DNA from: an uncultured Patescibacteria group bacterium
GTDB taxonomy: Bacteria; Patescibacteriota; Microgenomatia; UBA1400; PJMF01
Length of the DNA stretch: 64,000 nucleotides
Direction of reading: 5' to 3'
Assembly: GCA_905478415.1 (NCBI GenBank)
Contig: CAJQIG010000001.1
Coordinates: forward strand, 8,818-72,817
Below, in pieces: positions 1 through 64,000 of the stretch. The notes under the pieces are model-generated. The model had not been told where the DNA came from. It worked only from the letters and a program-made list of their open reading frames with translations, and did no database searches. The position numbers and the translations under genes were made by a program. How positions within the stretch are numbered: the stretch's first letter is position 1; each line of letters opens with the position of its first letter.

Positions 1-166
1 ACGTATAGCACAAATGATTTCCGAACTTAAAAAGGGTAATGTTTATATGGGTATGAGTTGGTAGAAAAATCTCAGTCAATTGTGGTTAAATATATAAAAT
101 AAATGTAATTGATTTAATCAATACCCATGTATCAGACGGAAGTAAAATTGTGAGATAATTAGTGAT

Positions 167-484
167 ATGAGAATAAATCAAAATAAAAGTTATTTATATG
201 CGGTTATCTTTGGTATCTCTTTTGGTCTCGCTGATTCACTTTTAATGCTTCCACTTCAATTTGAGAATAAGGTACTTGCTATTTCAAGTGCATTTCTCCA
301 ACGCTTCGCAATTGGCTTTCTTATCCCCTTTGTCTCGTTGCCAGTTTCGGGAATTCTCAAAGGAATTATTATTAGTCTGCTGATTAGTTTTCCTACCGCT
401 CTGATAACAGGTTCATATGGACCCATTTTAATTACAGGAATTATTGGTGGGGCAATAATTGGTAAGTTAAGTACTAAAAAATAA
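167..484 (+). CDS. small hydrophobic membrane protein (about 3 TM segments), unknown function
   Basis: 105 aa, mostly hydrophobic stretches (GISFGLADSLLMLPL..., FAIGFLIPFVSLPVSGIL...). Confidence 0.35.
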   Translation: MRINQNKSYLYAVIFGISFGLADSLLMLPLQFENKVLAISSAFLQRFAIGFLIPFVSLPVSGILKGIIISLLISFPTALITGSYGPILITGIIGGAIIGKLSTKK

Positions 485-485
485 T

Positions 486-821
486 ATGGAAGAGAAACTT
501 TTTGAAGGTAAAAATTCTGAAGTTATAGCGATATATATAGCAATTAAGCACACGGTCAACAAATTGGATGCTGTCAAATTTGAAACAAAAAAAACTTCAA
601 TTCATGTAGTTGCACGGGTTGCGTTCTTGGGTATTCATCCTAAAACAAAATGGCTTGATCTAAACATAGTGACTGTAGAATCTATCACCTCACCAAGAGT
701 TAGCAAAACCGAAAGAGTTTCTGCAAATAGATTTCACAATACTATACGACTAACCGAAGAATCACAGGTTGATAGTGAACTTATCAACTGGATTAAAAAG
801 TCCTATGCTCAACTCCGCTGA
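486..821 (+). CDS. hypothetical protein, possibly DUF5655-like
   Basis: 111 aa; pattern TSIHVVARVAFLGIHPKTKWLDLNIV recalled as resembling the DUF5655 family. From memory only. Confidence 0.3.
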   Translation: MEEKLFEGKNSEVIAIYIAIKHTVNKLDAVKFETKKTSIHVVARVAFLGIHPKTKWLDLNIVTVESITSPRVSKTERVSANRFHNTIRLTEESQVDSELINWIKKSYAQLR

Positions 822-1020
822 CAAAAGCTTGTATTAACGCTGGTTCAATGTTGAACTGAGGGTATGCAAAACTCTCGAGAAAAAAAACGATGTGAGCCCA
901 TTGTCCCTCAGTTGGAACACCTCTTCAAGAGCATTTTACATACATACTCCAGACTAAAAGAGCTTGGATTTACCTATTTTGATGGAACCGTGAGTATAAT
1001 TGAAACGGAAGGAGATTCTC

Positions 1021-1494
1021 ATGACTAGTTTGAGTGGTAAAAATGAGGGGAAATTTATTTCTCATTTATTCGATGAGAAATCGTTCTATTCTTCTTTTCT
1101 TTCTGATTTAGAAGACTGTGAGCATGAAGTAATAATTGAGAGTCCATTTATATCTAAGTCTCGAATGGATGTCCTTCTGCCCTTCTTCAGGCGATTGGTG
1201 AATCGAGATGTGACTGTGTACGTAATAACTAAAGACCCAAGCATTCTTGATGAACCATTAGCTTCGTATTCTCGAGAGATCATTCGAGAGTTTGAGATGT
1301 TGGGTGTGCATGTTTTGGCTACTGCAAATCACCACCACAGAAAGCTGGCTATTTTGGATAGGCAGGTTTTATGGGAAGGAAGTTTAAACATTCTTTCGCA
1401 ATCGAATAGCAGAGAAATTATGAGAAGAATCCAGGGCGAAGAACATGCACAAGAGATGTTTGAGTTCTTAAAACTTGGCAGATTTATAGAATAG
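1021..1494 (+). CDS. PLD-family (single HKD) nuclease, Nuc-like
   Basis: HxK(x4)D motif in HHHRKLAILD followed by the GSxN element (EGSLNILSQSN). ATG at 1021 is preceded by a GGAGG RBS; the track ORF begins at a TTG at 1000. Confidence 0.65.
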   Translation: MTSLSGKNEGKFISHLFDEKSFYSSFLSDLEDCEHEVIIESPFISKSRMDVLLPFFRRLVNRDVTVYVITKDPSILDEPLASYSREIIREFEMLGVHVLATANHHHRKLAILDRQVLWEGSLNILSQSNSREIMRRIQGEEHAQEMFEFLKLGRFIE

Positions 1495-1522
1495 CAAGTA
1501 TGCGTTACAATACAGGCAGATT

Positions 1523-1747
1523 ATGACAAAGAAAAACACTGGTTACCAGATTAACGAAAAAGATATAGAGGCTACCCTAAAATATCTGAAATTGAATGGT
1601 GAGCTTGAAGCTACCCGTGAAGATGCAATTCAATATCTTGAAGAACATCAAGTAATGGCACATGTAGCGGCACACAAGATTGTTGAGGATGAACAACTCG
1701 CTATAGCACCAAAAAAGGAAGTAAAAAAGCTAGAGTCAGGTGACTAA
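1523..1747 (+). CDS. hypothetical acidic 74-aa protein
   Basis: ORF only; no recognisable motif. Confidence 0.25.
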   Translation: MTKKNTGYQINEKDIEATLKYLKLNGELEATREDAIQYLEEHQVMAHVAAHKIVEDEQLAIAPKKEVKKLESGD

Positions 1748-1950
1748 AAATCCAGAATATCAGAAGATCTAACTTTTAAAGCTTTGGCAATATCTTTAAG
1801 CACCTCCAGAGAAGGATTTTCTTCATCACGCTCTATGCGAGCATAATAATTTGAGCTAATCTTTGCTCTCTCAGCCAACTCAACCTGAGTGAGTTGTTTT
1901 TCTTTTCGTAGTTTTTTAAGGTTTTTTCCTATTTTTGTTTTTGGTGGCAT
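1744..1950 (-). CDS. XRE-family helix-turn-helix transcriptional regulator
   Basis: LKKLRKEKQLTQVELAERAKISSNYYARIERDEENPSLEVLKDIAKAL is the classical Cro/C1 HTH pattern. Confidence 0.7.
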   Translation of the reverse strand: MPPKTKIGKNLKKLRKEKQLTQVELAERAKISSNYYARIERDEENPSLEVLKDIAKALKVRSSDILDF

Positions 1951-1958
1951 AGTAGTAT

Positions 1959-3749
1959 TTATTTATTCCAAATGTGAATTTTTTTAACTAGTTCATTTAT
2001 TTTTTTATTCAAGTCAGTACCTTTTTCAAAGGTCTCTTTGTTAATGTGTTTGATTAATTGATTTGCAGCATCAACTTTAATATAGGAAGTTGAAAGATTG
2101 CTTATCTTGGTATATTTACTCATACCTTGAATATTTAAAATAGATTCAAAAGTTTCTGATGGTACGTAGTTTTCAATTTCTCTACCTTGAGTTACCCAGA
2201 CCATTGCATTATCACTGAGGTTATTTATTTCAGAACGAATTCTTTCTTTGGTTGCATTGATTTTGTCTGTTTCTTTTGTTTTGTCGCTATCGATAATTAC
2301 AGCAATATTTCTATTTAGTTTAACAAGATTAATGAAATCACTAACCTCTTCATTTTGATCTGCGGTAACTTGCGCTGATAAATGACTGAGTAGTTTACCG
2401 CCATAAAACATGATGCTGTAGTGAATGCCTTCTTTTAAAGATTCATCTTTTAGATTAATCCAGTGATTAATTAAAATTCTGTCTGACGGACCTTCTACCC
2501 AAATTATTCCGTTTGTTTGTAATATGTCGCTAGCTTTTACCCCAAGATCATCTAATACGGACTGAAGAATCTTTTCATCAGCTTTGTTAATATTTGTTAA
2601 GCCATTATTTGTAAATACTCTGTAAATGCTACTGCTTTCATCTGTAAATGAGTTAATAAGAACACTAGAGTGCGAACTTATCAAATATTGGTGATCGGTT
2701 TTATCTCTCAAAAAATCAATAAGTCTTCTTTGCATTATTGGATCTAAATGTACTTCTGGTTCCTCAAGAGAAATCAATGAGTTATTTGGTGAATATAGAA
2801 TATCAACTACTAGCACAATTAATTCTTCAACACTTGAACCCCATGATTTATATGACATTATTTGACCATCAACATCTTTTTTGGGCTCTATTAGTAGGTG
2901 AGATTTATCATTTGGAATTACGATTTCTACTTCAATATCAAGCAGATCAGAAATAAACTGGTTGAGAATTTTATATTTTTTTCTGTGTTGTTGATATGAA
3001 TTTTTTGGGGAACTCCAGTCAGAAATCATATCAATTACTCTACTTCCATTGAAGTCTAGCTGGTTGATAATGCGACTTGCTGTGTTCCCATCATCCTTGT
3101 CTGATGTTCCGCCAATTTTTCTGACAGCTTTTATCATCCTCATTTGATTATGAAATGCCTTGAGTTGATTTAGCATTACCCAGAGGTAATTAAATTTTCC
3201 AGATCTAGTGCCTGAAAATTTTCCATAATCATCATTAAATTGTGACTCATTGAATGAACCAACGGCTTGTCTGAAAACTTTTTTATGAGTGGAAATTAAT
3301 GGTGTATCATTCCAAATTAACTCATTTAGGTTGAAGTGGAGTTGATTTTCGTTTTCGATACCAACGCTTATAGCGAGAGTTATTAAGTTCCTATCATTAT
3401 TAAAAAGCTCTGCTTGGAAAGTTTTATTTTCTCCAGAAAAGCCTGATAGAAGTTGCTCCTTTTCATCATCAGAAAAGGAGAATGATATTGAGAAATCAAG
3501 GCTTTTATCTGTGTTAAAAAAGTCTTCTACACTAGAGTGTGAGTTATTTATGCTAGGAGTAATTGAACCAGATAATGATGGAATCTTTCTAAGAATATCT
3601 GAAATAAAAGGCACTATTCTAATTATGTTAGATTTTCCAGCATTATTTTCTCCAATGAATAAATTAAATCGTTGAAGATCATTAAGTTCAAGATGTGCAT
3701 TAGAACTTATACTCCTAAAATTTCTAATTTTTATGTTTGTTACTTTCAT
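1959..3749 (-). CDS. OLD-family ATP-dependent endonuclease (N-terminal ABC-type ATPase, C-terminal Toprim); solo, class-1-like
   Basis: Walker A LFIGENNAGKSNI just after the N-terminal IKIRNFRSI; Walker B/D-loop LISLEEPEVHLDP; H-loop SSHS; Toprim IIWVEGPSDRIL, DxD IAVIIDSDKT, EIENY. 596 aa, similar in size to P2 Old. Confidence 0.7.
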   Translation of the reverse strand: MKVTNIKIRNFRSISSNAHLELNDLQRFNLFIGENNAGKSNIIRIVPFISDILRKIPSLSGSITPSINNSHSSVEDFFNTDKSLDFSISFSFSDDEKEQLLSGFSGENKTFQAELFNNDRNLITLAISVGIENENQLHFNLNELIWNDTPLISTHKKVFRQAVGSFNESQFNDDYGKFSGTRSGKFNYLWVMLNQLKAFHNQMRMIKAVRKIGGTSDKDDGNTASRIINQLDFNGSRVIDMISDWSSPKNSYQQHRKKYKILNQFISDLLDIEVEIVIPNDKSHLLIEPKKDVDGQIMSYKSWGSSVEELIVLVVDILYSPNNSLISLEEPEVHLDPIMQRRLIDFLRDKTDHQYLISSHSSVLINSFTDESSSIYRVFTNNGLTNINKADEKILQSVLDDLGVKASDILQTNGIIWVEGPSDRILINHWINLKDESLKEGIHYSIMFYGGKLLSHLSAQVTADQNEEVSDFINLVKLNRNIAVIIDSDKTKETDKINATKERIRSEINNLSDNAMVWVTQGREIENYVPSETFESILNIQGMSKYTKISNLSTSYIKVDAANQLIKHINKETFEKGTDLNKKINELVKKIHIWNK

Positions 3750-3773
3750 TAATTGTATTGTATCAATATAGTG

Positions 3774-4391
3774 TTAGTTTGTACCTTGTAATATAGTTTT
3801 CGGATTCACAGGTATTCCATACACCCTTATTTCAAAGTGCAAATGAGGACCTGTAGACCATCCAGTACTTCCCATTTCTCCGATTGAATCAGTCACTTTT
3901 ACTTCCTGTCCTTCATAAACTGTAATTCGATTGAGATGAGCGTATACAGATGTAATATTGTCTCCATGATCAATAATTACGTGTTTTCCATATCCCCAAA
4001 AAATCTCGCCAGCATAAGTTATAGTCCCATCCATAAAGGGTGATATTTTATCTCCCACTTTGCCCTGTGAGTTGGCAATATCTATTCCTGCATGAAACTT
4101 TTGGTAACCACTAGATTTAGCAAACTCAAGTGTAGTTACACCCTGAACAGGCCAAGTAACTTTTTTTGATACTTCTTTAACAACAGATCCGTCTGCAGGG
4201 TTTTTTATTTGAATAGTCTGTGTTTCGGGTTCAACATCTATCAGTGCGTCTGAGACAATGTTGATACCTGTGTGCATCAGAATAACTACTGCAATTATTG
4301 GCAGAGATATTAAAACCAAAAATGAAAACGCTACAAACTGCAGTTCTCGTCTAAAAGACCAAATGGTGTGAGCGGTAAGTACTGCATGCAT
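3774..4391 (-). CDS. M23 family metallopeptidase (LytM-like), membrane-anchored; probable T4SS cell-wall hydrolase
   Basis: N-terminal TM segment; HAGIDIA ... HLHFEIR zinc-binding motifs of M23 peptidases; sits in the T4SS operon. Confidence 0.75.
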   Translation of the reverse strand: MHAVLTAHTIWSFRRELQFVAFSFLVLISLPIIAVVILMHTGINIVSDALIDVEPETQTIQIKNPADGSVVKEVSKKVTWPVQGVTTLEFAKSSGYQKFHAGIDIANSQGKVGDKISPFMDGTITYAGEIFWGYGKHVIIDHGDNITSVYAHLNRITVYEGQEVKVTDSIGEMGSTGWSTGPHLHFEIRVYGIPVNPKTILQGTN

Positions 4392-6206
4392 CTACAAATA
4401 TAAATCTTTCGGATCAGTGGTTAACATTGGATGTTCTTTTTCTGAGGCTACTATTTTGACTGCAACATGATTTTGATCAGCTATGATCAGTGCCTCACCT
4501 CGATCACAAGTGAGCAAGAATTGTTGTTCGTATTCACTCAAGTTAAATTCCTGCACTACTTTTTTGATTGATGTAGTATCCTGCTTCATTAGAATTCTCA
4601 ACGATGATTGAGATGCAATTGCTCTGCCATATTCTTGATTTAAAAAGTCATTAGCTTGCTGGGAAATAAGTGTGACTCCTAAGTAGTGTTTACGAGCACG
4701 TCTGACTAGTCCTGCCAAAAACCTCGCACTCTCTTCATGTTGTAAAAGCAGCCAAGCTTCATCAATGACGAGAATTCTTTTCTGAGGATTTGATTTCACT
4801 TCTGAGTGCACGAAGTTAGCGGTAACCAGAATCATAATTTGCCTGAGTGACTCATCCAAGTCTTTAATATCAAAAATGACTAAGCGGTTGGAAAGATCCA
4901 CATTCGTTTGTGAATCAAAAACACTGGAAAGTGAGCCAGACACAAACTTATCCAGCCTGTGACACAGCTCTTTTTGTTTCATTTTCTTAAGCACTTTATA
5001 GAAGTCTTTGAGTAGTGGGAATTTCTGATCTGCTTCGTAGTTTCGTTTTCGCATGCTGATACCAAACTGTTTGTAGGTTTCAATCAAAGCTTTATCGACT
5101 ACAGCTCGTTCTTCGTCAGTCAGTGACCTTGCCATTAGAGAAATAATTTCAGTCAGATCTTGAATATGTTCAGCCAATCCATTTTGACCTGTAAATGATT
5201 TGAGTGAAAAATCAAAAGGGTTAATTTTTTCTTTGGAGGTAGCAGATAGCCTGATATAGGTACCTTTAACTGATTTTGCTAGCTGTTTGTATTCCCGCTC
5301 TGGATCGATGACAATGACTTTGGTTTGTTGCATCAGTTGTCTTAAAATCTCGACTTTTGCAGTATAGCTTTTACCTGAACCTGACTGAGCAAAAATAATA
5401 GAGTTAGCATTGTTGAGTGAAAAGCGATCTACTATTACCAGCGAGTTATTCGACTTGTTAATGCCATACAAAATACCAGACTCTTGCACTAGTTCTGATG
5501 AAACAAATGGAAAAGTTAGTGCAGCACTAGAGCTATCTAGGTTTCGTTTTTGATTCAATTGGTTTTCACCACGTGGCAAGATGGATTGCAAACCTTCAAG
5601 TTGTTGGAAGGTGGCAGTTTTGATGTAAAACATTCTAGAAGCCATGATGGTTTCAATTACTTGAGTTGTTTTATTAAGCTCTTCCAAACTGTCAGCACTC
5701 AACGTCATATAGATGGAAATTTGAAACAGTTTTTCTTGTCCTCTTTGAATTTTGTCCTTAAGCTCCATAGCAGATTCAAGCGGATCAGTAATTTCAGATC
5801 CAATTACTTTTCCTGCCTTGAGCATGCTTCGTTTAGTTGACTCAAGCTCGGTGATTTTACGATTTAATTTTGGCAATGCCATCAGAGGATCAACATGCTC
5901 AATATGATAAGAGATATCTAGGTCATGGTTGAAGTTGATCAACATATTCAGCCAACCAACATTAGCAACATATGGGTAGCCAGAGATAAACAGCGTTCGT
6001 ACAAACGTATCACCTATTTGTAGGTAGGTTGATTCTTCCATCAGACCTGAGTAAGAAATTAAATCAACCTGATCTTGTTCTCCAAAACTAAACTGAAGTG
6101 AAAGGCGTTCCCTTCGGTTTTTCTCCTGTTGGGTTTTAAACTTTCGAACCTTTTTTCGTTTCCATTTTTGTAAGTTGTGGTAGTGGGTTTGAACATTGTT
6201 AAACAT
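4392..6206 (-). CDS. virB4: VirB4/TrbE/TraE-family conjugal transfer ATPase, C-terminal ATPase part
   Basis: Walker A IIFAQSGSGKSYTAKV, Walker B VIDEAWLLL; length and order typical of VirB4. The N-terminal domain is encoded by the overlapping upstream ORF. Confidence 0.8.
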   Translation of the reverse strand: MFNNVQTHYHNLQKWKRKKVRKFKTQQEKNRRERLSLQFSFGEQDQVDLISYSGLMEESTYLQIGDTFVRTLFISGYPYVANVGWLNMLINFNHDLDISYHIEHVDPLMALPKLNRKITELESTKRSMLKAGKVIGSEITDPLESAMELKDKIQRGQEKLFQISIYMTLSADSLEELNKTTQVIETIMASRMFYIKTATFQQLEGLQSILPRGENQLNQKRNLDSSSAALTFPFVSSELVQESGILYGINKSNNSLVIVDRFSLNNANSIIFAQSGSGKSYTAKVEILRQLMQQTKVIVIDPEREYKQLAKSVKGTYIRLSATSKEKINPFDFSLKSFTGQNGLAEHIQDLTEIISLMARSLTDEERAVVDKALIETYKQFGISMRKRNYEADQKFPLLKDFYKVLKKMKQKELCHRLDKFVSGSLSSVFDSQTNVDLSNRLVIFDIKDLDESLRQIMILVTANFVHSEVKSNPQKRILVIDEAWLLLQHEESARFLAGLVRRARKHYLGVTLISQQANDFLNQEYGRAIASQSSLRILMKQDTTSIKKVVQEFNLSEYEQQFLLTCDRGEALIIADQNHVAVKIVASEKEHPMLTTDPKDLYL

Positions 6207-6819
6207 AATTGTGCTGTAGTATTGCTTTCATAGTAGTACTGGTTAATTCTTGAGTTTTTATCTGGCCTTTGTTGTAGAAGCTATAAAAGAGATGGAGGAC
6301 TTCTAAACTATCAAGCTTTCTGGCTTTCATCCCAAGTTTTTCTAGAGCTTTAATTACCATATCTTGAGTTAAATTGAGTTGAGCCTGTGCAAGCTCAAAG
6401 GTATTGCCTTTGGTTTCTGGTTTGTAAGGTAGGACGATGTAAAACCTTCGAGATAGAATTTTGTTGCCAGATACAAGCTGGCGAATAAACTGGGTGTAAT
6501 CACTAATTTGTTCTAGATATTGCTTCTCATTTTCTGTTTCCTTGAGTAAGTCGATGGAATCAACGTATTGATCAATATCCACTTCACGAATACGAATCAA
6601 TATTTGTAGTTGGGAAGGTAGTGAGTTTAGAAATGTTTGAAAGCTATCAATCAACACATCCTGTTCGGCTTCACTCTTGAGTTCGAAGTTAACTGAGGAC
6701 GTTTCAATAACTAGTCGATGCTCGTTGTTTGGTAAAACCAAAATCCCGTCACGCACTTCTTTGATGGCAATTTGGTTTCGAGAGCTAACTTTATTAAGAG
6801 ATTTTTTCAAAGGCCACAT
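6199..6819 (-). CDS. VirB4 N-terminal domain encoded as a separate ORF (split or frameshifted virB4)
   Basis: IAIKEVRDGILVLPNNEHRLVIETSSVNFELKSEAEQDVLIDSFQTFLNSLPSQLQILIR matches the conserved N-terminal region of VirB4/PrgJ/TrsE. Overlaps the ATPase ORF by 8 nt (ATGTTTAA). Confidence 0.55.
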   Translation of the reverse strand: MWPLKKSLNKVSSRNQIAIKEVRDGILVLPNNEHRLVIETSSVNFELKSEAEQDVLIDSFQTFLNSLPSQLQILIRIREVDIDQYVDSIDLLKETENEKQYLEQISDYTQFIRQLVSGNKILSRRFYIVLPYKPETKGNTFELAQAQLNLTQDMVIKALEKLGMKARKLDSLEVLHLFYSFYNKGQIKTQELTSTTMKAILQHNYV

Positions 6820-7300
6820 TGAGTCCTCCTTTCTTGCCAGAACGATAGGTTAGATTGAAATCAGTTTTTTCTAGAAGATGGCGTAGTTTCAGTACATCTT
6901 TAATATCAGGTGTAGCAAGGTATTTTTGTACTTCTTTTTCAAGCTGTTCCTGTTTAACAGTTACTGTTTGAACTTCTGGCTTTATTATTTCTCGATTAGT
7001 TGCTGAATTCTTGTTGTAGATGTAATACTTTGGCCTTGCGTTGTATCGAATCAATATGCTAAGCCAACTGGCGATGATTCTGCCTTTGACTCTGACAGCA
7101 AGCGTGATGCTTAAAACAGCAAAGATGCACGTTAGAACAAGCTTATAGATAACAAAAGTCATGGTAGGTGGTAGGAAAGCGTAGATAAATGTTGCAATCA
7201 AGACTGGCATGAGTAGAAGCATGATTTGTGTCAGACTAAAGTTGCCTGCAATCTTATCTTCTACTGTAGTTATTTGAGCTGGTATGACTTGACTTCTCAT
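6794..7300 (-). CDS. VirB3-like small membrane protein
   Basis: 168 aa with hydrophobic segments, immediately upstream of virB4 as in Gram-positive and minimal T4SS. Confidence 0.4.
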   Translation of the reverse strand: MRSQVIPAQITTVEDKIAGNFSLTQIMLLLMPVLIATFIYAFLPPTMTFVIYKLVLTCIFAVLSITLAVRVKGRIIASWLSILIRYNARPKYYIYNKNSATNREIIKPEVQTVTVKQEQLEKEVQKYLATPDIKDVLKLRHLLEKTDFNLTYRSGKKGGLNVAFEKIS

Positions 7301-8598
7301 ATGTTTACTACCTTCTTTGATACTTTGGCCGCTGCATTCTGAGCTTGTGCCCTGCTGGCAGTTGCAGCGTTATCTGTAGTCATCACGTTAATAATTTGGT
7401 TCCCGAGTTTTTTCATTGCTCCCGAGTTAGCGGTGTACATGACCATCTGCATCATGAGATTTGGAGTTTTGAGTAAGGTGATAAAAAGTCCGATTCCCAC
7501 TGCTATTGAAATGATCGAGTTTTCACTATGGTCTGGAAGAGTCAAAAACGAGCTAGCTAATTGAATTATCACCACATGGACAAAAACAATAAAAATACTG
7601 ACAAGATACGTTTTTATGGCAATCAAGGCAAAGTCTGAAAATTTAGGTAGGGCTGAAAGTAAGAAAATAAAAGGTGACAAAACTGCTCCAAGGGAAATAA
7701 AGATCAAACGGCTGATGTACATAAGCAGTAGCACTATTGAGACAATTAAAAACAGCACCATGAAGATCAAAATTATCAGGGGTGTAGTTCCAGAAATGAC
7801 TGCTGTTGGATTAAAAGCAGCTTCAATCCATGCATGGTTCAGTCCTCCTGTTGAATCTAAGATAACTTTCACCAACATATTGCAGGTGATAATGGCGTAG
7901 TCTGCTAGGAAGAGTGAGATGTTAGTGGCTAAGAAAGTTAGCCCAAGTCTTGGGAGAAGTTGTTTGAGCTCCACTTCTTCAAAACCAAACGAACTTGCAC
8001 TCATAACTTGTAAGCCCATCAGAGCCACTACCAAGATAAATAAAGCGTCCACAATACCGACTGAAATAAACCAAAAATTACGAACCACCTCATTGTCTAA
8101 AAGTGTTGGCGTGGTTGTTAAATACCCAAGCACTCCATTGACAATTGGTTCAGTAGAGCTTTCAACAATGTTTTGGATAAAGCCACCTATGGCATCAATT
8201 AAAACTTGAGTGAGTCCTTCGGATGGTTCAACTGTTTCAATGCTGACAATATCAATCGGTGTGCCAGACCCAGAGGTATTTTGAGAATTCAAAGCATGTT
8301 GGAATACAGAAGTAACCACGTTTGCAGCTAAAACCAAAGTTAAACCAATGACAGCATTGCGAATAGTCTTCTTGGCAGATTCAAGAACTTCGGGTTTTCC
8401 AGCTGAGGTGATGTAGAGATACCCTGCTTTAACTAAAAAAAAGACCGCTGATGCGGTCGCGATTAGAGTGATGATTTGTAATGTACTATTTGTGTATTCT
8501 ATGACATCGGGATTGGTTGATTGAGCAAAAACAGGAGAACTAAACAAAAGGAAAGCAAGTGCGGTTGTTCCAATAGTTGTTAGTACTCTTCTCATCAA
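7297..8598 (-). CDS. VirB6/TrbL-like polytopic membrane protein with N-terminal signal peptide and a pilin-like domain
   Basis: Signal peptide ...SPVFAQS. Residues about 40-95 are paralogous to the adjacent 113-aa pilin (GYLYITSAGKPEVLESAKKTIRNAVIGLTLVLAA vs GYITSSGNPEALEKSKKTILYSAVGLTLVLGA). At least 6 further TM segments, glycine-rich. Confidence 0.55.
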   Translation of the reverse strand: MMRRVLTTIGTTALAFLLFSSPVFAQSTNPDVIEYTNSTLQIITLIATASAVFFLVKAGYLYITSAGKPEVLESAKKTIRNAVIGLTLVLAANVVTSVFQHALNSQNTSGSGTPIDIVSIETVEPSEGLTQVLIDAIGGFIQNIVESSTEPIVNGVLGYLTTTPTLLDNEVVRNFWFISVGIVDALFILVVALMGLQVMSASSFGFEEVELKQLLPRLGLTFLATNISLFLADYAIITCNMLVKVILDSTGGLNHAWIEAAFNPTAVISGTTPLIILIFMVLFLIVSIVLLLMYISRLIFISLGAVLSPFIFLLSALPKFSDFALIAIKTYLVSIFIVFVHVVIIQLASSFLTLPDHSENSIISIAVGIGLFITLLKTPNLMMQMVMYTANSGAMKKLGNQIINVMTTDNAATASRAQAQNAAAKVSKKVVNI

Positions 8599-8620
8599 TA
8601 CGTATTCCTTTTCTAATCAA

Positions 8621-8962
8621 TTACATTCCAGATCCAAATGCAGTGGTTGCGACTTGGCTTACCATATTTGAAATAACAAACGCACCAAGTACTAAAGTAA
8701 GTCCGACTGCGGAGTACAGAATAGTTTTTTTGGATTTTTCTAATGCTTCTGGATTTCCTGAGCTCGTAATGTAACCGACACCACCCCAGACGATGAAGCC
8801 TGCTGCTATAAAGCCAGACAAGGTGACCATGATCTGAATCACTTCTTGGATAAAAGATTGAATTTGTCCCACTTCAGCCGACTGAGCAAAGACTGGATTA
8901 GCCACGACTAAGGAAGTAAGAAATATGCTTTGGAGAACTATGAGTTTTTTCATAAACACCAC
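8621..8962 (-). CDS. VirB2/TrbC-like pilin
   Basis: 113 aa, signal peptide ending VFAQS, two hydrophobic helices, conserved SSGNPEALEKSKK motif as in T4SS pilins of Gram-positive/minimal systems. Confidence 0.5.
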   Translation of the reverse strand: MVFMKKLIVLQSIFLTSLVVANPVFAQSAEVGQIQSFIQEVIQIMVTLSGFIAAGFIVWGGVGYITSSGNPEALEKSKKTILYSAVGLTLVLGAFVISNMVSQVATTAFGSGM

Positions 8963-9216
8963 CCTTTCACTAATTAAAGTATGTTGGGCAGGTGTTACAA
9001 AAAAAGCTACCTCACTAGTGGGCAGCTCTTGTTATAACGCTTTACTTTTGGTTGTAAATTGTATCAGATTATATCAGTAGTCTGGTGTATATCAAGAGAG
9101 AAATGTGATTTTGATATCCCGTAACTCTTGAGGTTGTACTATAATGGTGATTGTTAACCGAGATTTTTATATGAATCTTAATAATATATTTAGTCAAGAA
9201 AACAGAAAGCACAATT

Positions 9217-10794
9217 ATGTCTGGAGAACAAAAACGATTACTTGAAAAACAACTTTGGGCTGTAGCCAATGTTCTCCGGGGAAAAATGAATGCAGACGAA
9301 TATAAAAACTATATTCTTGGCTTCATTTTCTACAAATATCTTTCAGAAAAACTTGCTCGCTATATTGACGAAAAACTTCTGGCTAGTGAAAAATTCTCTT
9401 TTGCAGAGGTAGACGACTCAACTGACGAAGGTCAACATATTGTTGAGCATATTAAGAAAGCTACCATTGATCACTTGGGCTTTTTCCTCAAACCTACAGA
9501 GCTTTTTTCTTATATTGTCAGAAAAGGTAATGGCGAGATTAAAGGCCATGATACTTTTATTTTAGAAAACCTCAAAAATGTTCTTAACTCTATTGAGCAA
9601 ACCTCAATGGGCACAGCGAGTGAAGATGATTTTAAGGGACTATTTGATGACGTTGATTTAACATCCACAAAACTTGGTAAGTCAGAGAACAAAAAGAACG
9701 AGGTGATTGTTGAGGTTCTTACTTTGCTCAGTGGTATTGATTTTAAACTAGAAGACACCAAAAGTGATTTGCTCGGTGATGCTTATGAATATCTTATCGG
9801 TGAATTCGCAGCAGGAGCAGGCAAAAAAGGTGGTGAATTTTATACACCAGCTCAAGTTTCAAGACTTCTTGCAAAGATTGTGACCCATGGCAAAAAACGA
9901 GTTAAATCTGTTTATGACCCAACCTGTGGTTCTGGCTCTCTTCTTCTAAGAATTGGTGAGTATGCCGATGTTGTTTCCTACTATGGACAAGAACTTAACC
10001 CAACCACATATAACCTTGCTCGCATGAACATGATATTGCATGGGGTGCACTTTGATCATTTCAGCATTCGAAATGGAGATACCCTCGAAGATGACATGCA
10101 TTTAGACTTACAAGCAGAAGCAGTGGTGGCTAATCCTCCTTTTTCTGCAGACTGGAAAGGCGATAAAGATCCGACTCTAGCTCATGATGAAAGATTTGCT
10201 CAGTATGGAAGACTTGCTCCAAAAGGTAAGGCTGATTACGCATTTGTAACTCACATGCTTCACCATCTTTCAGATAGTGGAACAATGGCAGTGGTGCTAC
10301 CACATGGTGCACTGTTCAGAAGTGGCGCCGAAGGTACAATTCGAAAATATATTATTGAGAAGCAAAACTACCTTGATGCCGTCATAGGTTTGCCAGAAAA
10401 TCTTTTTTATGGAACAGGTATTCCAACTACAGTTTTAGTATTCAAAAAATGCAGACAGGAAGATGATGAAGTTTTGTTTATTGATGCATCCAATGGGTTT
10501 CAGAAGGTAGGTAATCAAAATCAGCTTAATGAGGAGCATCTAGAAAAGATATTTCAAACATATGTAAATAGGAAAGAAGTTGATAAATACTCTCACAGAG
10601 CAAGCTTAGAAGAAATTGTGGAGAATGACTACAATTTAAATATTCCTAGATATGTGGACACTTTTGAGCAAGACGATCCTGTTGACTTGGATTCAGTTTC
10701 AAATGAACTGAAATCTTTGCAGGAAGATGAGGAGAAATTAAAAAAAGATATTACTGACTTTTGCAGAAAATTAGGAATAGAAAAACCTTATTAA
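9217..10794 (+). CDS. hsdM: type I restriction-modification system, N6-adenine DNA methyltransferase subunit
   Basis: N-terminal HsdM domain, NPPF catalytic motif (VVANPPFSADW), AdoMet motif DPTCGSGSLLL. Confidence 0.9.
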   Translation: MSGEQKRLLEKQLWAVANVLRGKMNADEYKNYILGFIFYKYLSEKLARYIDEKLLASEKFSFAEVDDSTDEGQHIVEHIKKATIDHLGFFLKPTELFSYIVRKGNGEIKGHDTFILENLKNVLNSIEQTSMGTASEDDFKGLFDDVDLTSTKLGKSENKKNEVIVEVLTLLSGIDFKLEDTKSDLLGDAYEYLIGEFAAGAGKKGGEFYTPAQVSRLLAKIVTHGKKRVKSVYDPTCGSGSLLLRIGEYADVVSYYGQELNPTTYNLARMNMILHGVHFDHFSIRNGDTLEDDMHLDLQAEAVVANPPFSADWKGDKDPTLAHDERFAQYGRLAPKGKADYAFVTHMLHHLSDSGTMAVVLPHGALFRSGAEGTIRKYIIEKQNYLDAVIGLPENLFYGTGIPTTVLVFKKCRQEDDEVLFIDASNGFQKVGNQNQLNEEHLEKIFQTYVNRKEVDKYSHRASLEEIVENDYNLNIPRYVDTFEQDDPVDLDSVSNELKSLQEDEEKLKKDITDFCRKLGIEKPY

Positions 10795-12039
10795 ATGAAC
10801 AATAATTTCAACATAAAACCCTTATTTCCTCAGCTAAGATTTCCAGAATTCAAAGACCCTTGGCAAAAAAAACAACTTAGCGAAGTTGGAACTGTAGTTT
10901 CAGGTCTGACATACAAACCTTCTGATGTGGTAGATGATGGTATTTTAGTATTAAGGTCTTCAAATATCAGGAAGGCTAAACTTTCTTTCAAAGATAATGT
11001 TTATGTTAATCCCAAAACTGTTTCGTTTAATGCAGTAATGGAAAGCGATATACTAATTTGCGTTCGTAATGGCAGCAAGAGATTAATAGGGAAAAATGCT
11101 TTAGTCGATAAAAATGCTGAAGGATCAGCATTTGGGGCTTTTATGAGCGTATTTAGAAGTGAATCAAATAAATTTATCTTCCAACTTTTTAATTCAGATA
11201 CTTATAAGAAACAAGTTCACAGAAATTTAGGTGCAACCATTAACTCTATTAACGGCAGTGATTTAAAAAAATTCACTTTCGGTTTTCCATCAAAAGATGA
11301 GCAGGAAAAAATTGCTTCATTCCTCGCTTCTGTAGATAATTGGATTGAAAATTTAGAGAAGCAAAAAAACTCGCTTGAGGAATATAAAAAAGGAATTATG
11401 CAAAAAATCTTTTCTCAAGAGATAAGATTTAAGGATAAAAATGGGTGTGAGTACCCTGAATGGAAAAAAATCAAGCTTAGAAAGCTGTCAAAAGTAATTA
11501 CTAAGGGTACAACACCAACTAGTTTAGGTTTTTCATACCTAAAAGAAGGTGTTAATTTCATTAAGGCAGAAAACATTAATCAATACTCAGAAATTTCTAT
11601 TTCAGAAACAATGAAGGTCTCGTCTGAATGTAATCAAGCTTTAAGTAGATCATCTTTGGAAGAAAATGACATTCTATTTTCAATTGCAGGTACTTTGGGT
11701 CGTACGGCGATAGTGAAAAAAAAGGACCTTCCAGCTAACACCAATCAGGCTTTAGCAGTTATTAGATTGAATAGCACTGTAGATGTTTTCTTCATAGAAA
11801 AATTTTTAAATTCTCAAATGATTGAAAAATATATTTTACAAATGCTTTCAGTAGGTGCTCAACCAAATCTATCATTAAAACAAGTTGGAAATATTGAAGT
11901 CAACTTACCATCAATAAAAGAGCAAATGCAAATTGCTTCATTTCTATTTTCAATTGAGAATTTAGTCGAATCAAAAAGCAAGCAAATTACAAAAGCAAAA
12001 GAGTGGAAAAAAGGACTGTTACAACAAATGTTTGTATAG
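10795..12039 (+). CDS. hsdS: type I restriction-modification system, specificity subunit
   Basis: Two target-recognition domains separated by a conserved central helix (LEEYKKGIMQKIF) and a C-terminal repeat (AKEWKKGLLQQMF). ATG directly follows the hsdM stop. Confidence 0.85.
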   Translation: MNNNFNIKPLFPQLRFPEFKDPWQKKQLSEVGTVVSGLTYKPSDVVDDGILVLRSSNIRKAKLSFKDNVYVNPKTVSFNAVMESDILICVRNGSKRLIGKNALVDKNAEGSAFGAFMSVFRSESNKFIFQLFNSDTYKKQVHRNLGATINSINGSDLKKFTFGFPSKDEQEKIASFLASVDNWIENLEKQKNSLEEYKKGIMQKIFSQEIRFKDKNGCEYPEWKKIKLRKLSKVITKGTTPTSLGFSYLKEGVNFIKAENINQYSEISISETMKVSSECNQALSRSSLEENDILFSIAGTLGRTAIVKKKDLPANTNQALAVIRLNSTVDVFFIEKFLNSQMIEKYILQMLSVGAQPNLSLKQVGNIEVNLPSIKEQMQIASFLFSIENLVESKSKQITKAKEWKKGLLQQMFV

Positions 12040-12048
12040 ATAAAAGAT

Positions 12049-14844
12049 ATGGCACAATCAGAACTACAACTAGAAAATGAATTAATAGCACAACTTGGAA
12101 ACTTGGGTTTTGATAGGGTTTCTTTGCCAGATGTTGAATCACTAAATCATAACCTTAAATCACAACTAGAAAAGTTTAATAAAACAACTTTTTCAGATAC
12201 AGAATTCTCTCGCATACTCAATCACCTAGAAAAAGGTGATCGCTTTGTAAAAGCTAAGACTCTGCGTGATAGATTTGTGTTGACTCGAGATGACGAAACA
12301 AAGTTCTGGGTGCGATTTTTCAACATGGATAAGTGGTGTAAAAATGAGTATCAAGTTACCAATCAGGTTACGCAAGCTGGAAGGTATGAAAATCGTTATG
12401 ACGTTACTCTTCTCATAAATGGTCTTCCTTTAGTTCAAATTGAACTCAAGCGCCGTGGCGTTGAAATGAAAGAAGCTTTCAATCAGATTCAACGTTATCA
12501 CAAGCATTCTTTCTCTGGAACCCTATTCGAATATGTCCAGATTTTTATCATTTCCAATGGTGTAAATACAAAATACTTTTCTAATAATCCAAAACAATCA
12601 TTTGAACAAACCTTCTATTGGACAGATGAGGAAAACAAAAAGATCACTCAGCTCAATGAATTTGCAGAAGTATTTTTAGAGAAATGCAAAATCTCAGCCA
12701 TGATAGCTGAATATATTGTGTTACATGAATCACTAAAAATTCCAATGGTACTCCGCCCTTATCAGTACTATGCAGTCAGAGCTATTGAGCAAAAGGTTAA
12801 AGAAACTAACCAGAATGGCTATATTTGGCATACCACTGGTTCTGGAAAAACCTTGACTTCATACAAAGCCAGTCAGATTCTTTCACAGTTACCCGAAATT
12901 AAAAAAGTTATCTTTGTAGTTGATCGCAAAGACCTCGATATCCAAACAACAAAAGAGTTTAATCATTTTTCTGATGGTTCTGTTGATGGCACAGATAATA
13001 CTCGCAACTTAGTAAAACAACTCAAAGATCCTAATAGAAAACTCATCGTTACAACAATTCAAAAGCTAGATATTGCTGTTTCCAGAGAATCGTATCTTAA
13101 ACAATTTGAAGATCTTCAAGATGAAAAAGTAGTCATTATTTTTGATGAATGTCACCGTAGTCAGTTTGGATTAACCCACAATAGAATAAAGAGCCATTTT
13201 AATAAAGCCCAGCTCTTTGGATTTACTGGAACACCTATCTTCGCTGATAACAATGTTGGTGGGGTTACAACAAAAGATGTTTTTGGTGAATGCTTGCACC
13301 GCTACATTATTACCCACGCTATTGATGACAATAATGTGCTTGGCTTTGCAGTTGAGTATGTAGGTAAGTACAAGAAAAAAGACCCTGACACGCTAGATGC
13401 TGATATTTTTGCCGAAACAATGGTTGAAGGAATAGACACTAAAGAAGTTCTTGAAAGTGATGAGCGAATTCAAAAAATAGCTGAGTATATTCTTCATGAT
13501 TGGAGGCGTAAAACAAAGAATGGCAAGTTTAATGCTCTTTTTTGCACTCCAAGCATTGAGGTATTAAAGACATACTACACGCTACTTTCTGCTAAGAAAC
13601 CTAAAGATTTTAAAATCGCTACAATTTTTACCCACCAAGCAAATGAGGATGGTAGTGCAGATATGCTTGATGTTGACGTGTTTGCTGATAAGGATGATTC
13701 GTTAAATCAGCATTCAAGAGACTTCTTAGAAAGCTGTATCAAAAACTACAACAAAGATTTTGGCACTAATTACTCTACTGACCGATTCTATGATTATTAT
13801 CGAGATCTACAGAAAAGAATTAAAAACAAAGAAGTTGATCTAACTATTGTGGTGAACATGTTCTTAACTGGATTTGATAGCCCGAGACTTAACACTTTGT
13901 ACGTTGACAAGAATTTACGTTACCACGGATTAATCCAAGCATATTCTAGAACCAATCGTTTATTAAATTCTGATAAGCCTCATGGAAACATCGTTTCCTT
14001 TAGAAACCTTAAACTGAATACTGACAAAGCTCTGGCTTTGTTTGGTGATGAAAATGCTAAAGAAGTTGTTTTCAAAAAACCATATGAGGTTCAGAAAAAG
14101 GAATTTGAAGAAAAGCTTGCTCACTTACGAGTAAAAGTACCCACTGTTTCTTCAGTTGATGATTTGCGAGGTGAAGAAGATAAGGCTGCTTTTGTTAAAA
14201 GTTTTAGAGATTTGCTTCGTATTAAGTCATCATTAGAAACCTTTGCAGAATTCTCTTTTGATGACTTGGGAATTACAGAACAAGAATTTTATGATTACCA
14301 AAGTAAGTATCTTGATATTCATGAAGAAAGAAAAACTCACGAACCAGAAAAAGAATCTATACTTGATCAAATCGACTTTGAGTTGGAATTAACTGTTCGC
14401 GATGTAGTTGATTTTGATTACATTATTCAGTTGATTGCTGGACTTAAAGACATTAGCTCTGATGTGGTTCGTGAGAAGAAGACTGAAGATATCCTTAGAT
14501 TATTTGATCGCGATGTGAAACTTCGTAAAAAGAAAGAACTCATCCGTAAATTTATTGAAGAGAACCTACCTAAAATTAGAGAAGATGAAAATGTTGAAGA
14601 AGCCTTTGAGAAATTCTGGGCAAGTGAACGCTCATCTGCTCTGCGAGAAGTAGCACAAGCTGAAAATATTCCACTAGAAAAGTTTGAAAACATTATTGGC
14701 GAGTATCTATACACACAAAAACTCCCACATGGACAAGATATTGTTGATCTTCTCCCAGAAGCTCCAAGAATTCTTGAGCGCCAAAGTATTATAGATCGCG
14801 TGAGGAGTGCTATTGAGAATATTGTAGATATGTTTGAGTGGTAG
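12049..14844 (+). CDS. hsdR: type I restriction enzyme, endonuclease/helicase subunit
   Basis: Walker A HTTGSGKTLT, DEAH-box FDECHRS, 931 aa, downstream of hsdMS. Confidence 0.9.
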   Translation: MAQSELQLENELIAQLGNLGFDRVSLPDVESLNHNLKSQLEKFNKTTFSDTEFSRILNHLEKGDRFVKAKTLRDRFVLTRDDETKFWVRFFNMDKWCKNEYQVTNQVTQAGRYENRYDVTLLINGLPLVQIELKRRGVEMKEAFNQIQRYHKHSFSGTLFEYVQIFIISNGVNTKYFSNNPKQSFEQTFYWTDEENKKITQLNEFAEVFLEKCKISAMIAEYIVLHESLKIPMVLRPYQYYAVRAIEQKVKETNQNGYIWHTTGSGKTLTSYKASQILSQLPEIKKVIFVVDRKDLDIQTTKEFNHFSDGSVDGTDNTRNLVKQLKDPNRKLIVTTIQKLDIAVSRESYLKQFEDLQDEKVVIIFDECHRSQFGLTHNRIKSHFNKAQLFGFTGTPIFADNNVGGVTTKDVFGECLHRYIITHAIDDNNVLGFAVEYVGKYKKKDPDTLDADIFAETMVEGIDTKEVLESDERIQKIAEYILHDWRRKTKNGKFNALFCTPSIEVLKTYYTLLSAKKPKDFKIATIFTHQANEDGSADMLDVDVFADKDDSLNQHSRDFLESCIKNYNKDFGTNYSTDRFYDYYRDLQKRIKNKEVDLTIVVNMFLTGFDSPRLNTLYVDKNLRYHGLIQAYSRTNRLLNSDKPHGNIVSFRNLKLNTDKALALFGDENAKEVVFKKPYEVQKKEFEEKLAHLRVKVPTVSSVDDLRGEEDKAAFVKSFRDLLRIKSSLETFAEFSFDDLGITEQEFYDYQSKYLDIHEERKTHEPEKESILDQIDFELELTVRDVVDFDYIIQLIAGLKDISSDVVREKKTEDILRLFDRDVKLRKKKELIRKFIEENLPKIREDENVEEAFEKFWASERSSALREVAQAENIPLEKFENIIGEYLYTQKLPHGQDIVDLLPEAPRILERQSIIDRVRSAIENIVDMFEW

Positions 14845-14857
14845 TAAGGGAAAAAGA

Positions 14858-17116
14858 ATGTATATATCAAGGGTTTACATAAGGAACTATCGCAATTTTG
14901 AAGAGTTTGATTTATTTATTCCTGATGGAAGTCCTTTAACCATTATCGGTGGAAATAATTGTGGAAAAACTAATTTTCTCCAAGCCATCAGGCTTGTTTT
15001 AGATTCTGGCATAGCTCCTTGGGACAAAAGACTTACAGAAGAAGATTTTTGTTGGAGTATAGGTGAAGAACCTTGGAAAAGCGGCGAGCAAATTGTTATC
15101 ACAGTAACTTTTAGCAATGTTACTGATAAAGAGGAAATACAATCACTATTGCACTCAATTGCTCCTGTGTATGACGAGGAGAGTGTTTTGTCTTCTAAAT
15201 CTGCAGATAGTCTGGAAGCTAATATTTCATTTGTGTTTGCACCATCTACCTTGAACAAGGAAGGCGACTATGACCTGATCGAGGACTACATTAGTTTTCT
15301 AGTTGCTGGTCGGTATCATCCTTCTGGATATTATTACCTACCAGACGGTAGTACTAAGGAATATGGTGATACGGTTATTTCTGGCTTATATTCTTGTCCT
15401 AGTAAAGAGGAGTTCTACAAGTATTTTTATTTGTCAGAAGACAATATTAAAAAACTCGAGGATGATTCGTCAGCCACATTTGAAAAGCAACTTGCTAAAC
15501 AGTCGTATCCTAACAAGGTGCGAAAACACATTAATTTACTTGCTCTAGATGCTCTTAGGGATGTCAAAAACGACTTTTACTTCGGTTATCGTTCTTTAGT
15601 GTCACAACTAATCAGAGGCGGCATAAAAAATAGTAAAAAAAACCAGATATCCAAAGAGGTGTCTGCTGCTTTTAAGAACCTTAGAACAAGCGGAGCTATT
15701 CCTGAAGCTAACACCATTCTGGATGATATAGAAACAAGACTACAGAACAAAGACATAAATCTTTTGTCAGATAAAGCAGACTTAATTATTGGTACTCCCA
15801 GAGTCACTCTTGAGAATATCGGTCGCTATTTCAATTTCCTAGTTAATCTTAAGGAAGATTTGAAAAGCGACCAGGACATGGAGACCATTGGTCTTGGTTA
15901 TCAGAACCTTGCGTATATTTCTGCCATTTTTGCCCTTTTTGAACTGAAGAAGGAACTTTCTTTAAATGATACCGATGAGAAAATTCGTATTGTATATAAT
16001 CTGCTACTGATCGAAGAACCAGAAGCACATCTGGATGTTCAAAATCAAAAGTATCTTCATACTCAAATCGAAAACAAGACGCAGAAATTGATGGAAGTGA
16101 AAGCGGCCGATGATGATGAAACTGAGGGTGAAGATGCTCCACAGTTTTTTGCATTTACTCAAGTAATTCAAACTTCTCACTCAACTCACTTAGCTTCCAA
16201 ATCTGACTTAAAAAATCTTGTTGTATTACAAAAAGGTGTCAATCAAGCAAGAGCTATAAACATTGATAGTGTATTACGACTTGATGATGACACATACAGC
16301 CACAATAGGAGAATATTAAAACAGTATCTTGATGCTACAAGGTCTTCATTACTCTTTGCAAGAAAAGTAGTTTTAGTTGAAGGACTCTCTGAAAAATATT
16401 CAGTAGGTACCCTTATTAACACGCATTTAAAGCAACAACGTCCTGAGAGCAATGTTGACATCGATAGCGAAGGAATTGAGGTTGTTGAGGTGGGTGGAAA
16501 GATCTTTGAGCCATTTAATGCCCTTTTTCAGAATGACCAATCTATTGGGCTTAACAACAAATGCTTGAATCTCCGAGATGGAGATTCTCATTTAGAGTCT
16601 CAAGTAGTCGCTGATTATGAGACAAAATACAACGACCTTAATCCTTCCTCTACTACCACACCTCAGCTGGATACTAAAAAAAACATTTACACCTTTGAAA
16701 TCGACTGTTTTTTCTTACCAATACCAGAAGATATAACTAGAAATAATATTGAGTATCTCAAGCTTATTTTGTATAGGTTTATGAAGGATGGAGACTACTT
16801 CAAAACAGATGACACTTTTACAAGGAAACTAGCTGCGATTGATAGCTTTGCCCAAGAGATTGTTAATCATGGAGTAGACAAGGACAAGTTTGAGAAGTTT
16901 TTCACAGATATTCTAGGCCATGAAGTCTCTAAGCCTTCCATATCTTTATATCTGTCCTCTTTGCTGAAAGCTAAATTGCTCGAAGACGTTACTGAAATTG
17001 AAACTTGGGGTGACACTCCGGACACAGAAGTTGGCATTACACCTTTTAGTGACCTGTCTGAGTTCATCATGCCCAAGTACATCAAAGATGGAATCTCATG
17101 GCTAATTACAGACTAA
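14858..17116 (+). CDS. OLD-family ATPase-Toprim nuclease, GajA-like (Gabija / class 2 OLD)
   Basis: Walker A TIIGGNNCGKTN, D-loop LLLIEEPEAHLD, Toprim ARKVVLVEGLSEKY. ATG at 14858 with an AAGGGA RBS 13 nt after the hsdR stop; the track ORF uses a TTG at 14834. The stop overlaps the UvrD-like gene by 19 nt. Confidence 0.7.
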   Translation: MYISRVYIRNYRNFEEFDLFIPDGSPLTIIGGNNCGKTNFLQAIRLVLDSGIAPWDKRLTEEDFCWSIGEEPWKSGEQIVITVTFSNVTDKEEIQSLLHSIAPVYDEESVLSSKSADSLEANISFVFAPSTLNKEGDYDLIEDYISFLVAGRYHPSGYYYLPDGSTKEYGDTVISGLYSCPSKEEFYKYFYLSEDNIKKLEDDSSATFEKQLAKQSYPNKVRKHINLLALDALRDVKNDFYFGYRSLVSQLIRGGIKNSKKNQISKEVSAAFKNLRTSGAIPEANTILDDIETRLQNKDINLLSDKADLIIGTPRVTLENIGRYFNFLVNLKEDLKSDQDMETIGLGYQNLAYISAIFALFELKKELSLNDTDEKIRIVYNLLLIEEPEAHLDVQNQKYLHTQIENKTQKLMEVKAADDDETEGEDAPQFFAFTQVIQTSHSTHLASKSDLKNLVVLQKGVNQARAINIDSVLRLDDDTYSHNRRILKQYLDATRSSLLFARKVVLVEGLSEKYSVGTLINTHLKQQRPESNVDIDSEGIEVVEVGGKIFEPFNALFQNDQSIGLNNKCLNLRDGDSHLESQVVADYETKYNDLNPSSTTTPQLDTKKNIYTFEIDCFFLPIPEDITRNNIEYLKLILYRFMKDGDYFKTDDTFTRKLAAIDSFAQEIVNHGVDKDKFEKFFTDILGHEVSKPSISLYLSSLLKAKLLEDVTEIETWGDTPDTEVGITPFSDLSEFIMPKYIKDGISWLITD

Positions 17117-19041
17117 AACTAGGAACAGATTTTGACCTATCACCGAAACAGATAGAGATAGTAGAGCGCAATAAAGATACTTTAGTTCGTGCACTCCCAG
17201 GTAGTGGTAAAACGACTATCTTAACTCTCAAAATAAAAAACCTATTACTAGATAATCCTCAGCTAAATAAATTATGCTGCATATCTTATACCAATGTAAA
17301 TGTAGAAGACCTGGAATCTAGTTGTTCACTTATTCTAGACAGTGAGCAAATAAAAAAAATTGATTTCTTAACATTCCATAGTTTTTGCTTACAGTACATT
17401 TTGACTCCATTTTCTTATCTTTACAGGAGCAGCAAGGGACTTAGACCGTATAAAAAAATCTTTAACTTCGGCGAGCATGGATCAGATCTCATTGATTACT
17501 TAAGTGACAAAGGTGTTGAAACAGCTGAGATTCAAAAAATTATTGATACTGAAAAGATTTATTACAATTTCAAGTTTATAAATAACTCCTGGAAAATAAC
17601 CAGCAATACCCATAAGGCATCTACCGTCAGTAAATACCTCAACTTTTTAAATTCCGAAAGACTCATAGACTTTAACTTGATCAGCCTTTTATCTCTATTC
17701 ATAGTTCAACAGAACCCTGTTGTTCGGCGCGTTTTAAATAAGTCCATTGATTGGATGTTTATTGATGAGTTCCAAGATGTTTCAGAGATACAATGCAAAA
17801 TAATTGAAGCTCTTAGTAAGAGTCGCATGAAGAATAACTCAGAGACGAAGTGGTTTATGGTTGGAGATCCAAATCAGTCAATTTATGGCTTTGCCGGAGC
17901 AAACCCTAGAAGTATGTACGATATGCGTAACTTCTTTAAAATGTTACACGATGGCGAAGAGTGTGAAATTAAGCTCGATAAAAGCCACCGTTGTTCTGAT
18001 GAGGTTTTTGAATTCGCTAAAAAGAATTACAACTCTGTTTTGCGTAAAGTCAAAAATTCACAACTGGTTCAACAGTTGCCAGGAGAGGATATTGTCGGGT
18101 ATTTAGAGGATATGGAGATTGCAGACGACTTGCAAGGAAACGGTGGTGACGGAAAAGTAATTATTAAAACTACCATTTCAGCCGTGAGTGAGATTGTAAA
18201 CTTAAAGTTTAATGAGTTACTAGATCAGGAAGTCTGTTGTATTGGTATCAATCGTTTTAATTCTATCGATGTTTATAAGCAATATATGCTTCATGACAAC
18301 ACCGATGAAGGAGACGGCTTTAGCCTCTACGCCGAACTTTATAAAGATTACGAAGAGAGATATGGGTTCAAATACTTTTCACTTTTTGTTAGATACTTAA
18401 TCTTAAAACACCATTTTTACAACAACAGACTCAAGTATCAGAAGTCACTTGAGAAATTTATTTACTCTTTGGGCTTGCTTCTCTCGGATAAATTAAATGT
18501 TGAAATGCAGCCACAAGTACTATCAAGTATTACTGTTGATGCCATCGAAATAACTTCACCACTGGCCCCGACAAGCACTGTCTTTGATGAGTTTATTGGC
18601 TTTACTGGTCGATTAGTTACAAGCTTGAATAGTAATTTGGAGTTTACTGATGGAGAGGAAGCTATCTTTAGCACAATCTCAGAAGCTGACAGGATAACCA
18701 ATATCAATGGTGTTACTGAGCCAACGCTCGCTAACTTCATCGCCTACATTACTCGATCAACTCCTGAGAAGCTAACTTTTGAAATAAAGCATATTCATAA
18801 GATTAAGGGCTTGGAATATGAACAGGTTATTGTTCAAAGAATTGAAGATCTTCCTCATAAGTCAAACTACGGAGTACATTTTGCTATCTTTGGAACAAGG
18901 TCGTTTCAGGCAAATGCTGGTCAAATCTATGACTACGTCCAGGAACTCAATAAGCTCTATGTCATGTTAACAAGACCAAGAAAGAATCTTTATATTATAA
19001 AAAATCAATATAAGCAAAGTCATTTTTTGGCTGCTCAATAA
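17098..19041 (+). CDS. UvrD/Rep-family helicase, GajB-like partner of the OLD/GajA-like nuclease
   Basis: Walker A ALPGSGKTTIL, motif II IDEFQDVSEIQ, C-terminal UvrD_C-like region; translationally coupled to the upstream OLD-family gene. Confidence 0.7.
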   Translation: MANYRLKLGTDFDLSPKQIEIVERNKDTLVRALPGSGKTTILTLKIKNLLLDNPQLNKLCCISYTNVNVEDLESSCSLILDSEQIKKIDFLTFHSFCLQYILTPFSYLYRSSKGLRPYKKIFNFGEHGSDLIDYLSDKGVETAEIQKIIDTEKIYYNFKFINNSWKITSNTHKASTVSKYLNFLNSERLIDFNLISLLSLFIVQQNPVVRRVLNKSIDWMFIDEFQDVSEIQCKIIEALSKSRMKNNSETKWFMVGDPNQSIYGFAGANPRSMYDMRNFFKMLHDGEECEIKLDKSHRCSDEVFEFAKKNYNSVLRKVKNSQLVQQLPGEDIVGYLEDMEIADDLQGNGGDGKVIIKTTISAVSEIVNLKFNELLDQEVCCIGINRFNSIDVYKQYMLHDNTDEGDGFSLYAELYKDYEERYGFKYFSLFVRYLILKHHFYNNRLKYQKSLEKFIYSLGLLLSDKLNVEMQPQVLSSITVDAIEITSPLAPTSTVFDEFIGFTGRLVTSLNSNLEFTDGEEAIFSTISEADRITNINGVTEPTLANFIAYITRSTPEKLTFEIKHIHKIKGLEYEQVIVQRIEDLPHKSNYGVHFAIFGTRSFQANAGQIYDYVQELNKLYVMLTRPRKNLYIIKNQYKQSHFLAAQ

Positions 19042-19066
19042 ATATTAAGTAATAAACAATCTATAT

Positions 19067-20578
19067 ATGCAAATTTCTAAATCCGACTACATGCTCTTTC
19101 TTCGCCATCCTGCATGGTTGTGGCTAAAGAAGTATGACAAAAATAAATTACCTCCAGTTGATGACAATACGCAAGCCATGTTTGATGCAGGTCATGACTT
19201 TGAACAATATGCTGAAAGCCTATTTCCCAATGGGGTTCGACTTGGGTTCAATAACTATGATGAGTACTTGAGTTTACCTGCTCGGACTCAGCAAGCTTTA
19301 CAACAAGGCGCAGAAGTTATTTTTCAGGGAAGGTTTGAAGTTGATAGCTTAACTTGTATAACTGACGTATTGTTCAAGCATCCTGATGGCACTTTTGATC
19401 TAATTGAGATCAAAGCCAGCACCAAAGCTAAGCCAGAATATGAATATGATCTTGCTTTTCAACTCTTGGTATTAGAAAAAGCAGGTCTAAAGATCCGCAA
19501 TGTAGCTGTGATGCATGCAAACAAAGAATATGTGCGTGAGGGGGAAATTGATCCTGCTGGTTTGGTTGAAAAAACAGATATTACAGATAAAGTTCGCACC
19601 TTGATGAGCTCTACACTTTTACAAGTAGATATGGCTCTTGAAGTTTTGGCAAATAAAACTATGCCAGATGTTTCACCAAGATATATCAATCAACTTGGTA
19701 TTCCAAACAAATCATCACAATGGCTTGAAGAATGGATGGAGATTTTCAAAAACATCAAAGGTGAATATGACACCTATTCCATTTACAACCTTGCCTATCC
19801 AAGCCCTGAGCAACTTGGGAAACTAGAAGATCTTGGTATTTCTTCAATTCACGATATGACGGAAGACCAAGCTTTAAGAGATAAACAAAGGGTGCAGATT
19901 AGAACCACGAAAACTGGTCAACGAATTATTGATAAAGATAAGATTAAAGCTTTCTTGGATACATTCCAGTATCCACTTTACTTCTTTGATTACGAAACAC
20001 TCTCAACAGTAGTTCCTCAATTTGATGGTTATAGTCCATACAAGGATTATCCATTCCAATACTCATTACATGTAATTGAAAGCTCAGGTGCAGAAGTAAA
20101 ACACTTGGAGTATTTGCACAACCAAGCCAGTGATCCAATGCCAGGATTACTAGCTCAGCTTAAGCAAGATATTGGCGATTCTGGTACTGTGATTGCCTGG
20201 AACATGAGTTATGAAAAAGGTTGTAATGATCGAATGGCTGAGTTGTTTCCAGAATATGCAGATTTCCTGGCAGACCTTAATGATCGTATAGATGATTTGA
20301 TGACCCCTTTTGCCAAGATGTGGTTTTTTGACAAAGATTTCTTTGGCAGTGCCTCGGTCAAGAAAGTTATGCCCGTTTTAGCACCTGAGTTAAGCTACAA
20401 AGAGCTCAATGTTTCTGATGGCTTACTAGCTCGCAGAATGTGGACACAAACCGTTTTGGAAGGAAAAAACAGAGAAAGACGACCAATGATTTTGGATGAT
20501 TTAAGTCGTTACTGTACACTTGATACTTTTGCGATGGTGAGGATATTGGAGGAGTTAAGAAAGATTGTTACTACCTAG
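19067..20578 (+). CDS. RecB/Cas4-like PD-(D/E)xK nuclease fused to a DnaQ-like DEDDy 3'-5' exonuclease (DUF2779-like architecture)
   Basis: PD-(D/E)xK element FDLIEIKAST in the N-terminal half. C-terminal half has Exo I YFFDYETLS, Exo II-like VIAWNMSYE and Exo III YCTLDT (YxxxD). Confidence 0.5.
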   Translation: MQISKSDYMLFLRHPAWLWLKKYDKNKLPPVDDNTQAMFDAGHDFEQYAESLFPNGVRLGFNNYDEYLSLPARTQQALQQGAEVIFQGRFEVDSLTCITDVLFKHPDGTFDLIEIKASTKAKPEYEYDLAFQLLVLEKAGLKIRNVAVMHANKEYVREGEIDPAGLVEKTDITDKVRTLMSSTLLQVDMALEVLANKTMPDVSPRYINQLGIPNKSSQWLEEWMEIFKNIKGEYDTYSIYNLAYPSPEQLGKLEDLGISSIHDMTEDQALRDKQRVQIRTTKTGQRIIDKDKIKAFLDTFQYPLYFFDYETLSTVVPQFDGYSPYKDYPFQYSLHVIESSGAEVKHLEYLHNQASDPMPGLLAQLKQDIGDSGTVIAWNMSYEKGCNDRMAELFPEYADFLADLNDRIDDLMTPFAKMWFFDKDFFGSASVKKVMPVLAPELSYKELNVSDGLLARRMWTQTVLEGKNRERRPMILDDLSRYCTLDTFAMVRILEELRKIVTT

Positions 20579-20608
20579 TAAAAATGAAATGTAAGGTAAA
20601 ATTAAATT

Positions 20609-22858
20609 ATGGCTACATTATTTAAAGAGGTTAACTATAACTTATCAACACTGATTCAACAAATTGACTTAGGAATTATCGGATTACCCGACATTCAACG
20701 TCCTTTTGTATGGAAAGATACTAAAGTTAGAGATTTATTTGACTCTATGTATCGAGGGTATCCGGTTGGGTACTTCTTATTTTGGGCAAATGGTTATCAG
20801 GAAAATACTAAAACAATCGGTGATCAAAATAAACAAAAAGCAGCCCAGCTTCTTATTGTCGATGGACAGCAACGATTAACCTCACTTTTTGCTGTAATGA
20901 AGAGTAAAAGCATTATTCGTGAAAATTATGAAACAGAAAACATCGTTATTTCATTCAAGCCTCTTGAGGAGAAGTTTGAAATACCTGATGCTGCCACAAA
21001 AAGAAGTCCTGAATACATTCAAAATATATCTGAACTTTGGAGTCCAGATATTAACATCTTTTCATTCACTCAGAATTTTATCGAGAAACTACAACAAACT
21101 CGAGAACTATCTGGTCAGGAAATAAATCAAATTCAAGAATCAATCAGCAGACTAAAAAATTTGGAGCATTATCCATTTTCAGTTCTTGAACTATCAGCTG
21201 CTATTGATGAAGAACAAGTTGCTGATGTTTTTGTGAGAATTAATAGTCAAGGTAAAAAACTTAACACAACAGATTTTATCTTGACATTAATGTCTGTTTT
21301 CTGGGAGGAAGGAAGAAAAGATTTAGAAAACTTCTGTGCAAGCGCACGGCAACCAAACACAAGCGAAGCATCTGCATTCAATTACTTGATTACTCCAGAT
21401 CCAGAGCAAATGTTGAGAGTGAGCGTCGGTTTTGGTTTTAGAAGAGCAAGAATGAAGTATGTCTATAGTATCTTGAGGGGTAAAGATTTAGAAACTGAGG
21501 AATTTTCTGAAGAACGAAGAGATCAACAGTTTGAAAAATTAAAAAATGCTCAAGCAAAAGTCTTAAGTCTAACTAACTGGCATGAGTTCCTCAAAGCATT
21601 GCAAAGAGCAGGTTATGTACGCTCTGACTACATTAGTTCACAAGTAAATGTTCTTTATGTATACGCAATGTATTTAATTGGTAAGTATGATTTTGAGGTT
21701 CCACTGTTTGAACTGAGAGAAATAATTGCTAGATGGTTTTATATGACCTCACTTACAGGACGATATACTGGATCACCAGAATCTCAGATGGAGGCGGACT
21801 TGGCAAACTTAAGAGATATTTCTACAGCTGAAGAATTTGTTTCACTTCTGGATAAAATAATTGCAACTCAATTTACGAGTGACTTCTGGCAGATAAATCT
21901 TCCAAATGATTTAGCTACTAGTTCTTCAAGAAGTCCCTCTCTTTTTGCTTACTATGCTGCGCTAAATGTGTTGGATGCAAAGGGTTTGTTTTCTCAACTT
22001 AAGGTTTCAGATTTGCTTCATGCCGGATTGAAGTCAAATAAATCAGCACTAGAGAAGCATCATCTTTTCCCAAAAAATTACTTGGTGAACATAGGTATTG
22101 AAGATCAACGTGTTCGTAATCAAATTGCTAACTTTGCCTTAGTTGAATGGAGTGACAATATTAAGATTTCAGATAGTTCCCCGCAAGAGTATATGGAGAT
22201 CATGAAAGAACGATTCGATCATGATGAACTTCGTGAAATGTATTATTGGCACGCATTACCCGATGACTGGCAAAACATGAATTATGATGAATTTCTGGAG
22301 GTGAGAAGGCAAAAAATAGCAGATGTTATCCAAACTGGATATAACAAACTATCTAGCATAGATCCAGAGGTAGATGCTGAAATTACGTCAATAGATCAAT
22401 TAATTCAAGGTGGTGAGTCAGAAAATATCGAGTTTAAATCCACTATGCGCGTTAATCTCTATACAAATGCAAAAGATCAAAAAATTGAAATGGCTTTTCT
22501 AAAAACAATTGCAGCTTTTCTGAATACTAATGGAGGAGTACTTGTTGTCGGAGTAAATGATGATGGAGAGTCATTAGGCTTGGATCCTGATGGTTTTGAA
22601 AACAGTGATAAATTTTATCTACACGCTGTGAATCTTATTAGAGACAAAATGGGTTCAGAGAATGCTTTGTATATTCATCCTCAGTTTGAAGATTATGTGG
22701 GAAAGCAGATTTTCGTAGTTAAATGCAAACCTGCACTAAAACCTGTATATGTAAAAGACCAAGGTCAAGAAAAATTCTATGCAAGAACAGGAAATAGTAC
22801 TACTGAATTGAATGGTCGAGAGTTAGAGGACTATATTAATCTGAGGTTTAGAAGGTAG
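20609..22858 (+). CDS. GmrSD-type modification-dependent (type IV) restriction protein: DUF262 + DUF1524 with a C-terminal AlbA_2/Schlafen-like domain
   Basis: DUF262 DGQQRLTS motif at about residue 90; C-terminal HNH-like DUF1524 region (HHLFPKNYL...N...EW); terminal about 150 aa (SENIEFKSTMRVNLYT...GGVLVVGVNDDG) resemble the AlbA_2 putative DNA-binding domain. Confidence 0.7.
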   Translation: MATLFKEVNYNLSTLIQQIDLGIIGLPDIQRPFVWKDTKVRDLFDSMYRGYPVGYFLFWANGYQENTKTIGDQNKQKAAQLLIVDGQQRLTSLFAVMKSKSIIRENYETENIVISFKPLEEKFEIPDAATKRSPEYIQNISELWSPDINIFSFTQNFIEKLQQTRELSGQEINQIQESISRLKNLEHYPFSVLELSAAIDEEQVADVFVRINSQGKKLNTTDFILTLMSVFWEEGRKDLENFCASARQPNTSEASAFNYLITPDPEQMLRVSVGFGFRRARMKYVYSILRGKDLETEEFSEERRDQQFEKLKNAQAKVLSLTNWHEFLKALQRAGYVRSDYISSQVNVLYVYAMYLIGKYDFEVPLFELREIIARWFYMTSLTGRYTGSPESQMEADLANLRDISTAEEFVSLLDKIIATQFTSDFWQINLPNDLATSSSRSPSLFAYYAALNVLDAKGLFSQLKVSDLLHAGLKSNKSALEKHHLFPKNYLVNIGIEDQRVRNQIANFALVEWSDNIKISDSSPQEYMEIMKERFDHDELREMYYWHALPDDWQNMNYDEFLEVRRQKIADVIQTGYNKLSSIDPEVDAEITSIDQLIQGGESENIEFKSTMRVNLYTNAKDQKIEMAFLKTIAAFLNTNGGVLVVGVNDDGESLGLDPDGFENSDKFYLHAVNLIRDKMGSENALYIHPQFEDYVGKQIFVVKCKPALKPVYVKDQGQEKFYARTGNSTTELNGRELEDYINLRFRR

Positions 22859-22861
22859 TGT

Positions 22862-23233
22862 ATGAAAATTGATGAAGCTGTAATTGCGTTTAAACTAAAT
22901 AAAACCTACAAACCCACAATGACTCCGATGCAACTCTATGATGCAACAAGGCATTCATGGAAGGTGGGAGAAAGAAGAAACTCAGCAGAGTATGCTTTTG
23001 CTGTATTTCAGGGAGAAGTTAAGGAAGTATACAAAATTGCTATTTGGCTTCCTCAAAACTCAACATTAAATACGAAAGATAAGGAAAACATTGAGGATAA
23101 AACTATAAATACTGATAGATGGGAATTTGTTGGTACAATTGCACCTGAGAAAATCAGATATAAATATATTGGAAAAGATATATCTGATTTTTTCAAAAGT
23201 AAACAAAATCCAGTTGCTTATATCAACTGCTAA
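22862..23233 (+). CDS. hypothetical 123-aa protein tightly linked (3-nt gap) to the GmrSD-like gene
   Basis: ORF only; no recognisable motif. Confidence 0.35.
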   Translation: MKIDEAVIAFKLNKTYKPTMTPMQLYDATRHSWKVGERRNSAEYAFAVFQGEVKEVYKIAIWLPQNSTLNTKDKENIEDKTINTDRWEFVGTIAPEKIRYKYIGKDISDFFKSKQNPVAYINC

Positions 23234-23685
23234 AACACTTTAAATTCAATAGCAATGCCAGCATTCTCACAAACTTTTGCTATAAAACTATCTCGATCTG
23301 CTCTTCTCGATTGTTTATGGGTGAAATCATTAAGCTCGATTAACTGAACTGTCTCAAGTGTATTTTTATCAACGAGTACAAAATCAATAGATTTTTTGTT
23401 GATTTTATTCCAATGCGTATAGAAGTTTTTTTGATCCGTTGTTTTTACGAGTTTATCCAGCTTAACCTGTGGGAAGATGTAATAATTTTGTGCATACTGC
23501 TGTTCTAGCTGACGAAAGTATTTTTGTTCGGAGGGAGTCATGATTGAATGAGTTTTTTCATACGGTAAGTACGAGTCCTTATTAGCTTTTAAAGCACGTT
23601 TTAAAAGTCTGAAAAGAACAGCTATAGTAAAAAGCGCTAGTAAATATGGAAACAGTGAAATAAGTGGTTGAAACAAATCTGACAT
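23230..23685 (-). CDS. DUF2726-like (NERD/PD-(D/E)xK-like) domain protein with N-terminal membrane anchor
   Basis: N-terminal TM (LISLFPYLLALFTIAVLF), then SIDFVLVD ... LIELND ... R.DRD pattern recalled as typical of DUF2726. Confidence 0.45.
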   Translation of the reverse strand: MSDLFQPLISLFPYLLALFTIAVLFRLLKRALKANKDSYLPYEKTHSIMTPSEQKYFRQLEQQYAQNYYIFPQVKLDKLVKTTDQKNFYTHWNKINKKSIDFVLVDKNTLETVQLIELNDFTHKQSRRADRDSFIAKVCENAGIAIEFKVF

Positions 23686-23847
23686 AGATTCAGTATAGCA
23701 ATCTCTTGAGTTTTAGTGTGGAGCAATGAGTTTAATACTTATTTGCTCTAAGAGATTAATGGGTTGTCGTATCTCCCATCACACTATTGATATAAAGAAA
23801 CAAAAGAACAATATGTTAGTAGTAAATCTGATAGAATGTGAGTACTT

Positions 23848-24345
23848 ATGAAAATTACTAAATTACCAATGTCAAGGTGGCTCGATTATAAAAACCTCTA
23901 TATGGAGTCCATTGCTAATTCACCACAAGCATTTTTGTGGACTAAAGAAGAAATAGGTTCGAAAGAAGATTCCGAGTGGCAAGGTAGAATAAAAAATATG
24001 TTTTTTGCAATTACTGGTGATGAAAAACTTGTCGGTATGGCTGGGTTTTATTGTGAGGAAAAGAAAAAACTGGCACATATAGCAAACATCGTACGTGTAT
24101 ATGTGAGCCCAGAATGTAGAGGAAAAGGAATTGGGAAACAATTACTATTGACTGTTATTGAAGATATAAAATCTAAGCCAGAGATAAAGAAACTTCAATT
24201 AGGAGTCATTGCTACTCAAAATGCTGCTTATAACTTATACAAATCAGTTGGTTTTAAAAAAATAGGTGAACAAAAAATGGCTATAAGTGTTGACGATGAA
24301 TTCTATGATAAATATTTATTGGAAATGATATTAAATGAAGACTAG
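23848..24345 (+). CDS. GNAT-family N-acetyltransferase
   Basis: Acetyl-CoA binding motif VYVSPECRGKGIGKQLL. Confidence 0.7.
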   Translation: MKITKLPMSRWLDYKNLYMESIANSPQAFLWTKEEIGSKEDSEWQGRIKNMFFAITGDEKLVGMAGFYCEEKKKLAHIANIVRVYVSPECRGKGIGKQLLLTVIEDIKSKPEIKKLQLGVIATQNAAYNLYKSVGFKKIGEQKMAISVDDEFYDKYLLEMILNED

Positions 24346-24462
24346 TACTTCATTGATACAATAATGACTTCTCAGTAGAAAAACTCTTATACTGAAAAGT
24401 TACTGCCTAATTGCTTTGAGAGTTTCTCAGAGCAATTCGAATTATTATTAAAAGATTAAAAA

Positions 24463-24507
24463 GAGATGCTACATGACTCAATCAATCGTTTGATCAAATA
24501 AAGTCAT
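24463..24507. terminator. bidirectional hairpin terminator between convergent GNAT and sugar-operon genes
   Basis: Perfect 11-bp inverted repeat gctacatgact ... agtcatgtagc around a palindromic tttgatcaaa core; on the minus strand followed by ctcttttt. Confidence 0.5.
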
Positions 24508-24541
24508 GTAGCGGTTTGTTAGTCTGTCTCTTTGGATTTAA

Positions 24542-25483
24542 CTATTCGTCATGCTGGTGCGAATACCATTTGACGAGTTTATTTAATCCTTGTTCTAAAG
24601 ATATTGTCGGTTTCCAATTTAGCATATTCATGCTTTTTGTACTGCATACACTGTAACGAAAATCTTGGCCGAGTCTATCTGGTATATACTCGACTGCTGT
24701 TTCTAGCTTTTTGCTCATGATTTTGGCAACAATACTCACCACTTCGAGGTTCGTATGTTCAGCTTCCATCCCTAAAGCAAAAGATTCGCCATGAAATGAC
24801 GAATGTAAAATTTTCATTACACCTTGAACGGCATCACTAACATGTAGCCATGTTCTGATTTGATTTCCATCACCATGAAGACCCATGCGTTCGTTCGCCA
24901 TGAATCGTACAATGGTTTTAGGGATCAGACGCTCTGGGTACATCCAAGGGCCGTAAAGATTTGTAAAGTGAACGATGTTGTAATTTAGGTTGAAGGTATT
25001 TCCAAATGATCGTACCAAGTGGTCGCCTGCTGCTTTAGTTGCAGCATATGGATTTCTTGGCAGGTATGGAGAATCTTCTGTGAATGATCCTTCAAGGATA
25101 TCACCCCAAACTTCATCGGTTGATGCATGTATTAATCTGCAACGAAAACCATCTTGTTTGATAGCCTCAAGTAAGCTTAACACACCCAGAACGTTTGTAT
25201 CAACGAATGGGCGTGCATTGCTAATTGAGTTATCAACAAAGGCTTGTGCCGCAAGGTTAATAACAACATCAGATTGACGAACTAGCCCGCGCATCAAATT
25301 GGTATCACAGATATCACCTTTGATAAAGGATGATTTGTTACCCAATTTTTCGATCACAGGTAAATTTGCCGTGTAACAAAGGTTGTCAACAATGATGATT
25401 TTTGTTACAGCTTCGTCTTTTTCAAGTAGCTCAAGCAGGTTTGATCCCACAAAGCCAAGTCCACCAGTCAATAGAATTCTCAT
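24542..25483 (-). CDS. NAD-dependent epimerase/dehydratase (extended SDR; dTDP-glucose 4,6-dehydratase-like)
   Basis: Rossmann GGLGFVGSNL, catalytic YAATK (YxxxK), 313 aa. Confidence 0.75.
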   Translation of the reverse strand: MRILLTGGLGFVGSNLLELLEKDEAVTKIIIVDNLCYTANLPVIEKLGNKSSFIKGDICDTNLMRGLVRQSDVVINLAAQAFVDNSISNARPFVDTNVLGVLSLLEAIKQDGFRCRLIHASTDEVWGDILEGSFTEDSPYLPRNPYAATKAAGDHLVRSFGNTFNLNYNIVHFTNLYGPWMYPERLIPKTIVRFMANERMGLHGDGNQIRTWLHVSDAVQGVMKILHSSFHGESFALGMEAEHTNLEVVSIVAKIMSKKLETAVEYIPDRLGQDFRYSVCSTKSMNMLNWKPTISLEQGLNKLVKWYSHQHDE

Positions 25484-25494
25484 TCCTGCACCTT

Positions 25495-26760
25495 TTAGAT
25501 TTGGGCTAAAGCTTCATATTCTTCTTCTGAAAGAATAGAGACTTTACTGGTTACGGTATCGAACATAAAGCCAAAACCATTTTCCTTACGGAGACGGTAT
25601 TGACCTTTGTTGGCCGTAAAGATTGGTTTGAAAGTTTCCAGTGTTTGTCCATAATCAAACAAAGGAAGATGGCCAATTACAATTTCATCTAGTTCCTCAT
25701 ATTCTCGCTCTGAAATAGCAACTGCCACATCTTGATTTGATGCTCCAACTTCTGCAATATCTTGCTGAATCAGCTCGATATTATCACCAATATGGAATTT
25801 TCTGGTTACTTCTTCTTCTGTTGTGAAACGGTGTTGCAACCAGTTGGTGACTTTAGGGCCATATCCGTCAAAGATTTGAGTCAATGGAGTTTCATTAATG
25901 TTGCCCAATGTTTCATCAAATCGCCACGTGCGACCCCAAGTGCAGATATTTGTGCGCACATTTCCATCAGGACGCACAATGGTTAACCACCCTTTGAAGC
26001 GCTCAACAAATTTATGCATGTTCAACGTTCGACTGGTCATTTCATTAACCAACGTATCATTGAAAACAAGCAAAAATTGTGAGGGATCTATGTGTGCATT
26101 CATACTATCTGCTTCCATTTTGATTTTGGTAAATTGATCCTGTGTCAATCCATCAAAACCATTCATGGCATGGCCGGTAAAGCACACTGGGGTTAGGTGA
26201 TGTTGACGTACGCCAATTTTCATTAACAGCTCTGTTAATTCTTGCCACCCAATATGGGAATTTTGGTCAAGAACGCTGATCACTGTAATGTTATCAACAA
26301 CATCTTTCAGTCGTTGTAGGTTTGTAATTGTGCGTTGGTACATACCCTTACCACGGTTACGGTCATGAGAATCTTCTAGACCATCTAAACTGACAATAAT
26401 GCGTTTGAGATTTTTAGTTCTCTCCAGAATTGCCAGAGTTCGATCAGTTACGGTTGTGGCATTGGTAATAATTTGCAGACTGGTAAAATCAAGGTCTTGC
26501 GAAGCATCTGCGAGTGCTTCTAAGCCTTGCCACATAAGTGGTTCCCCACCTGTTACATTAATATCAAAGCAACGCATTGCTTCTGCCGTTGCCAAGATTT
26601 CTGGAACTTTGTCTGCTGAAACTGCTGGGCCTTTATAGAAGGGGCCAGCAGAGGCATGACAGTACCAACAAGATAAATTGCATTTTCTTGTTGTATCCAG
26701 ATTAATATGAATGGGGGTTGAGGGTTGATCTAACGTAAATATTCTGCCATTTGTGTTCAT
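25495..26760 (-). CDS. radical SAM domain protein
   Basis: CxxxCxxC cluster CNLSCWYC near the N-terminus, GGEP motif; a C-terminal about 200 aa extension with few Cys, so not a typical SPASM domain. Confidence 0.7.
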   Translation of the reverse strand: MNTNGRIFTLDQPSTPIHINLDTTRKCNLSCWYCHASAGPFYKGPAVSADKVPEILATAEAMRCFDINVTGGEPLMWQGLEALADASQDLDFTSLQIITNATTVTDRTLAILERTKNLKRIIVSLDGLEDSHDRNRGKGMYQRTITNLQRLKDVVDNITVISVLDQNSHIGWQELTELLMKIGVRQHHLTPVCFTGHAMNGFDGLTQDQFTKIKMEADSMNAHIDPSQFLLVFNDTLVNEMTSRTLNMHKFVERFKGWLTIVRPDGNVRTNICTWGRTWRFDETLGNINETPLTQIFDGYGPKVTNWLQHRFTTEEEVTRKFHIGDNIELIQQDIAEVGASNQDVAVAISEREYEELDEIVIGHLPLFDYGQTLETFKPIFTANKGQYRLRKENGFGFMFDTVTSKVSILSEEEYEALAQI

Positions 26761-26795
26761 TTTTTATTTCACCTTTTGTTTGAACTTTGAAAAGA

Positions 26796-27746
26796 TCAGG
26801 ATAGTTCTTCTGTCCAGAAAGTAATCATGCTTTGGACAAGGTCAGAAAGATGCAAAGCAGGTTCCCAACCAAGCATACGGAGTTTTGAGTTGTCGCCACC
26901 AGATACAGCATCAGGGCCATATCGAGTAATTGACGGATCAACAACAATGTTTGGAGCAACTCCAGTTTGTTTTGCAAGTTCATCAATAAATGCTTCCAGT
27001 GTTAGGTCTTCGCCATAACAAACGTTATACGCTTCACCTGTAACACCATTTTGCAGTATAGCGAAACTTGCATCGGCCCAGTTAACAGCTTGTTGTACAT
27101 CTCGTGCGTAATGCAAACTGGGAATTTGGATATCAATAGCATTCACACCATCCAATTTTGCCTGTACCATTGTTTTTGCAATGGTTGGATGAATACCACT
27201 TACTCGGCCGGGACCATTATGGTTATAAACAACGGCCTCTACAATATCTAAGCCAAATTGTTTCTGATAAGCATGTCCCAAAATACGGTCGTACATTTTA
27301 GATGCTGAATACGCATCTTTAGAACGCACTGGGGCATTTTCATCTTTTTTATTGGCAGGTCCACCATAGAGTGCGGCTGAAGTGGTGATTAAAACTCGTG
27401 CATCACTTGCATACAGACGCACAGCCTCTAAAATGGACAGTGTACATAATCCATTGTTGCGCAAAGTCAATGCGGGTGTTTTGTGTTCACCCTGATAAAC
27501 TTTCGCGGCAAGATGGATAACAAACTTGGGCTGGAATTCTTGTAAGATTGTATCAATTTCGCTATCGAGTGCTGTGAGGTCACAAACACGTCCAGTGAAA
27601 CCTGAATATGTTTCTTCCAAAGCAAGCAACTTTTCAGCATTACGGCCAATGCCTACAACTTGATAGCCTTCGGCAATTGCTTTTTCAATATGATACTTTC
27701 CACTAAAACCAGTTACACCCGTGATTAAAACAGTTGTTTGTGTCAT
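26796..27746 (-). CDS. NAD-dependent epimerase/dehydratase (extended SDR)
   Basis: Rossmann GVTGFSGKY, catalytic YSASK, 316 aa. Confidence 0.75.
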   Translation of the reverse strand: MTQTTVLITGVTGFSGKYHIEKAIAEGYQVVGIGRNAEKLLALEETYSGFTGRVCDLTALDSEIDTILQEFQPKFVIHLAAKVYQGEHKTPALTLRNNGLCTLSILEAVRLYASDARVLITTSAALYGGPANKKDENAPVRSKDAYSASKMYDRILGHAYQKQFGLDIVEAVVYNHNGPGRVSGIHPTIAKTMVQAKLDGVNAIDIQIPSLHYARDVQQAVNWADASFAILQNGVTGEAYNVCYGEDLTLEAFIDELAKQTGVAPNIVVDPSITRYGPDAVSGGDNSKLRMLGWEPALHLSDLVQSMITFWTEELS

Positions 27747-27924
27747 TTTCTATTTCACCTTTTGTTTGAGTTTGTTTGAAATTATCTTTATCTTCAATTT
27801 TTAACGAACAATATCTGTGTGAACAGACTAACAGCCGATAATTATAACACAAAAGGACTAATTTTACTCAAGTAAAATAAAAAATATGTGATAATTTTGA
27901 GAAAATATGAAAAATTATTATGAC

Positions 27925-28410
27925 TTATTTATTGTTTTTGATTAGATCAACAACATTCCAACATGATTTATGAATATCATTGATGTCTAGTTTATCCAAG
28001 TCAAAAAAGTTGATTTCAACTGATTCAGTATCTATGATTTTCAGATTTCCACCAACTTTTTTTACAAGGTAAAAAACTAAAATTCCATGAGCATCTTCAG
28101 CACCTGTAGTAAAAAAACTATCCTCAACTGATAGCAATTTATCCAGTTCAACATCTAAGCCTGTTTCTTCTTTGAATTCTCTAATAAGAGCTACAGGAAT
28201 TGTTTCATCAATTTCAACACCGCCACCAGGTAAGTCAAATTTATCTATTGAAGGATGGCGCTTAAATAAAATCTTGTTATCTTCTATTAAAACCCCATAG
28301 GCACTTGCTCTAAACTTAAAGTTTGCTAAGTTTCTTTCATGTTTATTTCCTGCAAAATCGTATGCAGTGATAGTTTTGTTTTTTGGTGTGTTAAATAGTG
28401 TATCTTCCAT
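27925..28410 (-). CDS. NUDIX hydrolase
   Basis: Nudix box GGGVEIDETIPVALIREFKEETGL. Confidence 0.75.
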   Translation of the reverse strand: MEDTLFNTPKNKTITAYDFAGNKHERNLANFKFRASAYGVLIEDNKILFKRHPSIDKFDLPGGGVEIDETIPVALIREFKEETGLDVELDKLLSVEDSFFTTGAEDAHGILVFYLVKKVGGNLKIIDTESVEINFFDLDKLDINDIHKSCWNVVDLIKNNK

Positions 28411-28481
28411 ATCAATTCCTAGCTGAACATTACATTATAAGATTCTACACTTCACTGGGTTTTTAATAAAGAATAGAAATT

Positions 28482-28600
28482 AGGGGTCTTACCCCTCATT
28501 TTGCAAGGGCTATAGCAAGTCTCGACTGAAAGTCGGGACCCTTGCAAAACTCACCCCGCTTTTAAAGCTCCATGTAATGGAAGCAGGCTAACCTGCTTCC
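28482..28600 (+). promoter_or_regulatory. hairpin-rich leader upstream of the ArdC-like gene (candidate ssDNA promoter, oriT-associated structure or small RNA)
   Basis: Four stable stem-loops: aggggt/acccct; 11-bp stem ttttgcaaggg/cccttgcaaaa enclosing a 9-bp stem gtctcgact-gaa-agtcgggac; ccat-gta-atgg; 9-bp stem ggaagcagg-ctaa-cctgcttcc. Confidence 0.4.
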
Positions 28601-28626
28601 AATTACAAAATTTTAAAGGGGGAAAA

Positions 28627-29412
28627 ATGAAACTATCACCAAAAGCACAGGCAAGCATTAACAAGGTAATAGAGAAATTTCAAACTGGAGACTTATCAGC
28701 TGTGACAAGAATAGCTCGTATTCAAGTTGCTAGTGATGCTCCAGTTAATAAGTGGAGCTTATCAAATAAAGTGCTAGCATTTTTACAATCTGATGAGCTA
28801 GATTGCCGGGGTTATAAACAGTGGCAGAAAGAAGGTAGAACGGTCAAAAAAGGCAGTAAGGCAGTTTATATACTCAGACCTAAGCTCGCTAAGATCGAGC
28901 AGGAAAACGAAGGGGAAACAAAAAATATTTGTGTTGGTTTTGCTCCTATTCCAGTATTTGCAGCTTCATGTACTGAGGGTGACGAAGTGTTACCAACCTA
29001 CGAGCCAGTAGAATATCCGCCATTACTAGACGTGGCTAAAAAATTTGGTATAGCTGTTGAGTATGCACCTATTAGCCCAGACAAACTTGGTGATTGTCAA
29101 ACTGATGGTAGCAAAATCAGACTTGGTACACACGATGCAGGAGTATTTTTTCATGAATTAGCCCATGCGATACACGCGCGAATAGATGGAGAGCTAAAGC
29201 AAGGACAAAACAAGACACAAGAAACAGTAGCCGAGTTTACATCTGCAGTATTGATGGACTTGTACGGCATGGGAGATTCTAGCGGGAAAGCTTGGAGCTA
29301 TATTAGCCACTATTCAGATGATCCACTCATTGCCATAACTAAGGCGATGGGAACAGTTGAAAAAGTGCTGGCGGTATTACTCGCTGATGAGGTGCCAAGT
29401 GTTGGCAGTTAA
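28627..29412 (+). CDS. ArdC-like antirestriction/ssDNA-binding protein with C-terminal HExxH zincin-like metallopeptidase motif
   Basis: N-terminal ArdC_N-like pattern (KW...N...YKQWQKEGRTVKKGSKAVYI vs the canonical F.QW...G..V+KGEK); C-terminal FHELAHAIH (HExxH). Confidence 0.55.
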   Translation: MKLSPKAQASINKVIEKFQTGDLSAVTRIARIQVASDAPVNKWSLSNKVLAFLQSDELDCRGYKQWQKEGRTVKKGSKAVYILRPKLAKIEQENEGETKNICVGFAPIPVFAASCTEGDEVLPTYEPVEYPPLLDVAKKFGIAVEYAPISPDKLGDCQTDGSKIRLGTHDAGVFFHELAHAIHARIDGELKQGQNKTQETVAEFTSAVLMDLYGMGDSSGKAWSYISHYSDDPLIAITKAMGTVEKVLAVLLADEVPSVGS

Positions 29413-30144
29413 GCCAGCTTCTTGTATCTCTGACTTCAGACTTAGGAAAAATTGTAAGTCTGAAGTCTCCTCCTCCAAAACTTGAGCAATATGTTTGGTG
29501 AGGAAGTTGTAGATATTTTGATTTGGAGAGATAAATAAAAGTGATGGATTTTCATGTAACGTCCTATTTTGCCAGGTTCCTTCGTCAAAGTACTCAATGT
29601 ATTGAGAGATTTTCTTTCGTAGCATAAAGCGTGGGGTACCTTCGTCGATGATTTCTAAAAAATAACGCTTTGTTAAGTCTTTGTCTTTCAGGGAAATATA
29701 CGCATCAGGTCGGTTATATGGCAGGTAGTAGTGTACTGCTAAATCGGTTTTGGTATAAAAATGAAGATCGTGTTTGTTTTTAAGGGATTGCTCTTTGAGC
29801 AATAAATAAACATCGGCTAGAAAGAGACTGTGATTGATTAGTTTTTGAGAAGCATTTTTATCTCGGTAGGCTCTACGCAATATCTTTTCGTTTGTATTTT
29901 CTTGCTTAAGAAGAATCTTTCTTGATTTAGTAGCTAGGTAGTATATCGCTGGTCTGGTATTCTCTTTGAGTCTAGTTGAGTAGATTCTACCGAGGATATT
30001 TTTTTCTGTGTGGTCTTTAAGCCATGAGTTTATTCGTTTGGGATCTTTGTGATTAAGTAATGTTTGAATTTGATGTCGATTAAGGAAACGGAAGCGATAT
30101 ATGAGAGTGAGGATTTCGAGTTGTTTAGGAGTTATGGTATCCAT
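29377..30144 (-). CDS. replication-relaxation family protein (winged-helix relaxation protein of conjugative elements)
   Basis: N-terminus ITPKQLEILTLIYRFRFLNRHQIQTLL matches the LTPRQLDILRLLYRFRFLT..HL signature of the replication-relaxation family. Confidence 0.55.
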   Translation of the reverse strand: MDTITPKQLEILTLIYRFRFLNRHQIQTLLNHKDPKRINSWLKDHTEKNILGRIYSTRLKENTRPAIYYLATKSRKILLKQENTNEKILRRAYRDKNASQKLINHSLFLADVYLLLKEQSLKNKHDLHFYTKTDLAVHYYLPYNRPDAYISLKDKDLTKRYFLEIIDEGTPRFMLRKKISQYIEYFDEGTWQNRTLHENPSLLFISPNQNIYNFLTKHIAQVLEEETSDLQFFLSLKSEIQEAGLTANTWHLISE

Positions 30145-30348
30145 AGTGTTGTTTACTATGGGCAGGCTATTTTCTGTGTTGTGAGGTATTGTATCATTCC
30201 CTCCCCTTATTATATAAGGGAATAGAGGTAAAGATTATTTTAGTGTTTATCTGGGAAAGTGCGTGAATTTTGTCCTAGCTGGCTGGGGCAGTTTTTTTAA
30301 GATAAATATTGATTATTTCAGGCTATAATAATGCTATAGGAAAAATTC

Positions 30349-30987
30349 ATGTCAAAGAAAAAAACCGATATTCAAAAGTTTAGTGACAAAGCAATTCAAT
30401 TTGTTGCTGACGTAATTATTTTTGGTGCAACTATTTACTATAAAGTTCTACGTTTCTTTACACACAAAGATTATTTTAATAGAAAGCATCTAGAAGTTAT
30501 TTTTGAAGGTCTAACTATTAAAGTTAAATGGTTTAATCATGATGAATATGTATCACATAAGCTTGATAAGCTTTCGGTAGTCAAACAAGAATCCGAATCA
30601 ACTGATGAATTTATTGAGTATTTGCTTAAAGAGTGCAAAAGTTGCAACTATGTCATCTTTAATGGAAAAGATGAAAAGAAGTTTGTTCAGTTTTGGCTTG
30701 GGGATGGCAGACTGATGTCTGATTATCCAATTCTGAAAAAGAATGGTTTAAAACGATACAGATATCAAATGCTAGGTGTGTTAAATGAGTTAGATATACA
30801 TGCTGTGAAACCTGGAGAGAAAAAGCCAAAAAGAGTTCCATATTATCTACATAAGCAGGCAACTGATTTTGAAACGTACGAAATATATTTTCAGGATTAT
30901 CCCAAAGAGGCTGTAAAGTTTGTCAAAATGATGCTTGAAGAAGTTTATAAAGAAAAATTTGATGATTTGAATTATACTTTGGGATAA
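30349..30987 (+). CDS. hypothetical protein
   Basis: ORF only. Confidence 0.3.
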   Translation: MSKKKTDIQKFSDKAIQFVADVIIFGATIYYKVLRFFTHKDYFNRKHLEVIFEGLTIKVKWFNHDEYVSHKLDKLSVVKQESESTDEFIEYLLKECKSCNYVIFNGKDEKKFVQFWLGDGRLMSDYPILKKNGLKRYRYQMLGVLNELDIHAVKPGEKKPKRVPYYLHKQATDFETYEIYFQDYPKEAVKFVKMMLEEVYKEKFDDLNYTLG

Positions 30988-30991
30988 CGAT

Positions 30992-31657
30992 ATGAATATA
31001 ACAATAAAAGAAGGCGTTGATGGCGCTAGAAATGCTAAGGGTATTGCAGTAATAATTGACGTTTTGAGAGCAGCAACTGTTGCATCATATTTGCTTGATA
31101 AAGGTGTGACTTCAATTCATCCTGTTGCAACCCCAGAAGAGGCTTTTGACTTTAAGATGAAGGATGAAGAAGTGTTGCTTGTTGGTGAAAATAAGGGAAT
31201 TAAGATTGATGGTTTTGATATCGGTAATTCTCCATCAGTTATAAAAACACTTAATAATTTGGATGGAAAAAAGGTTGTTCATAGAAGTTCAACTGGCACA
31301 CAAGGCTTAGTTAATTCTACAAATGCAAATCAAATAATATTTGGGTCATTCGTTTCTGCTCAAGCAATTTTGGATTTTTTAAAAGCCAGCCAATCTGAAG
31401 ATATTACATTCGTCCCAATGTATGCTTTAGAAGATCAACTTTTTGCTGAGTACATGGTAAGTAAATTAAAAGGTGAGACACATTCTTCTCTCGAGGAAGT
31501 GAAAGCAAAGCTTGAACAGCATGAATGGATATTGAATAGCTTTCTTAATCCTCAAAATGATAATTTTCCCGAGGATGACTTTCACTTGGCACTAGAGGTT
31601 GATACATTCAATTTCTTTCCAATAATCAAAGATGGAAAAATTGTTAAAAGCAACTAA
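30992..31657 (+). CDS. 2-phosphosulfolactate phosphatase (ComB) family protein
   Basis: VIIDVLRAATVAS and VGENKG.KIDGFDIGNSP motifs of the ComB family. Confidence 0.55.
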   Translation: MNITIKEGVDGARNAKGIAVIIDVLRAATVASYLLDKGVTSIHPVATPEEAFDFKMKDEEVLLVGENKGIKIDGFDIGNSPSVIKTLNNLDGKKVVHRSSTGTQGLVNSTNANQIIFGSFVSAQAILDFLKASQSEDITFVPMYALEDQLFAEYMVSKLKGETHSSLEEVKAKLEQHEWILNSFLNPQNDNFPEDDFHLALEVDTFNFFPIIKDGKIVKSN

Positions 31658-34287
31658 GGCAAAGTCGAAAAAGCCTGTGTTTTAGATTTGGGTTTACTTA
31701 CCTTCTTATATCTACGAAAAACTTGTGTTGTTGCTGACGGCTCGTATTTCATGGCAAAGTGCTTTCTAGAATTCTCAATCACCTCATTCACTCTTCCTTT
31801 GTTTTCCCTAATTTCAACAGGCATAGTAATCCCAGAAAAAGGCTCTTCAGGGTTTAAAGCACCTAGTCTCATAAAGAATCTGTATGACGGTAATCCAGCA
31901 ATATCACCTTGTTCAACATACGGTCTGAATTGAGGCAAAATAAGTGTTTCATCCTCAGGATTAGCTGTTCTAAAGCAAATAACGGTTCCAGTATTTGCCA
32001 GGGTTACGTTGACCAGTGATTTGTCTTCAAGCTGTGAAGTAGTCTGATGGGCTAAGATTGCCCCAAGCTTGTATTTACGAGCCTCTGAGAGTATCTGAGC
32101 AAAAGCAGGGGTGGCAAAGTTTTGAAATTCATCAACATACAAATAGAAGTCTTTTCTATCTTTCTCAGCCATTCGTGCACGCCTCAATGAAGCCAATTGG
32201 AGCTTTGCCATAACCACCACGCCAAACACTTTTGAGTTATCTTCTCCAAGTTTTCCTTTGGATAAATTACAAAGTAAGATCTTGCCTGCATTCATGATTT
32301 CTTCAAAATTAATAGTAGATTTTTCTTGCTCTAGGATTCGTTTGGCAGTTGGTGAAAACAAAAAGCGTCCAATTTTGTTAGTAATTGGCGATATCATTTT
32401 TACTTTCTGATAATCACCAGCTTTGGCAAACTCATACTTCCAAAAGTCTTTGAGGTTTTCATCTGTTAGTTGTTTAACTACTGATTTTCTAAACTTGGTG
32501 TTTATCAGTAACTTATAGACTGTAAATAGTGTTGCTCCTGGAACAGTAAAAGCTGTGTGAATAGTGTTTCTGAGTATATACTCCATTCTTGGCCCAGAAT
32601 ATTTTTCAGTATAGATTTTGTGAAATAGAGAAATAATACTTTCGGCAATGTACTCTTTTTCTCTAGTGGCATCTTCTTCACTCAAACCATCAGAAAGTTC
32701 AAGCAAGTTAATGCCCATTGGGTATTCAATATCATCAGGGTTAAAGTACACCACATCTTCTAATCGTTCTTCTGGAATTACATGTAAGATTTGTTCAATC
32801 AAATCTCCATGAGGATCAACGACTGCCAATCCTTTGCCATTTTGAATATCGGAGTTGATCATGCTCAAAAGCATGGTGGATTTACCCGTACCAGTAGCTC
32901 CCAGGATATACATATGTCTTCTACGCTCGTTTTCAGTTAAACCAATCAAAGTTCTAGAGTTACCATAGGTATTTTGTGCAAAGACCACATCAAGTTTATT
33001 GCCTTTTTTGAGAGACAGCGGTGCAGGTAATTCTTTACTAAACTGTTTCTGCATATCTTCAGTTTTTGTCGTCTTGGTGAATGGGAAGTGATATAAATCT
33101 CCAAGTTCAGATGAAGATAAAATAGTGCTGTTAAAAGGGAGTGATAGCCTATGCCTGAACAAAAAGCTCTTGAAAGCATTAAGCTGTTTAATTGGAAGTT
33201 TAAGGCTTTGAGTAAGATGTTGATATTGAGTACCACTCATTGATTTCAGTGTTGAAACAAAACCTTTTGATTTTTTATTAGCCAAATATTCATTAGATGA
33301 TTGAGACAACACTCTAATTGAGGTTTTATATAGCGGTTGATCAATTTTCTTCTTTACCAGTTTTTCAATTTCACTCTGGTAAGCATTGCTTGCTTTCTTG
33401 CCTTTTAGAATTCTAGGCAGTGGCAGCAGTGGCCCATCTCTACCATCTGTGGCTAGGAACACCAGTAAGCCAAGTGGTAGAAGCAAGATTTGTAGTGCGT
33501 AAGAAATAGTTAGATACAACCAAGCACCTGAGTGTGCATGGGCAATTTCAGCAGTTAAGTCTTGTTTGCTTTTGATGAGTTTTTGCAGTCGTTTAACTTC
33601 TGGCAATTTAGATTTAGAAACAGGACTAATAACAACTTGATATGCAAGTAGCTCACTATCCTTAAGTTTGGTCATTGCTCCAGTTAAGTACGCAATTGGA
33701 TCGTTTTTATCTAGGCTTTCATGAGCTTTGAGGGGAAAGGCAAAGTGTTTGGCAAGTTTTAATTGAGTAGTAAAACTATTTCTTTCCTGTAGATATTCAC
33801 TGGTTTTGTTGATCTGAATACCTGGGAGATATGATAGTAAGCTGTTTTTAATCAGACCTGATAGTGATTGAGGTGCTCGAATTACATAGCGAATACCATC
33901 AGCTTTAGTGGAAACAATTTCTAAACTAACGCTTTTTGTAACTCTAAATATTCTCTCAACAAAAGACTTTTGATTGGTAATGCTGTGAAAGAGATTAAAG
34001 AGTTGTTCTGTTGAGTATGGGTTAAGTTCAGTTTTCTTGAGTGGCTTAATTTCTAAATACACATGTTTTGCAGTTTGTTGTTTAAACAGCAAAATCAGTC
34101 TGATGACCTGAAAAACCAGAAAGAGTGAAACAAATAAGAGGAAAAAAGCTAAAAGGGAAAAATAAAGAACAGACCAGTTGATTGATGGAATTATTGTGGC
34201 AGGAAAATATGAGAGTATTTGGTTTAAATCAATAGCCATGCCCTTCTTTTCTCTGGGCAGACAATGTTGTGTTGGAGTATACCCCAA
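31654..34287 (-). CDS. virD4: type IV coupling protein (VirD4/TraD/TraG family) with N-terminal TM segments
   Basis: Walker A YILGATGTGKSTML, Walker B YLYVDEFQNF, N-terminal hydrophobic helices, 877 aa. Confidence 0.8.
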   Translation of the reverse strand: MGYTPTQHCLPREKKGMAIDLNQILSYFPATIIPSINWSVLYFSLLAFFLLFVSLFLVFQVIRLILLFKQQTAKHVYLEIKPLKKTELNPYSTEQLFNLFHSITNQKSFVERIFRVTKSVSLEIVSTKADGIRYVIRAPQSLSGLIKNSLLSYLPGIQINKTSEYLQERNSFTTQLKLAKHFAFPLKAHESLDKNDPIAYLTGAMTKLKDSELLAYQVVISPVSKSKLPEVKRLQKLIKSKQDLTAEIAHAHSGAWLYLTISYALQILLLPLGLLVFLATDGRDGPLLPLPRILKGKKASNAYQSEIEKLVKKKIDQPLYKTSIRVLSQSSNEYLANKKSKGFVSTLKSMSGTQYQHLTQSLKLPIKQLNAFKSFLFRHRLSLPFNSTILSSSELGDLYHFPFTKTTKTEDMQKQFSKELPAPLSLKKGNKLDVVFAQNTYGNSRTLIGLTENERRRHMYILGATGTGKSTMLLSMINSDIQNGKGLAVVDPHGDLIEQILHVIPEERLEDVVYFNPDDIEYPMGINLLELSDGLSEEDATREKEYIAESIISLFHKIYTEKYSGPRMEYILRNTIHTAFTVPGATLFTVYKLLINTKFRKSVVKQLTDENLKDFWKYEFAKAGDYQKVKMISPITNKIGRFLFSPTAKRILEQEKSTINFEEIMNAGKILLCNLSKGKLGEDNSKVFGVVVMAKLQLASLRRARMAEKDRKDFYLYVDEFQNFATPAFAQILSEARKYKLGAILAHQTTSQLEDKSLVNVTLANTGTVICFRTANPEDETLILPQFRPYVEQGDIAGLPSYRFFMRLGALNPEEPFSGITMPVEIRENKGRVNEVIENSRKHFAMKYEPSATTQVFRRYKKVSKPKSKTQAFSTLP

Positions 34288-34517
34288 CCTCTGGTTTTTG
34301 GCAATAAATTACTGTTGACATGGTGCTTAAAAATAGATAAACTATCACTATATTGATAATTTGTAAAGCATGGTATGACAGATAAAAAACAAGGTGACGA
34401 TCAAAAAAAGCAGGAAGACATCTTTACAAAAAGACTGGCGGCAATCTTGGTTAAACAGATTCAATCAGATATTCAAAAAGGTAAAACACCTCGATCTGAG
34501 CAGGTGAAAGGTCAGAC

Positions 34518-36245
34518 ATGACCAAAACACTTGCAAGTCAAAATGCTGTTGCTGCAATTAGAATTTCTTCAGTAAAACAAGGCTTACAAGGTGACTCTCC
34601 TGAGGATCAAAAACAACAAATAGAGCGTTTTGCTCTGGCTCGTGGGATTACCATCAAAAAATTCTTCATTTTTATGGAATCAGCTTCCAAAGAACAGCAA
34701 CCTGTTCAAGAAGCAATTGATTACTGTGCTAATTCAAACAACGACATTCAACTATTCATTATCAAATCTATTGATCGGTTTACTCGTGGAGGTTCATATC
34801 TCTACGACCATCTCAAACGCCAGCTAGTATCCAATAATGTACGGTTAATTGATATTTATGGCATCATTAGCAGCCAAGAAGTAAATACACTTGAGCATTT
34901 AGATGTTGAATATGACTGGAGTGTCTATAGTCCTACTAAGAAAGCGGAGATTTTAGAGGCTGAGAGGGCTAAAGATGAGATGCGAGACATTATGACTCGT
35001 ATGATTGGGGCAGAAATTCGCTATGTTCGCATGGGTTATCGAGTTCGCAGGGCTCCATATGGATATAAGAATAAAAAAGTTGATACTGAGCATGGGAAGC
35101 GTGTCATTTTGGTTCCATATGAGGAAGAGGCTCAGTGGATCAGAAAAATGTATGATCTTAGGCTCACTACTGCGTTGAATGATACTGAAATAGTTGAAAA
35201 ACTTAATGAGCTTGGATTTAAAACACGAACATTTAATCGAAGAGATCCTAACAACAAAACAAAAATCATTGGTAAGCGAGGCGGTAATCCACTTAATCTT
35301 AAGCAGTTATGGAGATTTATTAGAAATCCAATTTACGCTGGCATTAATGTTGAGAAATGGACACAAAGCAAACCGATTAAGGGTCAGTTTGAAGGCTTAA
35401 TCAGTGTTGCAGAGTTCAACAAAGCTAATAGGGGCAAAGTTGTAATTGTTGAGAAAAACGGTCAAATATCCATTGAAAAAGAAAAGCCTCCAACTCACTT
35501 AGCAAATAAGCAGGTACTTAATCCAAAGTTTCCTTTTAAAAAACATGTTCACTGTCCAAAATGCAATAAACCTTTATATGGTAGTGCTTCAAAAGGCAAG
35601 CTCGGTAAGTATTACCCTGCCTATCATTGTCATGCACGAGGCCACTATTTTAGAGTACCTAGTAAAGAGTTTATGGAAACTATTGAGACATTTGTGAAAG
35701 ATATTGAAGTTTCTCCAGAGTATATTGATAACCTAAAAAAGGAAGTTGTAAGACTTTGGAATAAGCAGCAGGAAACTATAGTTGAGGATAACACCCGAGT
35801 TGATAAGAAGATCGAGGATTTACGCTCTCAGGCACGCTCAATTGCTGAAAAGATTCGCTATCTTAATTCGGAAGTATCAATTAGATATATGGAAAAAGAT
35901 TTAATTGATATTGAGAATGAGATTCAAAAATTAGAAGATGCAAAAGAAAATCCTGTGGCAAAAGAAGACGTAAATATGGAAGTAGTTATGGAATACATTG
36001 GTTTTTATTTGGAACACCTAGAAGAATTATTGCTATATAGGGCTAAACCACTAAAAAGAGCTGAGTACTTTAGCCTACTTTTTGAGCAACCTCCAACCTA
36101 TGATGAATTGGCTTTTGGAACACCAAAATTAGTCCCATATGTCAAGAAAAAAGGGGGTAATAATACCCCCTCCTTCCCAATTGGTGACCCCACAGAGAAT
36201 CGAACTCTGCTCTACAGGATGAAAACCTGTTATCCTAACCGATAG
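34518..36245 (+). CDS. large serine recombinase (integrase of the island); its 3' end reads into tRNA-Glu
   Basis: N-terminal resolvase catalytic domain (AAIRISSVKQ active-site Ser region), recombinase domain, zinc-ribbon CPKCN...YHCH, coiled-coil C-terminal region. The last about 64 nt overlap the antisense of tRNA-Glu. Confidence 0.75.
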   Translation: MTKTLASQNAVAAIRISSVKQGLQGDSPEDQKQQIERFALARGITIKKFFIFMESASKEQQPVQEAIDYCANSNNDIQLFIIKSIDRFTRGGSYLYDHLKRQLVSNNVRLIDIYGIISSQEVNTLEHLDVEYDWSVYSPTKKAEILEAERAKDEMRDIMTRMIGAEIRYVRMGYRVRRAPYGYKNKKVDTEHGKRVILVPYEEEAQWIRKMYDLRLTTALNDTEIVEKLNELGFKTRTFNRRDPNNKTKIIGKRGGNPLNLKQLWRFIRNPIYAGINVEKWTQSKPIKGQFEGLISVAEFNKANRGKVVIVEKNGQISIEKEKPPTHLANKQVLNPKFPFKKHVHCPKCNKPLYGSASKGKLGKYYPAYHCHARGHYFRVPSKEFMETIETFVKDIEVSPEYIDNLKKEVVRLWNKQQETIVEDNTRVDKKIEDLRSQARSIAEKIRYLNSEVSIRYMEKDLIDIENEIQKLEDAKENPVAKEDVNMEVVMEYIGFYLEHLEELLLYRAKPLKRAEYFSLLFEQPPTYDELAFGTPKLVPYVKKKGGNNTPSFPIGDPTENRTLLYRMKTCYPNR

Positions 36246-36256
36246 ACGATGGGGCC
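36182..36256 (-). tRNA. tRNA-Glu (anticodon TTC), CCA encoded
   Basis: Reverse complement reads GGCCCCATCGTCTATCGGTTAGGATAACAGGTTTTCATCCTGTAGAGCAGAGTTCGATTCTCTGTGGGGTCACCA, a cloverleaf with 7-bp acceptor stem, TTC anticodon and TTCGATT T-loop. Confidence 0.8.
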
Positions 36257-36275
36257 ACGTTGGTAGCAGCGCTAC

Positions 36276-36725
36276 TTAAGTAAGCCAAGTGATGTTTTTA
36301 AAATGCTCGATGTTTGTACCGACGATGCTTATGATATCAAAGCGATAGTCGCACGGATAGCGGTGCTTTTTGAGAAAGGCACGAGCAACCTTGTGCATGC
36401 TTTTGATTTTTTGTGGAGAAACTGCAAGCGTAGGACTGCCAAAGAAGGCAGTTTTTCTGCGTTTTACTTCGAAAAAGACAACTTCATGATACTGAGTATC
36501 AAGAGCAATAATATCTACTTCACTGGTTTTAAGGCGCAAGTTTTTGTCTAGAATAGTATAGCTATTTTTGACAAGAAACACACAGGCCAACTCTTCTCCT
36601 TCGGTTCCGAAGGCGGTACTTTTGCAGTTATGCTGCTTTGGTGTGAGTTGCCTTTTCTTTAATACGGGTAGCTGCTTTACCGATTCTTTCACGAAGGTAG
36701 TATAACTTACTTCGTCTGACAGCAC
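36276..36725 (-). CDS. yraN: YraN/UPF0102 family endonuclease; true start probably internal, since the track ORF overlaps rplS by about 100 nt
   Basis: GEELACVFL...[10 protein letters not shown]...SEVDIIALD...[10 protein letters not shown]...GSP...RFDIISI pattern of UPF0102. Confidence 0.5.
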
Positions 36726-36975
36726 CCTGACGTTTTACTTCAATCTTTTTGATAGCAGGAAGGTTAGCTGGGTAGATTTTTTCTACACCAATGCCATTTG
36801 CTCCCATCTTACGAATGGTGAATGATTTTCCATTTCCTCTGTTTTTGATTGCAATGACAATGCCTTCAAAAATTTGAATTCTTTTCTTATCGCCTTCTGC
36901 GATTTCTTGGTGTACTCGAAGAGTATCGCCAGTTGCGATTTTAGTATCGTTTTTATAGGTAAAGTATTGTGCCAT
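36628..36975 (-). CDS. rplS: 50S ribosomal protein L19
   Basis: Conserved L19 sequence ([44 protein letters not shown]). Confidence 0.9.
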
Positions 36976-37086
36976 ATAGAGTATTCCAAATAGTAATAAT
37001 TCTTGTAACTTTCCAAGGGTCTTATTTTACTGTACCAGGGAGTTTTTTGCAATCTCAAGTTTAGAGTATTTAGCTTAGATCGGGAT

Positions 37087-38169
37087 TTAGACCGAAAGCC
37101 CAACTTTTTGGGCATACAATGTACACTGATTGCTCATAATTTCCGTATTAGAAGTATAGTGTTGGAGGTACTCTAAGTAAGTGCTGTGGAATAGTGACCC
37201 CTCATCAGTAGAAATTGAAAATTTTTTTAATCGAGTGGTGACCAAATTTAAAAAAATTGCCCAAAGTTGCTTTGGCACATCCGGTTGTAATTCATTATCT
37301 TGATTGTGAGTCAGGTGGTACATCGAGAAAAATACTTTAGCAAGTTTTGTTGCTAGCTTTTTGCTCCGTGCTTCTTCTGTCATCTTGGGGTTATTTAGAA
37401 TATAATTTAAGTCAAGCAAGTCATGAATTTTATCAGCCAGTTTAATGACTCTGGTTTCAGGTTGTTTTTCAGCCCTCCAGTTTAACCAATAAATAAAGAG
37501 GCTCTGTTTATACTTCTCTTTCTCTGCTTCAGGAACAATCTTTAATAACTCAGTGTCATCAACCACGGGGGCCATAAGATCAAGAGCGGCATCTCCGGGG
37601 TTATATTTTGGTAAAACGGTATTTAATTGAGTTCTAGCTGCTGAGAGGTTATCTTCAAGAGGGAGTTCCCAATTTGGGGTAATATAGCCCTCATTGGGGT
37701 CAATACTATGCTTTTCCCATAATCGCAGGAGATCTTCTTCAATAAAGTCATGAATGAGTGCTTTTACTCTAACTTCAACGCTTGTGGTAGAGTTCATCAG
37801 GAGGATAATTAAATCTACAAACATTGGATGGGCTGTATATAAACTTCCATCTTTTCGTGAGACTTGGTAGCTTCCTAAAAAGTTTAGAACAGCTGCTATT
37901 TGTACTGATTTTTCAGTATAGGGATGAATGGGTTGCCCGTCTTCTCCAGTAAAAGTTGTATTTGCTGCTTTATCTAATAGTGCTGTTTCAATTACAAAAG
38001 TAGGTAGTTTTTGATTGAGCAACTGAATCAGTTCTTCTTTAAGTGTAAGTGTCCAAACGTTACAAGCTTTGGTAATCTGGTTGAAATTATCTAATAGCCA
38101 TTTTGCTCGTTCTTGAGCATGTTCGTTGCTGATAGGCAAATCAAGTAAATGGGATACTTCTCTGGACAT
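37087..38169 (-). CDS. hypothetical protein (possible HD-domain-like HDF motif)
   Basis: ORF only; ALIHDFIEED weakly suggests an HD fold. Confidence 0.25.
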   Translation of the reverse strand: MSREVSHLLDLPISNEHAQERAKWLLDNFNQITKACNVWTLTLKEELIQLLNQKLPTFVIETALLDKAANTTFTGEDGQPIHPYTEKSVQIAAVLNFLGSYQVSRKDGSLYTAHPMFVDLIILLMNSTTSVEVRVKALIHDFIEEDLLRLWEKHSIDPNEGYITPNWELPLEDNLSAARTQLNTVLPKYNPGDAALDLMAPVVDDTELLKIVPEAEKEKYKQSLFIYWLNWRAEKQPETRVIKLADKIHDLLDLNYILNNPKMTEEARSKKLATKLAKVFFSMYHLTHNQDNELQPDVPKQLWAIFLNLVTTRLKKFSISTDEGSLFHSTYLEYLQHYTSNTEIMSNQCTLYAQKVGLSV

Positions 38170-38221
38170 AGAGTAAGTATAAAGTATTTACAGCCTTCTT
38201 GTCATCTTCACGTAGATACAA

Positions 38222-39907
38222 TTATTTTTTCTTATCTAAGACAGCATGTAGATACTCTACAAAAATAGGATGTGGCTTGAGTGGCTGTGATTTATATTCA
38301 GGGTGTGCTTGTGTGGCAATAAAGAACGGATGAGTTTTTTTTGGTAGCTCAATCATTTCAACAAAAAAGTCATCAGGTGATGTCCCAGAAATAACAAATC
38401 CAGCTTTTTCAAGTTGCTCGCGGTAGGCGTTATTAAATTCAAATCGATGCCGGTGTCGCTCAGAAATAAGATTTTTAGATTCATCTTTAAATGCATGGTG
38501 TTTTTTGTAAATGCTATGAGCCAAAGTGCCAGGTTTCAATATACAATCATAGGCTCCCAGGCGCATGCTTGCACCTTCACCTTTAATAGTTTGATATTTA
38601 TCACTAAACGGAATATCGTGCACAATGGGATGCGGTGTATTAAGATCAACTTCTATGGTGTGGGCTTTTTCGAGACCAACAACATGGCGGGCAAACTCAA
38701 TACTGGCTAACTGCATGCCATAACAGAGGCCGAGGTAAGGAATTTTTTCTTCACGGGCATATTTAATGGCAGCAATTTTGCCTTCGACACCTCTTCCTCC
38801 CCAACCGATGGGGACAATAATACCATCAGCTCGGTGCAAGTCAGTGAGCGCTTGTTTTTTCTTTTTTTCTAGATCTTCAGCTTTGATAAAGACAATTTCA
38901 AGCTCAGTATCTTCATGCACAGAGGCGAAGTTTAACGATTCTAGGAGTGACACATAGGAATCTTTGAGTTCAAAGCTACCAGTTGAGAGGTATTTAGCAA
39001 TGATAACCACAGTAGCAGTATGTTTTTTTGGACTAGTAAGTTTCGTTACAAATGCATTCCACTCTGATAGATCAGCCTTTTTTTCTGGAAGATTGAGTTT
39101 TTTGAGTACTTTTGTGTCAAAACCCTGTTCGGCTAATACCGGTGGGACTTCATAAATACTACCTAAATCAGGATTAGAAATAATATCTTCTTTACTCATA
39201 TTTGAGTAGAAAGCAACCTTTTCTTTACGTTTTTCATCAATCATAAATTCACCACGACCAACTATGAAATCTGGCTGAATGCCCATTGATTGCAGTGCTC
39301 GGACAGAAAGTTGGGTTGGTTTTGATTTTAATTCATTGATGTGTGATGGACTGGGAAAGTAGGTAACATGAGCATGGACCGTATCTTCTGGATTTTCCAG
39401 GTTCATAATTCGGTAGGCTTCGTAGTAAATTTCGTTTTGGTACTCTCCTGCAGTGCCGCCGAGTTCGACTAAACAAATATCAAAACCCTCACCTGCTAGT
39501 TTAATTCGAGTGATTGCTTCTTGTGGAATATAGAGCCAAGCATCAACGGTTGCACCACCATACGCTAAATTTTTAGTTTTTTCGATAACTGTCGAATAAA
39601 TTTGCCCAAGGGTAGTGAAATTCTTTTTACCAACTTCTTGATCAAGAAATCGTTCGTATGAGCCAAGGTCTAAGTCTGCCTCAAGTCCATCTTCACATAA
39701 GAAAACATCCCCATGTTCAATAGGGTTGATATTACCAGAATCAAGGTTGAGATAATTTTCACACTTAATGTTGGTGACACTATAGCCACGATTCTTGAGG
39801 AGGAGACCGAGAGAAGCAGCAGTAATGCCTTTTCCCAGACCTGACAAAACGCCTCCAGAGACGAATACATACTTTGTTTTTGGGGGGTGGTTTCCATGTG
39901 TGCTCAT
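38222..39907 (-). CDS. pyrG: CTP synthase
   Basis: KYVFVSGGVLSGLGKGITAAS N-terminal synthetase motif and C-terminal GATase LGLCYGMQ; start taken at MSTHGN (the track ORF is 22 codons longer). Confidence 0.9.
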   Translation of the reverse strand: MSTHGNHPPKTKYVFVSGGVLSGLGKGITAASLGLLLKNRGYSVTNIKCENYLNLDSGNINPIEHGDVFLCEDGLEADLDLGSYERFLDQEVGKKNFTTLGQIYSTVIEKTKNLAYGGATVDAWLYIPQEAITRIKLAGEGFDICLVELGGTAGEYQNEIYYEAYRIMNLENPEDTVHAHVTYFPSPSHINELKSKPTQLSVRALQSMGIQPDFIVGRGEFMIDEKRKEKVAFYSNMSKEDIISNPDLGSIYEVPPVLAEQGFDTKVLKKLNLPEKKADLSEWNAFVTKLTSPKKHTATVVIIAKYLSTGSFELKDSYVSLLESLNFASVHEDTELEIVFIKAEDLEKKKKQALTDLHRADGIIVPIGWGGRGVEGKIAAIKYAREEKIPYLGLCYGMQLASIEFARHVVGLEKAHTIEVDLNTPHPIVHDIPFSDKYQTIKGEGASMRLGAYDCILKPGTLAHSIYKKHHAFKDESKNLISERHRHRFEFNNAYREQLEKAGFVISGTSPDDFFVEMIELPKKTHPFFIATQAHPEYKSQPLKPHPIFVEYLHAVLDKKK

Positions 39908-40097
39908 GGAAGTATATTGTAGCTGTTTGAAAGTATTTGTCAAAGGTGAAAACGAATATAATAAAAAATACAAGGATATTTTGATACTAAATATGGTAGT
40001 TTGAAAGTAATGGATGTACTAAATTTACCGAGTTTCAAAAGATAAATAGGTATAGTATGAATGAATTCTTCTTCTTTGTTATACTACCCAGGTCTGT

Positions 40098-41093
40098 ATG
40101 AAACGCATTGAACAAGCACCACAAATATTCAACCGCAGAGAATTCTTAAAAGGGTTAGGTCTAACTGCATCCTATCTGGCTACAGAAGCCCTTCTATTTC
40201 CTGTTTTTGTTGAAAAAGCACAGCATACCTTACATAAACATATTCCCATTTTGGTTACAGGATTAGCTCCATACTGGGACGAGACCGTGATTGTCCATAT
40301 GAGTGACATGCACCTAGCTGGTCGGGGTATTGATTTCTTTGATCCTGATTCTGCCTTAGAACTTTCAGCTTCCATTACTCAGAGTTTAAAGCAAATGGGA
40401 GCCGACCCAGATAAGACATTTATTTTTGATAGCGGTGATGTGGTCAGTAAAGGGGCGGGAGATGGACGGGAGTCTTCTATGATGGCGACAGCAGAAATGG
40501 CAGGGTACCTTCAACGTATACCCGCGGCTGGTAAATTTGTAACTGGAGGAAACCATGATTTAGCTCATTCGCAAGCTGACCAGCTTTGGAATATATTCAG
40601 TGACGCAGGATATCAGGTTTGTGGACTGCCCTCCCAAGGGGGTTCAAGTATTGGTAGTGGCACACTTCCCTTTCAAGTTATTGCTACACCTGATTTTACA
40701 GGGCATGCTTCCTGGTATAGATCTGCCGAAGGAAAACAGTTTTTACAACAAGTCCAGGCTCAAAAAACAAAACCAAGTATTTGGTTAACACATAATGCAT
40801 CCTTGTTCGATAGGGGAATACTAAATCCAGAACTGTTGCTTGAAGACACGCTGTCATTGTCAGGGCATACTCATGGAGGTCAAGTGGGTGCAAATACTCC
40901 TCTGCAACTTTTAGCTGGAAGAGTAGCACTAAGGCGTGTACATTACGATTCAGAGTACATTCATGGTCTTTATCCGGTTGGAAATTCAGGTCTAGTGCAT
41001 GTGAGTGCTGGTTTAGGACATGCGCATAGTCATGGAGTGAGGACAGCACAGCCAGAGGTAGTATTTTTTACACTTCACTCAAATTTCAGTTGA
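40098..41093 (+). CDS. calcineurin-like metallophosphoesterase with twin-arginine (Tat) signal
   Basis: RREFLKGLGLTAS Tat motif; GNHD and GHTHGG phosphoesterase motifs. Confidence 0.7.
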   Translation: MKRIEQAPQIFNRREFLKGLGLTASYLATEALLFPVFVEKAQHTLHKHIPILVTGLAPYWDETVIVHMSDMHLAGRGIDFFDPDSALELSASITQSLKQMGADPDKTFIFDSGDVVSKGAGDGRESSMMATAEMAGYLQRIPAAGKFVTGGNHDLAHSQADQLWNIFSDAGYQVCGLPSQGGSSIGSGTLPFQVIATPDFTGHASWYRSAEGKQFLQQVQAQKTKPSIWLTHNASLFDRGILNPELLLEDTLSLSGHTHGGQVGANTPLQLLAGRVALRRVHYDSEYIHGLYPVGNSGLVHVSAGLGHAHSHGVRTAQPEVVFFTLHSNFS

Positions 41094-44000
41094 GAAGTTT
41101 GGCAATTTCAATTTCAATATTCTTTGACCATTTAACCCCGTATGGTAAAAGTAGCTTTTGGGGAGTAGTCCCATTTGGGATTAAAATTAAAACACTTTCA
41201 TTGCCAGGGTACTGCTTAAGTAATGTTCCAAGCGTTTTTAGTGTTTCAGGAGAAGTTTTACGGGGAATAAAAATTTCTTTGTGGATTCCACTAGCCTCAT
41301 GAGTTAAGTCACTCATTTTTGGAGCAGATACTTTTTCAGCGAGAAGTTGTAACTCCTCGTCTCGATAATCAACTTTGGCTTTTATTAAAACCACTGTATC
41401 GGAAATAATTTTTTCTCTGTATTCTTCGTATGTTTTTGGAAAAAAGACTACATCTATAGAACCGGTAGCATCTTCAAGCTTTCCAAAAGCCATATCTTTT
41501 CCTGATTTTCTGGTTTGGACGATTCGTACATTTGAAAGTACGCCGCCGAACATAAAGGTGTTATTAGCATGCAGTGAGGCATCAAGATCATCAATTTCTT
41601 TAGAAACTCGACCTGAAATTGCTCTGAGTTGGGTGGCTAGTGGATGGTCAGTAAGGAAGAGCCCGAGCAATTCTTTTTCGAAAGAGAGGAGCTCTTGTTG
41701 CGGGTATTCTGCAATCTGAGGGAAGCTATCTTGTAGTTGGTTAGCTGAAGTTTCAATACCTCCAAACAAACTATCTTGTCCTTCAATATTAGAAACAAGT
41801 TTTGCAGCTGATTTTCGAATATTCTCTAAATTTTCAAGCATGCTGGAACGAGTTCCAAAGTCGTCCATAGCGCCGACTTTGATAAGAGATTCCAGAGTGG
41901 TCTTATTTACTTTTCTACCATCTGATTCGTGGATAAACTGTGTCAGAGAAGTAAACTCACCAATCTCTTTTTGCATTTCAAGAATATTTTCTATGGCCGC
42001 GGATCCAACGTTTTTAATAGCGTTAAAACCAAATCGAATTGCCCAGCCATTTTTAGACTTTTCATCTTTTTCTAGGGTAAAGTCATCTTTAGATTTGTTA
42101 ATATGAGGAGGGAGTACTCGAATTCCCATCTTCTTACAGTTCTCAATAGAAACTGCAATTTTAATATCGCGGTTCATTGAGGTAGAAGCTGATTCAATAC
42201 TCATTAGGGCAGTGATGTATTCTTCTGGATAGTTAGCCTTTAAATAGGCTGTTTGGTAGGCAACCATGGCATAGCTGGCAGCATGAGCTTTGTTAAAACC
42301 ATAATTTGCAAAGGCTTCAATAAAGCCCCAGACTTTTTGTGCAGTGGCACGTTCATACCCTTTTTTAACTGATTCCTCAATAAATATCTTTTTATTTTTA
42401 TCAAGGAGTTTTTTCTTTTTCTTACCAATAGCACGACGTAAAACATCAGCACCACCCAGCGTGTAGCCAGCCATGACATGGGCAATCGACATAATCTGCT
42501 CCTGGTAGACCATGATGCCATAGGTTTCTTTGAGGATTGGGATAAGAGATTCGTGAGGGTACTCAATACTATCTGGATTATGTTTACCTTCGATAAACTT
42601 TGGAATCAGGTCCATTGGGCCAGGGCGATATAGAGCTACCATAGCAGTAATATCTGAAAACTGGTTGGGTCGAAGCGTTCGAGCCACACGCCGCATACCG
42701 GCTGATTCTAGTTGGAATACACCCATGGTGTCTCCAGCCGTGAGGAGATCAAATGTTGGTTGGTCATCCAAAGGAATTTTTGAAATATCGATATCGATTT
42801 TCTTTTGTTTTTTTATCAGTCCAATTGCCATTTGGATAATTGAGAGATTGCGGAGTCCTAAAAAATCAAATTTTAAGAGCCCGATAGCATTATCATCAAC
42901 ATTACAGTCGAGTGCATACATATCAAACTGAGTAATAGTTTTTCCCGAGCGTGAATCTTTTTGGATAGCAACGTAGTCTGGCAAAGGTTTATCTGTAATA
43001 ATCACCGCGGCAGCATGGACTGAACTGTGGCGAATATTACCTTCAACTTTTTTGGCTAAATCGATAAGTTTTCTAAACTTAGGTTGCTGGTAATACGCAG
43101 CGAGCTCAGGAACTGTTTGCACAGCTTGTTCGAGTGAAACTTTTTTACCTGGTTCGTTAGGAATGAGTTTGGCAATCTTATCTGGATCTTCATAAGCCAT
43201 TCCGAGTACACGGCCAATATCTCTAATAGCTACACGGGCTTCCATTTTTCCGAAAGTAATCACATGAGCAACGTGATCGTGACCATACTTGTTGGCAACA
43301 TAATGAATAACTTCATCACGTCGTGTATCAGCAAAATCAAGATCAATATCGGGAGGAGTTGGACGTTCTGGATTTAAGAATCTCTCGAATGCTAAATCGT
43401 GGGCAATTGGGTCAATATCAGTGATGCCAATACAGTATGAAACTAGTGATCCAGCAGCTGAACCACGACCAGGACCAACCCCAATTCCCTGCTCTTTTGC
43501 CCAGTTAACAAAATCTTGGGTAATCAAGAAGTATGCGGCATACCCTTTAGTATTGATAATGTCGAGTTCATAGTCCATGCGTTTCGCAAGCTCTGGAGTG
43601 ATTTCTTTAAATTTTGTAGCTCCTCGCTCATATGACATTTTTTTGAGGAAGGTCTCGTACGTTTCACCTTTTGGAATTTCATATTTTGGAAAAATAAGAT
43701 TACCTGTCGAAATTTCAATATCACATTGATTTGCAATTTTAACGGTATTCTCAATAGCATCAGGAAACTCTTTGAAAAGCTCGACCATTTCATCAGTCGA
43801 GCGCATATAGAAATCTGGGCTGTTTAGCATACTCATCCGTTTTGTATCCTCGATCAGCTTGCGTGTTTGAACACAAATGAGTGCATCTTGGGCAACGGCA
43901 TCTGTTTCTTCAATGTAGTGGACGTCATTGGTAGCCACGAGTGGAATATCAAGTTCTCGGGCAAGTTTTACTTGTATGGGTGTGAGCTTATTTAGTTCAT

Positions 44001-44550
44001 CAATGTGTGGATGAGCTTGGATTTCAATGTAGAATCGATCTTTAAAAATAGTTTTATATTTGAGTAGTTTTTCTTTTGCTTCATCAATTTTTCCCTGCAA
44101 AATTAGCTTATTTACAATACTACCCATACAACCACTGGTCGCAATAATGTTTTTATTATACTTTTCTAGCAGTTCATCATCGACACGAGGTTTATATGAG
44201 AAACCTTCAAAGTTGGCAGCGCTCACTAATCGATTAATATTTTGATACCCTTCATAGTTCATGGCTAGTAAGGTCATGTGAGCTTGGTCTTGTCCCATTT
44301 TAGTTTGTTTATCAAATCGAGAGTTTCTTGCAACATATATTTCACACCCAATAATTGGCTTAATGCCGGCTGCTTTGCAAGCATTATAAAAATGAAGCGA
44401 CCCATACATTGCTCCATGATCCGTAAGACCAATGGCTGTTTGTCCGAGTGACTGAACTTTTTCAACGAGAGGTGGAATTTTACAGAGTCCATCTAAAAGA
44501 GAATACTGCGAATGTACGTGAAGGTGGACGAAGTCTGATTTTTTGGCCAT
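41086..44550 (-). CDS. dnaE: DNA polymerase III alpha subunit
   Basis: PHP domain FVHLHVHSQYSLLDG; 1154 aa with polymerase core motifs. Confidence 0.9.
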   Translation of the reverse strand: MAKKSDFVHLHVHSQYSLLDGLCKIPPLVEKVQSLGQTAIGLTDHGAMYGSLHFYNACKAAGIKPIIGCEIYVARNSRFDKQTKMGQDQAHMTLLAMNYEGYQNINRLVSAANFEGFSYKPRVDDELLEKYNKNIIATSGCMGSIVNKLILQGKIDEAKEKLLKYKTIFKDRFYIEIQAHPHIDELNKLTPIQVKLARELDIPLVATNDVHYIEETDAVAQDALICVQTRKLIEDTKRMSMLNSPDFYMRSTDEMVELFKEFPDAIENTVKIANQCDIEISTGNLIFPKYEIPKGETYETFLKKMSYERGATKFKEITPELAKRMDYELDIINTKGYAAYFLITQDFVNWAKEQGIGVGPGRGSAAGSLVSYCIGITDIDPIAHDLAFERFLNPERPTPPDIDLDFADTRRDEVIHYVANKYGHDHVAHVITFGKMEARVAIRDIGRVLGMAYEDPDKIAKLIPNEPGKKVSLEQAVQTVPELAAYYQQPKFRKLIDLAKKVEGNIRHSSVHAAAVIITDKPLPDYVAIQKDSRSGKTITQFDMYALDCNVDDNAIGLLKFDFLGLRNLSIIQMAIGLIKKQKKIDIDISKIPLDDQPTFDLLTAGDTMGVFQLESAGMRRVARTLRPNQFSDITAMVALYRPGPMDLIPKFIEGKHNPDSIEYPHESLIPILKETYGIMVYQEQIMSIAHVMAGYTLGGADVLRRAIGKKKKKLLDKNKKIFIEESVKKGYERATAQKVWGFIEAFANYGFNKAHAASYAMVAYQTAYLKANYPEEYITALMSIESASTSMNRDIKIAVSIENCKKMGIRVLPPHINKSKDDFTLEKDEKSKNGWAIRFGFNAIKNVGSAAIENILEMQKEIGEFTSLTQFIHESDGRKVNKTTLESLIKVGAMDDFGTRSSMLENLENIRKSAAKLVSNIEGQDSLFGGIETSANQLQDSFPQIAEYPQQELLSFEKELLGLFLTDHPLATQLRAISGRVSKEIDDLDASLHANNTFMFGGVLSNVRIVQTRKSGKDMAFGKLEDATGSIDVVFFPKTYEEYREKIISDTVVLIKAKVDYRDEELQLLAEKVSAPKMSDLTHEASGIHKEIFIPRKTSPETLKTLGTLLKQYPGNESVLILIPNGTTPQKLLLPYGVKWSKNIEIEIAKLLN

Positions 44551-44616
44551 GAGTTTTTTACTTTTGGAAGGTAGTTACTGTACCTTTTATACCATGAATA
44601 TTGGGAGTTAGAAAGT

Positions 44617-45372
44617 TTACTCTCCCTTTGTTACTGCGTCTTTATATGTAGCAATGCGATCTTCTGTTAACCACCCAAGTCCACCTTCAGGTCTAGGTGT
44701 ACTCCATGCCTCTGTGATACTTAGTTTTTCTGAGGATGTGACCATATGGAGTAGTAGTGCACTGGTTAGAGGTACGAAGAAATCATCCTTTTCTTTTAAG
44801 ATGGCATGTTCTTTGAGAGCATATAAAAAATATTGAGACAAAAAGTGTGAAACTATGAAGTGGGTTGCCACCTCTGGTTTTATATCTTTTTTAAATTGAG
44901 TGTGTCCCCAAATAACACTGTCTGAAGCAGGATCTCCATCCATGGGGGTTCCGCCACGTTCAAACATTTTATGCCCATTACTCATTAATGTTGCTAGTTG
45001 TTGTAAAGCTTGATCTAAGTTCAAAGTGTCTGCACTAAAAGCTTGGTGTGCTAGATCACTCAAAATCTCATCTGAGCTCTCTATCGCATGTAGAAATTCT
45101 TCCATTGAGATATGTGAAGCACTGTTTTTCTTGATATTTCTTTCTTGTCTGAGCCTATCTGCTGCAGTTATGATTTGGACATGACTTTCTTCTAAGTTAT
45201 CGATATGTGATAACAACATAAGATATTCTTCTAGAATATCAATAAATAGACTAGGGTTTTCATTCAGCCATGTGAGAGCTTCAGTAATTTCTGGAACAAT
45301 ACTCAAAGCTTCACTAAGCTTTTCAGTATAGATAGCAATAGTGGCAGGTGTCAGACGTGTCTCAATTTTCAT
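44617..45372 (-). CDS. hypothetical protein
   Basis: ORF only. Confidence 0.3.
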   Translation of the reverse strand: MKIETRLTPATIAIYTEKLSEALSIVPEITEALTWLNENPSLFIDILEEYLMLLSHIDNLEESHVQIITAADRLRQERNIKKNSASHISMEEFLHAIESSDEILSDLAHQAFSADTLNLDQALQQLATLMSNGHKMFERGGTPMDGDPASDSVIWGHTQFKKDIKPEVATHFIVSHFLSQYFLYALKEHAILKEKDDFFVPLTSALLLHMVTSSEKLSITEAWSTPRPEGGLGWLTEDRIATYKDAVTKGE

Positions 45373-45377
45373 ATGTA

Positions 45378-46706
45378 CTACTTAGAAAGTTCAGCAACTA
45401 GTGTTTCTCTGAGAAGTTGAGCATCAATTTTTTTACCGATAGCTCTCATTACTTGGCCAATGAAGAAACCAATAACTTTTTTATCTCCAGCCTTAAATTT
45501 TTGAACAGCATCTTGGTTTTCCTTCATAGTAGCTTGAATCGCTAGTACAAGCTTTTTTGTATCAACATTGTCAGTAGTAGAAATATCTGCAATTTTTTTG
45601 ATGATGGCTGAAGGTTTTTCGCCAACTTCGAATGAAATCTTTTTATTTACGATAGCTTTGGCACTATCATTTGGAGTGTCTGCTTGTTTGAAGATACTCT
45701 CAATCCACTCTGCTGCTGTTCGGTTTTCAGATAACATTTTTGCGTATCGCTCTTCAATCTTATACTCTTTTATCCAGCGAGAAGTTTTTGCTTCTGGAAG
45801 TTCTGGAATATCACTGCGAAGAGTTTCAATTTGATCTTGAGTAAACCTGATTGGTGGAAGATCGGGATCTGGAAAGTATCGATAGTCTTCGGCATCTTCT
45901 TTTGTGCGTTGTGAAAATGTTTCACCCTTATTTGGATTCCAACCACGAGTTTCCTGAATAGGAGTAGTTCCCTTTTCTAGAAGTGCTTCATGTCGTTCCA
46001 TTTCAAACGTTATTGCCTGTTCGACAAACTTAAATGAGTTAATATTTTTAACCTCAACTTTATAGTCAGGTAGTTTGGTTGATCCTGCAGGAGCAATTGA
46101 AATATTTGCTTCTAGGCGCATGCCACCCTGATCCATGTCGCAGTCAGAAATATCTAGATAGCGCATGATCTGACGCAACTTGCGTCCATATTCTTTAGCC
46201 TGTGTTGGAGACTTGATGTCTGGTTCGGTAACAATTTCGATGAGTGGGACACTACTTCGATTGTAGTCTACTAAGCTGACTTTCTTGCCATCTACTGTTT
46301 TATGTTGAAGTTTGCCGGTGTCTTCTTCTAGGTGAATTCGGGTAATCCGAATTGGTCCTTCTGATGTCTCTACAACTCCTTCATAGCAAAAAGGAATGTC
46401 GTACTGACTAATCTGATAGGCTTTTGGAAGATCGGGGTAGAAGTAGTTTTTTCGATCAAACTTTGAAAACAAATTGATCTTACACCCTAAGGCCAGTCCA
46501 AGTTTAATGGTCCACTCAATCGCAGTTTTATTTGCAACTGGCAGGCCTCCAGGCATACCTAAACAAGTAGGACACGTGTAGATGTTTGGTTTTGGAGCTC
46601 CGAAGGGATCATTTTTACAACCACAAAACATTTTTGATTTTGTTTTCAGTTCGGCATGAACTTCCATGCCGCAGACGAGTGAATATTTTTCTGAAGATGT
46701 GTTCAT
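45378..46706 (-). CDS. gatB: Asp-tRNA(Asn)/Glu-tRNA(Gln) amidotransferase subunit B
   Basis: YSLVCGMEVHAELKT...CGC N-terminus typical of GatB; start taken at MNTSSEK to give an ATGA-type overlap with gatA. Confidence 0.9.
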   Translation of the reverse strand: MNTSSEKYSLVCGMEVHAELKTKSKMFCGCKNDPFGAPKPNIYTCPTCLGMPGGLPVANKTAIEWTIKLGLALGCKINLFSKFDRKNYFYPDLPKAYQISQYDIPFCYEGVVETSEGPIRITRIHLEEDTGKLQHKTVDGKKVSLVDYNRSSVPLIEIVTEPDIKSPTQAKEYGRKLRQIMRYLDISDCDMDQGGMRLEANISIAPAGSTKLPDYKVEVKNINSFKFVEQAITFEMERHEALLEKGTTPIQETRGWNPNKGETFSQRTKEDAEDYRYFPDPDLPPIRFTQDQIETLRSDIPELPEAKTSRWIKEYKIEERYAKMLSENRTAAEWIESIFKQADTPNDSAKAIVNKKISFEVGEKPSAIIKKIADISTTDNVDTKKLVLAIQATMKENQDAVQKFKAGDKKVIGFFIGQVMRAIGKKIDAQLLRETLVAELSK

Positions 46707-46708
46707 AG

Positions 46709-48085
46709 TTACTTTCTGTTTCTCCAAGTGTTCCACGGAGTGGCTTTTTCGAAAGCATCGGCTACTTTAATAACTGTTTCTTCTTGCCACATAGGTGCAA
46801 CAATGTTTAATCCTAGAAAAAGGTTAGTCTTTTTATCCTGGTAACAAGGCACACTGATGCCTGGAAGGCCACTGATAGAGCTTGGTTCTAGGAGCATATC
46901 TTCGAGCTCACCGAACATGGCAGCACCTTCAGTGGCGCCAATTTTTTTAGCAAATCCTGGTGAAGTTAGCGATACAAGCACATCATACTTCTCAAAGAGT
47001 TTTTCGAAGTCTTCAATGTAGAGGGTTCTGACTTTTTGAGCGGTGTTGTAGTATTGGTCCGCATAGCCTTTGCTCAGCGTATATGTGCCAAGCATGATCC
47101 GACGTTTGGCTTCAGGACCAAAGAATGATCTATCCTTTCCATATCTGATTCCATCGTATCGACCAAGATTACTACTAACTTCTCCTCGTTGGACAACAGT
47201 ATAGACACTGACTGAGTATGAGGGATCAAGAGCAGTAACTTTTTCGACAGTAGCTCCTAATGTTTCAAAAACTTTCAGTTCTTTTTCGAGTAAAGCATTC
47301 GATGTTTCTATTCCAGGAATATCATGATAAATATAACCAATTTTCATGCCTTTAATTGAGGTTCCAATAGCTTTTGTGAAGTCAGGCACAGTTTTCTCAC
47401 TAGTAGTACTATCGTACTTGTCTTTCCCAGCAATATGAGTGAGGAGTAAGGCTGCGTCCTCGACCGTTTTTGTCATTGGACCAGGACTATCTGTCGAAGA
47501 CGCCATGGATACAACGCCGTATCGGCTACACCGGCCATAGGTTGGTTTGAGTCCAACAATGCCACACCAAGCAGCAGGCTGACGGATGGATCCAGCAGTT
47601 TCTGTGCCGAGTGCGGCGAGAGCCATATCGGCGGCAACAGCAGCGGCGCTCCCACCACTAGAACCCCCTGGCAAGTGATCAATATTACGAGGATTGAGTG
47701 TGCGTCCGTATTGTGATGTTTCAGTCGAAGATCCATGTGCCCAGGCATCAAGATTTGTTTTTCCCAGTATAGTACCGCCAGCTTTTTTTAGGTTCTCAAT
47801 AATGGTGGCGTCATACGGAGGAATAAAAGTATCTAGGACGGTTGAGGACGCAGTTGTCCGTAGCCCTTTAGTGCAGTAGTTATCTTTGACTGCGATAGGA
47901 AGGCCTTTGAGAGGTCTATTCTCCATTTTTGAATCTGTTTGTCGCTCAGCAACCGTTAAGTAAATGTTGAGCTTGTCATTTTTTTCGGCAATACTTTTGT
48001 GAATATCTGCTGCTATTTTTTCGACTGTAGTTTCTTTTTTTTCAAGTAACTCAAGGGCTTCGGTAAGGGTTTTTGTATTGAGCAT
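46709..48085 (-). CDS. gatA: Asp-tRNA(Asn)/Glu-tRNA(Gln) amidotransferase subunit A
   Basis: Amidase signature GGSSGGSAAAVAA. Confidence 0.9.
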   Translation of the reverse strand: MLNTKTLTEALELLEKKETTVEKIAADIHKSIAEKNDKLNIYLTVAERQTDSKMENRPLKGLPIAVKDNYCTKGLRTTASSTVLDTFIPPYDATIIENLKKAGGTILGKTNLDAWAHGSSTETSQYGRTLNPRNIDHLPGGSSGGSAAAVAADMALAALGTETAGSIRQPAAWCGIVGLKPTYGRCSRYGVVSMASSTDSPGPMTKTVEDAALLLTHIAGKDKYDSTTSEKTVPDFTKAIGTSIKGMKIGYIYHDIPGIETSNALLEKELKVFETLGATVEKVTALDPSYSVSVYTVVQRGEVSSNLGRYDGIRYGKDRSFFGPEAKRRIMLGTYTLSKGYADQYYNTAQKVRTLYIEDFEKLFEKYDVLVSLTSPGFAKKIGATEGAAMFGELEDMLLEPSSISGLPGISVPCYQDKKTNLFLGLNIVAPMWQEETVIKVADAFEKATPWNTWRNRK

Positions 48086-48086
48086 C

Positions 48087-48404
48087 TCAGTCCTGATCTA
48101 TGATTCTTGGTACGACGATATAACCTTCATGAGTTTGTGGAGCATTCGCAAGTGCTTCAGTTTGTGAAAGCATGTGATCAGTGTCGACAACATCTTCACG
48201 CAGTACATTTTCAAGGCCCGTGACTTGGTGTGTCAGGGCAGTTTTTGAAGTATCGACTGATTGTAAATTGGCAATGACTTCAAGTGTTTCAGAAAAAGCT
48301 TCAGTTAGTTCTGCAGCTTCAGTTTCAGAAATAGGAATATTTGCTAAATCAGCAACGTGTTTAACTTGTGTAGTTGTGATACTCATAAGGTGCCTTTCTG
48401 ACAA
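48087..48404 (-). CDS. gatC: Asp-tRNA(Asn)/Glu-tRNA(Gln) amidotransferase subunit C
   Basis: About 100-aa GatC-like protein immediately upstream of gatA in a gatCAB arrangement. Confidence 0.8.
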   Translation of the reverse strand: MSERHLMSITTTQVKHVADLANIPISETEAAELTEAFSETLEVIANLQSVDTSKTALTHQVTGLENVLREDVVDTDHMLSQTEALANAPQTHEGYIVVPRIIDQD

Positions 48405-48545
48405 AAAAACGAGTCCGGGGGACTCGTTACAGCTACAAGCAACCGCCCCAGGATTGGGTTTAGTTTTGTTGCTCGTCTTGTTGAAGGTGTAGTTTCATGT
48501 ACATGAGATATAATACCACAGAGATTCCCCATTGTGAATTTGAGA

Positions 48546-49445
48546 TCAAGTCATGCTTTTGAGTGCTGCAATTCTCTCTTCGACAGGAGGATGTGTTTGA
48601 AAGAACTTAGCAAAAGAAACTTTGGTATTTTTAAGTGGATTCGTTATGTAGAGATGAGCGGTGGCTTTATTTGCTGCTTCGAGTGGTTCTCGGTCCTGAG
48701 ATAGTTTTTGGAGAGCGTTGGCGAGGCCTTGAGGATTTTTTGTCATGGCAACTCCAGAAGCATCAGCTAAAAACTCACGTCTTCTCGAAATAGCTAACTG
48801 AATAAGCTGGGCGATAAGTGGTGACAGGATAGCCATGACTAGACCAACAACAAGTAAGATAATTTGTAGCTGCCCTCCTCCACTATCGTTATTTCTATTC
48901 TTTCGACCATACAAGGTTGAACGTAGCATGACGTCAGAAAGTAAGGCCAGTAGTCCAACCAAGACACTGACGATAGACATCAGTCGAATATCATAATTTT
49001 TTATGTGAGAAAGTTCGTGGGCAATGACTCCCTCGAGTTCGGGTCGCTCTAGTCGAGAAAGTATGCCGGTAGTACAACAAATAACAGCATGGGCTGGATC
49101 GCGACCAGTTGCAAAGGCATTCATGGCTGTATCTTCGATCACATAGAGTTTTGGTTTTGGAAGTTGTTGGCTCTGGGCAAGGTTTTCTGCCACGGTGTAA
49201 AAATCAAAGAACTCTTCTCTGTTAGCCTCACGTGCTCCAGAAATAGTGAGTACAAGTTTATCTGACCACCAGTAAGAAGAAAACGACATGACACCTGAAA
49301 AAATAAGTATGAGTCCAACAAAGTCGAGTCCGTACCCAAAACCTTCGGCCATAATCCAACTAGCTGCGCCCACAAAAAGGGTAAAGAATAGAATGACGAA
49401 GAATGATCGGCGCTTATTTTGAGCTACCAACTGGTAGTGTGTCAT
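48546..49445 (-). CDS. htpX: M48 family zinc metalloprotease HtpX
   Basis: HELSHIKNYD (HExxH), N-terminal TM helices, 299 aa. Confidence 0.85.
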   Translation of the reverse strand: MTHYQLVAQNKRRSFFVILFFTLFVGAASWIMAEGFGYGLDFVGLILIFSGVMSFSSYWWSDKLVLTISGAREANREEFFDFYTVAENLAQSQQLPKPKLYVIEDTAMNAFATGRDPAHAVICCTTGILSRLERPELEGVIAHELSHIKNYDIRLMSIVSVLVGLLALLSDVMLRSTLYGRKNRNNDSGGGQLQIILLVVGLVMAILSPLIAQLIQLAISRRREFLADASGVAMTKNPQGLANALQKLSQDREPLEAANKATAHLYITNPLKNTKVSFAKFFQTHPPVEERIAALKSMT

Positions 49446-49467
49446 ATGTTTTAGAAGTGACTTTTTA

Positions 49468-50055
49468 TTACAGCTCTACTTTAGGATCTTGGGTTTCACT
49501 GGTAGAAACACTGACGTGTTCTCCGCTCATAGGTGTAGTAATGCCTTTTTCTTCTTTAAATCCAAAGATCATTGCTACTAAGTTTGATGGGAAGACGACT
49601 AGTTTTTGGTTGAAGTTTTGACTCAGGTCAATCACAGTTCGACGGGCATACATCAACTTGTCTGCAGTGTCGGTAAGTTCACTCATGAATTTACTAATTG
49701 TTTGGTCAGATTTAAGTTCGGGATTGTCCTCGACAGCTACCTGAATTTTAGGAACTACTTGGCTGATCTGTGCAATTGCAGAATCAATATCTTTAGCATC
49801 ACCAGATTTTTGAGCGGCTTCAACAGATTTGCGAGCATCAGTCAACATTTTGAAAATAGTTTTCTCTTGTTTGAGATGTCCTTTAACGGCTGCCTGTAGG
49901 TTTGGGATTAAGGAAGCCTGACGTTTAAGTTGGTTCCCAATTTCTTGAATGCTTGCAGTGATTTGAGTTTTAAGAACCTGTAGACCGTTATACACAGAAA
50001 TAACGTACACAGCGATAACAGCTCCAGCGGCAAGTGCAATTCCAATATAGTTCAT
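49468..50055 (-). CDS. lemA: LemA family protein
   Basis: N-terminal TM plus the LemA helical domain; canonical lemA-htpX pairing. Confidence 0.75.
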   Translation of the reverse strand: MNYIGIALAAGAVIAVYVISVYNGLQVLKTQITASIQEIGNQLKRQASLIPNLQAAVKGHLKQEKTIFKMLTDARKSVEAAQKSGDAKDIDSAIAQISQVVPKIQVAVEDNPELKSDQTISKFMSELTDTADKLMYARRTVIDLSQNFNQKLVVFPSNLVAMIFGFKEEKGITTPMSGEHVSVSTSETQDPKVEL

Positions 50056-50206
50056 AGTAGCTCCTTATTTTTTTCAGTACTCCTTCTATTGTACACTATT
50101 GTGGAAAGTCAGGTGCGACTAGCAGTTGGCAATCGAGCACATTTCAAGTATAATTTGGATTCTGTGTTGAGACAAAGTTGTTTTTAACACACTTAACATA
50201 TTTTAT

Positions 50207-50283
50207 GGCCCCGTGGTGTAGTGGTTAACATGTCTCCCTGTCACGGAGAAGATCACCGGTTCGATCCCGGTCGGGGTCGCAAG
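50207..50283 (+). tRNA. tRNA-Asp (anticodon GTC)
   Basis: GGCCCCGTGGTGTAGTGGTTAACATGTCTCCCTGTCACGGAGAAGATCACCGGTTCGATCCCGGTCGGGGTCGCA cloverleaf, GTC anticodon. Confidence 0.85.
50263..50280 (+). repeat. 18-nt direct repeat, copy 1 (tRNA-Asp 3' end)
   Basis: gatcccggtcggggtcgc recurs exactly at 51109..51126. Confidence 0.7.
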
Positions 50284-50294
50284 AAATAAGAAAT

Positions 50295-50318
50295 GAACCC
50301 AACAGGGTTCTTTTTTTT
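50295..50318 (+). terminator. rho-independent terminator after tRNA-Asp
   Basis: gaaccc-aaca-gggttc hairpin followed by T8. Confidence 0.55.
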
Positions 50319-50476
50319 GTTGGATATTTTGATAATTAAGTCCTATAGTTATTGACTTTGTGATAATTTTGTTATATACTTATTGAGATTTTAGAAACCT
50401 TTTATTATTGTATTGCACACAAAAAGTATTTGAAATCATTTATATTGTTCGTTAATACAAGTTTGCACGGAGGTGC

Positions 50477-50743
50477 ATGATGGCTAACTATGTTCCAGAA
50501 AGAACGTGGGACGCAGCTAATGGAGACCTCGATAACGCAGAGGTTCACCTGAGGCTGTGGTTGAAAGAAGTTGGATATCATGGGAAAGTGGTTTTAGGCA
50601 TGAATCGAGCTGATCGTTTAGATTACTTTGATTTTGACCTAGATAGGCCTTCAGGAGTTTTTTTAGTTATGAAAGATTCCGTAGGTACCATCCACGACAA
50701 TTACAACTGGCTTAAAAAATTTAAGCAACAAAACCCTGAGTAA
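50477..50743 (+). CDS. hypothetical 88-aa protein inside the repeat-bounded mini-insertion
   Basis: ORF only. Confidence 0.3.
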   Translation: MMANYVPERTWDAANGDLDNAEVHLRLWLKEVGYHGKVVLGMNRADRLDYFDFDLDRPSGVFLVMKDSVGTIHDNYNWLKKFKQQNPE

Positions 50744-51108
50744 TCAACTCCATCGGACAAAAATATGAGCCACCTGCGGGTGGCTCATTCCATATTTAAA
50801 ACTAGTTTGTTCCATAAACAACTAGGAAATAAAATAGTTGTTAGTAGATAGATATCCTACATTCTCAGGTGTAAACCAATTCTCCATCACCTCCACAATC
50901 CTCTCAAGTGAGTTATGCATTAGTTCCACCCAATTTGGCTCTAGTTCGCCAAAGCAAAGAAATGAATTCGAAAGGATTCTTTTTTTTGCTTGATGATTTC
51001 AAAACTGAGTTGTGTCTCACGTTCCGCCAGCAAGAAGTGAGCACCTGCGAACTGCCTGCTTAGTGCATGTGAGCTTCCTAAAGTGGAAATAAATAGGAGC
51101 GAATCGTA

Positions 51109-51126
51109 GATCCCGGTCGGGGTCGC
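51109..51126 (+). repeat. 18-nt direct repeat, copy 2 (att-like duplicate of tRNA-Asp 3' end)
   Basis: gatcccggtcggggtcgc identical to 50263..50280; the flanking ttcttttttttg motif also recurs at 50308..50320 and 50979..50992. Confidence 0.7.
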
Positions 51127-51151
51127 CAAACAAATGTTTTATATTTATATA

Positions 51152-51676
51152 TCAGCTATTATTATCAACAGTTTCACTTAAAACATTCACCAATTTAGTG
51201 TTATTCCATTGGCTAGTATTGTAGATGATCCCAGGCTTCTTATTAAGAACATGGTTAAAATAATATTTTACTGGTTCAAAAACGTTTTCAAGGTTTTTAG
51301 CTTTATCAATTTCAATCCAATGAGCTTTGCCTTCTTCAACACCAGTATTTAGTTTTGGAGATTCAGTTAGTTCTACTAGAAAAGCAAATGCCACGTACAT
51401 TTCTCCTCGGTCGAGATGGTGATGCATTGCTACAACTTTAAGTTGAATATTTTCTGGTGTAATTGTTACGCCAGTTTCTTCCTTAGTTTCTCGAATTGCA
51501 GCAGCAAGTGGATCTTCTCCTTCGTCAACATGTCCTCCTGGAAGAGACCAAAATCCTGGAAACTTTTTCTTTGTTTCACTTCTTTTGAACATCAACACTT
51601 TGTCTTGATGAAGAATGTAAACTTCAGCCACAAAAATGGGTTGAGCTATTTCATGGAGGCGTTTTGGAGTTTTCAT
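51152..51676 (-). CDS. NUDIX hydrolase
   Basis: Nudix box GGHVDEGEDPLAAAIRETKEETGV. Confidence 0.75.
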   Translation of the reverse strand: MKTPKRLHEIAQPIFVAEVYILHQDKVLMFKRSETKKKFPGFWSLPGGHVDEGEDPLAAAIRETKEETGVTITPENIQLKVVAMHHHLDRGEMYVAFAFLVELTESPKLNTGVEEGKAHWIEIDKAKNLENVFEPVKYYFNHVLNKKPGIIYNTSQWNNTKLVNVLSETVDNNS

Positions 51677-51924
51677 AGTATTTTACTTTAGCATATTGCT
51701 GTGTATGTGCCAACAGTAACCAGTGAAAATACGAAACTAATAGGCAGCGAAAAACGTAAGATACATCTGTATTATAGTCCTATAGCTTTTATTATGATTC
51801 ATTGGTATAATGTATATAAATTTGATACAGAAATACAGTTCATTTACTTGATAAATATTTTTGTATTGAGTTGCTTATTCTTGCTTTTTAATTTTTATAT
51901 ATGTAAATATTTACTTAAGTGTAA

Positions 51925-52233
51925 ATGTTTATAAGGAGCTGTGATATGAGTAGTTTGCGCCCACAAGCATTGCAGATTAACAATATATTAACTTCAGATC
52001 AACTAATATCACTTATTTCTGATGACATCCCCCTGATTATACTTTTACAGCCCTCAGGGGTTACACATATTTTTTCGAAAGTAGAATGTGACTTTGGAGA
52101 ACTCGTAGAGGCCGTTAGTATTCGGAAAATTGGAAGTGTTGAAGTTTTTGAGTATCGCTTCAAAATTCTTCTAGCATCACCGAATCGTATTTTTCCAATC
52201 ATTCGGCTTGCAGGGTATCAGATTGTAACTTAA
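51925..52233 (+). CDS. hypothetical protein
   Basis: ORF only; preceded by a very AT-rich 250-bp spacer. Confidence 0.25.
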   Translation: MFIRSCDMSSLRPQALQINNILTSDQLISLISDDIPLIILLQPSGVTHIFSKVECDFGELVEAVSIRKIGSVEVFEYRFKILLASPNRIFPIIRLAGYQIVT

Positions 52234-52250
52234 AAAATGAGAGCGAGAAA

Positions 52251-52284
52251 AGAGGCACCCGTTAAACGGTGCCTCTCTTTTTTT
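52251..52284. terminator. bidirectional rho-independent terminator
   Basis: agaggcacccgtt-aa-acggtgcctct hairpin followed by T8; lies between convergent genes. Confidence 0.6.
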
Positions 52285-52356
52285 ATTTCAATCTTGAGTT
52301 TTATAAGCTTGTGGTGTGCAACTAATTAGATCTCTAGTAGGGTTTTTATTTAATTC

Positions 52357-52791
52357 TTAAAAATCTAGTACTCCTGTTGACTCCTTATTTTTAAGATAAT
52401 TAATTCCAGCCAGATGTCCTGGTAAAATATTTTGAGGTAAAGCATCTACATTAAACCATTCCCAACCTTCACATTTATCAGGTTCCATCAATTGTAGTGT
52501 GTTGGTCCAATCGGTGCATACAAATAGAAAGTGAACAAAGTCTTGGTCTTCATTCTCTTGCCACTCTTTGATAACGACTAGAGAGCGAGTGTTTTTGGCT
52601 TTCAAGTTAGTTTCTTCTAGTAGCTCTCTGTTAACAGCATTTAAAAGTTTTTCTCCTTTTTTTATTCTTCCGCCAGGTAGTCCATAGTGACCAGCTTTGA
52701 AAGCGTTTTTTCGTTTACCAAGTAAAATTTGGTTGTTAGTGTTTAGAATAATGATGGCTGTTCCAATTGGCTGGTGTTTGATTCTTTGCAT
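52357..52791 (-). CDS. NUDIX hydrolase
   Basis: Nudix box PGGRIKKGEKLLNAVNRELLEETNL. Confidence 0.75.
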   Translation of the reverse strand: MQRIKHQPIGTAIIILNTNNQILLGKRKNAFKAGHYGLPGGRIKKGEKLLNAVNRELLEETNLKAKNTRSLVVIKEWQENEDQDFVHFLFVCTDWTNTLQLMEPDKCEGWEWFNVDALPQNILPGHLAGINYLKNKESTGVLDF

Positions 52792-52879
52792 ACCACTATA
52801 GTATCACTAGATTGTGTAGGCACTGTTTTAGTATAAAAAAAAGCCAGAACGTGATGTTCTGGCTTTTGCTATTTTAAAT

Positions 52880-53401
52880 TTATTCTCTGTTTGTTGCCAA
52901 AAGTGGCATTGACAGGTTTGCTGTCAAGTGCCCCAAAATTGCTGGGAATAGGCTGCTATTCCACGCAACAACAAACCAAACAATTCCCAAGAAGAATCTG
53001 TTAATTATAACATCTTCTCCTGGGTGAAGGACTAAAAAGGCAAGCGCTTGTAATAAGCAAACAATTACCAGGATTGTGATAACTTCACTACCTAATGCTC
53101 CCGAATAGAATATCCACAATTTAGCTATGAGTACAGCCAACTGACGGAATACTCCCTCTTCAAGAATACTCAATGGTAGTGACAAACTGAGGCCGGTTTC
53201 TGGAATGACCTGATCACTCAACAATGCCAGTCCGGCGTTAATGATGAGTGATAGAGCGATCGAAACCATGCTCCAAATAACTAGGTTATTTGGGTTAAAA
53301 TAAAAACTAACAAAAAATTGTCCCGGATAGAAATAATAAGTGATAATTGCCACTACTATGTTTATGACAACCCATTTTAAAATAATCGAAATGTTTCTCA
53401 T
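52880..53401 (-). CDS. CPBP (CAAX protease / Abi) family intramembrane metalloprotease
   Basis: EEGVFRQ motif 1 and HLTAN-type motif late, multi-TM. Confidence 0.6.
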   Translation of the reverse strand: MRNISIILKWVVINIVVAIITYYFYPGQFFVSFYFNPNNLVIWSMVSIALSLIINAGLALLSDQVIPETGLSLSLPLSILEEGVFRQLAVLIAKLWIFYSGALGSEVITILVIVCLLQALAFLVLHPGEDVIINRFFLGIVWFVVAWNSSLFPAILGHLTANLSMPLLATNRE

Positions 53402-53658
53402 CTACTCCCTCCAAGTATTAGGAATGATTTTTTTTGAATAAATAGAATTAAATAGCAAATGTGCTTTTTACACACATAAATATATTATAGGACGTTTTAT
53501 TACCTTTGTCAAGTAACTAGCCAAGAAACCAGAAGTGTAATTGCAACTTTATAATCTGTATAATTCAGTACTAAACATAAAATATCATCTTCTCCAGATT
53601 CACTTTTTACAATTTTTCTTTATACTACTTCTATCTGCTGGAGTTGCAGTTGCCATTA

Positions 53659-53731
53659 GCCGAGATAGCTCAGTTGGTAGAGCGGCGGTATCGTAAACCG
53701 TAGGTCAGGGGTTCGAATCCCCTTCTCGGCT
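53659..53731 (+). tRNA. tRNA-Thr (anticodon CGT)
   Basis: GCCGAGATAGCTCAGTTGGTAGAGCGGCGGTATCGTAAACCGTAGGTCAGGGGTTCGAATCCCCTTCTCGGCT cloverleaf. Confidence 0.85.
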
Positions 53732-53742
53732 CAGCTTCCCCT

Positions 53743-54495
53743 TTGACAAGTCAAATGATTTGCTATAATGATCTCATGGTACGAACAAAAGCTGTTTCTT
53801 CAAGAAAAGTTAGAAAAGAAAAAAAGAAAGCCTTGCGGCAGTCACTGGCCCTGCTTGGAGTTTCGGCTCTGATCTTATTATCATTTATTTTTGTTATTAT
53901 TCCTGGATTTATTACAGGTTTTAATTCGTTTTTGGATACTTCAAATCCATTTCAACCAAGCGATGTAATACCACCTCAAGTTCCAATCTTGTCAGCACCA
54001 GTTGACGCTACCTTTAGTGCTCAAATTTCTGTAGTGGGTTTTGGTGAACCAGAGAGTACACTCATATTTGTCCTGAATGGTGAGCCCGAGCCTGAATTGA
54101 CAATTGGTGATGATGGTTCTTTCGAACGAGAACTACAGCTGATAGAAGGTGAAAATACTATTGCTGCCTATTCTATCGATGAATCTGGGAACGAATCTGA
54201 AATCAGTAAATCTTTCACTACGGTCTTTGATTCTGAACCTCCCCTGCTCGACGTTTCGGGTATTGAAGATGGTCTTACTGTCGAAACCAAGAAAAATCAA
54301 AATTTTACCGTAAGTGGTAAGACTGATCCTGGAGCAAAAGTGTATATCAATGGAAGAGTATCTTTTCCAACCAGCGAAGGAGATTTCTCACAGAAGTTTC
54401 TTTTAAATGAAGGTGAAAATACTCTGACTATCGAAGCCATTGATAAAGCTGGTAATAAAACCAGTGCTGAGAAGAAAATTACCTATATTCCCTAA
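53743..54495 (+). CDS. membrane-anchored extracellular protein with Ig-like (Big-type) beta-sandwich repeats
   Basis: N-terminal TM anchor, then repeated patterns TVSGKTDPGAKVYINGRV...GENTLTIEAIDKAGN typical of bacterial Ig-like domains. Confidence 0.4.
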   Translation: MTSQMICYNDLMVRTKAVSSRKVRKEKKKALRQSLALLGVSALILLSFIFVIIPGFITGFNSFLDTSNPFQPSDVIPPQVPILSAPVDATFSAQISVVGFGEPESTLIFVLNGEPEPELTIGDDGSFERELQLIEGENTIAAYSIDESGNESEISKSFTTVFDSEPPLLDVSGIEDGLTVETKKNQNFTVSGKTDPGAKVYINGRVSFPTSEGDFSQKFLLNEGENTLTIEAIDKAGNKTSAEKKITYIP

Positions 54496-55690
54496 CTACT
54501 GCTGCAAAGCCGAGGAGGCTGGTCAGTAGCACAAATGGTTGAAAAGCTGTGTTGTTAAAGCAACTTAAGAGTAGCAGTATCCCTATAAAGTAAACGAGTG
54601 TTTTCTCACCTTGGAGTACTAGTACCTGCATTCCTTTTAGAAGTGCATAGATCCAGGCAGCAAGCCCTAAAATACCACTGCTTTCTAAAATGAAAAATAG
54701 CAGTGAGTTATTTACTTTTGCTTGGTTGGGGACTTCCAGAATCCCACTAGTAGAAGTAGTGTTTTGCACTGTCGAATAGAACAAACCTTTTCCAATGATC
54801 CACTCTTTACGGGTGCGTGGGAGATGTTCTTTGACTGATGCAATCCGGGCAGTGATAGTTGCTGTTCTGAGAAGGTTAGTGCCCTCTCCTCCGGTTGAAC
54901 GTGCCATAAATACTACAGTGATAATACCAATGGTAACTAAGCCGCTACCAAGTTTATTTTTAAGTATGGATTGACGAATCTTTTTTGAATGAGCAGTGAG
55001 AGCTAGTGCTGTCAAAGCATATCCTAAGTAGGTAGCCCGAGAAAATGTTAAAAGAATTCCAAGAGAAAAAAGTACAATACATCCTGTTTTTACGAGTGAA
55101 TGTTTGGCCAAGAATGTGGAGTGCCAGGTAACAAAGGCAGAAATGAGTAACAGAGCCCCTAAAAACGCGGGGTCAAGTTGTGTGCCGATCATTCGGTAGT
55201 AGTGGTCATCAAAACCGAGAATAAAAAGGAAGCGAGTATCTGGAATGAGAATAAGTTGTAGAAATCCAAGTACTACGCTGATAAGTCCCAAACTAATAAG
55301 GGCTTGTTCAAAGTCTTTTTTCGTCAGTGAAGTTGTAGTTGCAAGTAGATACACGAAAATACCATAAAAGAGTGTTCTGAGGAGGTATAACAAGGGAAGT
55401 AACGCTGGTTGTTGCAGTTGGGCAAGTAAAAAAGCAGAGCTAAGAATAAGTAGTACAGGAATAAAAAAGTTAAAAGCAAGTATTTTTTTACTGAGATCGG
55501 TAACAGCAGACATTACTTTTTCACGATTTGTTAGGAGTAACGAGATACACCAAAGTGTTATAAAAATATCATGAGGATACAGGCGAATGTCTGGTAATAG
55601 GGTTACTCTTCCGAGTTGTCCCAGTGCCAAGAGGCCTACAAGTATCCAGAGTCCTTTTTTTTGTATTGTTTTATGTAGTAGTTTGTTCAT
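54479..55690 (-). CDS. O-antigen ligase / Wzy-like polytopic membrane protein
   Basis: At least 10 TM helices with a loop region resembling the Wzy_C family; sits in a polysaccharide cluster. Confidence 0.5.
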   Translation of the reverse strand: MNKLLHKTIQKKGLWILVGLLALGQLGRVTLLPDIRLYPHDIFITLWCISLLLTNREKVMSAVTDLSKKILAFNFFIPVLLILSSAFLLAQLQQPALLPLLYLLRTLFYGIFVYLLATTTSLTKKDFEQALISLGLISVVLGFLQLILIPDTRFLFILGFDDHYYRMIGTQLDPAFLGALLLISAFVTWHSTFLAKHSLVKTGCIVLFSLGILLTFSRATYLGYALTALALTAHSKKIRQSILKNKLGSGLVTIGIITVVFMARSTGGEGTNLLRTATITARIASVKEHLPRTRKEWIIGKGLFYSTVQNTTSTSGILEVPNQAKVNNSLLFFILESSGILGLAAWIYALLKGMQVLVLQGEKTLVYFIGILLLLSCFNNTAFQPFVLLTSLLGFAAVVREYR

Positions 55691-56417
55691 AGGTGTATAT
55701 GCGGACTAAGAGTGAATGAAGACTCATCATGCAAGAGTAGACTAAACCTCGGTATCCATCTAAAAAACCAAAGAGAAAGAAAAAGGTATACAAAAACTTT
55801 ATCGGTGGATACAAAATAAGTTCAACTAAAATGCTTGTTGTAAATGGAGTGCGGGTGCGAGCAATTTCTTTTGCATAGATAGTGATATCTCTCATAAACT
55901 GAGTAATCGAAGTGTGAGAGAAATGGTGCACCTTTAAGGAACTGTCTGAAGTCTGACCATCGATGATAGCAACTTCATGAATAGCATGTTCAAAATGAGC
56001 AAAGTCCCGCTTCATTAAGCGGATAATTTTTTGATTTCCAGCTTCTCCGTGATGTAATTGCCTTCCAAGAAAGATGTCGCTTCGAGTGATTGTGTATCCA
56101 GCACTGTTATTTTCAAGTAATGAACGGACTTTTTTAGGATCAAATGGCTGGAGTACTTCGTCGCTATCAAGGAAGAAAACCCAATCTTGTGATGCTGTTT
56201 TAAGTGCCTTATTTCGGATAGCAGCAAAGTTTGTAATTTGGCCAGCTGCTATTTTCTTTACCGTAAAAGAATACTGGGTATGTAGTTGGTCCCAATTATT
56301 TTGACTAGTATTGTCATACACAAGAACTTCGGCACAGTCTTGCACTGATTGAAGAGCTTGTAGGAAGGTGGAGTCAGCTCTATGGGTGAGTATGATTGCG
56401 GTAAGAGGGAGTTTCAT
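55671..56417 (-). CDS. family 2 glycosyltransferase
   Basis: GT2 pattern VLVYDNTSQN ... FFLDSDE (DxD). Confidence 0.65.
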   Translation of the reverse strand: MKLPLTAIILTHRADSTFLQALQSVQDCAEVLVYDNTSQNNWDQLHTQYSFTVKKIAAGQITNFAAIRNKALKTASQDWVFFLDSDEVLQPFDPKKVRSLLENNSAGYTITRSDIFLGRQLHHGEAGNQKIIRLMKRDFAHFEHAIHEVAIIDGQTSDSSLKVHHFSHTSITQFMRDITIYAKEIARTRTPFTTSILVELILYPPIKFLYTFFFLFGFLDGYRGLVYSCMMSLHSLLVRIYTYEQTTT

Positions 56418-57673
56418 GATGATGTAAAGAGGTTACGTACTCCCCAAATCAATAACGGTAGTGAAATAACTCGAGAGATAATCAAGGCTAGTGCTGCGCC
56501 CATCAGTCCATCATCCTGACTCATCTTTACAATCAGGGGAACAAGAACCAGCAGTGTCACCAATAAGTACGAATTTACGTATTTAAATTTTTTGGTCGCC
56601 ATAAGAAGTGATGAAAAATTGACTGAAACTGCCTGGAGGAAACCAGCTAGTGCCAAAAAAGGCACATAGGGGGCAACTTGTAACCACTCGGGACCGAGTA
56701 CAACTCTGACAATACTGGTGGGAAAGAAGAATAATGGCAGTGAGAGCGCAGCTGCAATTCCCAGTGTGACTGCAGAGGAACGCAAAAATGCTCTGAGGAG
56801 TCGTTGCTTATCTTCCGCAATTTTAGTATAGATTGGCAGCGTGCCATGCTGAGCTGATTTGGCTACTTCATAGTTAAGCTTGTGTCCAATGCTGTAGCCA
56901 TTGTGGTAGAGACCGAGGTTGCGGGTTCCAATGGTCTTTCCCAGGATGAAGTTATCGATGTTTTCGTGTGTATATGAGAGCAACGCAGAGATACTTAACC
57001 ACCGAGCGTTTGCATAGATAGTTTGAGCTCGGCTGTGAATGTATTTAAATGTTGGTTTTGCTGCAAAGAAAAGGAAGGAGATCAAAACTTCGAAAAGAGC
57101 AGTTCCAATCATGGCAAGTACCAGTGCCATAAATGATTGGAGCCAGAGTCCTAAAAGAATGGCGAGAAGTACATCAGCAATGCTGAGTGAGAGCCTGTAG
57201 ACACTGTCTTTGAAGAAGAGTAACTCTTTATGAAGAGAGACGATACTTGGGTTGATAAAGCCTTTGATAAGTGGCACTAAGGCTGCAATGGCAATGTAGG
57301 TGGGTAAGAGTGGTTCATTGTAGAATGATCCCATAAATAGTCCTAAGATAATCATTAATATGGCAATGATAAAACCTCTAATAATGGCAATAACCCATGC
57401 AGTGTCTAGAAAATAACGGACTGACTTTTTTGATTGTAGAATAGTAAAGTTAATACCGGTTTCGGTAAATGCTTCGACGAGCCCAAGAGCGATGGTGATC
57501 AGAGAAAACATGCCAAAGTCGTTTGGAGAAAGAAGACGAGCTAAGACAAATATTTTAATCACTGAGAGCCCATTTTGAATGAGCTTCAAGAGTGTTTGCC
57601 AACTGAATCCCGAAATAGCGTTTTTTGTATACCCCATGCTCTCATTATAGCCATTCTTTTCAAAAAAAGACAC
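56414..57673 (-). CDS. polysaccharide biosynthesis / oligosaccharide flippase (Wzx/MOP superfamily)
   Basis: About 12 TM helices, 419 aa, conserved N-terminal region of the MOP flippase family. Confidence 0.6.
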   Translation of the reverse strand: MSFFEKNGYNESMGYTKNAISGFSWQTLLKLIQNGLSVIKIFVLARLLSPNDFGMFSLITIALGLVEAFTETGINFTILQSKKSVRYFLDTAWVIAIIRGFIIAILMIILGLFMGSFYNEPLLPTYIAIAALVPLIKGFINPSIVSLHKELLFFKDSVYRLSLSIADVLLAILLGLWLQSFMALVLAMIGTALFEVLISFLFFAAKPTFKYIHSRAQTIYANARWLSISALLSYTHENIDNFILGKTIGTRNLGLYHNGYSIGHKLNYEVAKSAQHGTLPIYTKIAEDKQRLLRAFLRSSAVTLGIAAALSLPLFFFPTSIVRVVLGPEWLQVAPYVPFLALAGFLQAVSVNFSSLLMATKKFKYVNSYLLVTLLVLVPLIVKMSQDDGLMGAALALIISRVISLPLLIWGVRNLFTSS

Positions 57674-57733
57674 TCTCGAGTAAGTTTGTTTTGACCTTGC
57701 AATATAAATGTATTTTGAGGATAATTTGAAGAT

Positions 57734-58306
57734 ATGAACCCACTTAAAGCACTTTCTAGTTTTTTTCTTGACATGGTTGAAACTGTTGTCATTGGATTAT
57801 CAATATTTTTAGTTGTGTACCTCTTTTTTATGCAACCTCATCAGGTAAATGGCCAGTCGATGGTGCCAAACTTTCAGAGTGGTGAGTATGTGTTAACGGA
57901 TAAAGTCAGTTACCGCATGGGTGATCCAGTCCCAGGAGATGTGGTTGTTTTTCATGCTCCAGAAGCTGCTCACTGTCCAGAAGGAACAGGCTGTGATTTT
58001 ATTAAGCGGGTTATTGCTCTTCCTGGCGATACTATTGAGCTAGTAGACAGTAGTTATATTGTTAATGGCACTGCTTTACCAGAACCTTATATTCCTGCTG
58101 ATTTTGAGACACAACCGGGAATGTTTATAAAAGAACGGACTATTACCTTAGGACCTGATGAATACTTTGTTTCGGGTGATAACCGTCCCTACTCTTCTGA
58201 CTCAAGGGCATGGGGACCAATTAGTAAGAGTGACATTGTTGGAAAAGCCTTTTTCCGCTATTGGCCAATAGACAAGTTGGGCGTGCTTGAAAAAATCACC
58301 TACTAA
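57734..58306 (+). CDS. lepB: signal peptidase I
   Basis: S26 boxes GQSMVPNF (Ser), KRVIALPGD (Lys), GDNRPYSSDSRAWG. Confidence 0.85.
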   Translation: MNPLKALSSFFLDMVETVVIGLSIFLVVYLFFMQPHQVNGQSMVPNFQSGEYVLTDKVSYRMGDPVPGDVVVFHAPEAAHCPEGTGCDFIKRVIALPGDTIELVDSSYIVNGTALPEPYIPADFETQPGMFIKERTITLGPDEYFVSGDNRPYSSDSRAWGPISKSDIVGKAFFRYWPIDKLGVLEKITY

Positions 58307-58312
58307 AGATGC

Positions 58313-59152
58313 TTAGCTAGTTGGTTTTTTTCCAGTAGTAATCTCAATTAATTTTGCAATATCTTTATCTGTTTTGTTAGGCTCGCCTTTAAGCGTGATA
58401 ATTATTCTTGTTTGTTTACTGGTTCTTTGAAGTTTGACCACAGACTTTGATGTTAAGAGTTTCTTGAGATCACGTTCCCAATTCTTTACTTCTTTCAGGG
58501 CGACAATAGATGGCTTCCGAACTTGTTTTTGATACTTGCGTTGTCCTAGGTCTTCTTTGGCAATTCGTGCCATTTGCTCTGCCTGTCTGACGGAGGCGTT
58601 TGTTTTGAGGATTTGTTTATAGACTTGTACCATCCTGTGTGGGTCACTTATGCCAGATATAGCACGGGCATGTCCTTCATCAATCAGTCCACCCAAAAGT
58701 CCATCTTTGATGGCATCAGGGAGCTTGAGGAGTCGGAGTGAGTTGCGGACATAAGGTTCTGATTTACTGACGCGTTTTGCTACTTCTGCTGAAGTATAGC
58801 CAAATGTTCGTTTGAGTTGTTGGAACGCTTGCGCCCGTTCAATTGAACCTAAATCCACACGTTGGACGTTCTCAATAATGGCCATCTCTAACATTTCTCG
58901 ACGAGTTACCTTTTTGACAATAACGGGAACAGTTTTAAGACCGACTTGTTGTGATGCTCTCCACCGGCGCTCACCTGCAATAATTTGGTAGCCAGCAGGT
59001 GTTTGGGTAACCACGAGTGGTTCGAGGACTCCAAACTGTTCTATAGAGCTGGAAAGTTCACTTAAATCTTCTGGTTTTATCAAGTCGCGAGGTTGAAATG
59101 GATTTGCTTGAAGTAGAGAGATATCGAGTTCGGTAATTTTTGTTTCTTGCAT
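58313..59152 (-). CDS. parB: ParB/Spo0J-family partition protein
   Basis: ParB box GERRWRA and HTH region; start taken at MQETKITELD (the track ORF is 14 codons longer). Confidence 0.8.
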   Translation of the reverse strand: MQETKITELDISLLQANPFQPRDLIKPEDLSELSSSIEQFGVLEPLVVTQTPAGYQIIAGERRWRASQQVGLKTVPVIVKKVTRREMLEMAIIENVQRVDLGSIERAQAFQQLKRTFGYTSAEVAKRVSKSEPYVRNSLRLLKLPDAIKDGLLGGLIDEGHARAISGISDPHRMVQVYKQILKTNASVRQAEQMARIAKEDLGQRKYQKQVRKPSIVALKEVKNWERDLKKLLTSKSVVKLQRTSKQTRIIITLKGEPNKTDKDIAKLIEITTGKKPTS

Positions 59153-59245
59153 TGACTCAAAGTATATCAATGTATGTTGCTTTTTTCTACACAAAAAAAG
59201 CTAACAGGATGAGTGTTAGCTTTTCAATTTTTAAGTAAATCTTTA

Positions 59246-59503
59246 TTATGCAGTGAAAACATTTACAACAGTTTTTCCAAACCGTTTACTAAAAGTAACT
59301 GCTCCTTCAATCATAGAGAAAATTGTGTGATCTTTACCCATACCAACGCCCTTACCGGCTTTGTATTTGGCTCCACGTTGACGTAAAATGATGTTTCCTG
59401 GGATGACTCTTTCACCACCAAATTTTTTAACACCAAGACGTTTTCCATGGCGTCTACCTTGTTTCTGTTGTGCTACTTTTCCACCTGCTTTAACGTGTGA
59501 CAT
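59246..59503 (-). CDS. rpmA: 50S ribosomal protein L27
   Basis: [11 protein letters not shown]...RQRG.K...G...G.DHT L27 signature. Confidence 0.9.
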
Positions 59504-59515
59504 ATAGGCCTTTTG

Positions 59516-60685
59516 TTATGCTTTGTTTTCTGTATTGTATGTAAATGTATAAATATTTCTTCTGACGATCGCTTGTTCACGGAAGTACTCGATAGGTTCA
59601 GAGCTAGTAGTGTACCCCAAGCTGGCTAAACTGTCAATTAACTTTTCAAGTGTGTAGATGCGAGTTTTCCCTTTTTTATCTTGCACTACTATACTAGGAA
59701 TGACTATAACAACAGTTGCCCCATCTTTCAAAATCTTACTCCAGTGCCGAAAGGCACCTCTATAGAGTTTTTCAAGTCCCTTTAAAATAAACGGAACTTT
59801 GGCTGGATTTGGTTTTGGTTTTCCCAAGAAAGGTTCAGTTATAAGTAAATCAATTTTTTGTGAAGGGTTGACCTTGGTAACATCACCGCCTTTGATTTCT
59901 GGTGTTAGAGTAGTTTCAAACTGTTCTGCATACCAAGCAACATTTTCTTTCGTTCCACGAACAGCTTCTAGGTCTAGGTCTGATCCAATGAGATTGTTTT
60001 TTCCAAGAGCAATAGCTTCGAGTAAAATAGTTCCTGAACCGCAGAACGGATCATAGATGGCAGGCTGAGGTTCATCTGTGTGAGCCAGAGCAAGATTAAC
60101 CATCATCCGAGCAACTTTTGGAGGAAGCATACCTTTTTTTCGATCAGCATATGGTTTGTTTCGATCAACATTTGTCCAAGCATCAATGTTTTGAACAGCT
60201 ATGGTTTTTCCTAGTATGGTTCCCTTATTTGACCCAATCAAGACTATTTCTTGGATATGAGGTTTGTGAAGGAGTAAAGCTGCCGGTAGTCCAGTTCGTG
60301 GACCATCTTTGAATTGAGCTGAGTAACCAAGGCTTTGAAGATGTTTTTTAAGACTTCGGGCATTGAAAACTGGTAAGTGATCACGGCCCATCTCTGAAAA
60401 ACCAAAAGAAATTTTATTTTTAGTTTTTTCTCGGGTCAGAATTTTACTGGAACTTAAAAGTATGTCTTCATCATCGGGTTTTGTTTCAAAATGTTCGATG
60501 TGACGAATAATTTTGATTGTTCCGCCAAGTGTATCAAGTAGGTCTGTAGCTTCTGTATCTGATGCAAGATCAATTTGTGCTACTGCATCATTTAGCATCT
60601 CTATACGAACTAGAGGTAAGACTGCTTTGAGTTCAGCTATTGAAAATAGGGGTGTATTGCCGAGAAGGCAGTAGTATGTGTTCAT
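59516..60685 (-). CDS. putative N6-adenine/N2-guanine RNA methyltransferase (UPF0020/RlmL-like) with N-terminal THUMP-like region
   Basis: AdoMet motif DPFCGSGTILLEAIA and LLITEPF (DPPY-like) motif; sits between rpmA and rplU. Confidence 0.5.
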   Translation of the reverse strand: MNTYYCLLGNTPLFSIAELKAVLPLVRIEMLNDAVAQIDLASDTEATDLLDTLGGTIKIIRHIEHFETKPDDEDILLSSSKILTREKTKNKISFGFSEMGRDHLPVFNARSLKKHLQSLGYSAQFKDGPRTGLPAALLLHKPHIQEIVLIGSNKGTILGKTIAVQNIDAWTNVDRNKPYADRKKGMLPPKVARMMVNLALAHTDEPQPAIYDPFCGSGTILLEAIALGKNNLIGSDLDLEAVRGTKENVAWYAEQFETTLTPEIKGGDVTKVNPSQKIDLLITEPFLGKPKPNPAKVPFILKGLEKLYRGAFRHWSKILKDGATVVIVIPSIVVQDKKGKTRIYTLEKLIDSLASLGYTTSSEPIEYFREQAIVRRNIYTFTYNTENKA

Positions 60686-60751
60686 AGTTTGATGACAACC
60701 GGTTACGGACAGTTTCTTGTGTTATACGTCTTCAAACCAACTTTTTAAAAG

Positions 60752-61066
60752 TTAGGCTTTAATTTTAAGGACTTTTACAATTGTTTGTAATTGTTTGTGT
60801 CCCATGACTCTTCGATACTTTGATTTTGATTTATATTTAGCCACACGAATCTTAGGAGCTCGATTATGCTCGAGAACTGTCAAAGTGACTTCTGCTCCTG
60901 CAACGAGAGGTTCACCAATTTTGACGTCTTTTTCGGTTGCGCTGAGAAGTACGTCAGAGACTTTGAAGTCTTTGCCTTCTTCTGTTTCCAGACGAGCGAC
61001 AGTGATTTTATCACCTTCACTCACTTTGTATTGTTTGCCAGATATTTGAATAACTGCGTATGACAT
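60752..61066 (-). CDS. rplU: 50S ribosomal protein L21
   Basis: MSYAVIQISGKQYKVSEGD N-terminus typical of L21. Confidence 0.9.
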   Translation of the reverse strand: MSYAVIQISGKQYKVSEGDKITVARLETEEGKDFKVSDVLLSATEKDVKIGEPLVAGAEVTLTVLEHNRAPKIRVAKYKSKSKYRRVMGHKQLQTIVKVLKIKA

Positions 61067-61127
61067 ATACTTGTACTTTCTTCTTTTTTTGTGTCTAGTC
61101 CTTAGAACATAGAATTATACCATATAT

Positions 61128-62195
61128 TTATGAGAGGTGGAGTGTCAATTCTTTTTTTTGTTCAATCAGGGCAGCTTGGATGATACCAAAGGTTCCACAA
61201 AGAGTCAAAATTGAACTTCCCCCATATGAAAGCAGTGGGAGCGTAATCCCAGTAATAGGCAATAACCCCATGTTCATGCCTATATTCACAAATGTTTGGA
61301 GGGTGAGCACTGTTATAGTACTAAAAATAAACGCATTTTTAGCCTGGTCTCTTGAATTGAGTGCGATCCTGATCAAAAAAAGTACTAAGAGTAAGTAGAG
61401 GGTGAGAATCAAGACTGAGCCAATAAAACCAAACTCTTCGGCAATGGAAGCAAAGATGAAGTCAGTTTGCCTTTCTGGTAAAAATCTCAAGTGAGATTGA
61501 CTTCCTTCTCCGAGTCCTCTGCCGAGGAACTGGCCAGAGCCAACAGCAATCATGGCTTGATTGGCATTATAGCTAGCTCCTTGAGTATCTGCGGTTGGTT
61601 GGACAAAGCTAGTGAGTCTCTGTTTTTGGTATGGTTTAAGGATAAATGACCAGGAAAAAATGATTCCAATCAGTCCTAACGCTGCTAGAGAAAAAATATG
61701 ACGAGGGTTTGTTGGGATAAAAAGAAAAATGACGGAGACGCTTATAAGATAGACAACTGTGGTTCCTAGATCTGGTTCTATCAAAATTAAAAATGCTGGC
61801 AGCAAGATGCTTGCCACCAGCTTGAGAAAGTTCTGGAGTTGCATAGTCTTTATGTTCTGGGCAATGGTGCTGATATAGAGTCCCACTAGGGGTACAGCTA
61901 ATTGTGATGCCTGAAGCGCAAAGAGACCGCCAACAGTGATCCATCGAGCAGTATTCCTTGTTTGGAGTGAAATCAAAAGTGTCAAAGTCAATAAGAACAC
62001 AGTTACTCCATATCCGACAAAGCTCAAAGACTGAATTTGTTTCCATGAAAGCCGTGAAACACTTAAAAAAATGCCACCACCGACTACAAAAAAAAGTAAT
62101 TGGCGGGCAGCTAATTCTGGGGCAATACTACTTAGTGTCAGAATACTCAATAATCCAAATAGTGTTAGTAGTGCAGGTAAAAACCAGTATCTCAT
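61128..62195 (-). CDS. FtsW/RodA/SpoVE family peptidoglycan glycosyltransferase
   Basis: 10 TM helices, SEDS-family motifs (DLGT..., FLPERQTDFIFA). Confidence 0.8.
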   Translation of the reverse strand: MRYWFLPALLTLFGLLSILTLSSIAPELAARQLLFFVVGGGIFLSVSRLSWKQIQSLSFVGYGVTVFLLTLTLLISLQTRNTARWITVGGLFALQASQLAVPLVGLYISTIAQNIKTMQLQNFLKLVASILLPAFLILIEPDLGTTVVYLISVSVIFLFIPTNPRHIFSLAALGLIGIIFSWSFILKPYQKQRLTSFVQPTADTQGASYNANQAMIAVGSGQFLGRGLGEGSQSHLRFLPERQTDFIFASIAEEFGFIGSVLILTLYLLLVLFLIRIALNSRDQAKNAFIFSTITVLTLQTFVNIGMNMGLLPITGITLPLLSYGGSSILTLCGTFGIIQAALIEQKKELTLHLS

Positions 62196-62282
62196 TGTTC
62201 CAGTTGTACCACCTTTATAGAGAAAGAATCAATTGAAAGTTGAAAAGTGAGGCCAACATTATTTTGTTGGCCTCACCCTATA

Positions 62283-64000
62283 TTATTCGACGAGTGCTAG
62301 TGTCTCACCTTTTTTCAACGTTGAGTTTGTTTTTTTCTCGATTTCTGCTCGCCACGATTCTGGCCACTCTGGAGCTTGGACTGTGACAGCGGTATCAACT
62401 TTCAGCCCAGCTTTTTTTCTGAGTCGTTGAATAGTTCTCATTACTTCTCTTGCTTCACCTTCAGCTTCAAGTTCTGGTGTTAAGTCAGTAGCAAGGGAAA
62501 CCTTTAAACTTTCAGTGCTTTGATTCCAAGTAACTGCTTTTACATTGATTTCATCCATCAAAACTTGGAGGACATCATCTTTTGGTTGCTTGAGTTGAAC
62601 AAAAGTAGTGACATTGGCCAGTGGTTGGCGAACTTTTATACCAGCATCTCTCCGGGCTGCGTGTGCTTCAGCTACAACTTTGCGAATTGCAGACATGCTT
62701 TCTTCAAGTTCAGTATCGAGTAGATCGGTATTTGGTTGTGGCCAATCTGTGTGATGAATACTTTTTTTGTCCGATACCAGCTGATGGAAAAGCCAGTCAC
62801 TAAAGAATGGAGTAAAGGGGGCAAAGAGCTGGGCCATTCGCACTAACACAGTCCCGAACACTTTGACCGAGTCAGGATTTGTTCGTAACTGGTCACGACT
62901 TCTGCGTAGATACCAAGTGGAAACTTCGTCAACAAAGTTCATGAGGACTCGACTGGCTTTAACCACATTATAGCTATCCATGTACTCTGTAACCAATTGA
63001 GTTACCTTAGTAAGTCTGCTCATAATCCAGCGATCCATGACGGTGTTTGCAGTAGGCTCGACAGTGAGATCAAGTGAATCGTTCGGAGCATAGAGTTGGT
63101 AAAAAGCCACCATGTTGTACCAAATGACAAAGACCTTTTTTCGAATATCAGACACCTCTCGTTCATTGAAGTTGAGATTTTCTGACTTCATGACAGTTGA
63201 ACTCATCAAGTACAGGCGTAGACTATCTACACCATACTCATTAATGAGGGTCATTGGATCAGGGTAATTTTTCTTTGACTTGCTCATCTTGGTTCCATCT
63301 TCAGCCAAAATAGTGCCAGTAGTAAGTGTATTTTCGACAGCATTTTGTCCAAAAATACCAACTGACATTACATGCATAGTGTAAAACCATGCTCGAGTTT
63401 GAGCAATGTACTCACTTACAAATTGAGCGGGGTACGTTGATTCAAACTGTTCTTTATTTTCAAATGGATAGTGTTTCGAAGCGAATGGCATTGAGCCAGA
63501 TTCTACCCAACAGTCGAATACCTCTGGAATTCGTGTTCCTTTGACCGTTTTTTTGTCGTCAACCCAGACTTCTAGATCATCAATAAACTCTCGGTGCAGA
63601 TTTTCTACTTTTGTGGCTCTTGTGGTATCAACAGCCCACTTCTGCAGTTCAGCAACAGATCCAATGATCCGTTGTTGCCCGTCTTCTGATCGCCAGACAG
63701 GCATTGGAGTTCCCCAGTAGCGAGAACGTGAAATATTCCAGTCTGGTGCAGTTGCAAGTCCTTTTCCAAATCGGCCTTCTTTTAAATGTTCAGGAAACCA
63801 GTTCATCTTTTGATTTTGAGCGATCAAGTCAGATTTCAATTTCTGAACATCGATAAACCAAGCAGGAACTGCGTTGTAATAGAGCGGGGTTGTACAGCGG
63901 TAGCAGAATGGGTATGAGTGAGTTATCTTCTCGGCTCGATACATCAGTCCTCGTGTTTCTAAGTCCTCATTAATTATTTTTTCGGCAGATTTATAAAATT
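62283..64000 (-). CDS. ileS: isoleucyl-tRNA synthetase, C-terminal part (gene continues beyond the window end)
   Basis: KMSKS motif (KMSKSKKN); DWNISRSRYWGTPMPVW matches the IleRS editing/catalytic junction; the reading frame is still open at 64000. Confidence 0.8.
   Translation of the reverse strand, partial: FYKSAEKIINEDLETRGLMYRAEKITHSYPFCYRCTTPLYYNAVPAWFIDVQKLKSDLIAQNQKMNWFPEHLKEGRFGKGLATAPDWNISRSRYWGTPMPVWRSEDGQQRIIGSVAELQKWAVDTTRATKVENLHREFIDDLEVWVDDKKTVKGTRIPEVFDCWVESGSMPFASKHYPFENKEQFESTYPAQFVSEYIAQTRAWFYTMHVMSVGIFGQNAVENTLTTGTILAEDGTKMSKSKKNYPDPMTLINEYGVDSLRLYLMSSTVMKSENLNFNEREVSDIRKKVFVIWYNMVAFYQLYAPNDSLDLTVEPTANTVMDRWIMSRLTKVTQLVTEYMDSYNVVKASRVLMNFVDEVSTWYLRRSRDQLRTNPDSVKVFGTVLVRMAQLFAPFTPFFSDWLFHQLVSDKKSIHHTDWPQPNTDLLDTELEESMSAIRKVVAEAHAARRDAGIKVRQPLANVTTFVQLKQPKDDVLQVLMDEINVKAVTWNQSTESLKVSLATDLTPELEAEGEAREVMRTIQRLRKKAGLKVDTAVTVQAPEWPESWRAEIEKKTNSTLKKGETLALVE

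What the first reader, a model, noticed from the sequence alone, without database searches (positions are those of the whole stretch)
19067..20578. Fusion of a RecB/Cas4-like PD-(D/E)xK nuclease with a DEDDy 3'-5' exonuclease (DUF2779-like), embedded between Gabija-like and GmrSD genes
The N-terminal half carries a FDLIEIKAS PD-(D/E)xK core. The C-terminal half carries DnaQ-like Exo I (FFDYETLS), Exo II-like (AWNMSYE) and Exo III (YCTLDT) motifs. Two nuclease activities in one 503-aa protein, in a defence context, suggests either an effector or an accessory to a neighbouring system; I recall no characterised role.
Basis: partly seen in the sequence, partly recalled or inferred. Interest (0 to 1): 0.7.

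Follow-up and report, generated by a model that had tools for sequence, protein, structure and literature searches.

The report
Two-nuclease DUF2779 protein trailing defence operons
This gene encodes a member of the known but untested DUF2779 family, which joins a Cas4-like nuclease to a proofreading-type exonuclease; it is not part of the neighbouring Gabija or GmrSD-like systems, but in related genomes it repeatedly sits as the last gene behind many different restriction and anti-phage gene sets.

Summary
The ORF (19067-20578, + strand, 503 aa) is real and all four quoted motifs are present. It is a full-length member of Pfam DUF2779 (E 1.5e-37).

The architecture is not new. It was described computationally in 2014 and 2026, and I found no experimental work.

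It is not a Gabija or GmrSD component. In the closest relative (94% identical) the Gabija pair is exactly replaced by one AAA_13 gene, and the downstream cassette differs too.

Across 80 related loci, mostly Patescibacteria, the gene usually ends a co-directional array of changing restriction or defence cassettes:
- a defence gene at -1 in at least 34 of 76 loci
- co-oriented in 35 of 37 loci
- almost none downstream

The same pattern appears on plasmids of other phyla. Some lineages instead keep the gene beside rpoD or typA.

Best reading: a motor-less, two-headed DNA-end exonuclease acting after DNA breakage, as a generic rather than system-specific partner. The function is inferred, not shown.

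The parts
19067..20578 (+). DUF2779-family gene, 503 aa: the two-nuclease protein
   Evidence: ORF; translation; Pfam PF11074 129.1 bits against cut-off 23.3; AF2 model pLDDT 89.1, pTM 0.82
19067..19621 (+). N-terminal Cas4/RecB/Exo5-like PD-(D/E)xK nuclease domain (aa 1 to about 185). Invariant D100 (nt 19364-19366), E114 (19406-19408), K116 (19412-19414), plus D128 and Q132. Only one cysteine (C97), so no 4-Cys Fe-S site.
19622..19966 (+). Helical linker region (aa about 186-300) containing a possible helix-hairpin-helix-like motif, LGKLEDLGISSIHDM (aa 250-264)
   Evidence: Secondary structure of the model. Consensus L-x3-G-I-x4-D-I-P in alignment A2. The HhH reading is inference from the sequence and was not tested.
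19967..20575 (+). C-terminal DnaQ/PolB-type 3'-5' exonuclease domain (aa about 301-503). Exo I D308/E310 (nt 19988-19996); Exo II N379..E383 (E383 at nt 20213-20215); Exo III Y482..D486 (nt 20510-20524); an additional invariant D410.
9217..14844 (+). Context: Type I restriction-modification operon hsdM (9217-10794), hsdS (10795-12039), hsdR (12049-14844), heading the same co-directional array
   Evidence: Pfam N6_Mtase/HsdM_N, Methylase_S, HSDR_N/SWI2_SNF2/EcoR124_C
14834..19041 (+). Context: Gabija-like pair, GajA-like OLD ATPase-TOPRIM (14834-17116) and GajB-like UvrD helicase (17098-19041). A swappable cassette (DNA homology to L001 is lost over 14856-19077).
   Evidence: PADLOC GajA 2e-64, GajB 1.8e-50; Pfam; blastn blocks
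20609..23685 (.). Context: downstream variable cassette. DUF262 (GmrSD_N)+Schlafen AlbA_2 protein (20609-22858, +); 123-aa ORF resembling the C-terminus of PD-T4-3 (22862-23233, +); DUF2726 protein (23230-23685, -).
   Evidence: Replaced by unrelated genes in L001; the first two genes are shared with L031.

Best explanation
The gene encodes a stand-alone, motor-less, two-headed DNA nuclease of the DUF2779 family. An N-terminal Cas4/Exo5-like PD-(D/E)xK domain is expected to act as a 5'-end or ssDNA exo/endonuclease. A helical linker joins it to a C-terminal DEDDy (DnaQ/PolB-type) domain, expected to act as a 3'-5' exonuclease. Both active sites look intact.

It is not a dedicated subunit of the adjacent Gabija or DUF262 systems. 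It is a conserved gene between two variable cassette slots. It is probably co-transcribed as the last gene of whichever restriction or defence cassette lies upstream; here that is hsdMSR-gajAB.

The most likely role is processing or destroying free DNA ends after DNA has been broken. That could mean degrading invader DNA cut by the upstream systems, resecting or repairing self-inflicted breaks, or both. This is a RecBCD/AddAB-like back-end function without the helicase.

Shown: gene, folds, residue conservation, cassette replacement, directional association with defence genes. Inferred: catalytic activity, polarity, substrate, co-transcription, and any functional coupling to defence.

For: Active sites: D100, E114, K116, D128, Q132, D308, E310, E383, D410, Y482 and D486 are invariant in 55 sequences at 31-66% identity.

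Not system-specific: window and L001 (94% aa) share hsdM, hsdR and DUF2779, but the Gabija cassette (14856-19077) is replaced by an AAA_13 gene and 20558-23823 is replaced as well. L003 has PLD-SNF2 plus a type IIG methyltransferase there, and L031 a Ppl-like gene.

Directional association: recognised RM or defence gene clusters occupy 33% of positions -1, -2 and -3, against 5% at +1 and 0% at +2 to +10. They are co-oriented in 35 of 37 loci. The median gap to the co-oriented -1 gene is 13.5 nt, with many 1-4 nt overlaps. Eight of 10 further -1 genes hit PADLOC models: HamB, HEC-06, REase_III, AriA, GajB, PbeA, PDC-M36A and Ppl.

Same pattern elsewhere: Type III Mod-Res(-PLD or DUF2130)-DUF2779; QatABCD-DUF2779 on an Aliarcobacter plasmid, ATPase-DUF2779 in Helicobacter, helicase-ATPase-DUF2779-PLD in Planktothrix.

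Two copies occur in five genomes. L073 and L079, on one contig, share 90.7% nt identity confined to the ORF, each behind a different cassette.

No terminator-like site lies in the intergenic gaps between gajB, the DUF2779 gene and the next gene.

Literature: both domains are predicted active in a family member that is quasi-essential in JCVI-syn3.0, which suggests a basic DNA-metabolism role.
Against: - I found no biochemical or genetic data for any family member.
- The family is not in PADLOC 2023; only weak Cas4 hits were returned.
- In several clades the gene lies in non-defence contexts: rpoB-rpoC-dnaG-rpoD (L059, L069), typA (L049, L061, L063, L074), and FKBP/DUF1905 (L047, L050-52, L075, L080). 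One distant member (P0203) is in a non-defence context as well.
- The association statistics use loci that are phylogenetically related, selected as the 80 best matches, and annotated mainly for recurrent neighbours.
- SIR2-HerA, among the upstream systems, is not known to make DNA ends, so a single 'clean-up' logic may not fit every partner.
- DEDD domains can also act on RNA.
Confidence: 0.5

Rival explanations
1. Housekeeping repair or replication nuclease with no functional link to defence. Under this reading the gene is simply a conserved anchor next to an integration hotspot where defence cassettes accumulate.
For: - Conserved at 83-94% aa, like the flanking core genes, while the cassettes on both sides change.
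- Housekeeping neighbourhoods in several clades: rpoD/dnaG, typA.
- A family member is quasi-essential in the minimal Mycoplasma cell, and a transposon mutant was recovered in a Mycoplasma bovis cell-culture screen.
Against: - A passive hotspot should accept cassettes in either orientation and with ordinary intergenic spacing. Observed: 35 of 37 co-oriented, median gap 13.5 nt, frequent stop/start overlaps.
- The association recurs on plasmids of Campylobacterota, Cyanobacteria and Bacillota, and in distant family members.
- Some genomes carry two copies, each behind a different cassette.
- No att-like repeats bound the cassettes.
Confidence: 0.25
2. Autonomous single-gene defence nuclease. 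It would itself recognise and degrade invading linear or unprotected DNA, and would cluster with other systems only because defence genes form islands.
For: - Strong defence-island neighbourhood.
- Plasmid-borne copies.
- Multi-copy genomes.
- Fusions to restriction-type domains.
- Absent from 50,697 phage genomes.
Against: - No sensor or regulatory domain is evident in the model.
- The strongly polar position (defence genes upstream, not downstream) and translational coupling suggest an operon tail, not an independent unit.
- Conserved housekeeping contexts in some clades, and quasi-essentiality in Mycoplasma.
- Not in PADLOC, including its candidate PDC and HEC sets.
Confidence: 0.17
3. A dedicated third component of the adjacent system: a 'GajC'-like effector of Gabija, or a partner of the GmrSD-like protein.
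For: - Gaps of 25 nt to gajB and 30 nt to the DUF262 gene, with no terminator between them.
- An OLD+UvrD pair also lies directly upstream in L009, L005 and L048.
- A DUF262 gene is adjacent in L007, L031 and L078.
Against: - Only 4 of about 80 loci have a Gabija-like pair upstream, and 4 have a GmrSD-like neighbour.
- The closest relatives (L001, L003, L031; 83-94% aa) lack Gabija at that position, and L001 lacks the DUF262 gene.
- From my own knowledge, characterised Gabija works as a two-gene GajA/GajB system.
Confidence: 0.04
4. An RNA-processing or nucleotide-salvage nuclease. DEDD domains include many RNases, and CPR bacteria and Mollicutes depend on nucleotide salvage. The enzyme would recycle nucleic acids rather than act in defence or repair.
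For: - The family is abundant in reduced-genome lineages.
Against: - The best structural matches are DNA polymerase proofreading domains, MrfB, and Cas4/Exo5/Dna2 DNA nucleases.
- The operon partners are overwhelmingly DNA-targeting enzymes.
Confidence: 0.04

Closest known systems
DUF2779 / PF11074 family (e.g. MMSYN1_0389 of JCVI-syn3.0; family F.17 of Majorek et al. 2014)
   Same: Same Pfam family (129 bits). Same two-domain order: Cas4-like PD-(D/E)xK followed by a DEDD exonuclease with Tyr in Exo III. The same conserved D/E/K and DEDD residues are described in PMC13621843 and PMC3985635.
   Different: The window protein is the compact form of about 500 aa. The Mollicutes branch is longer: its Cas4-like part runs to about aa 380, and the NCBIfam UU173_fam model is matched only at 49.9 bits against a cut-off of 225. 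The defence-operon context documented here is not mentioned in either paper.
Cas4 (CRISPR adaptation nuclease, PF01930) and solo-Cas4 / ACE1
   Different: - Pfam score is below the gathering threshold (21.1 against 22.7).
- No 4-Cys Fe-S cluster: one Cys in the domain.
- No cas1 or cas2 among the genes annotated beside it (9217-24345).
- No CRISPR array anywhere in the 64-kb window.
- Carries an extra exonuclease domain.
TM0106 / COG2251 family (RecB-like nuclease + PF13482 RNase_H_2 exonuclease)
   Same: Same kind of architecture: PD-(D/E)xK followed by a PolB-related 3'-5' exonuclease. Majorek et al. note the same DUF83 co-occurrence for both families. One homologue (P0253) also touches PF13482.
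   Different: TIGR03491 is matched at only 25.4 bits against a cut-off of 97.45, so this is a separate family. COG2251 proteins often carry AAA/helicase domains, which this protein lacks.
DnaQ / family-B polymerase proofreading domains and MrfB
   Different: Not attached to a polymerase. Glu replaces Asp at Exo II. Tyr is used (DEDDy), whereas MrfB and epsilon use His. No sequence-level match to any PDB chain, even with a profile.
RecBCD / AddAB / AdnAB end-processing machines
   Same: Works-like comparison only. They combine nuclease activity against both strand polarities at DNA ends. From my own knowledge, RecBCD degrades DNA cut by restriction enzymes. The AdnAB nuclease domain is a weak Foldseek match (E about 1e-2).
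   Different: No helicase motor and no Chi-recognition domain. The 3'-5' activity would come from a DEDD domain rather than a second RecB domain. Not a member of these families.

Membership tests
Pfam DUF2779 (PF11074) | HMM score above the curated gathering threshold | tested here: met
   129.1 bits against 23.3, profile covered 1-126/126
Pfam DUF2779 (PF11074) | Two-domain architecture: N-terminal PD-(D/E)xK followed by a C-terminal RNase H-like exonuclease, as described for the family | tested here: met
DEDD (DnaQ-like) 3'-5' exonuclease superfamily, DEDDy subgroup | Exo I DxE, Exo II acidic residue, Exo III Yx3D, on an RNase H-like fold | tested here: met
DEDD (DnaQ-like) 3'-5' exonuclease superfamily, DEDDy subgroup | Metal-dependent 3'-5' exonuclease activity | not testable with these tools
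   Needs enzyme assays
Cas4 (PF01930 / DUF83) | HMM score above the gathering threshold | tested here: not met
   21.1 bits against 22.7, E 3.6e-4. PADLOC Cas4 models only at E 5e-5 to 1e-4.
Cas4 (PF01930 / DUF83) | RecB-type D...ExK catalytic motif on the restriction-endonuclease-like fold | tested here: met
Cas4 (PF01930 / DUF83) | Four-cysteine Fe-S cluster site | tested here: not met
   The whole protein has only C97, C386 and C483. No conserved Cys quartet in A2.
Cas4 (PF01930 / DUF83) | Genomic association with cas1/cas2 and a CRISPR array | tested here: not met
   The annotated neighbours over 9217-24345 are RM, Gabija and DUF262 genes. No CRISPR-like array in the 64-kb window. The rest of the window was not scanned for cas genes.
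Gabija system (as a third component) | Conserved co-occurrence with gajA and gajB | tested here: not met
   A Gabija-like pair lies upstream in only 4 of about 80 loci. The cassette is replaced in the 94%-identical relative L001.
   Only GmrSD_N plus SLFN AlbA_2 were detected. The best PADLOC hit is HEC-05.
NCBIfam UU173 family / TM0106 family (TIGR03491) | Score above the curated cut-off | tested here: not met
   UU173_fam 49.9 against 225; TIGR03491 25.4 against 97.45
RecBCD/AddAB-type helicase-nucleases | SF1 helicase motor fused to or complexed with the nuclease | tested here: not met
   No NTPase domain in the protein. This is a works-like analogy only.

The most novel reading that the evidence does not exclude
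DUF2779 proteins are a widespread, unrecognised, shared back-end exonuclease module. Many unrelated DNA-targeting immune systems (Type I, IIG, III and ISP restriction, Gabija, Hachiman, SIR2-HerA, PrrC-like ATPases, Qat) would carry it as their last gene. It would finish off cleaved invader DNA, or repair collateral self-damage, in bacteria that lack a RecBCD-type machine. That would make it a motor-less functional analogue of RecBCD which moves between defence cassettes.
Probability: 0.22. Interest if true: 0.75.

Novelty: new member of a known kind. Interest (0 to 1): 0.42.

Why it matters
The protein is one more member of a large, catalogued family, and the two-nuclease architecture is already in print.

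The pattern found on the way may be new. In Patescibacteria, and on plasmids of several other phyla, this gene sits with striking polarity at the 3' end of many different restriction and anti-phage operons. No paper I could search reports this, and the family is absent from PADLOC.

If the link is functional, it points to a shared DNA-end-destroying or end-repairing step downstream of many immune systems in small-genome bacteria. It would also give a testable role to a DUF family with thousands of members, one of which is quasi-essential in the minimal synthetic cell. If the link is only positional, the gene is still a useful marker for a defence-cassette hotspot in CPR genomes.

Tried and rejected
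- **PDB sequence searches** with the protein and with a 55-sequence profile found nothing. Homology to solved structures is visible only at fold level.
- **Phage origin:** PHROGs gave no hit and tblastn against 50,697 phage genomes gave none, so I dropped a phage-borne or anti-defence origin. Thirty-one IMG/VR contigs do encode relatives. I did not verify that they are viral.
- **Dedicated Gabija or GmrSD partner:** rejected by cassette replacement in the closest relatives.
- **Bona fide Cas4:** rejected. The score is sub-threshold, there is no Fe-S cysteine set, no cas genes lie beside it and the window has no CRISPR array.
- **Recombination sites:** no att-like or other repeats bound the cassettes. 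Only chance-level matches and the internal hsdS repeat were found.
- **Separate transcription signals:** no terminator-like site lies in the intergenic gaps flanking the gene. Promoter-like sites were fewer than in shuffled sequence, so that scan is uninformative.
- **Literature on a defence link:** searches for 'Cas4-like' + DEDDh + defense, for PF11074, and of the Cas4 phylogenomics paper found no prior description.
- **RecBCD/AddAB in Patescibacteria:** a search found nothing usable. The idea that these genomes lack RecBCD remains untested.
- **Active-site geometry:** model coordinates are not exposed to scripts, so I could not measure it.
Full report
**1. The observation**

An ATG-started ORF of 503 codons occupies exactly 19067-20578 on the + strand. 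Its translation contains all four quoted motifs: FDLIEIKAS, FFDYETLS, AWNMSYE and YCTLDT. The reverse strand is closed by stops.

The gene is real beyond doubt. At least 2496 proteins match in the 5.8-billion-protein collection, the best at about 82% identity over the full length. In the 50%-clustered library, 7403 cluster representatives match at E<=1e-3 and 2040 at E<=1e-30.

**2. What the protein is**

Family searches gave the following.
- Pfam assigns DUF2779 (PF11074; 129 bits against a cut-off of 23.3) to aa 305-430. It gives a just-sub-threshold Cas_Cas4 hit (21.1 against 22.7 bits) to aa 100-183.
- NCBIfam gives only sub-threshold hits to the UU173 family and to the TM0106 RecB-like nuclease family.
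- PADLOC gives only weak Cas4 hits. PHROGs gives nothing.

An AlphaFold2 model built on 49 homologues is confident (mean pLDDT 89.1, pTM 0.82). It has three parts: an alpha/beta domain (aa 1 to about 185), a helical linker (about 186-300) and a second alpha/beta domain (about 301-503).

Structure searches confirm both folds.
- Foldseek agrees: Cas4 at E 5e-5, then Exo5, ACE1 and AdnAB.
- No solved chain covers both halves (query TM-score at most 0.25). No PDB chain is detectable by sequence, even with a profile.

In an alignment of 55 full-length homologues at 31-66% identity, only 18 columns are invariant. They include:
- the PD-(D/E)xK set D100, E114 and K116, plus D128 and Q132;
- the exonuclease set D308/E310 (Exo I), E383 (Exo II, in the motif N-x3-E), Y482/D486 (Exo III), and an additional D410.

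Both active sites are therefore under strong purifying selection.

The protein has three cysteines in all and one in the N-terminal domain. The Fe-S cluster typical of Cas4 is absent.

The linker contains LGKLEDLGISSIHDM, whose L-x3-G-I-x4-D-I pattern is conserved. It looks like a helix-hairpin-helix DNA-binding motif. This last point is my inference and was not tested.

**3. What is already known**

The architecture has been published twice.
- Majorek et al. 2014 placed DUF2779 (their family F.17) in the 3'-5' exonuclease clade of the RNase H-like superfamily. They noted that it co-occurs with DUF83, a PD-(D/E)XK domain (PMC3985635).
- A 2026 mSphere paper analysed the quasi-essential JCVI-syn3.0 gene MMSYN1_0389. 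It concluded that this is a DUF2779 protein made of a Cas4-like nuclease lacking the full Cys set plus a DEDD nuclease with Tyr in place of His. It predicted both to be active and described the family as functionally uncharacterised (PMC13621843).

Only seven papers in the library mention DUF2779, and none reports an experiment on its function.

**4. Context in the window**

The gene is the sixth of eight co-directional genes with tiny gaps:

| Gene | Coordinates | Gap to next gene (nt) |
|---|---|---|
| hsdM | 9217-10794 | 0 |
| hsdS | 10795-12039 | 9 |
| hsdR | 12049-14844 | -11 |
| gajA-like OLD ATPase | 14834-17116 | -19 |
| gajB-like UvrD helicase | 17098-19041 | 25 |
| DUF2779 | 19067-20578 | 30 |
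| DUF262 + Schlafen-AlbA_2 protein | 20609-22858 | 3 |
| 123-aa ORF resembling the C-terminus of PD-T4-3 | 22862-23233 | |

A DUF2726 gene lies on the opposite strand at 23230-23685. No terminator-like site lies in the gaps on either side of the DUF2779 gene. The window has no CRISPR array. No repeats bound the cassettes.

**5. Is it part of Gabija or of the DUF262 system? No.**

A scan of one genome per species returned 529 confirmed loci, of which the best 80 (50-94% identity) were kept. They are mostly Patescibacteria/CPR MAGs.

The closest relatives share the window's left flank, a cluster that includes a type-IV-secretion-pilin gene (window 4392-8962). They also share the DUF2779 gene at 83-94% aa identity. 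The genes in between differ:

| Locus | Genes between the left flank and DUF2779 |
|---|---|
| Window | hsdMSR + Gabija pair |
| L001 | hsdMSR + one AAA_13 ATPase |
| L003 | PLD-SNF2 helicase + type IIG methyltransferase |
| L031 | a single Ppl-like gene |

At DNA level, window and L001 align over 7040-10799, 11950-14855, 19078-20557 and 23824 onward. The Gabija pair (14856-19077) and the downstream DUF262 cassette (20558-23823) are therefore two swappable cassettes. The DUF2779 gene is the conserved piece between them. Only four of the loci have an OLD+UvrD pair directly upstream (window, L009, L005, L048), and four have a DUF262 neighbour.

**6. What the neighbourhoods do show**

I called ORFs in all loci, clustered them and annotated recurrent neighbours with Pfam and PADLOC.

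The gene immediately upstream is very often the last gene of a restriction or defence module. These include:
- Type I restriction (11 loci)
- PLD-SNF2 + type IIG methyltransferase (10 and 7 loci)
- MmeI + DEAD helicase + T5orf172
- Type III Mod-Res
- Type ISP restriction
- Gabija-like pairs
- SIR2-HerA
- AAA_13 ATPases
- Hachiman HamB (E = 0)
- AriA/OLD-like proteins
- HEC-06/DUF262 proteins

The positional statistics are strongly polar.
- Using only the recurrent clusters, recognised defence genes fill 33% of positions -1, -2 and -3. They fill 5% of +1 and 0% of +2 to +10.
- 37 of 76 loci have at least one such gene within three genes upstream.
- In 35 of those 37 loci they are co-oriented with DUF2779 (binomial 1e-8). 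The loci are related to one another, so this is not a true probability.
- The median gap to the co-oriented -1 gene is 13.5 nt, with many 1-4 nt stop/start overlaps.

Eight of 10 further, previously unannotated -1 genes also hit PADLOC models. That raises the count to at least 34 of 76 loci with a defence gene at -1.

The pattern is not confined to this clade.
- More distant members (39-43% identity) sit behind UvrD-Mod-Res-PLD and Mod-Res-DUF2130 arrays.
- One member is fused to DUF2726/REase_MTES_1575 directly behind a Type III Mod-Res pair.
- On annotated plasmids the gene follows QatABCD (Aliarcobacter), an AAA ATPase next to a HaeIII RM system (Helicobacter), and a DEAD helicase plus ATPase with a PLD gene after it (Planktothrix). 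It also lies in HerA/AAA/helicase/dGTPase and NERD/AAA/phosphoesterase clusters.

Five genomes in the sample carry two copies. L073 and L079, 80 kb apart on one contig, share 90.7% nucleotide identity confined almost exactly to the ORF. Each lies behind a different cassette.

**7. Counter-evidence**

A neighbour-joining tree shows whole clades where the gene sits in stable non-defence contexts:
- after rpoB-rpoC-dnaG-rpoD (L059, L069)
- next to typA (L049, L061, L063, L074)
- between FKBP/c41 and c39/DUF1905 genes (L047, L050-52, L075, L080)

One distant member (P0203) is in an ordinary metabolic neighbourhood, and another (P0164) is in a mobile-element region. A family member is quasi-essential in a minimal Mycoplasma.

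The family is therefore not exclusively a defence family. A basic role in DNA metabolism is likely.

**8. Mechanism**

I commit to the following. The protein is an active two-headed DNA nuclease. The Cas4/Exo5/Dna2-like domain attacks 5' ends or single-stranded DNA. The DEDDy domain removes 3' ends. Together they can consume or resect a DNA end from both strands without a motor.

It is most likely co-transcribed with the cassette upstream and acts after DNA breakage. It would either destroy invader DNA cut by the restriction enzymes, Gabija and similar systems, or process self-inflicted breaks for repair. From my own knowledge, this is the job RecBCD/AddAB does alongside restriction in model bacteria.

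- Shown: gene, folds, residue conservation, cassette swapping, polar association.
- Inferred: activity, polarity, substrate, co-transcription, functional coupling.

Confidence is about 0.5 overall. It is higher (about 0.8) for 'both nuclease sites are functional' and lower (about 0.4) for 'functionally coupled to the upstream systems'.

The rivals are a purely positional hotspot anchor (0.25), an autonomous single-gene defence nuclease (0.17), a dedicated Gabija or GmrSD component (0.04), and an RNA or salvage nuclease (0.04).

**9. Novelty and score**

This is a new member of a known, uncharacterised family, and the fusion itself is already described. The added value is the polar, cross-phylum association with many different restriction and defence operons. 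I found no paper reporting it, and PADLOC 2023 does not list the family.

That makes it a reasonable candidate for follow-up, but not a categorically new kind of thing. Interest 0.42.

Noticed in passing
window 9217-23685: A 14.5-kb defence island lies between a conserved gene cluster that includes a type-IV-secretion-pilin gene (4392-8962, minus strand) and a GNAT gene (23848-24345). It holds Type I RM, Gabija, DUF2779, DUF262-Schlafen, a PD-T4-3-like fragment and DUF2726. Related genomes keep both flanks but fill the island differently, so it behaves as a defence-cassette hotspot with two variable slots.
   Followed up: yes
window 10795-12039 (hsdS) versus L001 3761-4987: HsdM and HsdR are 86% and 98% identical to those of L001. 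HsdS is only 28% identical, and DNA homology breaks within hsdS (10800-11949). The specificity subunit has been swapped while the rest of the Type I system was kept.
   Followed up: partly
window 20609-22858: The 'GmrSD' neighbour has a GmrSD_N (DUF262) domain and a C-terminal Schlafen AlbA_2 domain, with no DUF1524 nuclease domain detected. Its best PADLOC match is the candidate system HEC-05. It is not a canonical GmrSD.
   Followed up: partly
window 22862-23233: A 123-aa ORF matches only the C-terminal half (positions 133-252 of 256) of the PADLOC PD-T4-3 model (E 1e-15). It may be a truncated or split defence gene. A 73%-identical copy exists in L031.
   Followed up: no
window 23230-23685 (minus strand); P0149 / L120 8001-9872: A DUF2726 gene lies 2.6 kb downstream of the DUF2779 gene. 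Elsewhere a DUF2779 protein is fused to a DUF2726/REase_MTES_1575 domain, directly behind a Type III Mod-Res pair. This is a Rosetta-stone-type hint that the two nuclease families are functionally connected.
   Followed up: partly
L073 9997-11473 and L079 9997-11471 (same contig, JBBDPM010000004.1): Two DUF2779 paralogues in one genome share 90.7% nucleotide identity. The homology is limited almost exactly to the ORF, and each copy lies behind a different cassette. Four other genomes in the sample also have two copies (L001/L010, L007/L020, L057/L067, L015/L032).
   Followed up: partly
L001, L003, L007, L010, L014, L031 and other loci (record titles): Several of the closest MAGs are titled 'Pseudomonadales' or 'Gammaproteobacteria'. 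Yet one isolate is named HK-STAS-PATE-15, its contig is about 1.08 Mb, and the gene content is shared with Patescibacteria. The window is about 37% G+C. The taxonomic labels look unreliable, and the window most likely comes from a CPR/Patescibacteria genome.
   Followed up: no
L085-L115 (IMG/VR contigs): Thirty-one contigs classed as viral in IMG/VR encode DUF2779 relatives, while none of 50,697 curated phage genomes does. These may be misclassified host islands or prophage-adjacent DNA. Not checked for virus hallmark genes.
   Followed up: no
L005, L006, L008, L009, L012, L014, L020, L028, L057: In one clade the DUF2779 gene is followed by a secreted-looking trypsin-like protease. In L005, L006, L009, L012, L014 and L020 a 360-aa Cys-rich (zinc-ribbon-like) protein with no Pfam hit follows within the next two genes. 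This is a conserved right flank of unknown meaning.
   Followed up: no
window 14834 (gajA start): The GajA-like ORF is called from a TTG that overlaps the hsdR stop by 11 nt, and gajB overlaps gajA by 19 nt. The true start codons were not verified.
   Followed up: no

Follow-up and report, generated by a model that had tools for sequence, protein, structure and literature searches.

In the 64-kb stretch of DNA analysed here (the window), a conserved motif of 137 nt was located on the plus strand, directly ahead of a gene for an ArdC-like protein. It folds into three hairpins (H1, a nested H2, and H3) and belongs to a structured leader of approximately 145 nt (28482–28626) that reaches up to the start of this gene. 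All features and their positions are collated in Table 1. The hairpins that the initial annotation had reported ahead of the gene, including nested stems of 11 and 9 bp, are present where it placed them; its leader exists as well, with a length of ~145 nt and not 120 nt, and position 29412, where its interval closes, is simply where the ArdC-like gene stops.

The motif stands at one end of a mobile element of ~7.8 kb, in which the rightward ArdC-like gene is followed by leftward genes for a Replic_Relax protein and a coupling protein, a rightward serine recombinase gene and then a tRNA gene. The mobile-element setting with a Replic_Relax gene, as annotated, was confirmed, and the coupling protein is part of it.

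Table 1. Positions of the motif, its parts and the neighbouring features in the window.
Feature	Position	Strand	Description
Whole conserved motif	28481–28617	+	H1, H2, single-stranded box, H3, A/T box; covariance model R1 150.1 bits, E 1.5e-34
H1	28482–28496	+	6-bp stem AGGGGU/ACCCCU (28482–28487 with 28491–28496); invariant CUU loop
H2	28499–28549	+	11-bp outer stem UUUUGCAAGGG/CCCUUGCAAAA (28499–28509 with 28539–28549); variable interior, in the window copy GCUAUAGC and a 9-bp inner stem (28519–28527 with 28531–28539, one U·G)
Unpaired box	28551–28560	+	UCACCCYGCU (TCACCCCGCT in the window), with a U-rich run after it; invariant both across 27 genome copies and in the metagenome alignment
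H3	28573–28607	+	28573–28587 with 28592–28607; core 9-bp stem GGAAGCAGG/CCUGCUUCC (28579–28587 with 28592–28600); lower stem of 6 bp with one bulge
A/T-rich box	28608–28626	+	AAAATTTTAAA (family consensus AAAAATTATAAA), then Shine–Dalgarno GGGGG (28618–28622)
ArdC-like gene	28627–29412	+	261 aa; ArdcN-like N-terminal part, HExxH metalloprotease part
Replic_Relax gene (PF13814)	29377–30144	−	E 1.5e-14; convergent with the ArdC-like gene
Non-coding region upstream of Replic_Relax	30145–30348		conserved; alignment of 8 loci
VirD4/TraG-like coupling protein (T4CP)	31654–34287	−	877 aa
Large serine recombinase and tRNA-Glu	34518–36256	+	recombinase 34518–36245, its 3′ end overlapping tRNA-Glu (36182–36256, − strand); right end of the mobile element

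Fold and conservation of the motif

The leader was folded as RNA and as DNA and compared with shuffled sequences. The minimum free energy (MFE) of the RNA was −64.4 kcal/mol, compared with −37.7 ± 3.9 kcal/mol in the shuffles (z −6.8), and the stability of the leader was reached by none of the 200 shuffles; folding as DNA gave z values of −8.0 (plus strand) and −7.2 (minus strand). The longest stem has ~15 bp and contains a bulge, a weaker long-range pairing connects 28556–28566 with 28612–28622, and H1 together with the following CAUUUU/CUUUU is weakly terminator-like. Two regulatory arrangements were considered for this fold and rejected. Sequestration of the Shine–Dalgarno sequence by pairing of CCC.GCUUUUAAAGC with UUUUAAAGGGGG can be drawn for the window and is not conserved. 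A two-state switch would have the 3′ arm of H3 pair with a second 5′ arm located downstream; some types show this strikingly, and a permutation of cognate against non-cognate arms was not significant (median rank 0.45).

No relationship to a catalogued element emerged. The Rfam scan of the whole window at gathering thresholds returned only three tRNAs, and the permissive scan of 28300–28800 gave at best 23.9 bits (cut-off 64) for an unrelated sRNA; the match to an unrelated known element that the initial annotation had put forward as a possible refutation did not appear. There is no likeness to tRNA or tmRNA at the site of the motif, which in blastn (word size 11) matched none of 72,556 annotated plasmids or 50,697 phages, and no account of it was found in the literature. 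Nor is it the terminator of the upstream NUDIX gene, a candidate that was rejected because this gene (27925–28410) lies divergently on the opposite (minus) strand, with its start codon facing the motif. The motif is conserved with the gene downstream of it and not with the genes upstream.

With the covariance model (R1), the window contains this single copy, as was also the result of a repeat search, and at least ~119 strong copies were obtained, all of which, among the matches listed, lie in Patescibacteria DNA; the model found no copy in 42+ non-CPR ArdC loci. A weak copy (38 bits) has an amidase and an HNH gene as neighbours and comes from an IMG/VR contig that may belong to a dsDNA phage. 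Across the family the motif measures 135–155 nt and has near-invariant boxes. Pairing is kept in 97% of the alignment cells, compensatory changes occur at 19–21 of the 30 pairs, none of 500 shuffles matched the observed pairing and covariation, and slid controls collapsed. The structure is real and under selection, and the hairpins are conserved in homologous islands as the initial annotation had anticipated.

Homology to locus L001 (96% identical), and equally to all other loci, begins at 28479–28482, so that the left edge of conservation coincides with the base of H1; the DNA upstream is unrelated in every locus. The closing pair of H1 is UA in 36, CG in 19, UG in 11 and CA in 2 of 68 sequences, and pairing is kept in the variant GGCGG...CCGCC of L014/L016. 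In H2, of which the interior occurs as a short and a long type, all four conserved pairs of the inner stem covary, and GGG/CCC and CAA/UUG of the outer stem are invariant. All nine pairs of the H3 core covary and are nearly all Watson–Crick, with a loop of 3 to 20 nt across the family. The genome set shows no one-sided pair changes, and G·U accounts for 15 of the 1737 cells of the metagenome set, 11 of them at a single loop-closing pair. The A/T box contains a TAnnn(T/A)-like hexamer in every copy (ATTAATTTTC in place of TTATAAA in many) and is separated from the start codon by ~10–45 nt.

The interiors of the long-type H2 carry one or two 7-mers (GCTTCGC, GTTTCAC or ACTTCGT), which read GCGAAGC, GTGAAAC and ACGAAGT on the template strand. 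Such mini-hairpin 7-mers were found in 54 of 85 distinct H2 interiors, twice in 25 of these, and TTC triplets had two closing Watson–Crick pairs in 62% of cases (background 9.5%). Short-type copies have GCUUCGU, which corresponds to G·U on the plus strand and A·C on the minus strand, and the window's own copy has GCTATAGC instead of a GNA mini-hairpin. Mini-hairpins of the d(GCGAAGC)/GNA type are hyperstable only as DNA, and they are known from the G4/St-1 primase origins, RSF1010 ssiA and the N4 early promoters (PMC13037366).

The raw MFE favours the minus strand, and this bias disappears once composition is controlled: the corrected z values for the plus and minus strands are −5.0 and −4.7 as RNA and −6.2 and −6.0 as DNA. 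Covariation restricted almost entirely to Watson–Crick pairs and equal stability of both strands are unusual for RNA and expected for DNA hairpins. Counts of G·U and A·C pairs, from which a strand could be assigned, were few and mixed.

Genes behind the motif and the surrounding mobile element

For the ArdC-like protein, the Pfam ArdcN match is marginal (23.9 bits, cut-off 22.6), HExxH is invariant across 29 homologues, and sequence searches against the PDB gave no match; only the fold search succeeded. The AlphaFold model (pLDDT 76.8), submitted to Foldseek, matched ArdC of R388 best among PDB entries (6I89, E 1.7e-8, 232 columns), followed by the SPRTN protease. The product is accordingly predicted to combine an ssDNA-binding N-terminal domain with a C-terminal HExxH metalloprotease domain, in line with its annotation as ArdC-like.

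Strong copies of the motif always preceded, at a distance of 10–45 nt and in the same orientation, ArdC-like, DUF2958, ArdA, DUF6876, MT-A70 or Fic genes, a set typical of plasmid leading regions (PMC11541004); proteins without a Pfam match were also found behind it. All eight multi-copy loci have co-oriented copies in motif–ORF–motif–ORF arrays. Because the motif always precedes establishment genes, it is very probably a shared on-switch of these (anti-defence) genes, of a kind not yet catalogued.

The arrangement of the mobile element is polar. When they co-occur with the motif, Replic_Relax (68 of 69 cases) and T4CP (47 of 47) lie downstream of it on the opposite strand, and the order recombinase–tRNA was found in all seven related loci with sufficient flank. 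The target tRNA differs among the elements (Glu, Gln, Ser, Lys). In single-copy elements the motif occupies the terminus opposite the recombinase; L024 and L122 have internal, non-terminal copies. The window's element comprises six genes (four with other Pfam annotations and a 212-aa ORF without a Pfam match), among which no repressor-like gene was seen. Neither direct repeats nor a tRNA fragment were found at its left end, and no matching half-site was found at its right end; an H1-like hairpin there (36151–36170) was rejected because it is not conserved in the other loci. On the basis of these sequence comparisons, the motif appears to mark a family of ~7–8-kb tRNA-integrating mobilizable elements of Patescibacteria.

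The imperfect inverted repeat annotated near 30202–30220 exists at 30204–30220 (CCCTTAT-TAT-ATAAGGG) and is invariant in the eight related loci. The same region upstream of Replic_Relax includes a hairpin (30270–30291) that is terminator-like on the plus strand, and the region as a whole is a candidate oriT and/or countertranscript region. Every motif-bearing gene points to this conserved intergenic region, an arrangement compatible with what a leading region would require were the nick situated there. CPR genomes are mostly without recognised relaxases and contain thousands of orphan T4CP genes (PMC12102498).

Mode of action and alternative readings

Promoters were sought on both strands. No sigma-70-type promoter was positionally conserved upstream of H1, inside the motif or on the minus strand in 87 copies, for which the consensus may not be that of the CPR host, and the scan of 28411–28626 in the window gave no promoter-like site on the plus strand. 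The upstream neighbour is usually a divergent gene at a distance of 27–120 nt, and the gap may be as small as 27–46 nt. Because conservation starts at H1 and no positioned −35/−10 elements exist, the module must either supply a start signal itself or be inactive in double-stranded form. The motif is best explained as a control module that is strand-specific, complete in itself and moved together with the gene on its right.

The preferred form of this explanation, with a probability of roughly 0.4, is a single-strand initiation signal of the hairpin type, though not Frpo-like, that would serve early gene expression. The direct observations behind it are the structure, its conservation and a covariation that is nearly all Watson–Crick and alike on both strands, the exclusive position 5′ of co-oriented anti-defence genes, the polar architecture and the lack of a conserved sigma-70-type promoter. 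The mobile element would enter a new cell as single-stranded DNA, and the template strand of ArdC (the window's minus strand), presumably the entering one, would fold into H1, H2 and H3. The folded hairpins would remain free of SSB and attract the host RNA polymerase, or possibly primase, and RNA synthesis would begin toward ArdC, so that synthesis of the anti-restriction protein would precede that of the complementary strand. Once integrated as a duplex, the module would have no promoter and the gene would be silent. If the template strand were transferred after a nick upstream of Replic_Relax, its transcription would require just this co-orientation toward Replic_Relax and T4CP. The Frpo/ssi copies that F and ColIb-P9 carry ahead of ssb, psiB and ardA provide a precedent (PMC11541004, PMC6294495).

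The proposal of the initial annotation, an ssDNA promoter in a leading region, is supported in part, by the establishment genes behind the motif and the compatible geometry; Frpo-type mimicry and similarity to plasmids are not supported. The expected imitation of a −35/−10 duplex did not materialise: the longest stem has ~15 bp (see above), and no −35/−10 pair with a spacing of 16–18 was present within one duplex or at a fixed position in the 87 copies. The mode of recognition would therefore have to be new, which counts against a single-strand signal, as does the excess of U·G over C·A at the H1 closing pair, which favours folding of the plus strand. The 7-mer of the short-type copies, GCTATAGC in the window copy, the weak copy on a possible phage contig and the scarcity of recognised relaxases in CPR genomes also count against it, and so does pLS20, in which the analogous EGeRS1 repeats occupy the non-template strand of the DNA being transferred (PMC8708921).

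A structured 5′ leader of the mRNA, folded from plus-strand RNA and acting in cis as a stabiliser, read-through insulator, translation enhancer or binding site for a conserved factor, is a credible reading that stops short of being probable. It is the default for covarying structure located just 5′ of start codons, and it accommodates the conservation edge at the base of H1 (as for a 5′-terminal protective stem-loop), the bias of the H1 closing pair on the plus strand (UA/CG/UG far above CA), the U·G within the window's inner H2 stem, the cUUCGg loop in L017 and L093, the A/U-rich box directly before the Shine–Dalgarno sequence, and the downstream copy of the H3 5′ arm, which in some types (L002, L007 and L017 among them) can pair with the 3′ arm through G·U; the 5′ UTR of p576 ardC, with three inverted repeats that raise expression, is a parallel (PMC6294495). 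Such a leader finds no conserved or positioned promoter upstream, in a gap that shrinks to 27–46 nt before the divergent gene. Its promoter might possibly lie at the other end of the mobile element and read across the junction only in the excised circle, and a junction-spanning transcript is conceivable with the motif at the terminus opposite the recombinase. The near absence of G·U from the 30 covarying pairs and the lack of strand asymmetry in stability nevertheless speak for DNA hairpins over such a leader, RNA versions of the covarying 2-bp GNA/UNC mini-stems would be of marginal stability (PMC13037366), and neither Shine–Dalgarno sequestration (not conserved) nor alternative pairing (permutation not significant) supplies it with a mechanism.

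The remaining readings are weaker. A double-stranded promoter–operator, with the A/T box as −10, H3 and extra half-sites as operators bound by a repressor of the element itself, and zygotic induction like that by Reg576 of p576 (PMC6294495), is improbable: Watson–Crick-only covariation of the H3 arms together with a third, direct arm copy downstream in many loci resembles co-evolving half-sites, the hexamer is always there, and L003, which has no Shine–Dalgarno sequence and an ATG 7 nt past TATAAA, would suit a leaderless start, but the variable H3 loop is incompatible with a fixed half-site spacing, a −10 in L141-type copies, where the Shine–Dalgarno sequence abuts the box, would leave that sequence outside the mRNA, there is no −35, no repressor-like gene was seen among those of the window's element, and H1 and the inner stems of H2, which covary without repeated copies, would be unexplained. 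Even less probable is a recombination or cassette-boundary site that folds as DNA, either attC-like or as part of an attP/attL of the serine recombinase. The exact break of inter-locus homology at H1, the arrays in eight loci (cf. the DUF1874/attC case, PMC5737381) and the terminal position in single-copy elements agree with such a site; the high sequence conservation is unlike attC, the copies of L024 and L122 are internal, H1 is invariant despite different tRNA targets, the right end lacks a matching half-site, and the constant distance to the start codon and Shine–Dalgarno sequence ties the motif to expression. A structured small RNA, the alternative of the initial annotation, is not supported, having neither a promoter nor a terminator of its own. 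In its antisense form, a divergent minus-strand RNA starting from TATAAT and ending at H1, it has hardly any likelihood left: TATAAT is contained in the reverse complement of AATTATAAA, the scan of the window gave a minus-strand promoter-like site (28639–28610) and a terminator-like H1 on that strand, yet such a promoter-like match occurs in a minority of copies (13 of 87), many have ATTAATTTTC rather than TTATAAA, most loci lack a U-run after H1 on the minus strand, and the closing-pair bias of H1 opposes this strand.

That the motif is a new hairpin class of single-strand promoter or priming site unrelated to Frpo, read on incoming ssDNA by the host RNA polymerase or primase, that it flags an unrecognised and very widespread family of ~7–8-kb tRNA-integrating mobilizable elements in Patescibacteria, and that Replic_Relax is the "missing" relaxase for the orphan VirD4-like coupling proteins is, taken together, doubtful.

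Significance and comparison with known systems

Early control of establishment genes is understood for few plasmids, namely through Frpo in F and ColIb-P9 (PMC11541004) and Reg576 in p576 (PMC6294495). The motif adds a compact case of 137 nt, richly documented by sequences and covariation, from a phylum of ultra-small bacteria in which conjugation is debated, and it is a small, tractable object for tests of ssDNA control against RNA control. In CPR genomes it can mark the family of integrative mobilizable elements and, through guilt by association, serve as a handle for new anti-defence genes.

With the attC/DUF1874 motif (Weinberg et al. 2017, PMC5737381) it shares the fold, the recurrence in consecutive intergenic regions of co-oriented cassettes and the break of homology at its edge; unlike attC, which lies 3′ of cassettes and is poorly conserved in sequence, it has long invariant boxes and a well-conserved primary sequence and stands at a fixed place ahead of the Shine–Dalgarno sequence, and the partner of attC is an integron integrase, whereas a large serine recombinase is found here at the far end of the element. 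The signals of G4/St-1, RSF1010 ssiA and N4 are likewise clusters of short, stable hairpins (~100–140 nt), and many family members have GCGAAGC-type GNA mini-hairpins on the candidate template strand (PMC13037366). Those signals are recognised by DnaG, RepB′ or the N4 vRNAP; no such dedicated enzyme is encoded here, the motif is tied to start codons, and the window copy has no canonical mini-hairpin.

The 5′ UTR of p576 ardC (Val-Calvo et al. 2018, PMC6294495) also places three inverted repeats before the start codon, where they increase expression; p576 has a mapped sigma-A promoter and Reg576 operators upstream, neither these nor a repressor were seen here, and the sequences are unrelated. 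EGeRS1 of the pLS20 family (Val-Calvo et al. 2021, PMC8708921) is, like the motif, conserved, structured, richer in G+C than its surroundings and positioned just ahead of the RBS, at ardC as at several further establishment operons, with no recognisable constitutive promoter; it differs in its length (~600 nt), its Bacillus plasmid hosts and its unrelated sequence, and it is the non-template strand that pLS20 is known to transfer. A further trait of EGeRS1 is that it blocks read-through in its native orientation, for which H1 of the motif with the U-rich stretch behind it is only weakly terminator-like. Frpo/ssi of F and ColIb-P9 is one long (~300 nt) imperfect hairpin, the stem of which rebuilds TTGACA-17-TATAAT, whereas the motif consists of three short hairpins (6, 11+4–9, and 9–15 bp) without a −35/−10 pair, has no sequence similarity to any plasmid and belongs to another host phylum. 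Both are repeated structured modules that immediately precede, in the same orientation, anti-restriction and establishment genes pointing toward the presumed nick, with no evident ordinary duplex promoter. The motif is a further form of establishment-gene regulatory sequence, a kind already known from plasmids.

Hairpin leader and gene product

The intergenic gap between the NUDIX gene and the ArdC-like gene amounts to 216 bp and contains three GC-rich hairpins (H1, the nested H2 and H3) within an AT-rich genome. Its folding energy lies far below that of dinucleotide shuffles (z = -6.8 as RNA; folded as DNA, z = -8.0 for the + strand and -7.2 for the - strand), so the hairpins described in the initial annotation are present; the leader, however, is about 145 nt long instead of the 120 nt given there. 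An Rfam scan of the whole window returned three tRNAs only and no family matching the leader, and the best hit of a permissive scan (23.9 bits, cut-off 64) was to an unrelated sRNA. Neither a match to a known Rfam element nor a terminator of the NUDIX gene, both of which had been considered, therefore holds: because the NUDIX gene is transcribed away from the leader, the leader cannot terminate it. A tRNA-like identity (no tRNA likeness at the site) and a dispersed repeat of the window's genome were likewise rejected. No similarity to the leader was found in 72,556 plasmids and 50,697 phage records.

The protein encoded behind the leader has 352 close relatives, the named ones being labelled Patescibacteria or ArdC, and HExxH together with about 60 further columns is invariant in 29 homologues. 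Its Pfam ArdcN match is marginal, and PDB sequence searches gave no match. The AlphaFold model (pLDDT 76.8) is structurally closest to R388 ArdC (6I89, E 1.7e-8, 232 columns), with the SPRTN protease as the next match. With the invariant HExxH and this predicted fold, the earlier assignment is upheld and the name "ArdC-like" is justified.

Positions of the features in the window
Feature	Position	Strand	Remark
HsdM	9217-10794		type I R-M
HsdS	10795-12039		type I R-M
HsdR	12049-14844		type I R-M
OLD-type AAA_15+TOPRIM	14834-17116		Gabija-like pair
UvrD helicase	17098-19041		Gabija-like pair
DUF2779/Cas4-like gene	19067-20578		
GmrSD	20609-22858		
DUF2726	23230-23685		
NUDIX gene	27925-28410	-	left neighbour of leader, divergent from it
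H1	28482-28487 with 28491-28496	+	
H2 outer stem	28499-28509 with 28539-28549	+	11 bp
H2 inner stem	28519-28527 with 28531-28539	+	9 bp, inside outer stem
Weaker pairing	28556-28566 with 28612-28622	+	over Shine-Dalgarno GGGGG
H3	28573-28587 with 28592-28607	+	
ArdC-like gene	28627-29412	+	261 codons; right neighbour of leader
Inverted repeat CCCTTAT-TAT-ATAAGGG	30204-30220		invariant; followed by AATAGAGGTAA
Second hairpin TGTCCTAG/CTGGGGCA	30270-30291		two G.T wobbles on + strand, then T-run
tRNA-Glu	36182-36256	-	overlapped by recombinase 3' end

Conservation, covariation and downstream genes

Conservation was assessed with 79 loci encoding relatives of the ArdC-like protein. The leader is recognisable 5' of the ArdC-like gene in the Patescibacteria loci of this set and absent from its Planctomycetes, Chloroflexi, Firmicutes, Deltaproteobacteria and archaeal loci. 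The base of H1 forms the exact left boundary of conservation; to its left, no pair of loci shares related DNA, pairs with L001 (element 93% identical at the DNA level) included. A pattern scan of metagenomes gave at least 120 matching loci and one IMG/VR contig besides. A covariance model trained on ten copies of the motif found 30 matches in the genome loci and, among the matches listed, 74 in the first hundred metagenome loci; the further metagenome loci listed held at least 15 more strong matches and about two dozen weak or shortened variants.

Paired cells make up 96.9% of the metagenome alignment, and both-sided changes occur in 19 of the 30 pairs (223 cells), a level reached by 0 of 500 shuffles; sliding the partner by one column reduced pairing to 51-63%. 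The independent genome set gave 97.6% paired cells and both-sided changes in 21/30 pairs (0/500 shuffles). Covariation is seen at the closing pair of H1, at each of the four conserved pairs of inner H2 and at each of the nine pairs of H3; H1 GGGG/CCCC, H2 CAAGGG/CCCUUG and the unpaired box UCACCCYGCU are invariant; and the H2 interior is of two types, short (as in the window's copy) and long. Because pairing covaries in both sets and is unmatched by shuffles, the structure is real and under selection, and the hairpins, the conservation of which in homologous islands had been left to be checked, are kept there with compensatory changes.

Shortened variants of about 80-95 nt (L112, L161, L179, L181, L126 and L173) retain H1 and H2, carry ACGUAAGGGGAC in place of the UCACCC box and H3, and precede proteins without Pfam match.

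Motif and following gene lie on the same strand in all copies, with 140-180 nt from H1 and 10-45 nt from the A/T box (consensus AAAAAUUAUAAA) to the start codon. The genes concerned encode the ArdC-like protein, a DUF2958 protein of about 104 aa (the majority in the metagenome matches listed), ArdA, DUF6876, an MT-A70 methyltransferase, a Fic/HTH protein, an HTH_17 protein and several proteins without Pfam match. Genes of these kinds are what anti-defence islands and the leading regions of plasmids classically contain (PMC11541004). Motif subtypes track the downstream gene, not the upstream gene, and where ArdC has another leader the motif precedes DUF2958 instead.

A second structured leader, unrelated to the motif, was observed 5' of ArdC in six loci (L013 3800-4000, L020 3800-4000, L021 1630-1830, L029, L015 and L018). 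It combines a CUCCUG...CAGGAG hairpin, which covers the SD with G.U pairs, with a long-range stem (AACUCACUG/CAGUGAGUU), and looks RNA-like. On the IMG/VR contig L080 (7638-9696), a viral contig of higher GC, a weak motif copy (38 bits) precedes an MT-A70 methyltransferase gene and adjoins genes for an N-acetylmuramoyl-L-alanine amidase and an HNH protein; this is possibly a CPR phage with the same control element.

The mobile element

The motif and its ArdC or DUF2958 gene are followed in conserved order by Replic_Relax (downstream on the opposite strand in 68/69 co-occurrences), small variable genes, a VirD4-like coupling protein (likewise, 47/47) and, further on, a large serine recombinase on the motif's strand (8/8). 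In all seven loci with enough flank (L088, L100, L111, L113, L151, L158 and L185) the end of the recombinase gene abuts or falls within a complete tRNA gene (four for Glu, one each for Gln, Ser and Lys). The window's recombinase ORF (34518 on) runs 64 nt into the opposite-strand tRNA-Glu before its stop codon, and related loci share this overlap or abutment. The stretch at about 28479-36256 of the window is a tRNA-targeting integrative element of about 7.8 kb (family about 7-8 kb), in which motif and recombinase occupy opposite ends; several genomes carry between two and four copies. As the window's element contains no mating-pore genes, it is mobilizable at most.

A survey of Patescibacteria reported 5,713 VirD4-like genes, mostly far from virB4, and almost no known relaxases (PMC12102498). 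Motif-bearing elements plausibly account for many of these orphan genes, and Replic_Relax may be their unrecognised relaxase. The non-coding stretch upstream of Replic_Relax (30145-30348) is strongly conserved across 8 loci; the inverted repeat previously placed at 30202..30220 was recovered here, invariant in all eight, and the wobbles of the second hairpin are Watson-Crick in locus L011. This stretch is a reasonable place for an oriT, and may serve as oriT and/or encode a countertranscript antisense to the Replic_Relax leader.

A defence island (9217-23685), made up of the type I R-M genes, the Gabija-like pair, the DUF2779/Cas4-like gene, GmrSD and DUF2726, lies just left of the element. 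From the conserved GNAT gene to the left end of the element (24542-28410), the window has genes for an epimerase, a radical SAM protein, a second epimerase and the NUDIX protein; the corresponding stretch of the close relative L001 (3189-3852) holds a single unrelated gene, and in the distant L010 (877-3740) the same radical SAM/NUDIX set adjoins the motif. The left junction resembles an accretion hotspot.

Mode of action and relation to known systems

Nothing upstream of H1 is aligned at a fixed distance, a -35/-10 scan of 87 distinct copies revealed no recurrent site upstream of or inside the motif, and the gap to the upstream gene (usually divergent and unrelated) is down to 27-46 nt; the module would therefore either possess its own start signal or be silent while integrated as duplex. 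One-sided (wobble) changes are zero in any pair of the genome set, and G.U accounts for 15/1737 cells of the metagenome set (11 of the 15 at the H1 loop-closing pair). Composition-corrected over-stability is equal for both strands. Structured RNAs usually have a G.U share of several per cent and a fold that is more stable on their own strand than on the other; near-absent G.U with strand symmetry is the pattern that DNA hairpins or a both-strand constraint would give. Within H2 interiors of the long type, covarying 7-mers occur once or twice (GCTTCGC 51, GTTTCAC 19, ACTTCGT 10), read on the template strand as GCGAAGC, GTGAAAC and ACGAAGT. The GCGAAGC type is an "extraordinarily stable" DNA mini-hairpin with a GNA loop, far less stable as RNA, and such mini-hairpins are known from G4/St-1 primase origins, RSF1010 ssiA and N4 early promoters (PMC13037366). 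All motif-bearing genes face the region upstream of Replic_Relax; with the nick in that region, the transferred strand would be their template.

Taken together, the lack of a recurrent promoter site, the odd covariation, the mini-hairpins and the orientation favour a hairpin-type single-strand initiation signal over every other mechanism considered (probability about 0.4). Against it count the commoner sense-strand wobble at the H1 closing pair (UG 11 vs CA 2), GCUUCGU with G.U on the sense strand in short-type copies, the window's copy being without a GNA mini-hairpin, and the weak copy on the possible phage contig L080. A strong rival, somewhat less probable, is a transcribed 5' leader of the mRNA, which would act as stabiliser, insulator or translation enhancer and might be expressed in the circular form only, with transcription reading through from the recombinase end. 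It would resemble the three inverted repeats in the p576 ardC leader (PMC6294495). Some types have, further downstream, a copy of the H3 5' arm that could pair with the 3' arm via G.U, but the family-wide permutation test of this alternative pairing was negative. Sequence analysis alone hardly separates ssDNA from RNA structures (Weinberg et al., PMC5737381). A duplex promoter-operator is weakened by H3 loops ranging from 3 to 20 nt, and a cassette or att site by internal motif copies and by the invariance of H1 despite different tRNA targets; a - strand sRNA is backed by a minority of copies only.

The motif is absent from Rfam 15, and no description of it was found in the searchable literature. 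The proposed leading-region role is partly supported: the motif is a control element of the leading type, serving the anti-restriction genes of a mobile element, but it is not Frpo-like. Closest by function are the Frpo/ssi promoters and, above all, EGeRS1 of pLS20. Frpo requires one long stem with both hexamers (PMC11541004); the longest motif stem is about 15 bp and the defining -35/-10 stem is absent, so a Frpo-like identity was rejected. EGeRS1 repeats are GC-rich and structured, lie directly 5' of the RBS at ardC and at four further establishment operons, and are without constitutive promoter, their mechanism being unknown (PMC8708921); the motif shares neither their length nor their sequence. 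Lacking these defining features, the motif stands outside both families and constitutes a separate, much smaller, CPR-specific one.

Follow-up and report, generated by a model that had tools for sequence, protein, structure and literature searches.

Characterized serine integrases insert inside open reading frames (ORFs) and use common cores of 5-8 bp, and tRNA genes are as a rule the targets of tyrosine integrases, with serine integrases disrupting ORFs (PMC8092301). A few tycheposons carry a large serine recombinase (LSR), and the att sites of these were not described in that study (10.1101/2020.12.28.424599). For Patescibacteria, a 2025 survey reported that most type IV secretion system (T4SS) clusters are without a relaxase and suggested a non-conjugative role for them; the survey mentions neither recombinases nor tRNAs (PMC12102498).

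Here we analyzed a stretch of 64,000 nucleotides from an uncultured Patescibacteria group bacterium (the window), in which an LSR gene runs into a convergent tRNA-Glu gene. We consider it likely that the island ending at this tRNA is an integrative conjugative element (ICE) of ~36-37 kb whose own LSR inserted it at the very 3' end of the tRNA-Glu(UUC) gene of the host. The island belongs to a large, very divergent and apparently undescribed family of serine integrases that dock at tRNA ends.

Compared with Bxb1, phiC31, A118/LI, TP901-1, SPbeta SprA and TnpX/TndX, the LSR has the same domain order (resolvase, recombinase, then a zinc ribbon into which a coiled coil is inserted), and it shares with phage and ICE serine integrases the catalytic Ser/Arg/Asp residues, a gene located beside the predicted attP and an apparent lack of long flanking repeats. 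Foldseek aligns it with these integrases over the full length (E 1e-17 to 3e-12), although the sequence identity is only 14-17%. It differs from them in that its family docks at tRNA 3' ends, apparently of several tRNA species, and in that the P arm would lie within its own coding sequence and double as a predicted terminator. With islands of tyrosine integrases (P4-like, SXT-like, AICEs, tycheposons), the locus has in common the insertion at a tRNA 3' end with preservation of the tRNA, the integrase gene adjoining the tRNA, a hot-spot locus with scars, and defense and restriction-modification (R-M) cargo. However, its integrase is an LSR instead of a tyrosine recombinase, and the direct repeats of 25-76 bp typical of tyrosine-integrase tRNA islands are absent here. 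Like the MPF-FATA-like T4SS clusters of Patescibacteria (PMC12102498), which come from the same phylum-level group, the island encodes VirB4, PrgI, pilins and a coupling protein, but its coupling protein goes together with a Replic_Relax protein and an integrase that docks at a tRNA, a linkage seen in ~85-89% of the loci of the family.

Overlap of a serine recombinase gene with tRNA-Glu

The preliminary description held that the LSR ORF reads 64 nt into the minus-strand tRNA-Glu, and this was confirmed by ARAGORN, Rfam and the ORF coordinates (Table 1). The tRNA body matches RF00005 with 54.8 bits (gathering score 29), the plus strand reads TGG where the CCA is encoded, and the TAG stop codon of the LSR (36243-36245) is within the D-loop region of the tRNA, giving an overlap at 36182..36245 in which 61 nt belong to the tRNA body and the remainder to the CCA.

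Table 1 Features of the island and its flanks (window coordinates unless L097, the upstream sequence, is named)
Feature	Position	Strand	Details
P'-like sites upstream of the window (three)	L097 8558, 8806, 9202 (window -957, -709, -313)		
P'-arm-like or tRNA-3'-end-like site	892..924	+	GTGAGCCCATTGTCCCTCAGTTGGAACACCTCT
T4SS block	3774..8962	-	M23 peptidase, VirB4-like ATPase, TraC-like protein, PrgI, two pilin-like proteins; Pfam
Defense cargo	9217..22858	+	Pfam, PADLOC
Type I R-M (hsdM, hsdS, hsdR)	9217-14844	+	
Gabija GajA/GajB	14834-19041	+	
GmrSD-like protein	20609-22858	+	
DUF2779/Cas4-like protein	within 9217..22858	+	part of defense cargo
ArdC-N-like protein	28627..29412	+	Pfam
Replic_Relax (PF13814) protein, candidate relaxase	29377..30144	-	Pfam E = 1.5e-14
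Type IV coupling protein (TrwB/VirD4-like)	31654..34287	-	Pfam; divergent from LSR
48-aa ORF, candidate accessory/directionality factor	34375..34521	+	stop overlaps LSR start (ATGA)
LSR ORF	34518..36245	+	575 aa, ATG start
LSR catalytic residues			R15, S17, Q21, motif D86-R87-x-x-R90
LSR zinc ribbon; coiled coil			~residues 339-376; ~residues 400-477
Last conserved LSR motif			PTYDELAFGTPKL
Predicted intrinsic terminator for tRNA-Glu	36146..36171	-	GGGGGTAttatTACCCCC then TTTTTT (minus strand)
attR core region	36179..36192	.	AATTGGTGACCCCA; homology between related elements stops here
tRNA-Glu(UUC)	36182..36256	-	body 36185-36256, encoded CCA 36182-36184; ARAGORN (tRNA-Glu(ttc)) and Rfam
LSR C-terminal tail	36183..36245	+	residues 556-575 and stop codon; read from sequence
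Host YraN/UPF0102 protein and ribosomal protein L19	36276..36975	-	flank the tRNA; Pfam, synteny in L103/L109

We take the ORF to be a large serine recombinase, for which the sequence support is weak and the modeled fold agrees with full-length serine integrases. Pfam matches the Resolvase domain (PF00239, E = 2.4e-7, 31.4 bits, cut-off 23.3) and the Recombinase domain (PF07508, E = 2.2e-8, 34.7 bits, cut-off 21.1), and the match to Zn_ribbon_recom (PF13408, 19.2 bits) is under its cut-off of 25.3. An alignment of 39 sequences shows no variation at R15, S17, Q21, D86 and R90 or at the cysteines C346, C349 and C371, and conservation of at least 90% at R87. Pfam and the alignment find the resolvase-type catalytic domain of serine integrases at the N-terminus, including its nucleophilic Ser and conserved Arg/Asp residues, and, together with the AlphaFold model (pLDDT 76, long helices at residues 400-477) and Foldseek, a Recombinase domain followed by a zinc ribbon with an embedded coiled coil. 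The top Foldseek matches of the model are the full-length serine integrases 9dxd, 9y66 and 9dxh (E ~1e-17), and Bxb1 (9iu2) and phiC31 are also matched, while a PDB sequence search with the LSR family profile gave no match. Pfam detected no other recombinase among the island ORFs of at least 100 aa; nearly all of these were searched for tyrosine-integrase families without a match, as were the rest in precomputed Pfam results, which sets the island apart from tRNA islands that encode a tyrosine recombinase.

The overlap is not a chance arrangement because in 54 of the 64 evaluable GTDB loci, which are LSR relatives from different Patescibacteria species, the conserved 'GT' codon of the C-terminal motif is followed at a distance of 57-67 nt by the start of a convergent tRNA. 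The adjoining tRNAs of the family are Glu, Lys, Gln, Arg, Ser, Asp, Val or Asn (14 anticodon types), with Glu and Lys targets intermixed on the recombinase tree, and an encoded CCA was not clearly enriched at the LSR-adjacent tRNAs (29/54 vs 14/37). The bases that the LSRs read are probably those common to tRNA 3' ends, namely the CCA/discriminator, the acceptor strand and the T-loop TCGAAC. A scan of IMG/VR with the LSR alignment found no relatives, implying that the family is not phage-borne in that collection.

The right junction and a predicted tRNA terminator

Comparison with island-free relatives, which the preliminary description had proposed, showed that L103 and L109 have the syntenic CTP synthase / L19 / YraN / tRNA-Glu locus without the recombinase and the island. 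The edge of the inserted DNA was visible in alignments of related elements. Identities of 76-92% extend as far as TGGTG(A) between L040 (at a tRNA-Lys) and L044, and likewise among L043, L049 (at a tRNA-Lys) and L055, and past that point the sequences are unrelated; within the second set, L049, which adjoins a perfect tRNA-Lys, and L043 and L055, which adjoin non-tRNA DNA, are 90% identical over the last 1.3 kb and diverge after TGGTGA. TGGTG(A) spans the CCA and the discriminator together with the first acceptor base pair. The loss of homology exactly after it indicates that the element ends at the CCA/discriminator and that the tRNA-Glu body is host DNA, forming the B' arm of attR. The att core had originally been placed within the tRNA 3' half, and these breakpoints move the junction to the CCA/discriminator instead. 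We infer that the crossover took place within or beside TGGTG (36182-36186); strand exchange would most likely occur within these bases (CCA, discriminator and C72) and leave the tRNA body untouched.

The attP-like junctions of L036, L044 and L105 have a common conserved block of ~30 nt to the right of the junction and a homologous HTH gene 1.2-1.9 kb past this block; the ends of the L105 contig do not overlap and thus give no sign of a circle. Rfam gave no matches at eight loci without a tRNA, suggesting that their right flanks are not known RNAs. We also considered whether a T-loop-like GAAC is displaced outward by 5 bp in every P' arm relative to its place in tRNAs, and this failed as a general rule: the outward shift holds for the class of L107, L055 and the candidate attL unit described below (u1), and not cleanly for the class of L036, L044 and L105.

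In the mechanism that we propose, the right attachment arm (P) would be the last ~60 nt of the LSR gene, so that recombination of attP with attB would leave the LSR gene abutting the tRNA, and the integrated ORF would read on antisense to the first in-frame stop in the D-loop. The tRNA would lose its native terminator on integration, and the P arm would bring a replacement within the LSR C-terminal codons. A hairpin is embedded in the codons for KKKGGNNTP in the P arm and folds with an MFE of -22.6 kcal/mol (z = -6.3 vs shuffles); the built-in terminator scan did not list it, and the folding supplied the confirmation. An equivalent hairpin and T-run are present in the close subfamily, and the Leu codon at the terminator site is CTA in 61 of 63 cases, against a CTA usage of 15% elsewhere in the same genes. 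We predict that this hairpin is the terminator for the tRNA.

A rival reading would place the att core in the tRNA 3' half and the crossover in the T-loop; the element's own tRNA 3' segment would replace that of the host, as in classical tyrosine-integrase islands, and a displaced host tRNA fragment should mark attL. Such a crossover would suit the 18-19-nt tRNA 3' fragments of some relatives at least as well as the junction at the CCA/discriminator: in L018 and L050 the LSR abuts an 18-nt tRNA-Glu 3' fragment that stops in the T-loop, and in L109 perfect 19-nt repeats (GATTCCCCGTGGGGTCACA) that extend from the T-loop to the 3' end lie on either side of a 160-nt insert at the same tRNA-Glu. 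We nevertheless regard a T-loop crossover as improbable, since the near-identical elements (L043/L049/L055; L040/L044) diverge right after TGGTG(A), the 45.7 kb upstream in this genome contain no tRNA 3' fragment of at least 12 nt, and close relatives switch between Glu and Lys targets, which would produce chimeric tRNAs if the crossover were in the T-loop. That a tRNA always accompanies the LSR in the family could also mean that the tRNA is cargo of the element and not its target, but this is very hard to reconcile with the same tRNA-Glu adjoining YraN-L19 in LSR-free relatives, with the end of homology between related elements at the tRNA 3' end, and with the different tRNA identities of close relatives, and we give it almost no credence.

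The left end of the island

A second partial copy of tRNA-Glu had been expected upstream. Short-query BLAST with window 36100-36300 found no repeat of at least 12 nt in the window or in 9.5 kb of upstream sequence (L097), leaving 45.7 kb upstream of the junction free of one, yet the region is still an insertion, and the test is weakly diagnostic because the enzyme is a serine integrase. The island thus lacks the flanking repeats of ~20 bp or more of tRNA 3' segment that mark tyrosine-type islands, and the breakpoint at TGGTG(A) together with the absence of a repeat of 12 nt or more could reflect the short att sites of serine integrases, which exchange at a 2-bp central dinucleotide, but attL and attB of this element were not recovered and 18-19-nt repeats occur in L018, L050 and L109. 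The best second copy of the junction is a stretch of 9 exact nt (12/15) at L097 8803-8817, the candidate attL unit u1. Its 15-mer match has three mismatches and would be expected 0.27 times per 20 kb by chance, the identity covers only ~9-13 nt (GTGACCCCA), and once its core is left out, u1 shows no significant likeness to other right flanks. Four P'-like sites stand in tandem close to the predicted left end, the one at 892..924 and the three upstream; across 73.5 kb on both strands, only two of the upstream units match the right flank of the L107 LSR better than the 892..924 site does. A profile of the three 67-nt units was specific to this species.

Tentatively, attL of this element may lie about 0.3-1 kb upstream of the window. 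The predicted attP would then be the window sequence ...CCTTCCCAATTG/GTGACCCCA joined to AGGCTCAACAGTTTGAACC (L097 8818 onward), with the equivalents at L097 8558 and 9202 or window 892 as alternative left partners, and the predicted attB would be L097 ...TAGTATAACATTT joined to GTGACCCCACAGAGAATCGAAC. Other searches for the left end gave null results. Direct and inverted copies of the 45-nt P arm upstream scored within the shuffled range, exact 10-mer junction repeats in the 10 kb upstream of all loci gave one match, below the chance expectation, and the common left homology boundary of L043 and L055 has no att-like core. A P' profile from L036, L044 and L105 found no attL over all loci, probably because most elements are longer than the 10-kb flank. 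Neither L103 nor L109 shares synteny with the left side of the island, and the genes downstream of tRNA-Glu in these two have no homologs in the window or L097, so synteny cannot place the left end.

Island content, C-terminal tail and present state

The island is at least 36 kb long and ICE-like, with T4SS genes, a coupling protein, a candidate relaxase (assigned by Pfam PF13814 only) and an integrase in one integrated segment. These genes, the R-M and defense genes and the recombinase-free syntenic loci L103 and L109 bear out the original proposal of an island integrated at tRNA-Glu. In the family, a coupling-protein homolog is upstream of the LSR in 39 of 46 loci, and 41 of the 46 have a Replic_Relax homolog, without exception on the same strand. 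The ArdC-N-like protein is conserved with 61-66% identity in 11 or more further loci, among them L105, L020, L044, L017, L018, L040 and L072.

A broader reading, which we offer as a whole only as a speculative possibility, would be that serine integrases across the phylum recognize the generic tRNA 3' end and hop between Glu, Lys, Gln, Arg and other tRNAs, that the attP arm in the LSR C-terminal codons is the replacement tRNA terminator, that the LSR, coupling protein and Replic_Relax protein are the missing integration/relaxase machinery, which would make Patescibacteria T4SSs parts of genuine ICEs/IMEs, and that the integration-dependent change of the LSR C-terminus could be a state sensor. 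At least hundreds of LSRs docking at tRNA ends break the rule that assigns tRNAs to tyrosine integrases and ORFs to serine integrases, and they offer compact, unidirectional integrases whose natural target is a sequence common to many tRNA genes. The conserved module of Replic_Relax, coupling protein, LSR and tRNA is a concrete, testable alternative to the non-conjugative view of these T4SSs. For annotation, LSR genes of the family can be expected to be routinely called as overlapping tRNA genes, and such an overlap locates the edge of the island with a precision of a few bases.

As the preliminary description stated, the C-terminal tail is templated by tRNA-complementary sequence: the last 20 residues, 556-575 (GDPTENRTLLYRMKTCYPNR), are literally antisense tRNA-Glu. 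The tail is probably a by-product, because its length varies among relatives (tRNA overlaps of 21-176 nt), it is predicted to be disordered (AlphaFold pLDDT <50 for residues 547-564 and 571-575), and in the attP-like loci L036, L039, L044 and L055 it is replaced by unrelated short sequences that end 3-19 residues past the junction. That replacement can also be read as a switch between integrated and excised tails that regulates LSR stability or directionality, given that integration necessarily alters the LSR C-terminus, that few members of the family have a stop codon ahead of the junction, and that integration-dependent systems with C-terminal degradation tags are known in mycobacteriophages (PMC8092301). 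We consider a function of the tail or of such a switch quite unlikely, since, besides the predicted disorder, the length and sequence are set by whichever tRNA is targeted, P0009 and P0044 stop before or at the junction, and about ten stop-free codons are roughly expected by chance (an estimate, not a computed value). The possibility that the island is a fixed, decaying remnant, unable to excise, with the LSR-tRNA juxtaposition as a fossil, deserves more weight, though we lean against it. The junctions on both sides are the same in every contig of the species, across several samples, all 23 L19-carrying contigs also carry the LSR, and the left end has several scar-like sites; the circular excised form that had been suggested as a check was not found among the 18-23 contigs of the species, nor was an attP or an empty attB. 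On the other hand, the LSR ORF is intact with all of its catalytic residues, and the T4SS, coupling protein and Replic_Relax ORFs are intact. A remnant would concern present activity only and is compatible with an origin by LSR-mediated insertion at the tRNA 3' end.

The only lead to a directionality factor is the 48-aa ORF coupled to the LSR gene, which matches neither Pfam nor PADLOC; this candidate is called as a gene in all contigs of the species and is weakly conserved upstream of the LSR in L017, L018, L020 and L021.

The island and its recombinase

The 575-aa ORF that runs into tRNA-Glu(UUC) encodes a highly divergent large serine recombinase (LSR), the sole recombinase among the scanned island ORFs. 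Its Resolvase and Recombinase Pfam matches are weak and above threshold, its zinc ribbon is sub-threshold, and no PDB chain was matched by the single sequence or by a 39-sequence profile. In a structure comparison, its AlphaFold model (pLDDT 76) aligned to full-length serine integrases over about 575 columns, with 9dxd, 9y66, and 9dxh as the best matches (E about 1e-17, 16-17% identity) and Bxb1 (9iu2, E 3e-12) and phiC31 (4bqq) among the further ones. The catalytic residues R15, S17, Q21, D86, and R90 are invariant across the family. The preliminary description had read a 64-nt overlap of this ORF with the tRNA, which is correct as written according to ARAGORN, Rfam, and the ORF coordinates. 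The stop codon, TAG, falls within the D-loop region, and LSR residues 556-575 (GDPTENRTLLYRMKTCYPNR) are translated from the tRNA antisense strand, as had been proposed for the C-terminal tail.

Locations of the features discussed
Feature	Sequence	Position	Remark
67-nt unit	L097 (upstream of the window)	8558-8624	window -957
67-nt unit	L097	8806-8872	window -709
67-nt unit	L097	9202-9268	window -313
Looser copy of the unit	window	892-924	
HTH gene	window	1744-1950	
AAA_15/AriA-like ATPase gene	window	1959-3749	
Stacked defence cargo	window	9217-22858	type I R-M (hsdM/S/R), Gabija, DUF2779/Cas4-like, GmrSD-like (PADLOC HEC-05)
GajA	window	14834-17116	
GajB	window	17098-19041	
ComB gene	window	30992-31657	2-phosphosulfolactate phosphatase
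48-aa ORF	window	34375-34521	Lys/Gln-rich
LSR ORF	window	34518-36245	plus strand
Terminator hairpin	window	36171-36146	tRNA strand
tRNA-Glu(UUC)	window	36182-36256	minus strand; ARAGORN
Encoded CCA	window	36182-36184	
Rfam tRNA match	window	36185-36256	54.8 bits
YraN/UPF0102 ORF	window	36276-36725	from first GTG
Region with tRNA-Glu 3' fragment after LSR	L018	11670-11880	one fragment
Region with tRNA-Glu 3' fragments after LSR	L050	2080-2300	two fragments
tRNA-Glu 3' 19 nt	L109	2853-2871	GATTCCCCGTGGGGTCACA
Perfect repeat of it	L109	3032-3050	179 nt downstream
bAvd + reverse transcriptase	L105	780-2328	

To the right of the tRNA lie the core genes for YraN/UPF0102, ribosomal protein L19, CTP synthase, and DnaE. 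To its left extends an ICE-like island, at least 36 kb long. Nearest the LSR are genes for a type IV coupling protein, ComB, a 212-aa protein, Replic_Relax, and an ArdC-like protein, followed by NUDIX, sugar-modification, and GNAT genes and a DUF2726 protein, then by GmrSD-like, DUF2779, Gabija GajA/GajB, and type I R-M genes, and then by a T4SS block (TrbC/pilin, PrgI, TraC-like, VirB4, and M23 peptidase), with the AAA_15 ATPase and HTH genes farthest left. Two island-free relatives, L103 (a 1.19-Mb contig) and L109, keep L19, YraN, and tRNA-Glu(UUC), lack an LSR at this locus, and continue into a terminator and unrelated genes; they confirm the insertion. The placement of an island left of the tRNA is thus borne out by both its mobility and defence gene content and these LSR-free loci. 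The YraN ORF, missing from the source annotation, shares about 100 nt with the L19 gene when taken from its first GTG, and it probably begins further downstream.

Docking at tRNA 3' ends across the family

A search of 5.8 billion proteins gave 1,769 relatives among 8,000 scored candidates, the best 120 being 57-81% identical and nearly all about 575 aa long. Their C-terminal tails resemble an antisense-translated tRNA T-arm and acceptor stem (e.g. GDPTGNRTP..MRTRCPNR, GAPGGIRTPD, and VTPRGFEPL). Among 80 loci from GTDB species representatives, 64 were evaluable, and 54 of these have a convergent tRNA whose 3' end lies 57-67 nt past the 'GT' codon of the motif PTYxEL..GTPKL; in 10 loci no tRNA follows the LSR. 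The targets are tRNA-Glu (23), Gln (12), Lys (10), Arg (3), Ser (2), Val (2), Asp (1), and Asn (1), and close neighbours on a neighbour-joining tree alternate between Glu and Lys. The overlap, 21-176 nt long, is set by the first stop in the tRNA antisense frame. Record titles of the loci name Shapiro-, Levy-, Roizman-, Davies-, and Collierbacteria, WWE3, Microgenomates, Saccharimonadia, and Parcubacteria. Many contigs with the module (within L014-L096) are titled uncultured Gammaproteobacteria/Pseudomonadales, Methylococcaceae, Micrarchaeota, or Methanobacterium, which probably reflects mis-binning or mislabelling and not the true host range.

The window island belongs to a large and apparently undescribed family of LSRs with tRNA 3' ends as their docking sites. 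We found no description in the literature of serine recombinases targeting tRNAs in Patescibacteria. The term tRNA is absent from the text of a large LSR catalogue (PMC10083194), PMC8092301 assigns tRNA attB sites and 25-76-bp cores to tyrosine integrases and 5-8-bp cores inside ORFs to serine integrases, and a tycheposon preprint (10.1101/2020.12.28.424599) reports an LSR in a minority of elements and gives no att detail.

The ends of the element

The preliminary description had placed the att core within the tRNA 3' half, which is probably too deep. L040, which adjoins tRNA-Lys, and L044, which has no tRNA, are about 92% identical over 5.3 kb ending ...AAATGGTG and unrelated beyond, and L043, L049 (tRNA-Lys), and L055 match at 76-90% as far as ...TTTGGTGA, again with no relationship beyond. 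These breakpoints imply that the element ends at the tRNA CCA, the discriminator, and the first acceptor base pair, and that the tRNA body is host DNA. L036, L044, and L105 differ in their P arms (the right attachment arm, within the LSR gene end) yet share a conserved stretch of 30 nt to the right of the junction (GGTGGGAYAGCRT....TGAACCNGAA), and a homologous HTH gene lies on the opposite strand 1.2-1.9 kb beyond. The most plausible reading of these flanks is that they represent the other ends of the elements, in a P-core-P' order arising from circular or tandem forms. Another type of right flank (L055, L107, and L108) starts GTGACCCYA, like a tRNA-Glu 3' end, with TTYGAACC about 24-28 nt in.

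Part of the family may have a longer core. In L018 and L050, the LSR is directly followed by an 18-nt tRNA-Glu 3' fragment ending in the T-loop, with the intact tRNA-Glu 130-190 nt further. In the island-free L109, a terminator-containing insert of 160 nt lies between the two tRNA-Glu 3' repeats, an arrangement that resembles a mini-element or a scar left by integration at this site. Alternatively, all three structures may be mini-elements or scars in which the P' arm copies the tRNA end. On the assumption of a single mechanism for the whole family, the smallest identity block, TGGTG (L040/L044), argues for a terminal crossover. Each fragment in L018 and L050 carries a spacer and a terminator; L050 has a repeated 48-nt terminator unit and very low contig coverage.

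The second tRNA 3' copy that was to mark the left end (attL) did not appear: no tRNA fragment of at least 12 nt occurs in 36 kb of the window or 9.5 kb further upstream (L097). Upstream of the window lie three direct 67-nt units, 67-75% identical to each other. Each begins with the tRNA-3'-end-like GTGA(C/G)CC, has TTTGAACC about 24 nt in, and ends TATATAC; unit 1 starts TTGTGACCCCAAGGCTC and has GTGACCCCA in common with attR, the LSR/tRNA junction (12/15 with the 15-mer, at L097 8803-8817). In a comparison of the 33 nt right of the L107 LSR with every position of 73.5 kb, both strands included, units 1 and 2 scored best (22/33) and window 892 third, a similarity of the units that is not significant with the core omitted. 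The window HTH and AAA_15 genes resemble genes right of attP-like junctions, so the left end is expected in this same area. The combination is suggestive, not proof, of a left end near the three units and window 892, four such sites in a row. The units may be attL or P' scars of successive insertions, or alternatively repeated promoter regions.

Terminator, tail, and mobility module

The P arm carries a hairpin on the tRNA strand, GGGGGTATTATTACCCCC followed by TTTTTT (MFE -22.6 kcal/mol, z = -6.3). About a third of the family, mostly the members nearest to the query, has an equally strong hairpin with TTTT(A) in the same place; its consensus outer stem pairs GGGACTAA with TTAGTCC and shows some double substitutions. 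The Leu codon within the T-run is CTA in 61/63 cases, compared to 15% of Leu codons elsewhere in the same genes. This recurrence, the stem substitutions, and the CTA bias imply that the last ~12 LSR codons are constrained as DNA or RNA. Insertion cuts the tRNA off from its native terminator, and the element would supply a substitute. The tail is most simply read-through: it is predicted to be disordered, varies with the tRNA hit, is absent in a few members, and gives way in attP-like loci to 3-19 unrelated residues. An integration-dependent C-terminus with a regulatory role is nevertheless conceivable.

Among 46 loci (within L017-L096) with at least 6 kb upstream of the LSR, a coupling-protein homolog is present in 39 (opposite to the LSR strand in 36) and a Replic_Relax homolog in 41 (opposite in all). 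The corresponding segment of the window is 28627-34287. VirB4 lies within 10 kb in only five, suggesting that many members may be mobilisable rather than self-transmissible. A 2025 survey (PMC12102498) found most Patescibacteria T4SS clusters to lack a relaxase and does not discuss recombinases or tRNAs; the PF13814 proteins may be relaxases that it overlooked.

The ComB gene lies between those for Replic_Relax and the coupling protein, a place where none of the 46 other loci examined has one. The stop of the 48-aa ORF overlaps the LSR start codon (ATGA); it has no family match and is a possible directionality factor, and L105 and L107 likewise have a small ORF there, of 55 and 62 aa respectively. 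L105 also carries a diversity-generating-retroelement-like pair, with homologs in L039, L066, L068, L076, L081, and L082.
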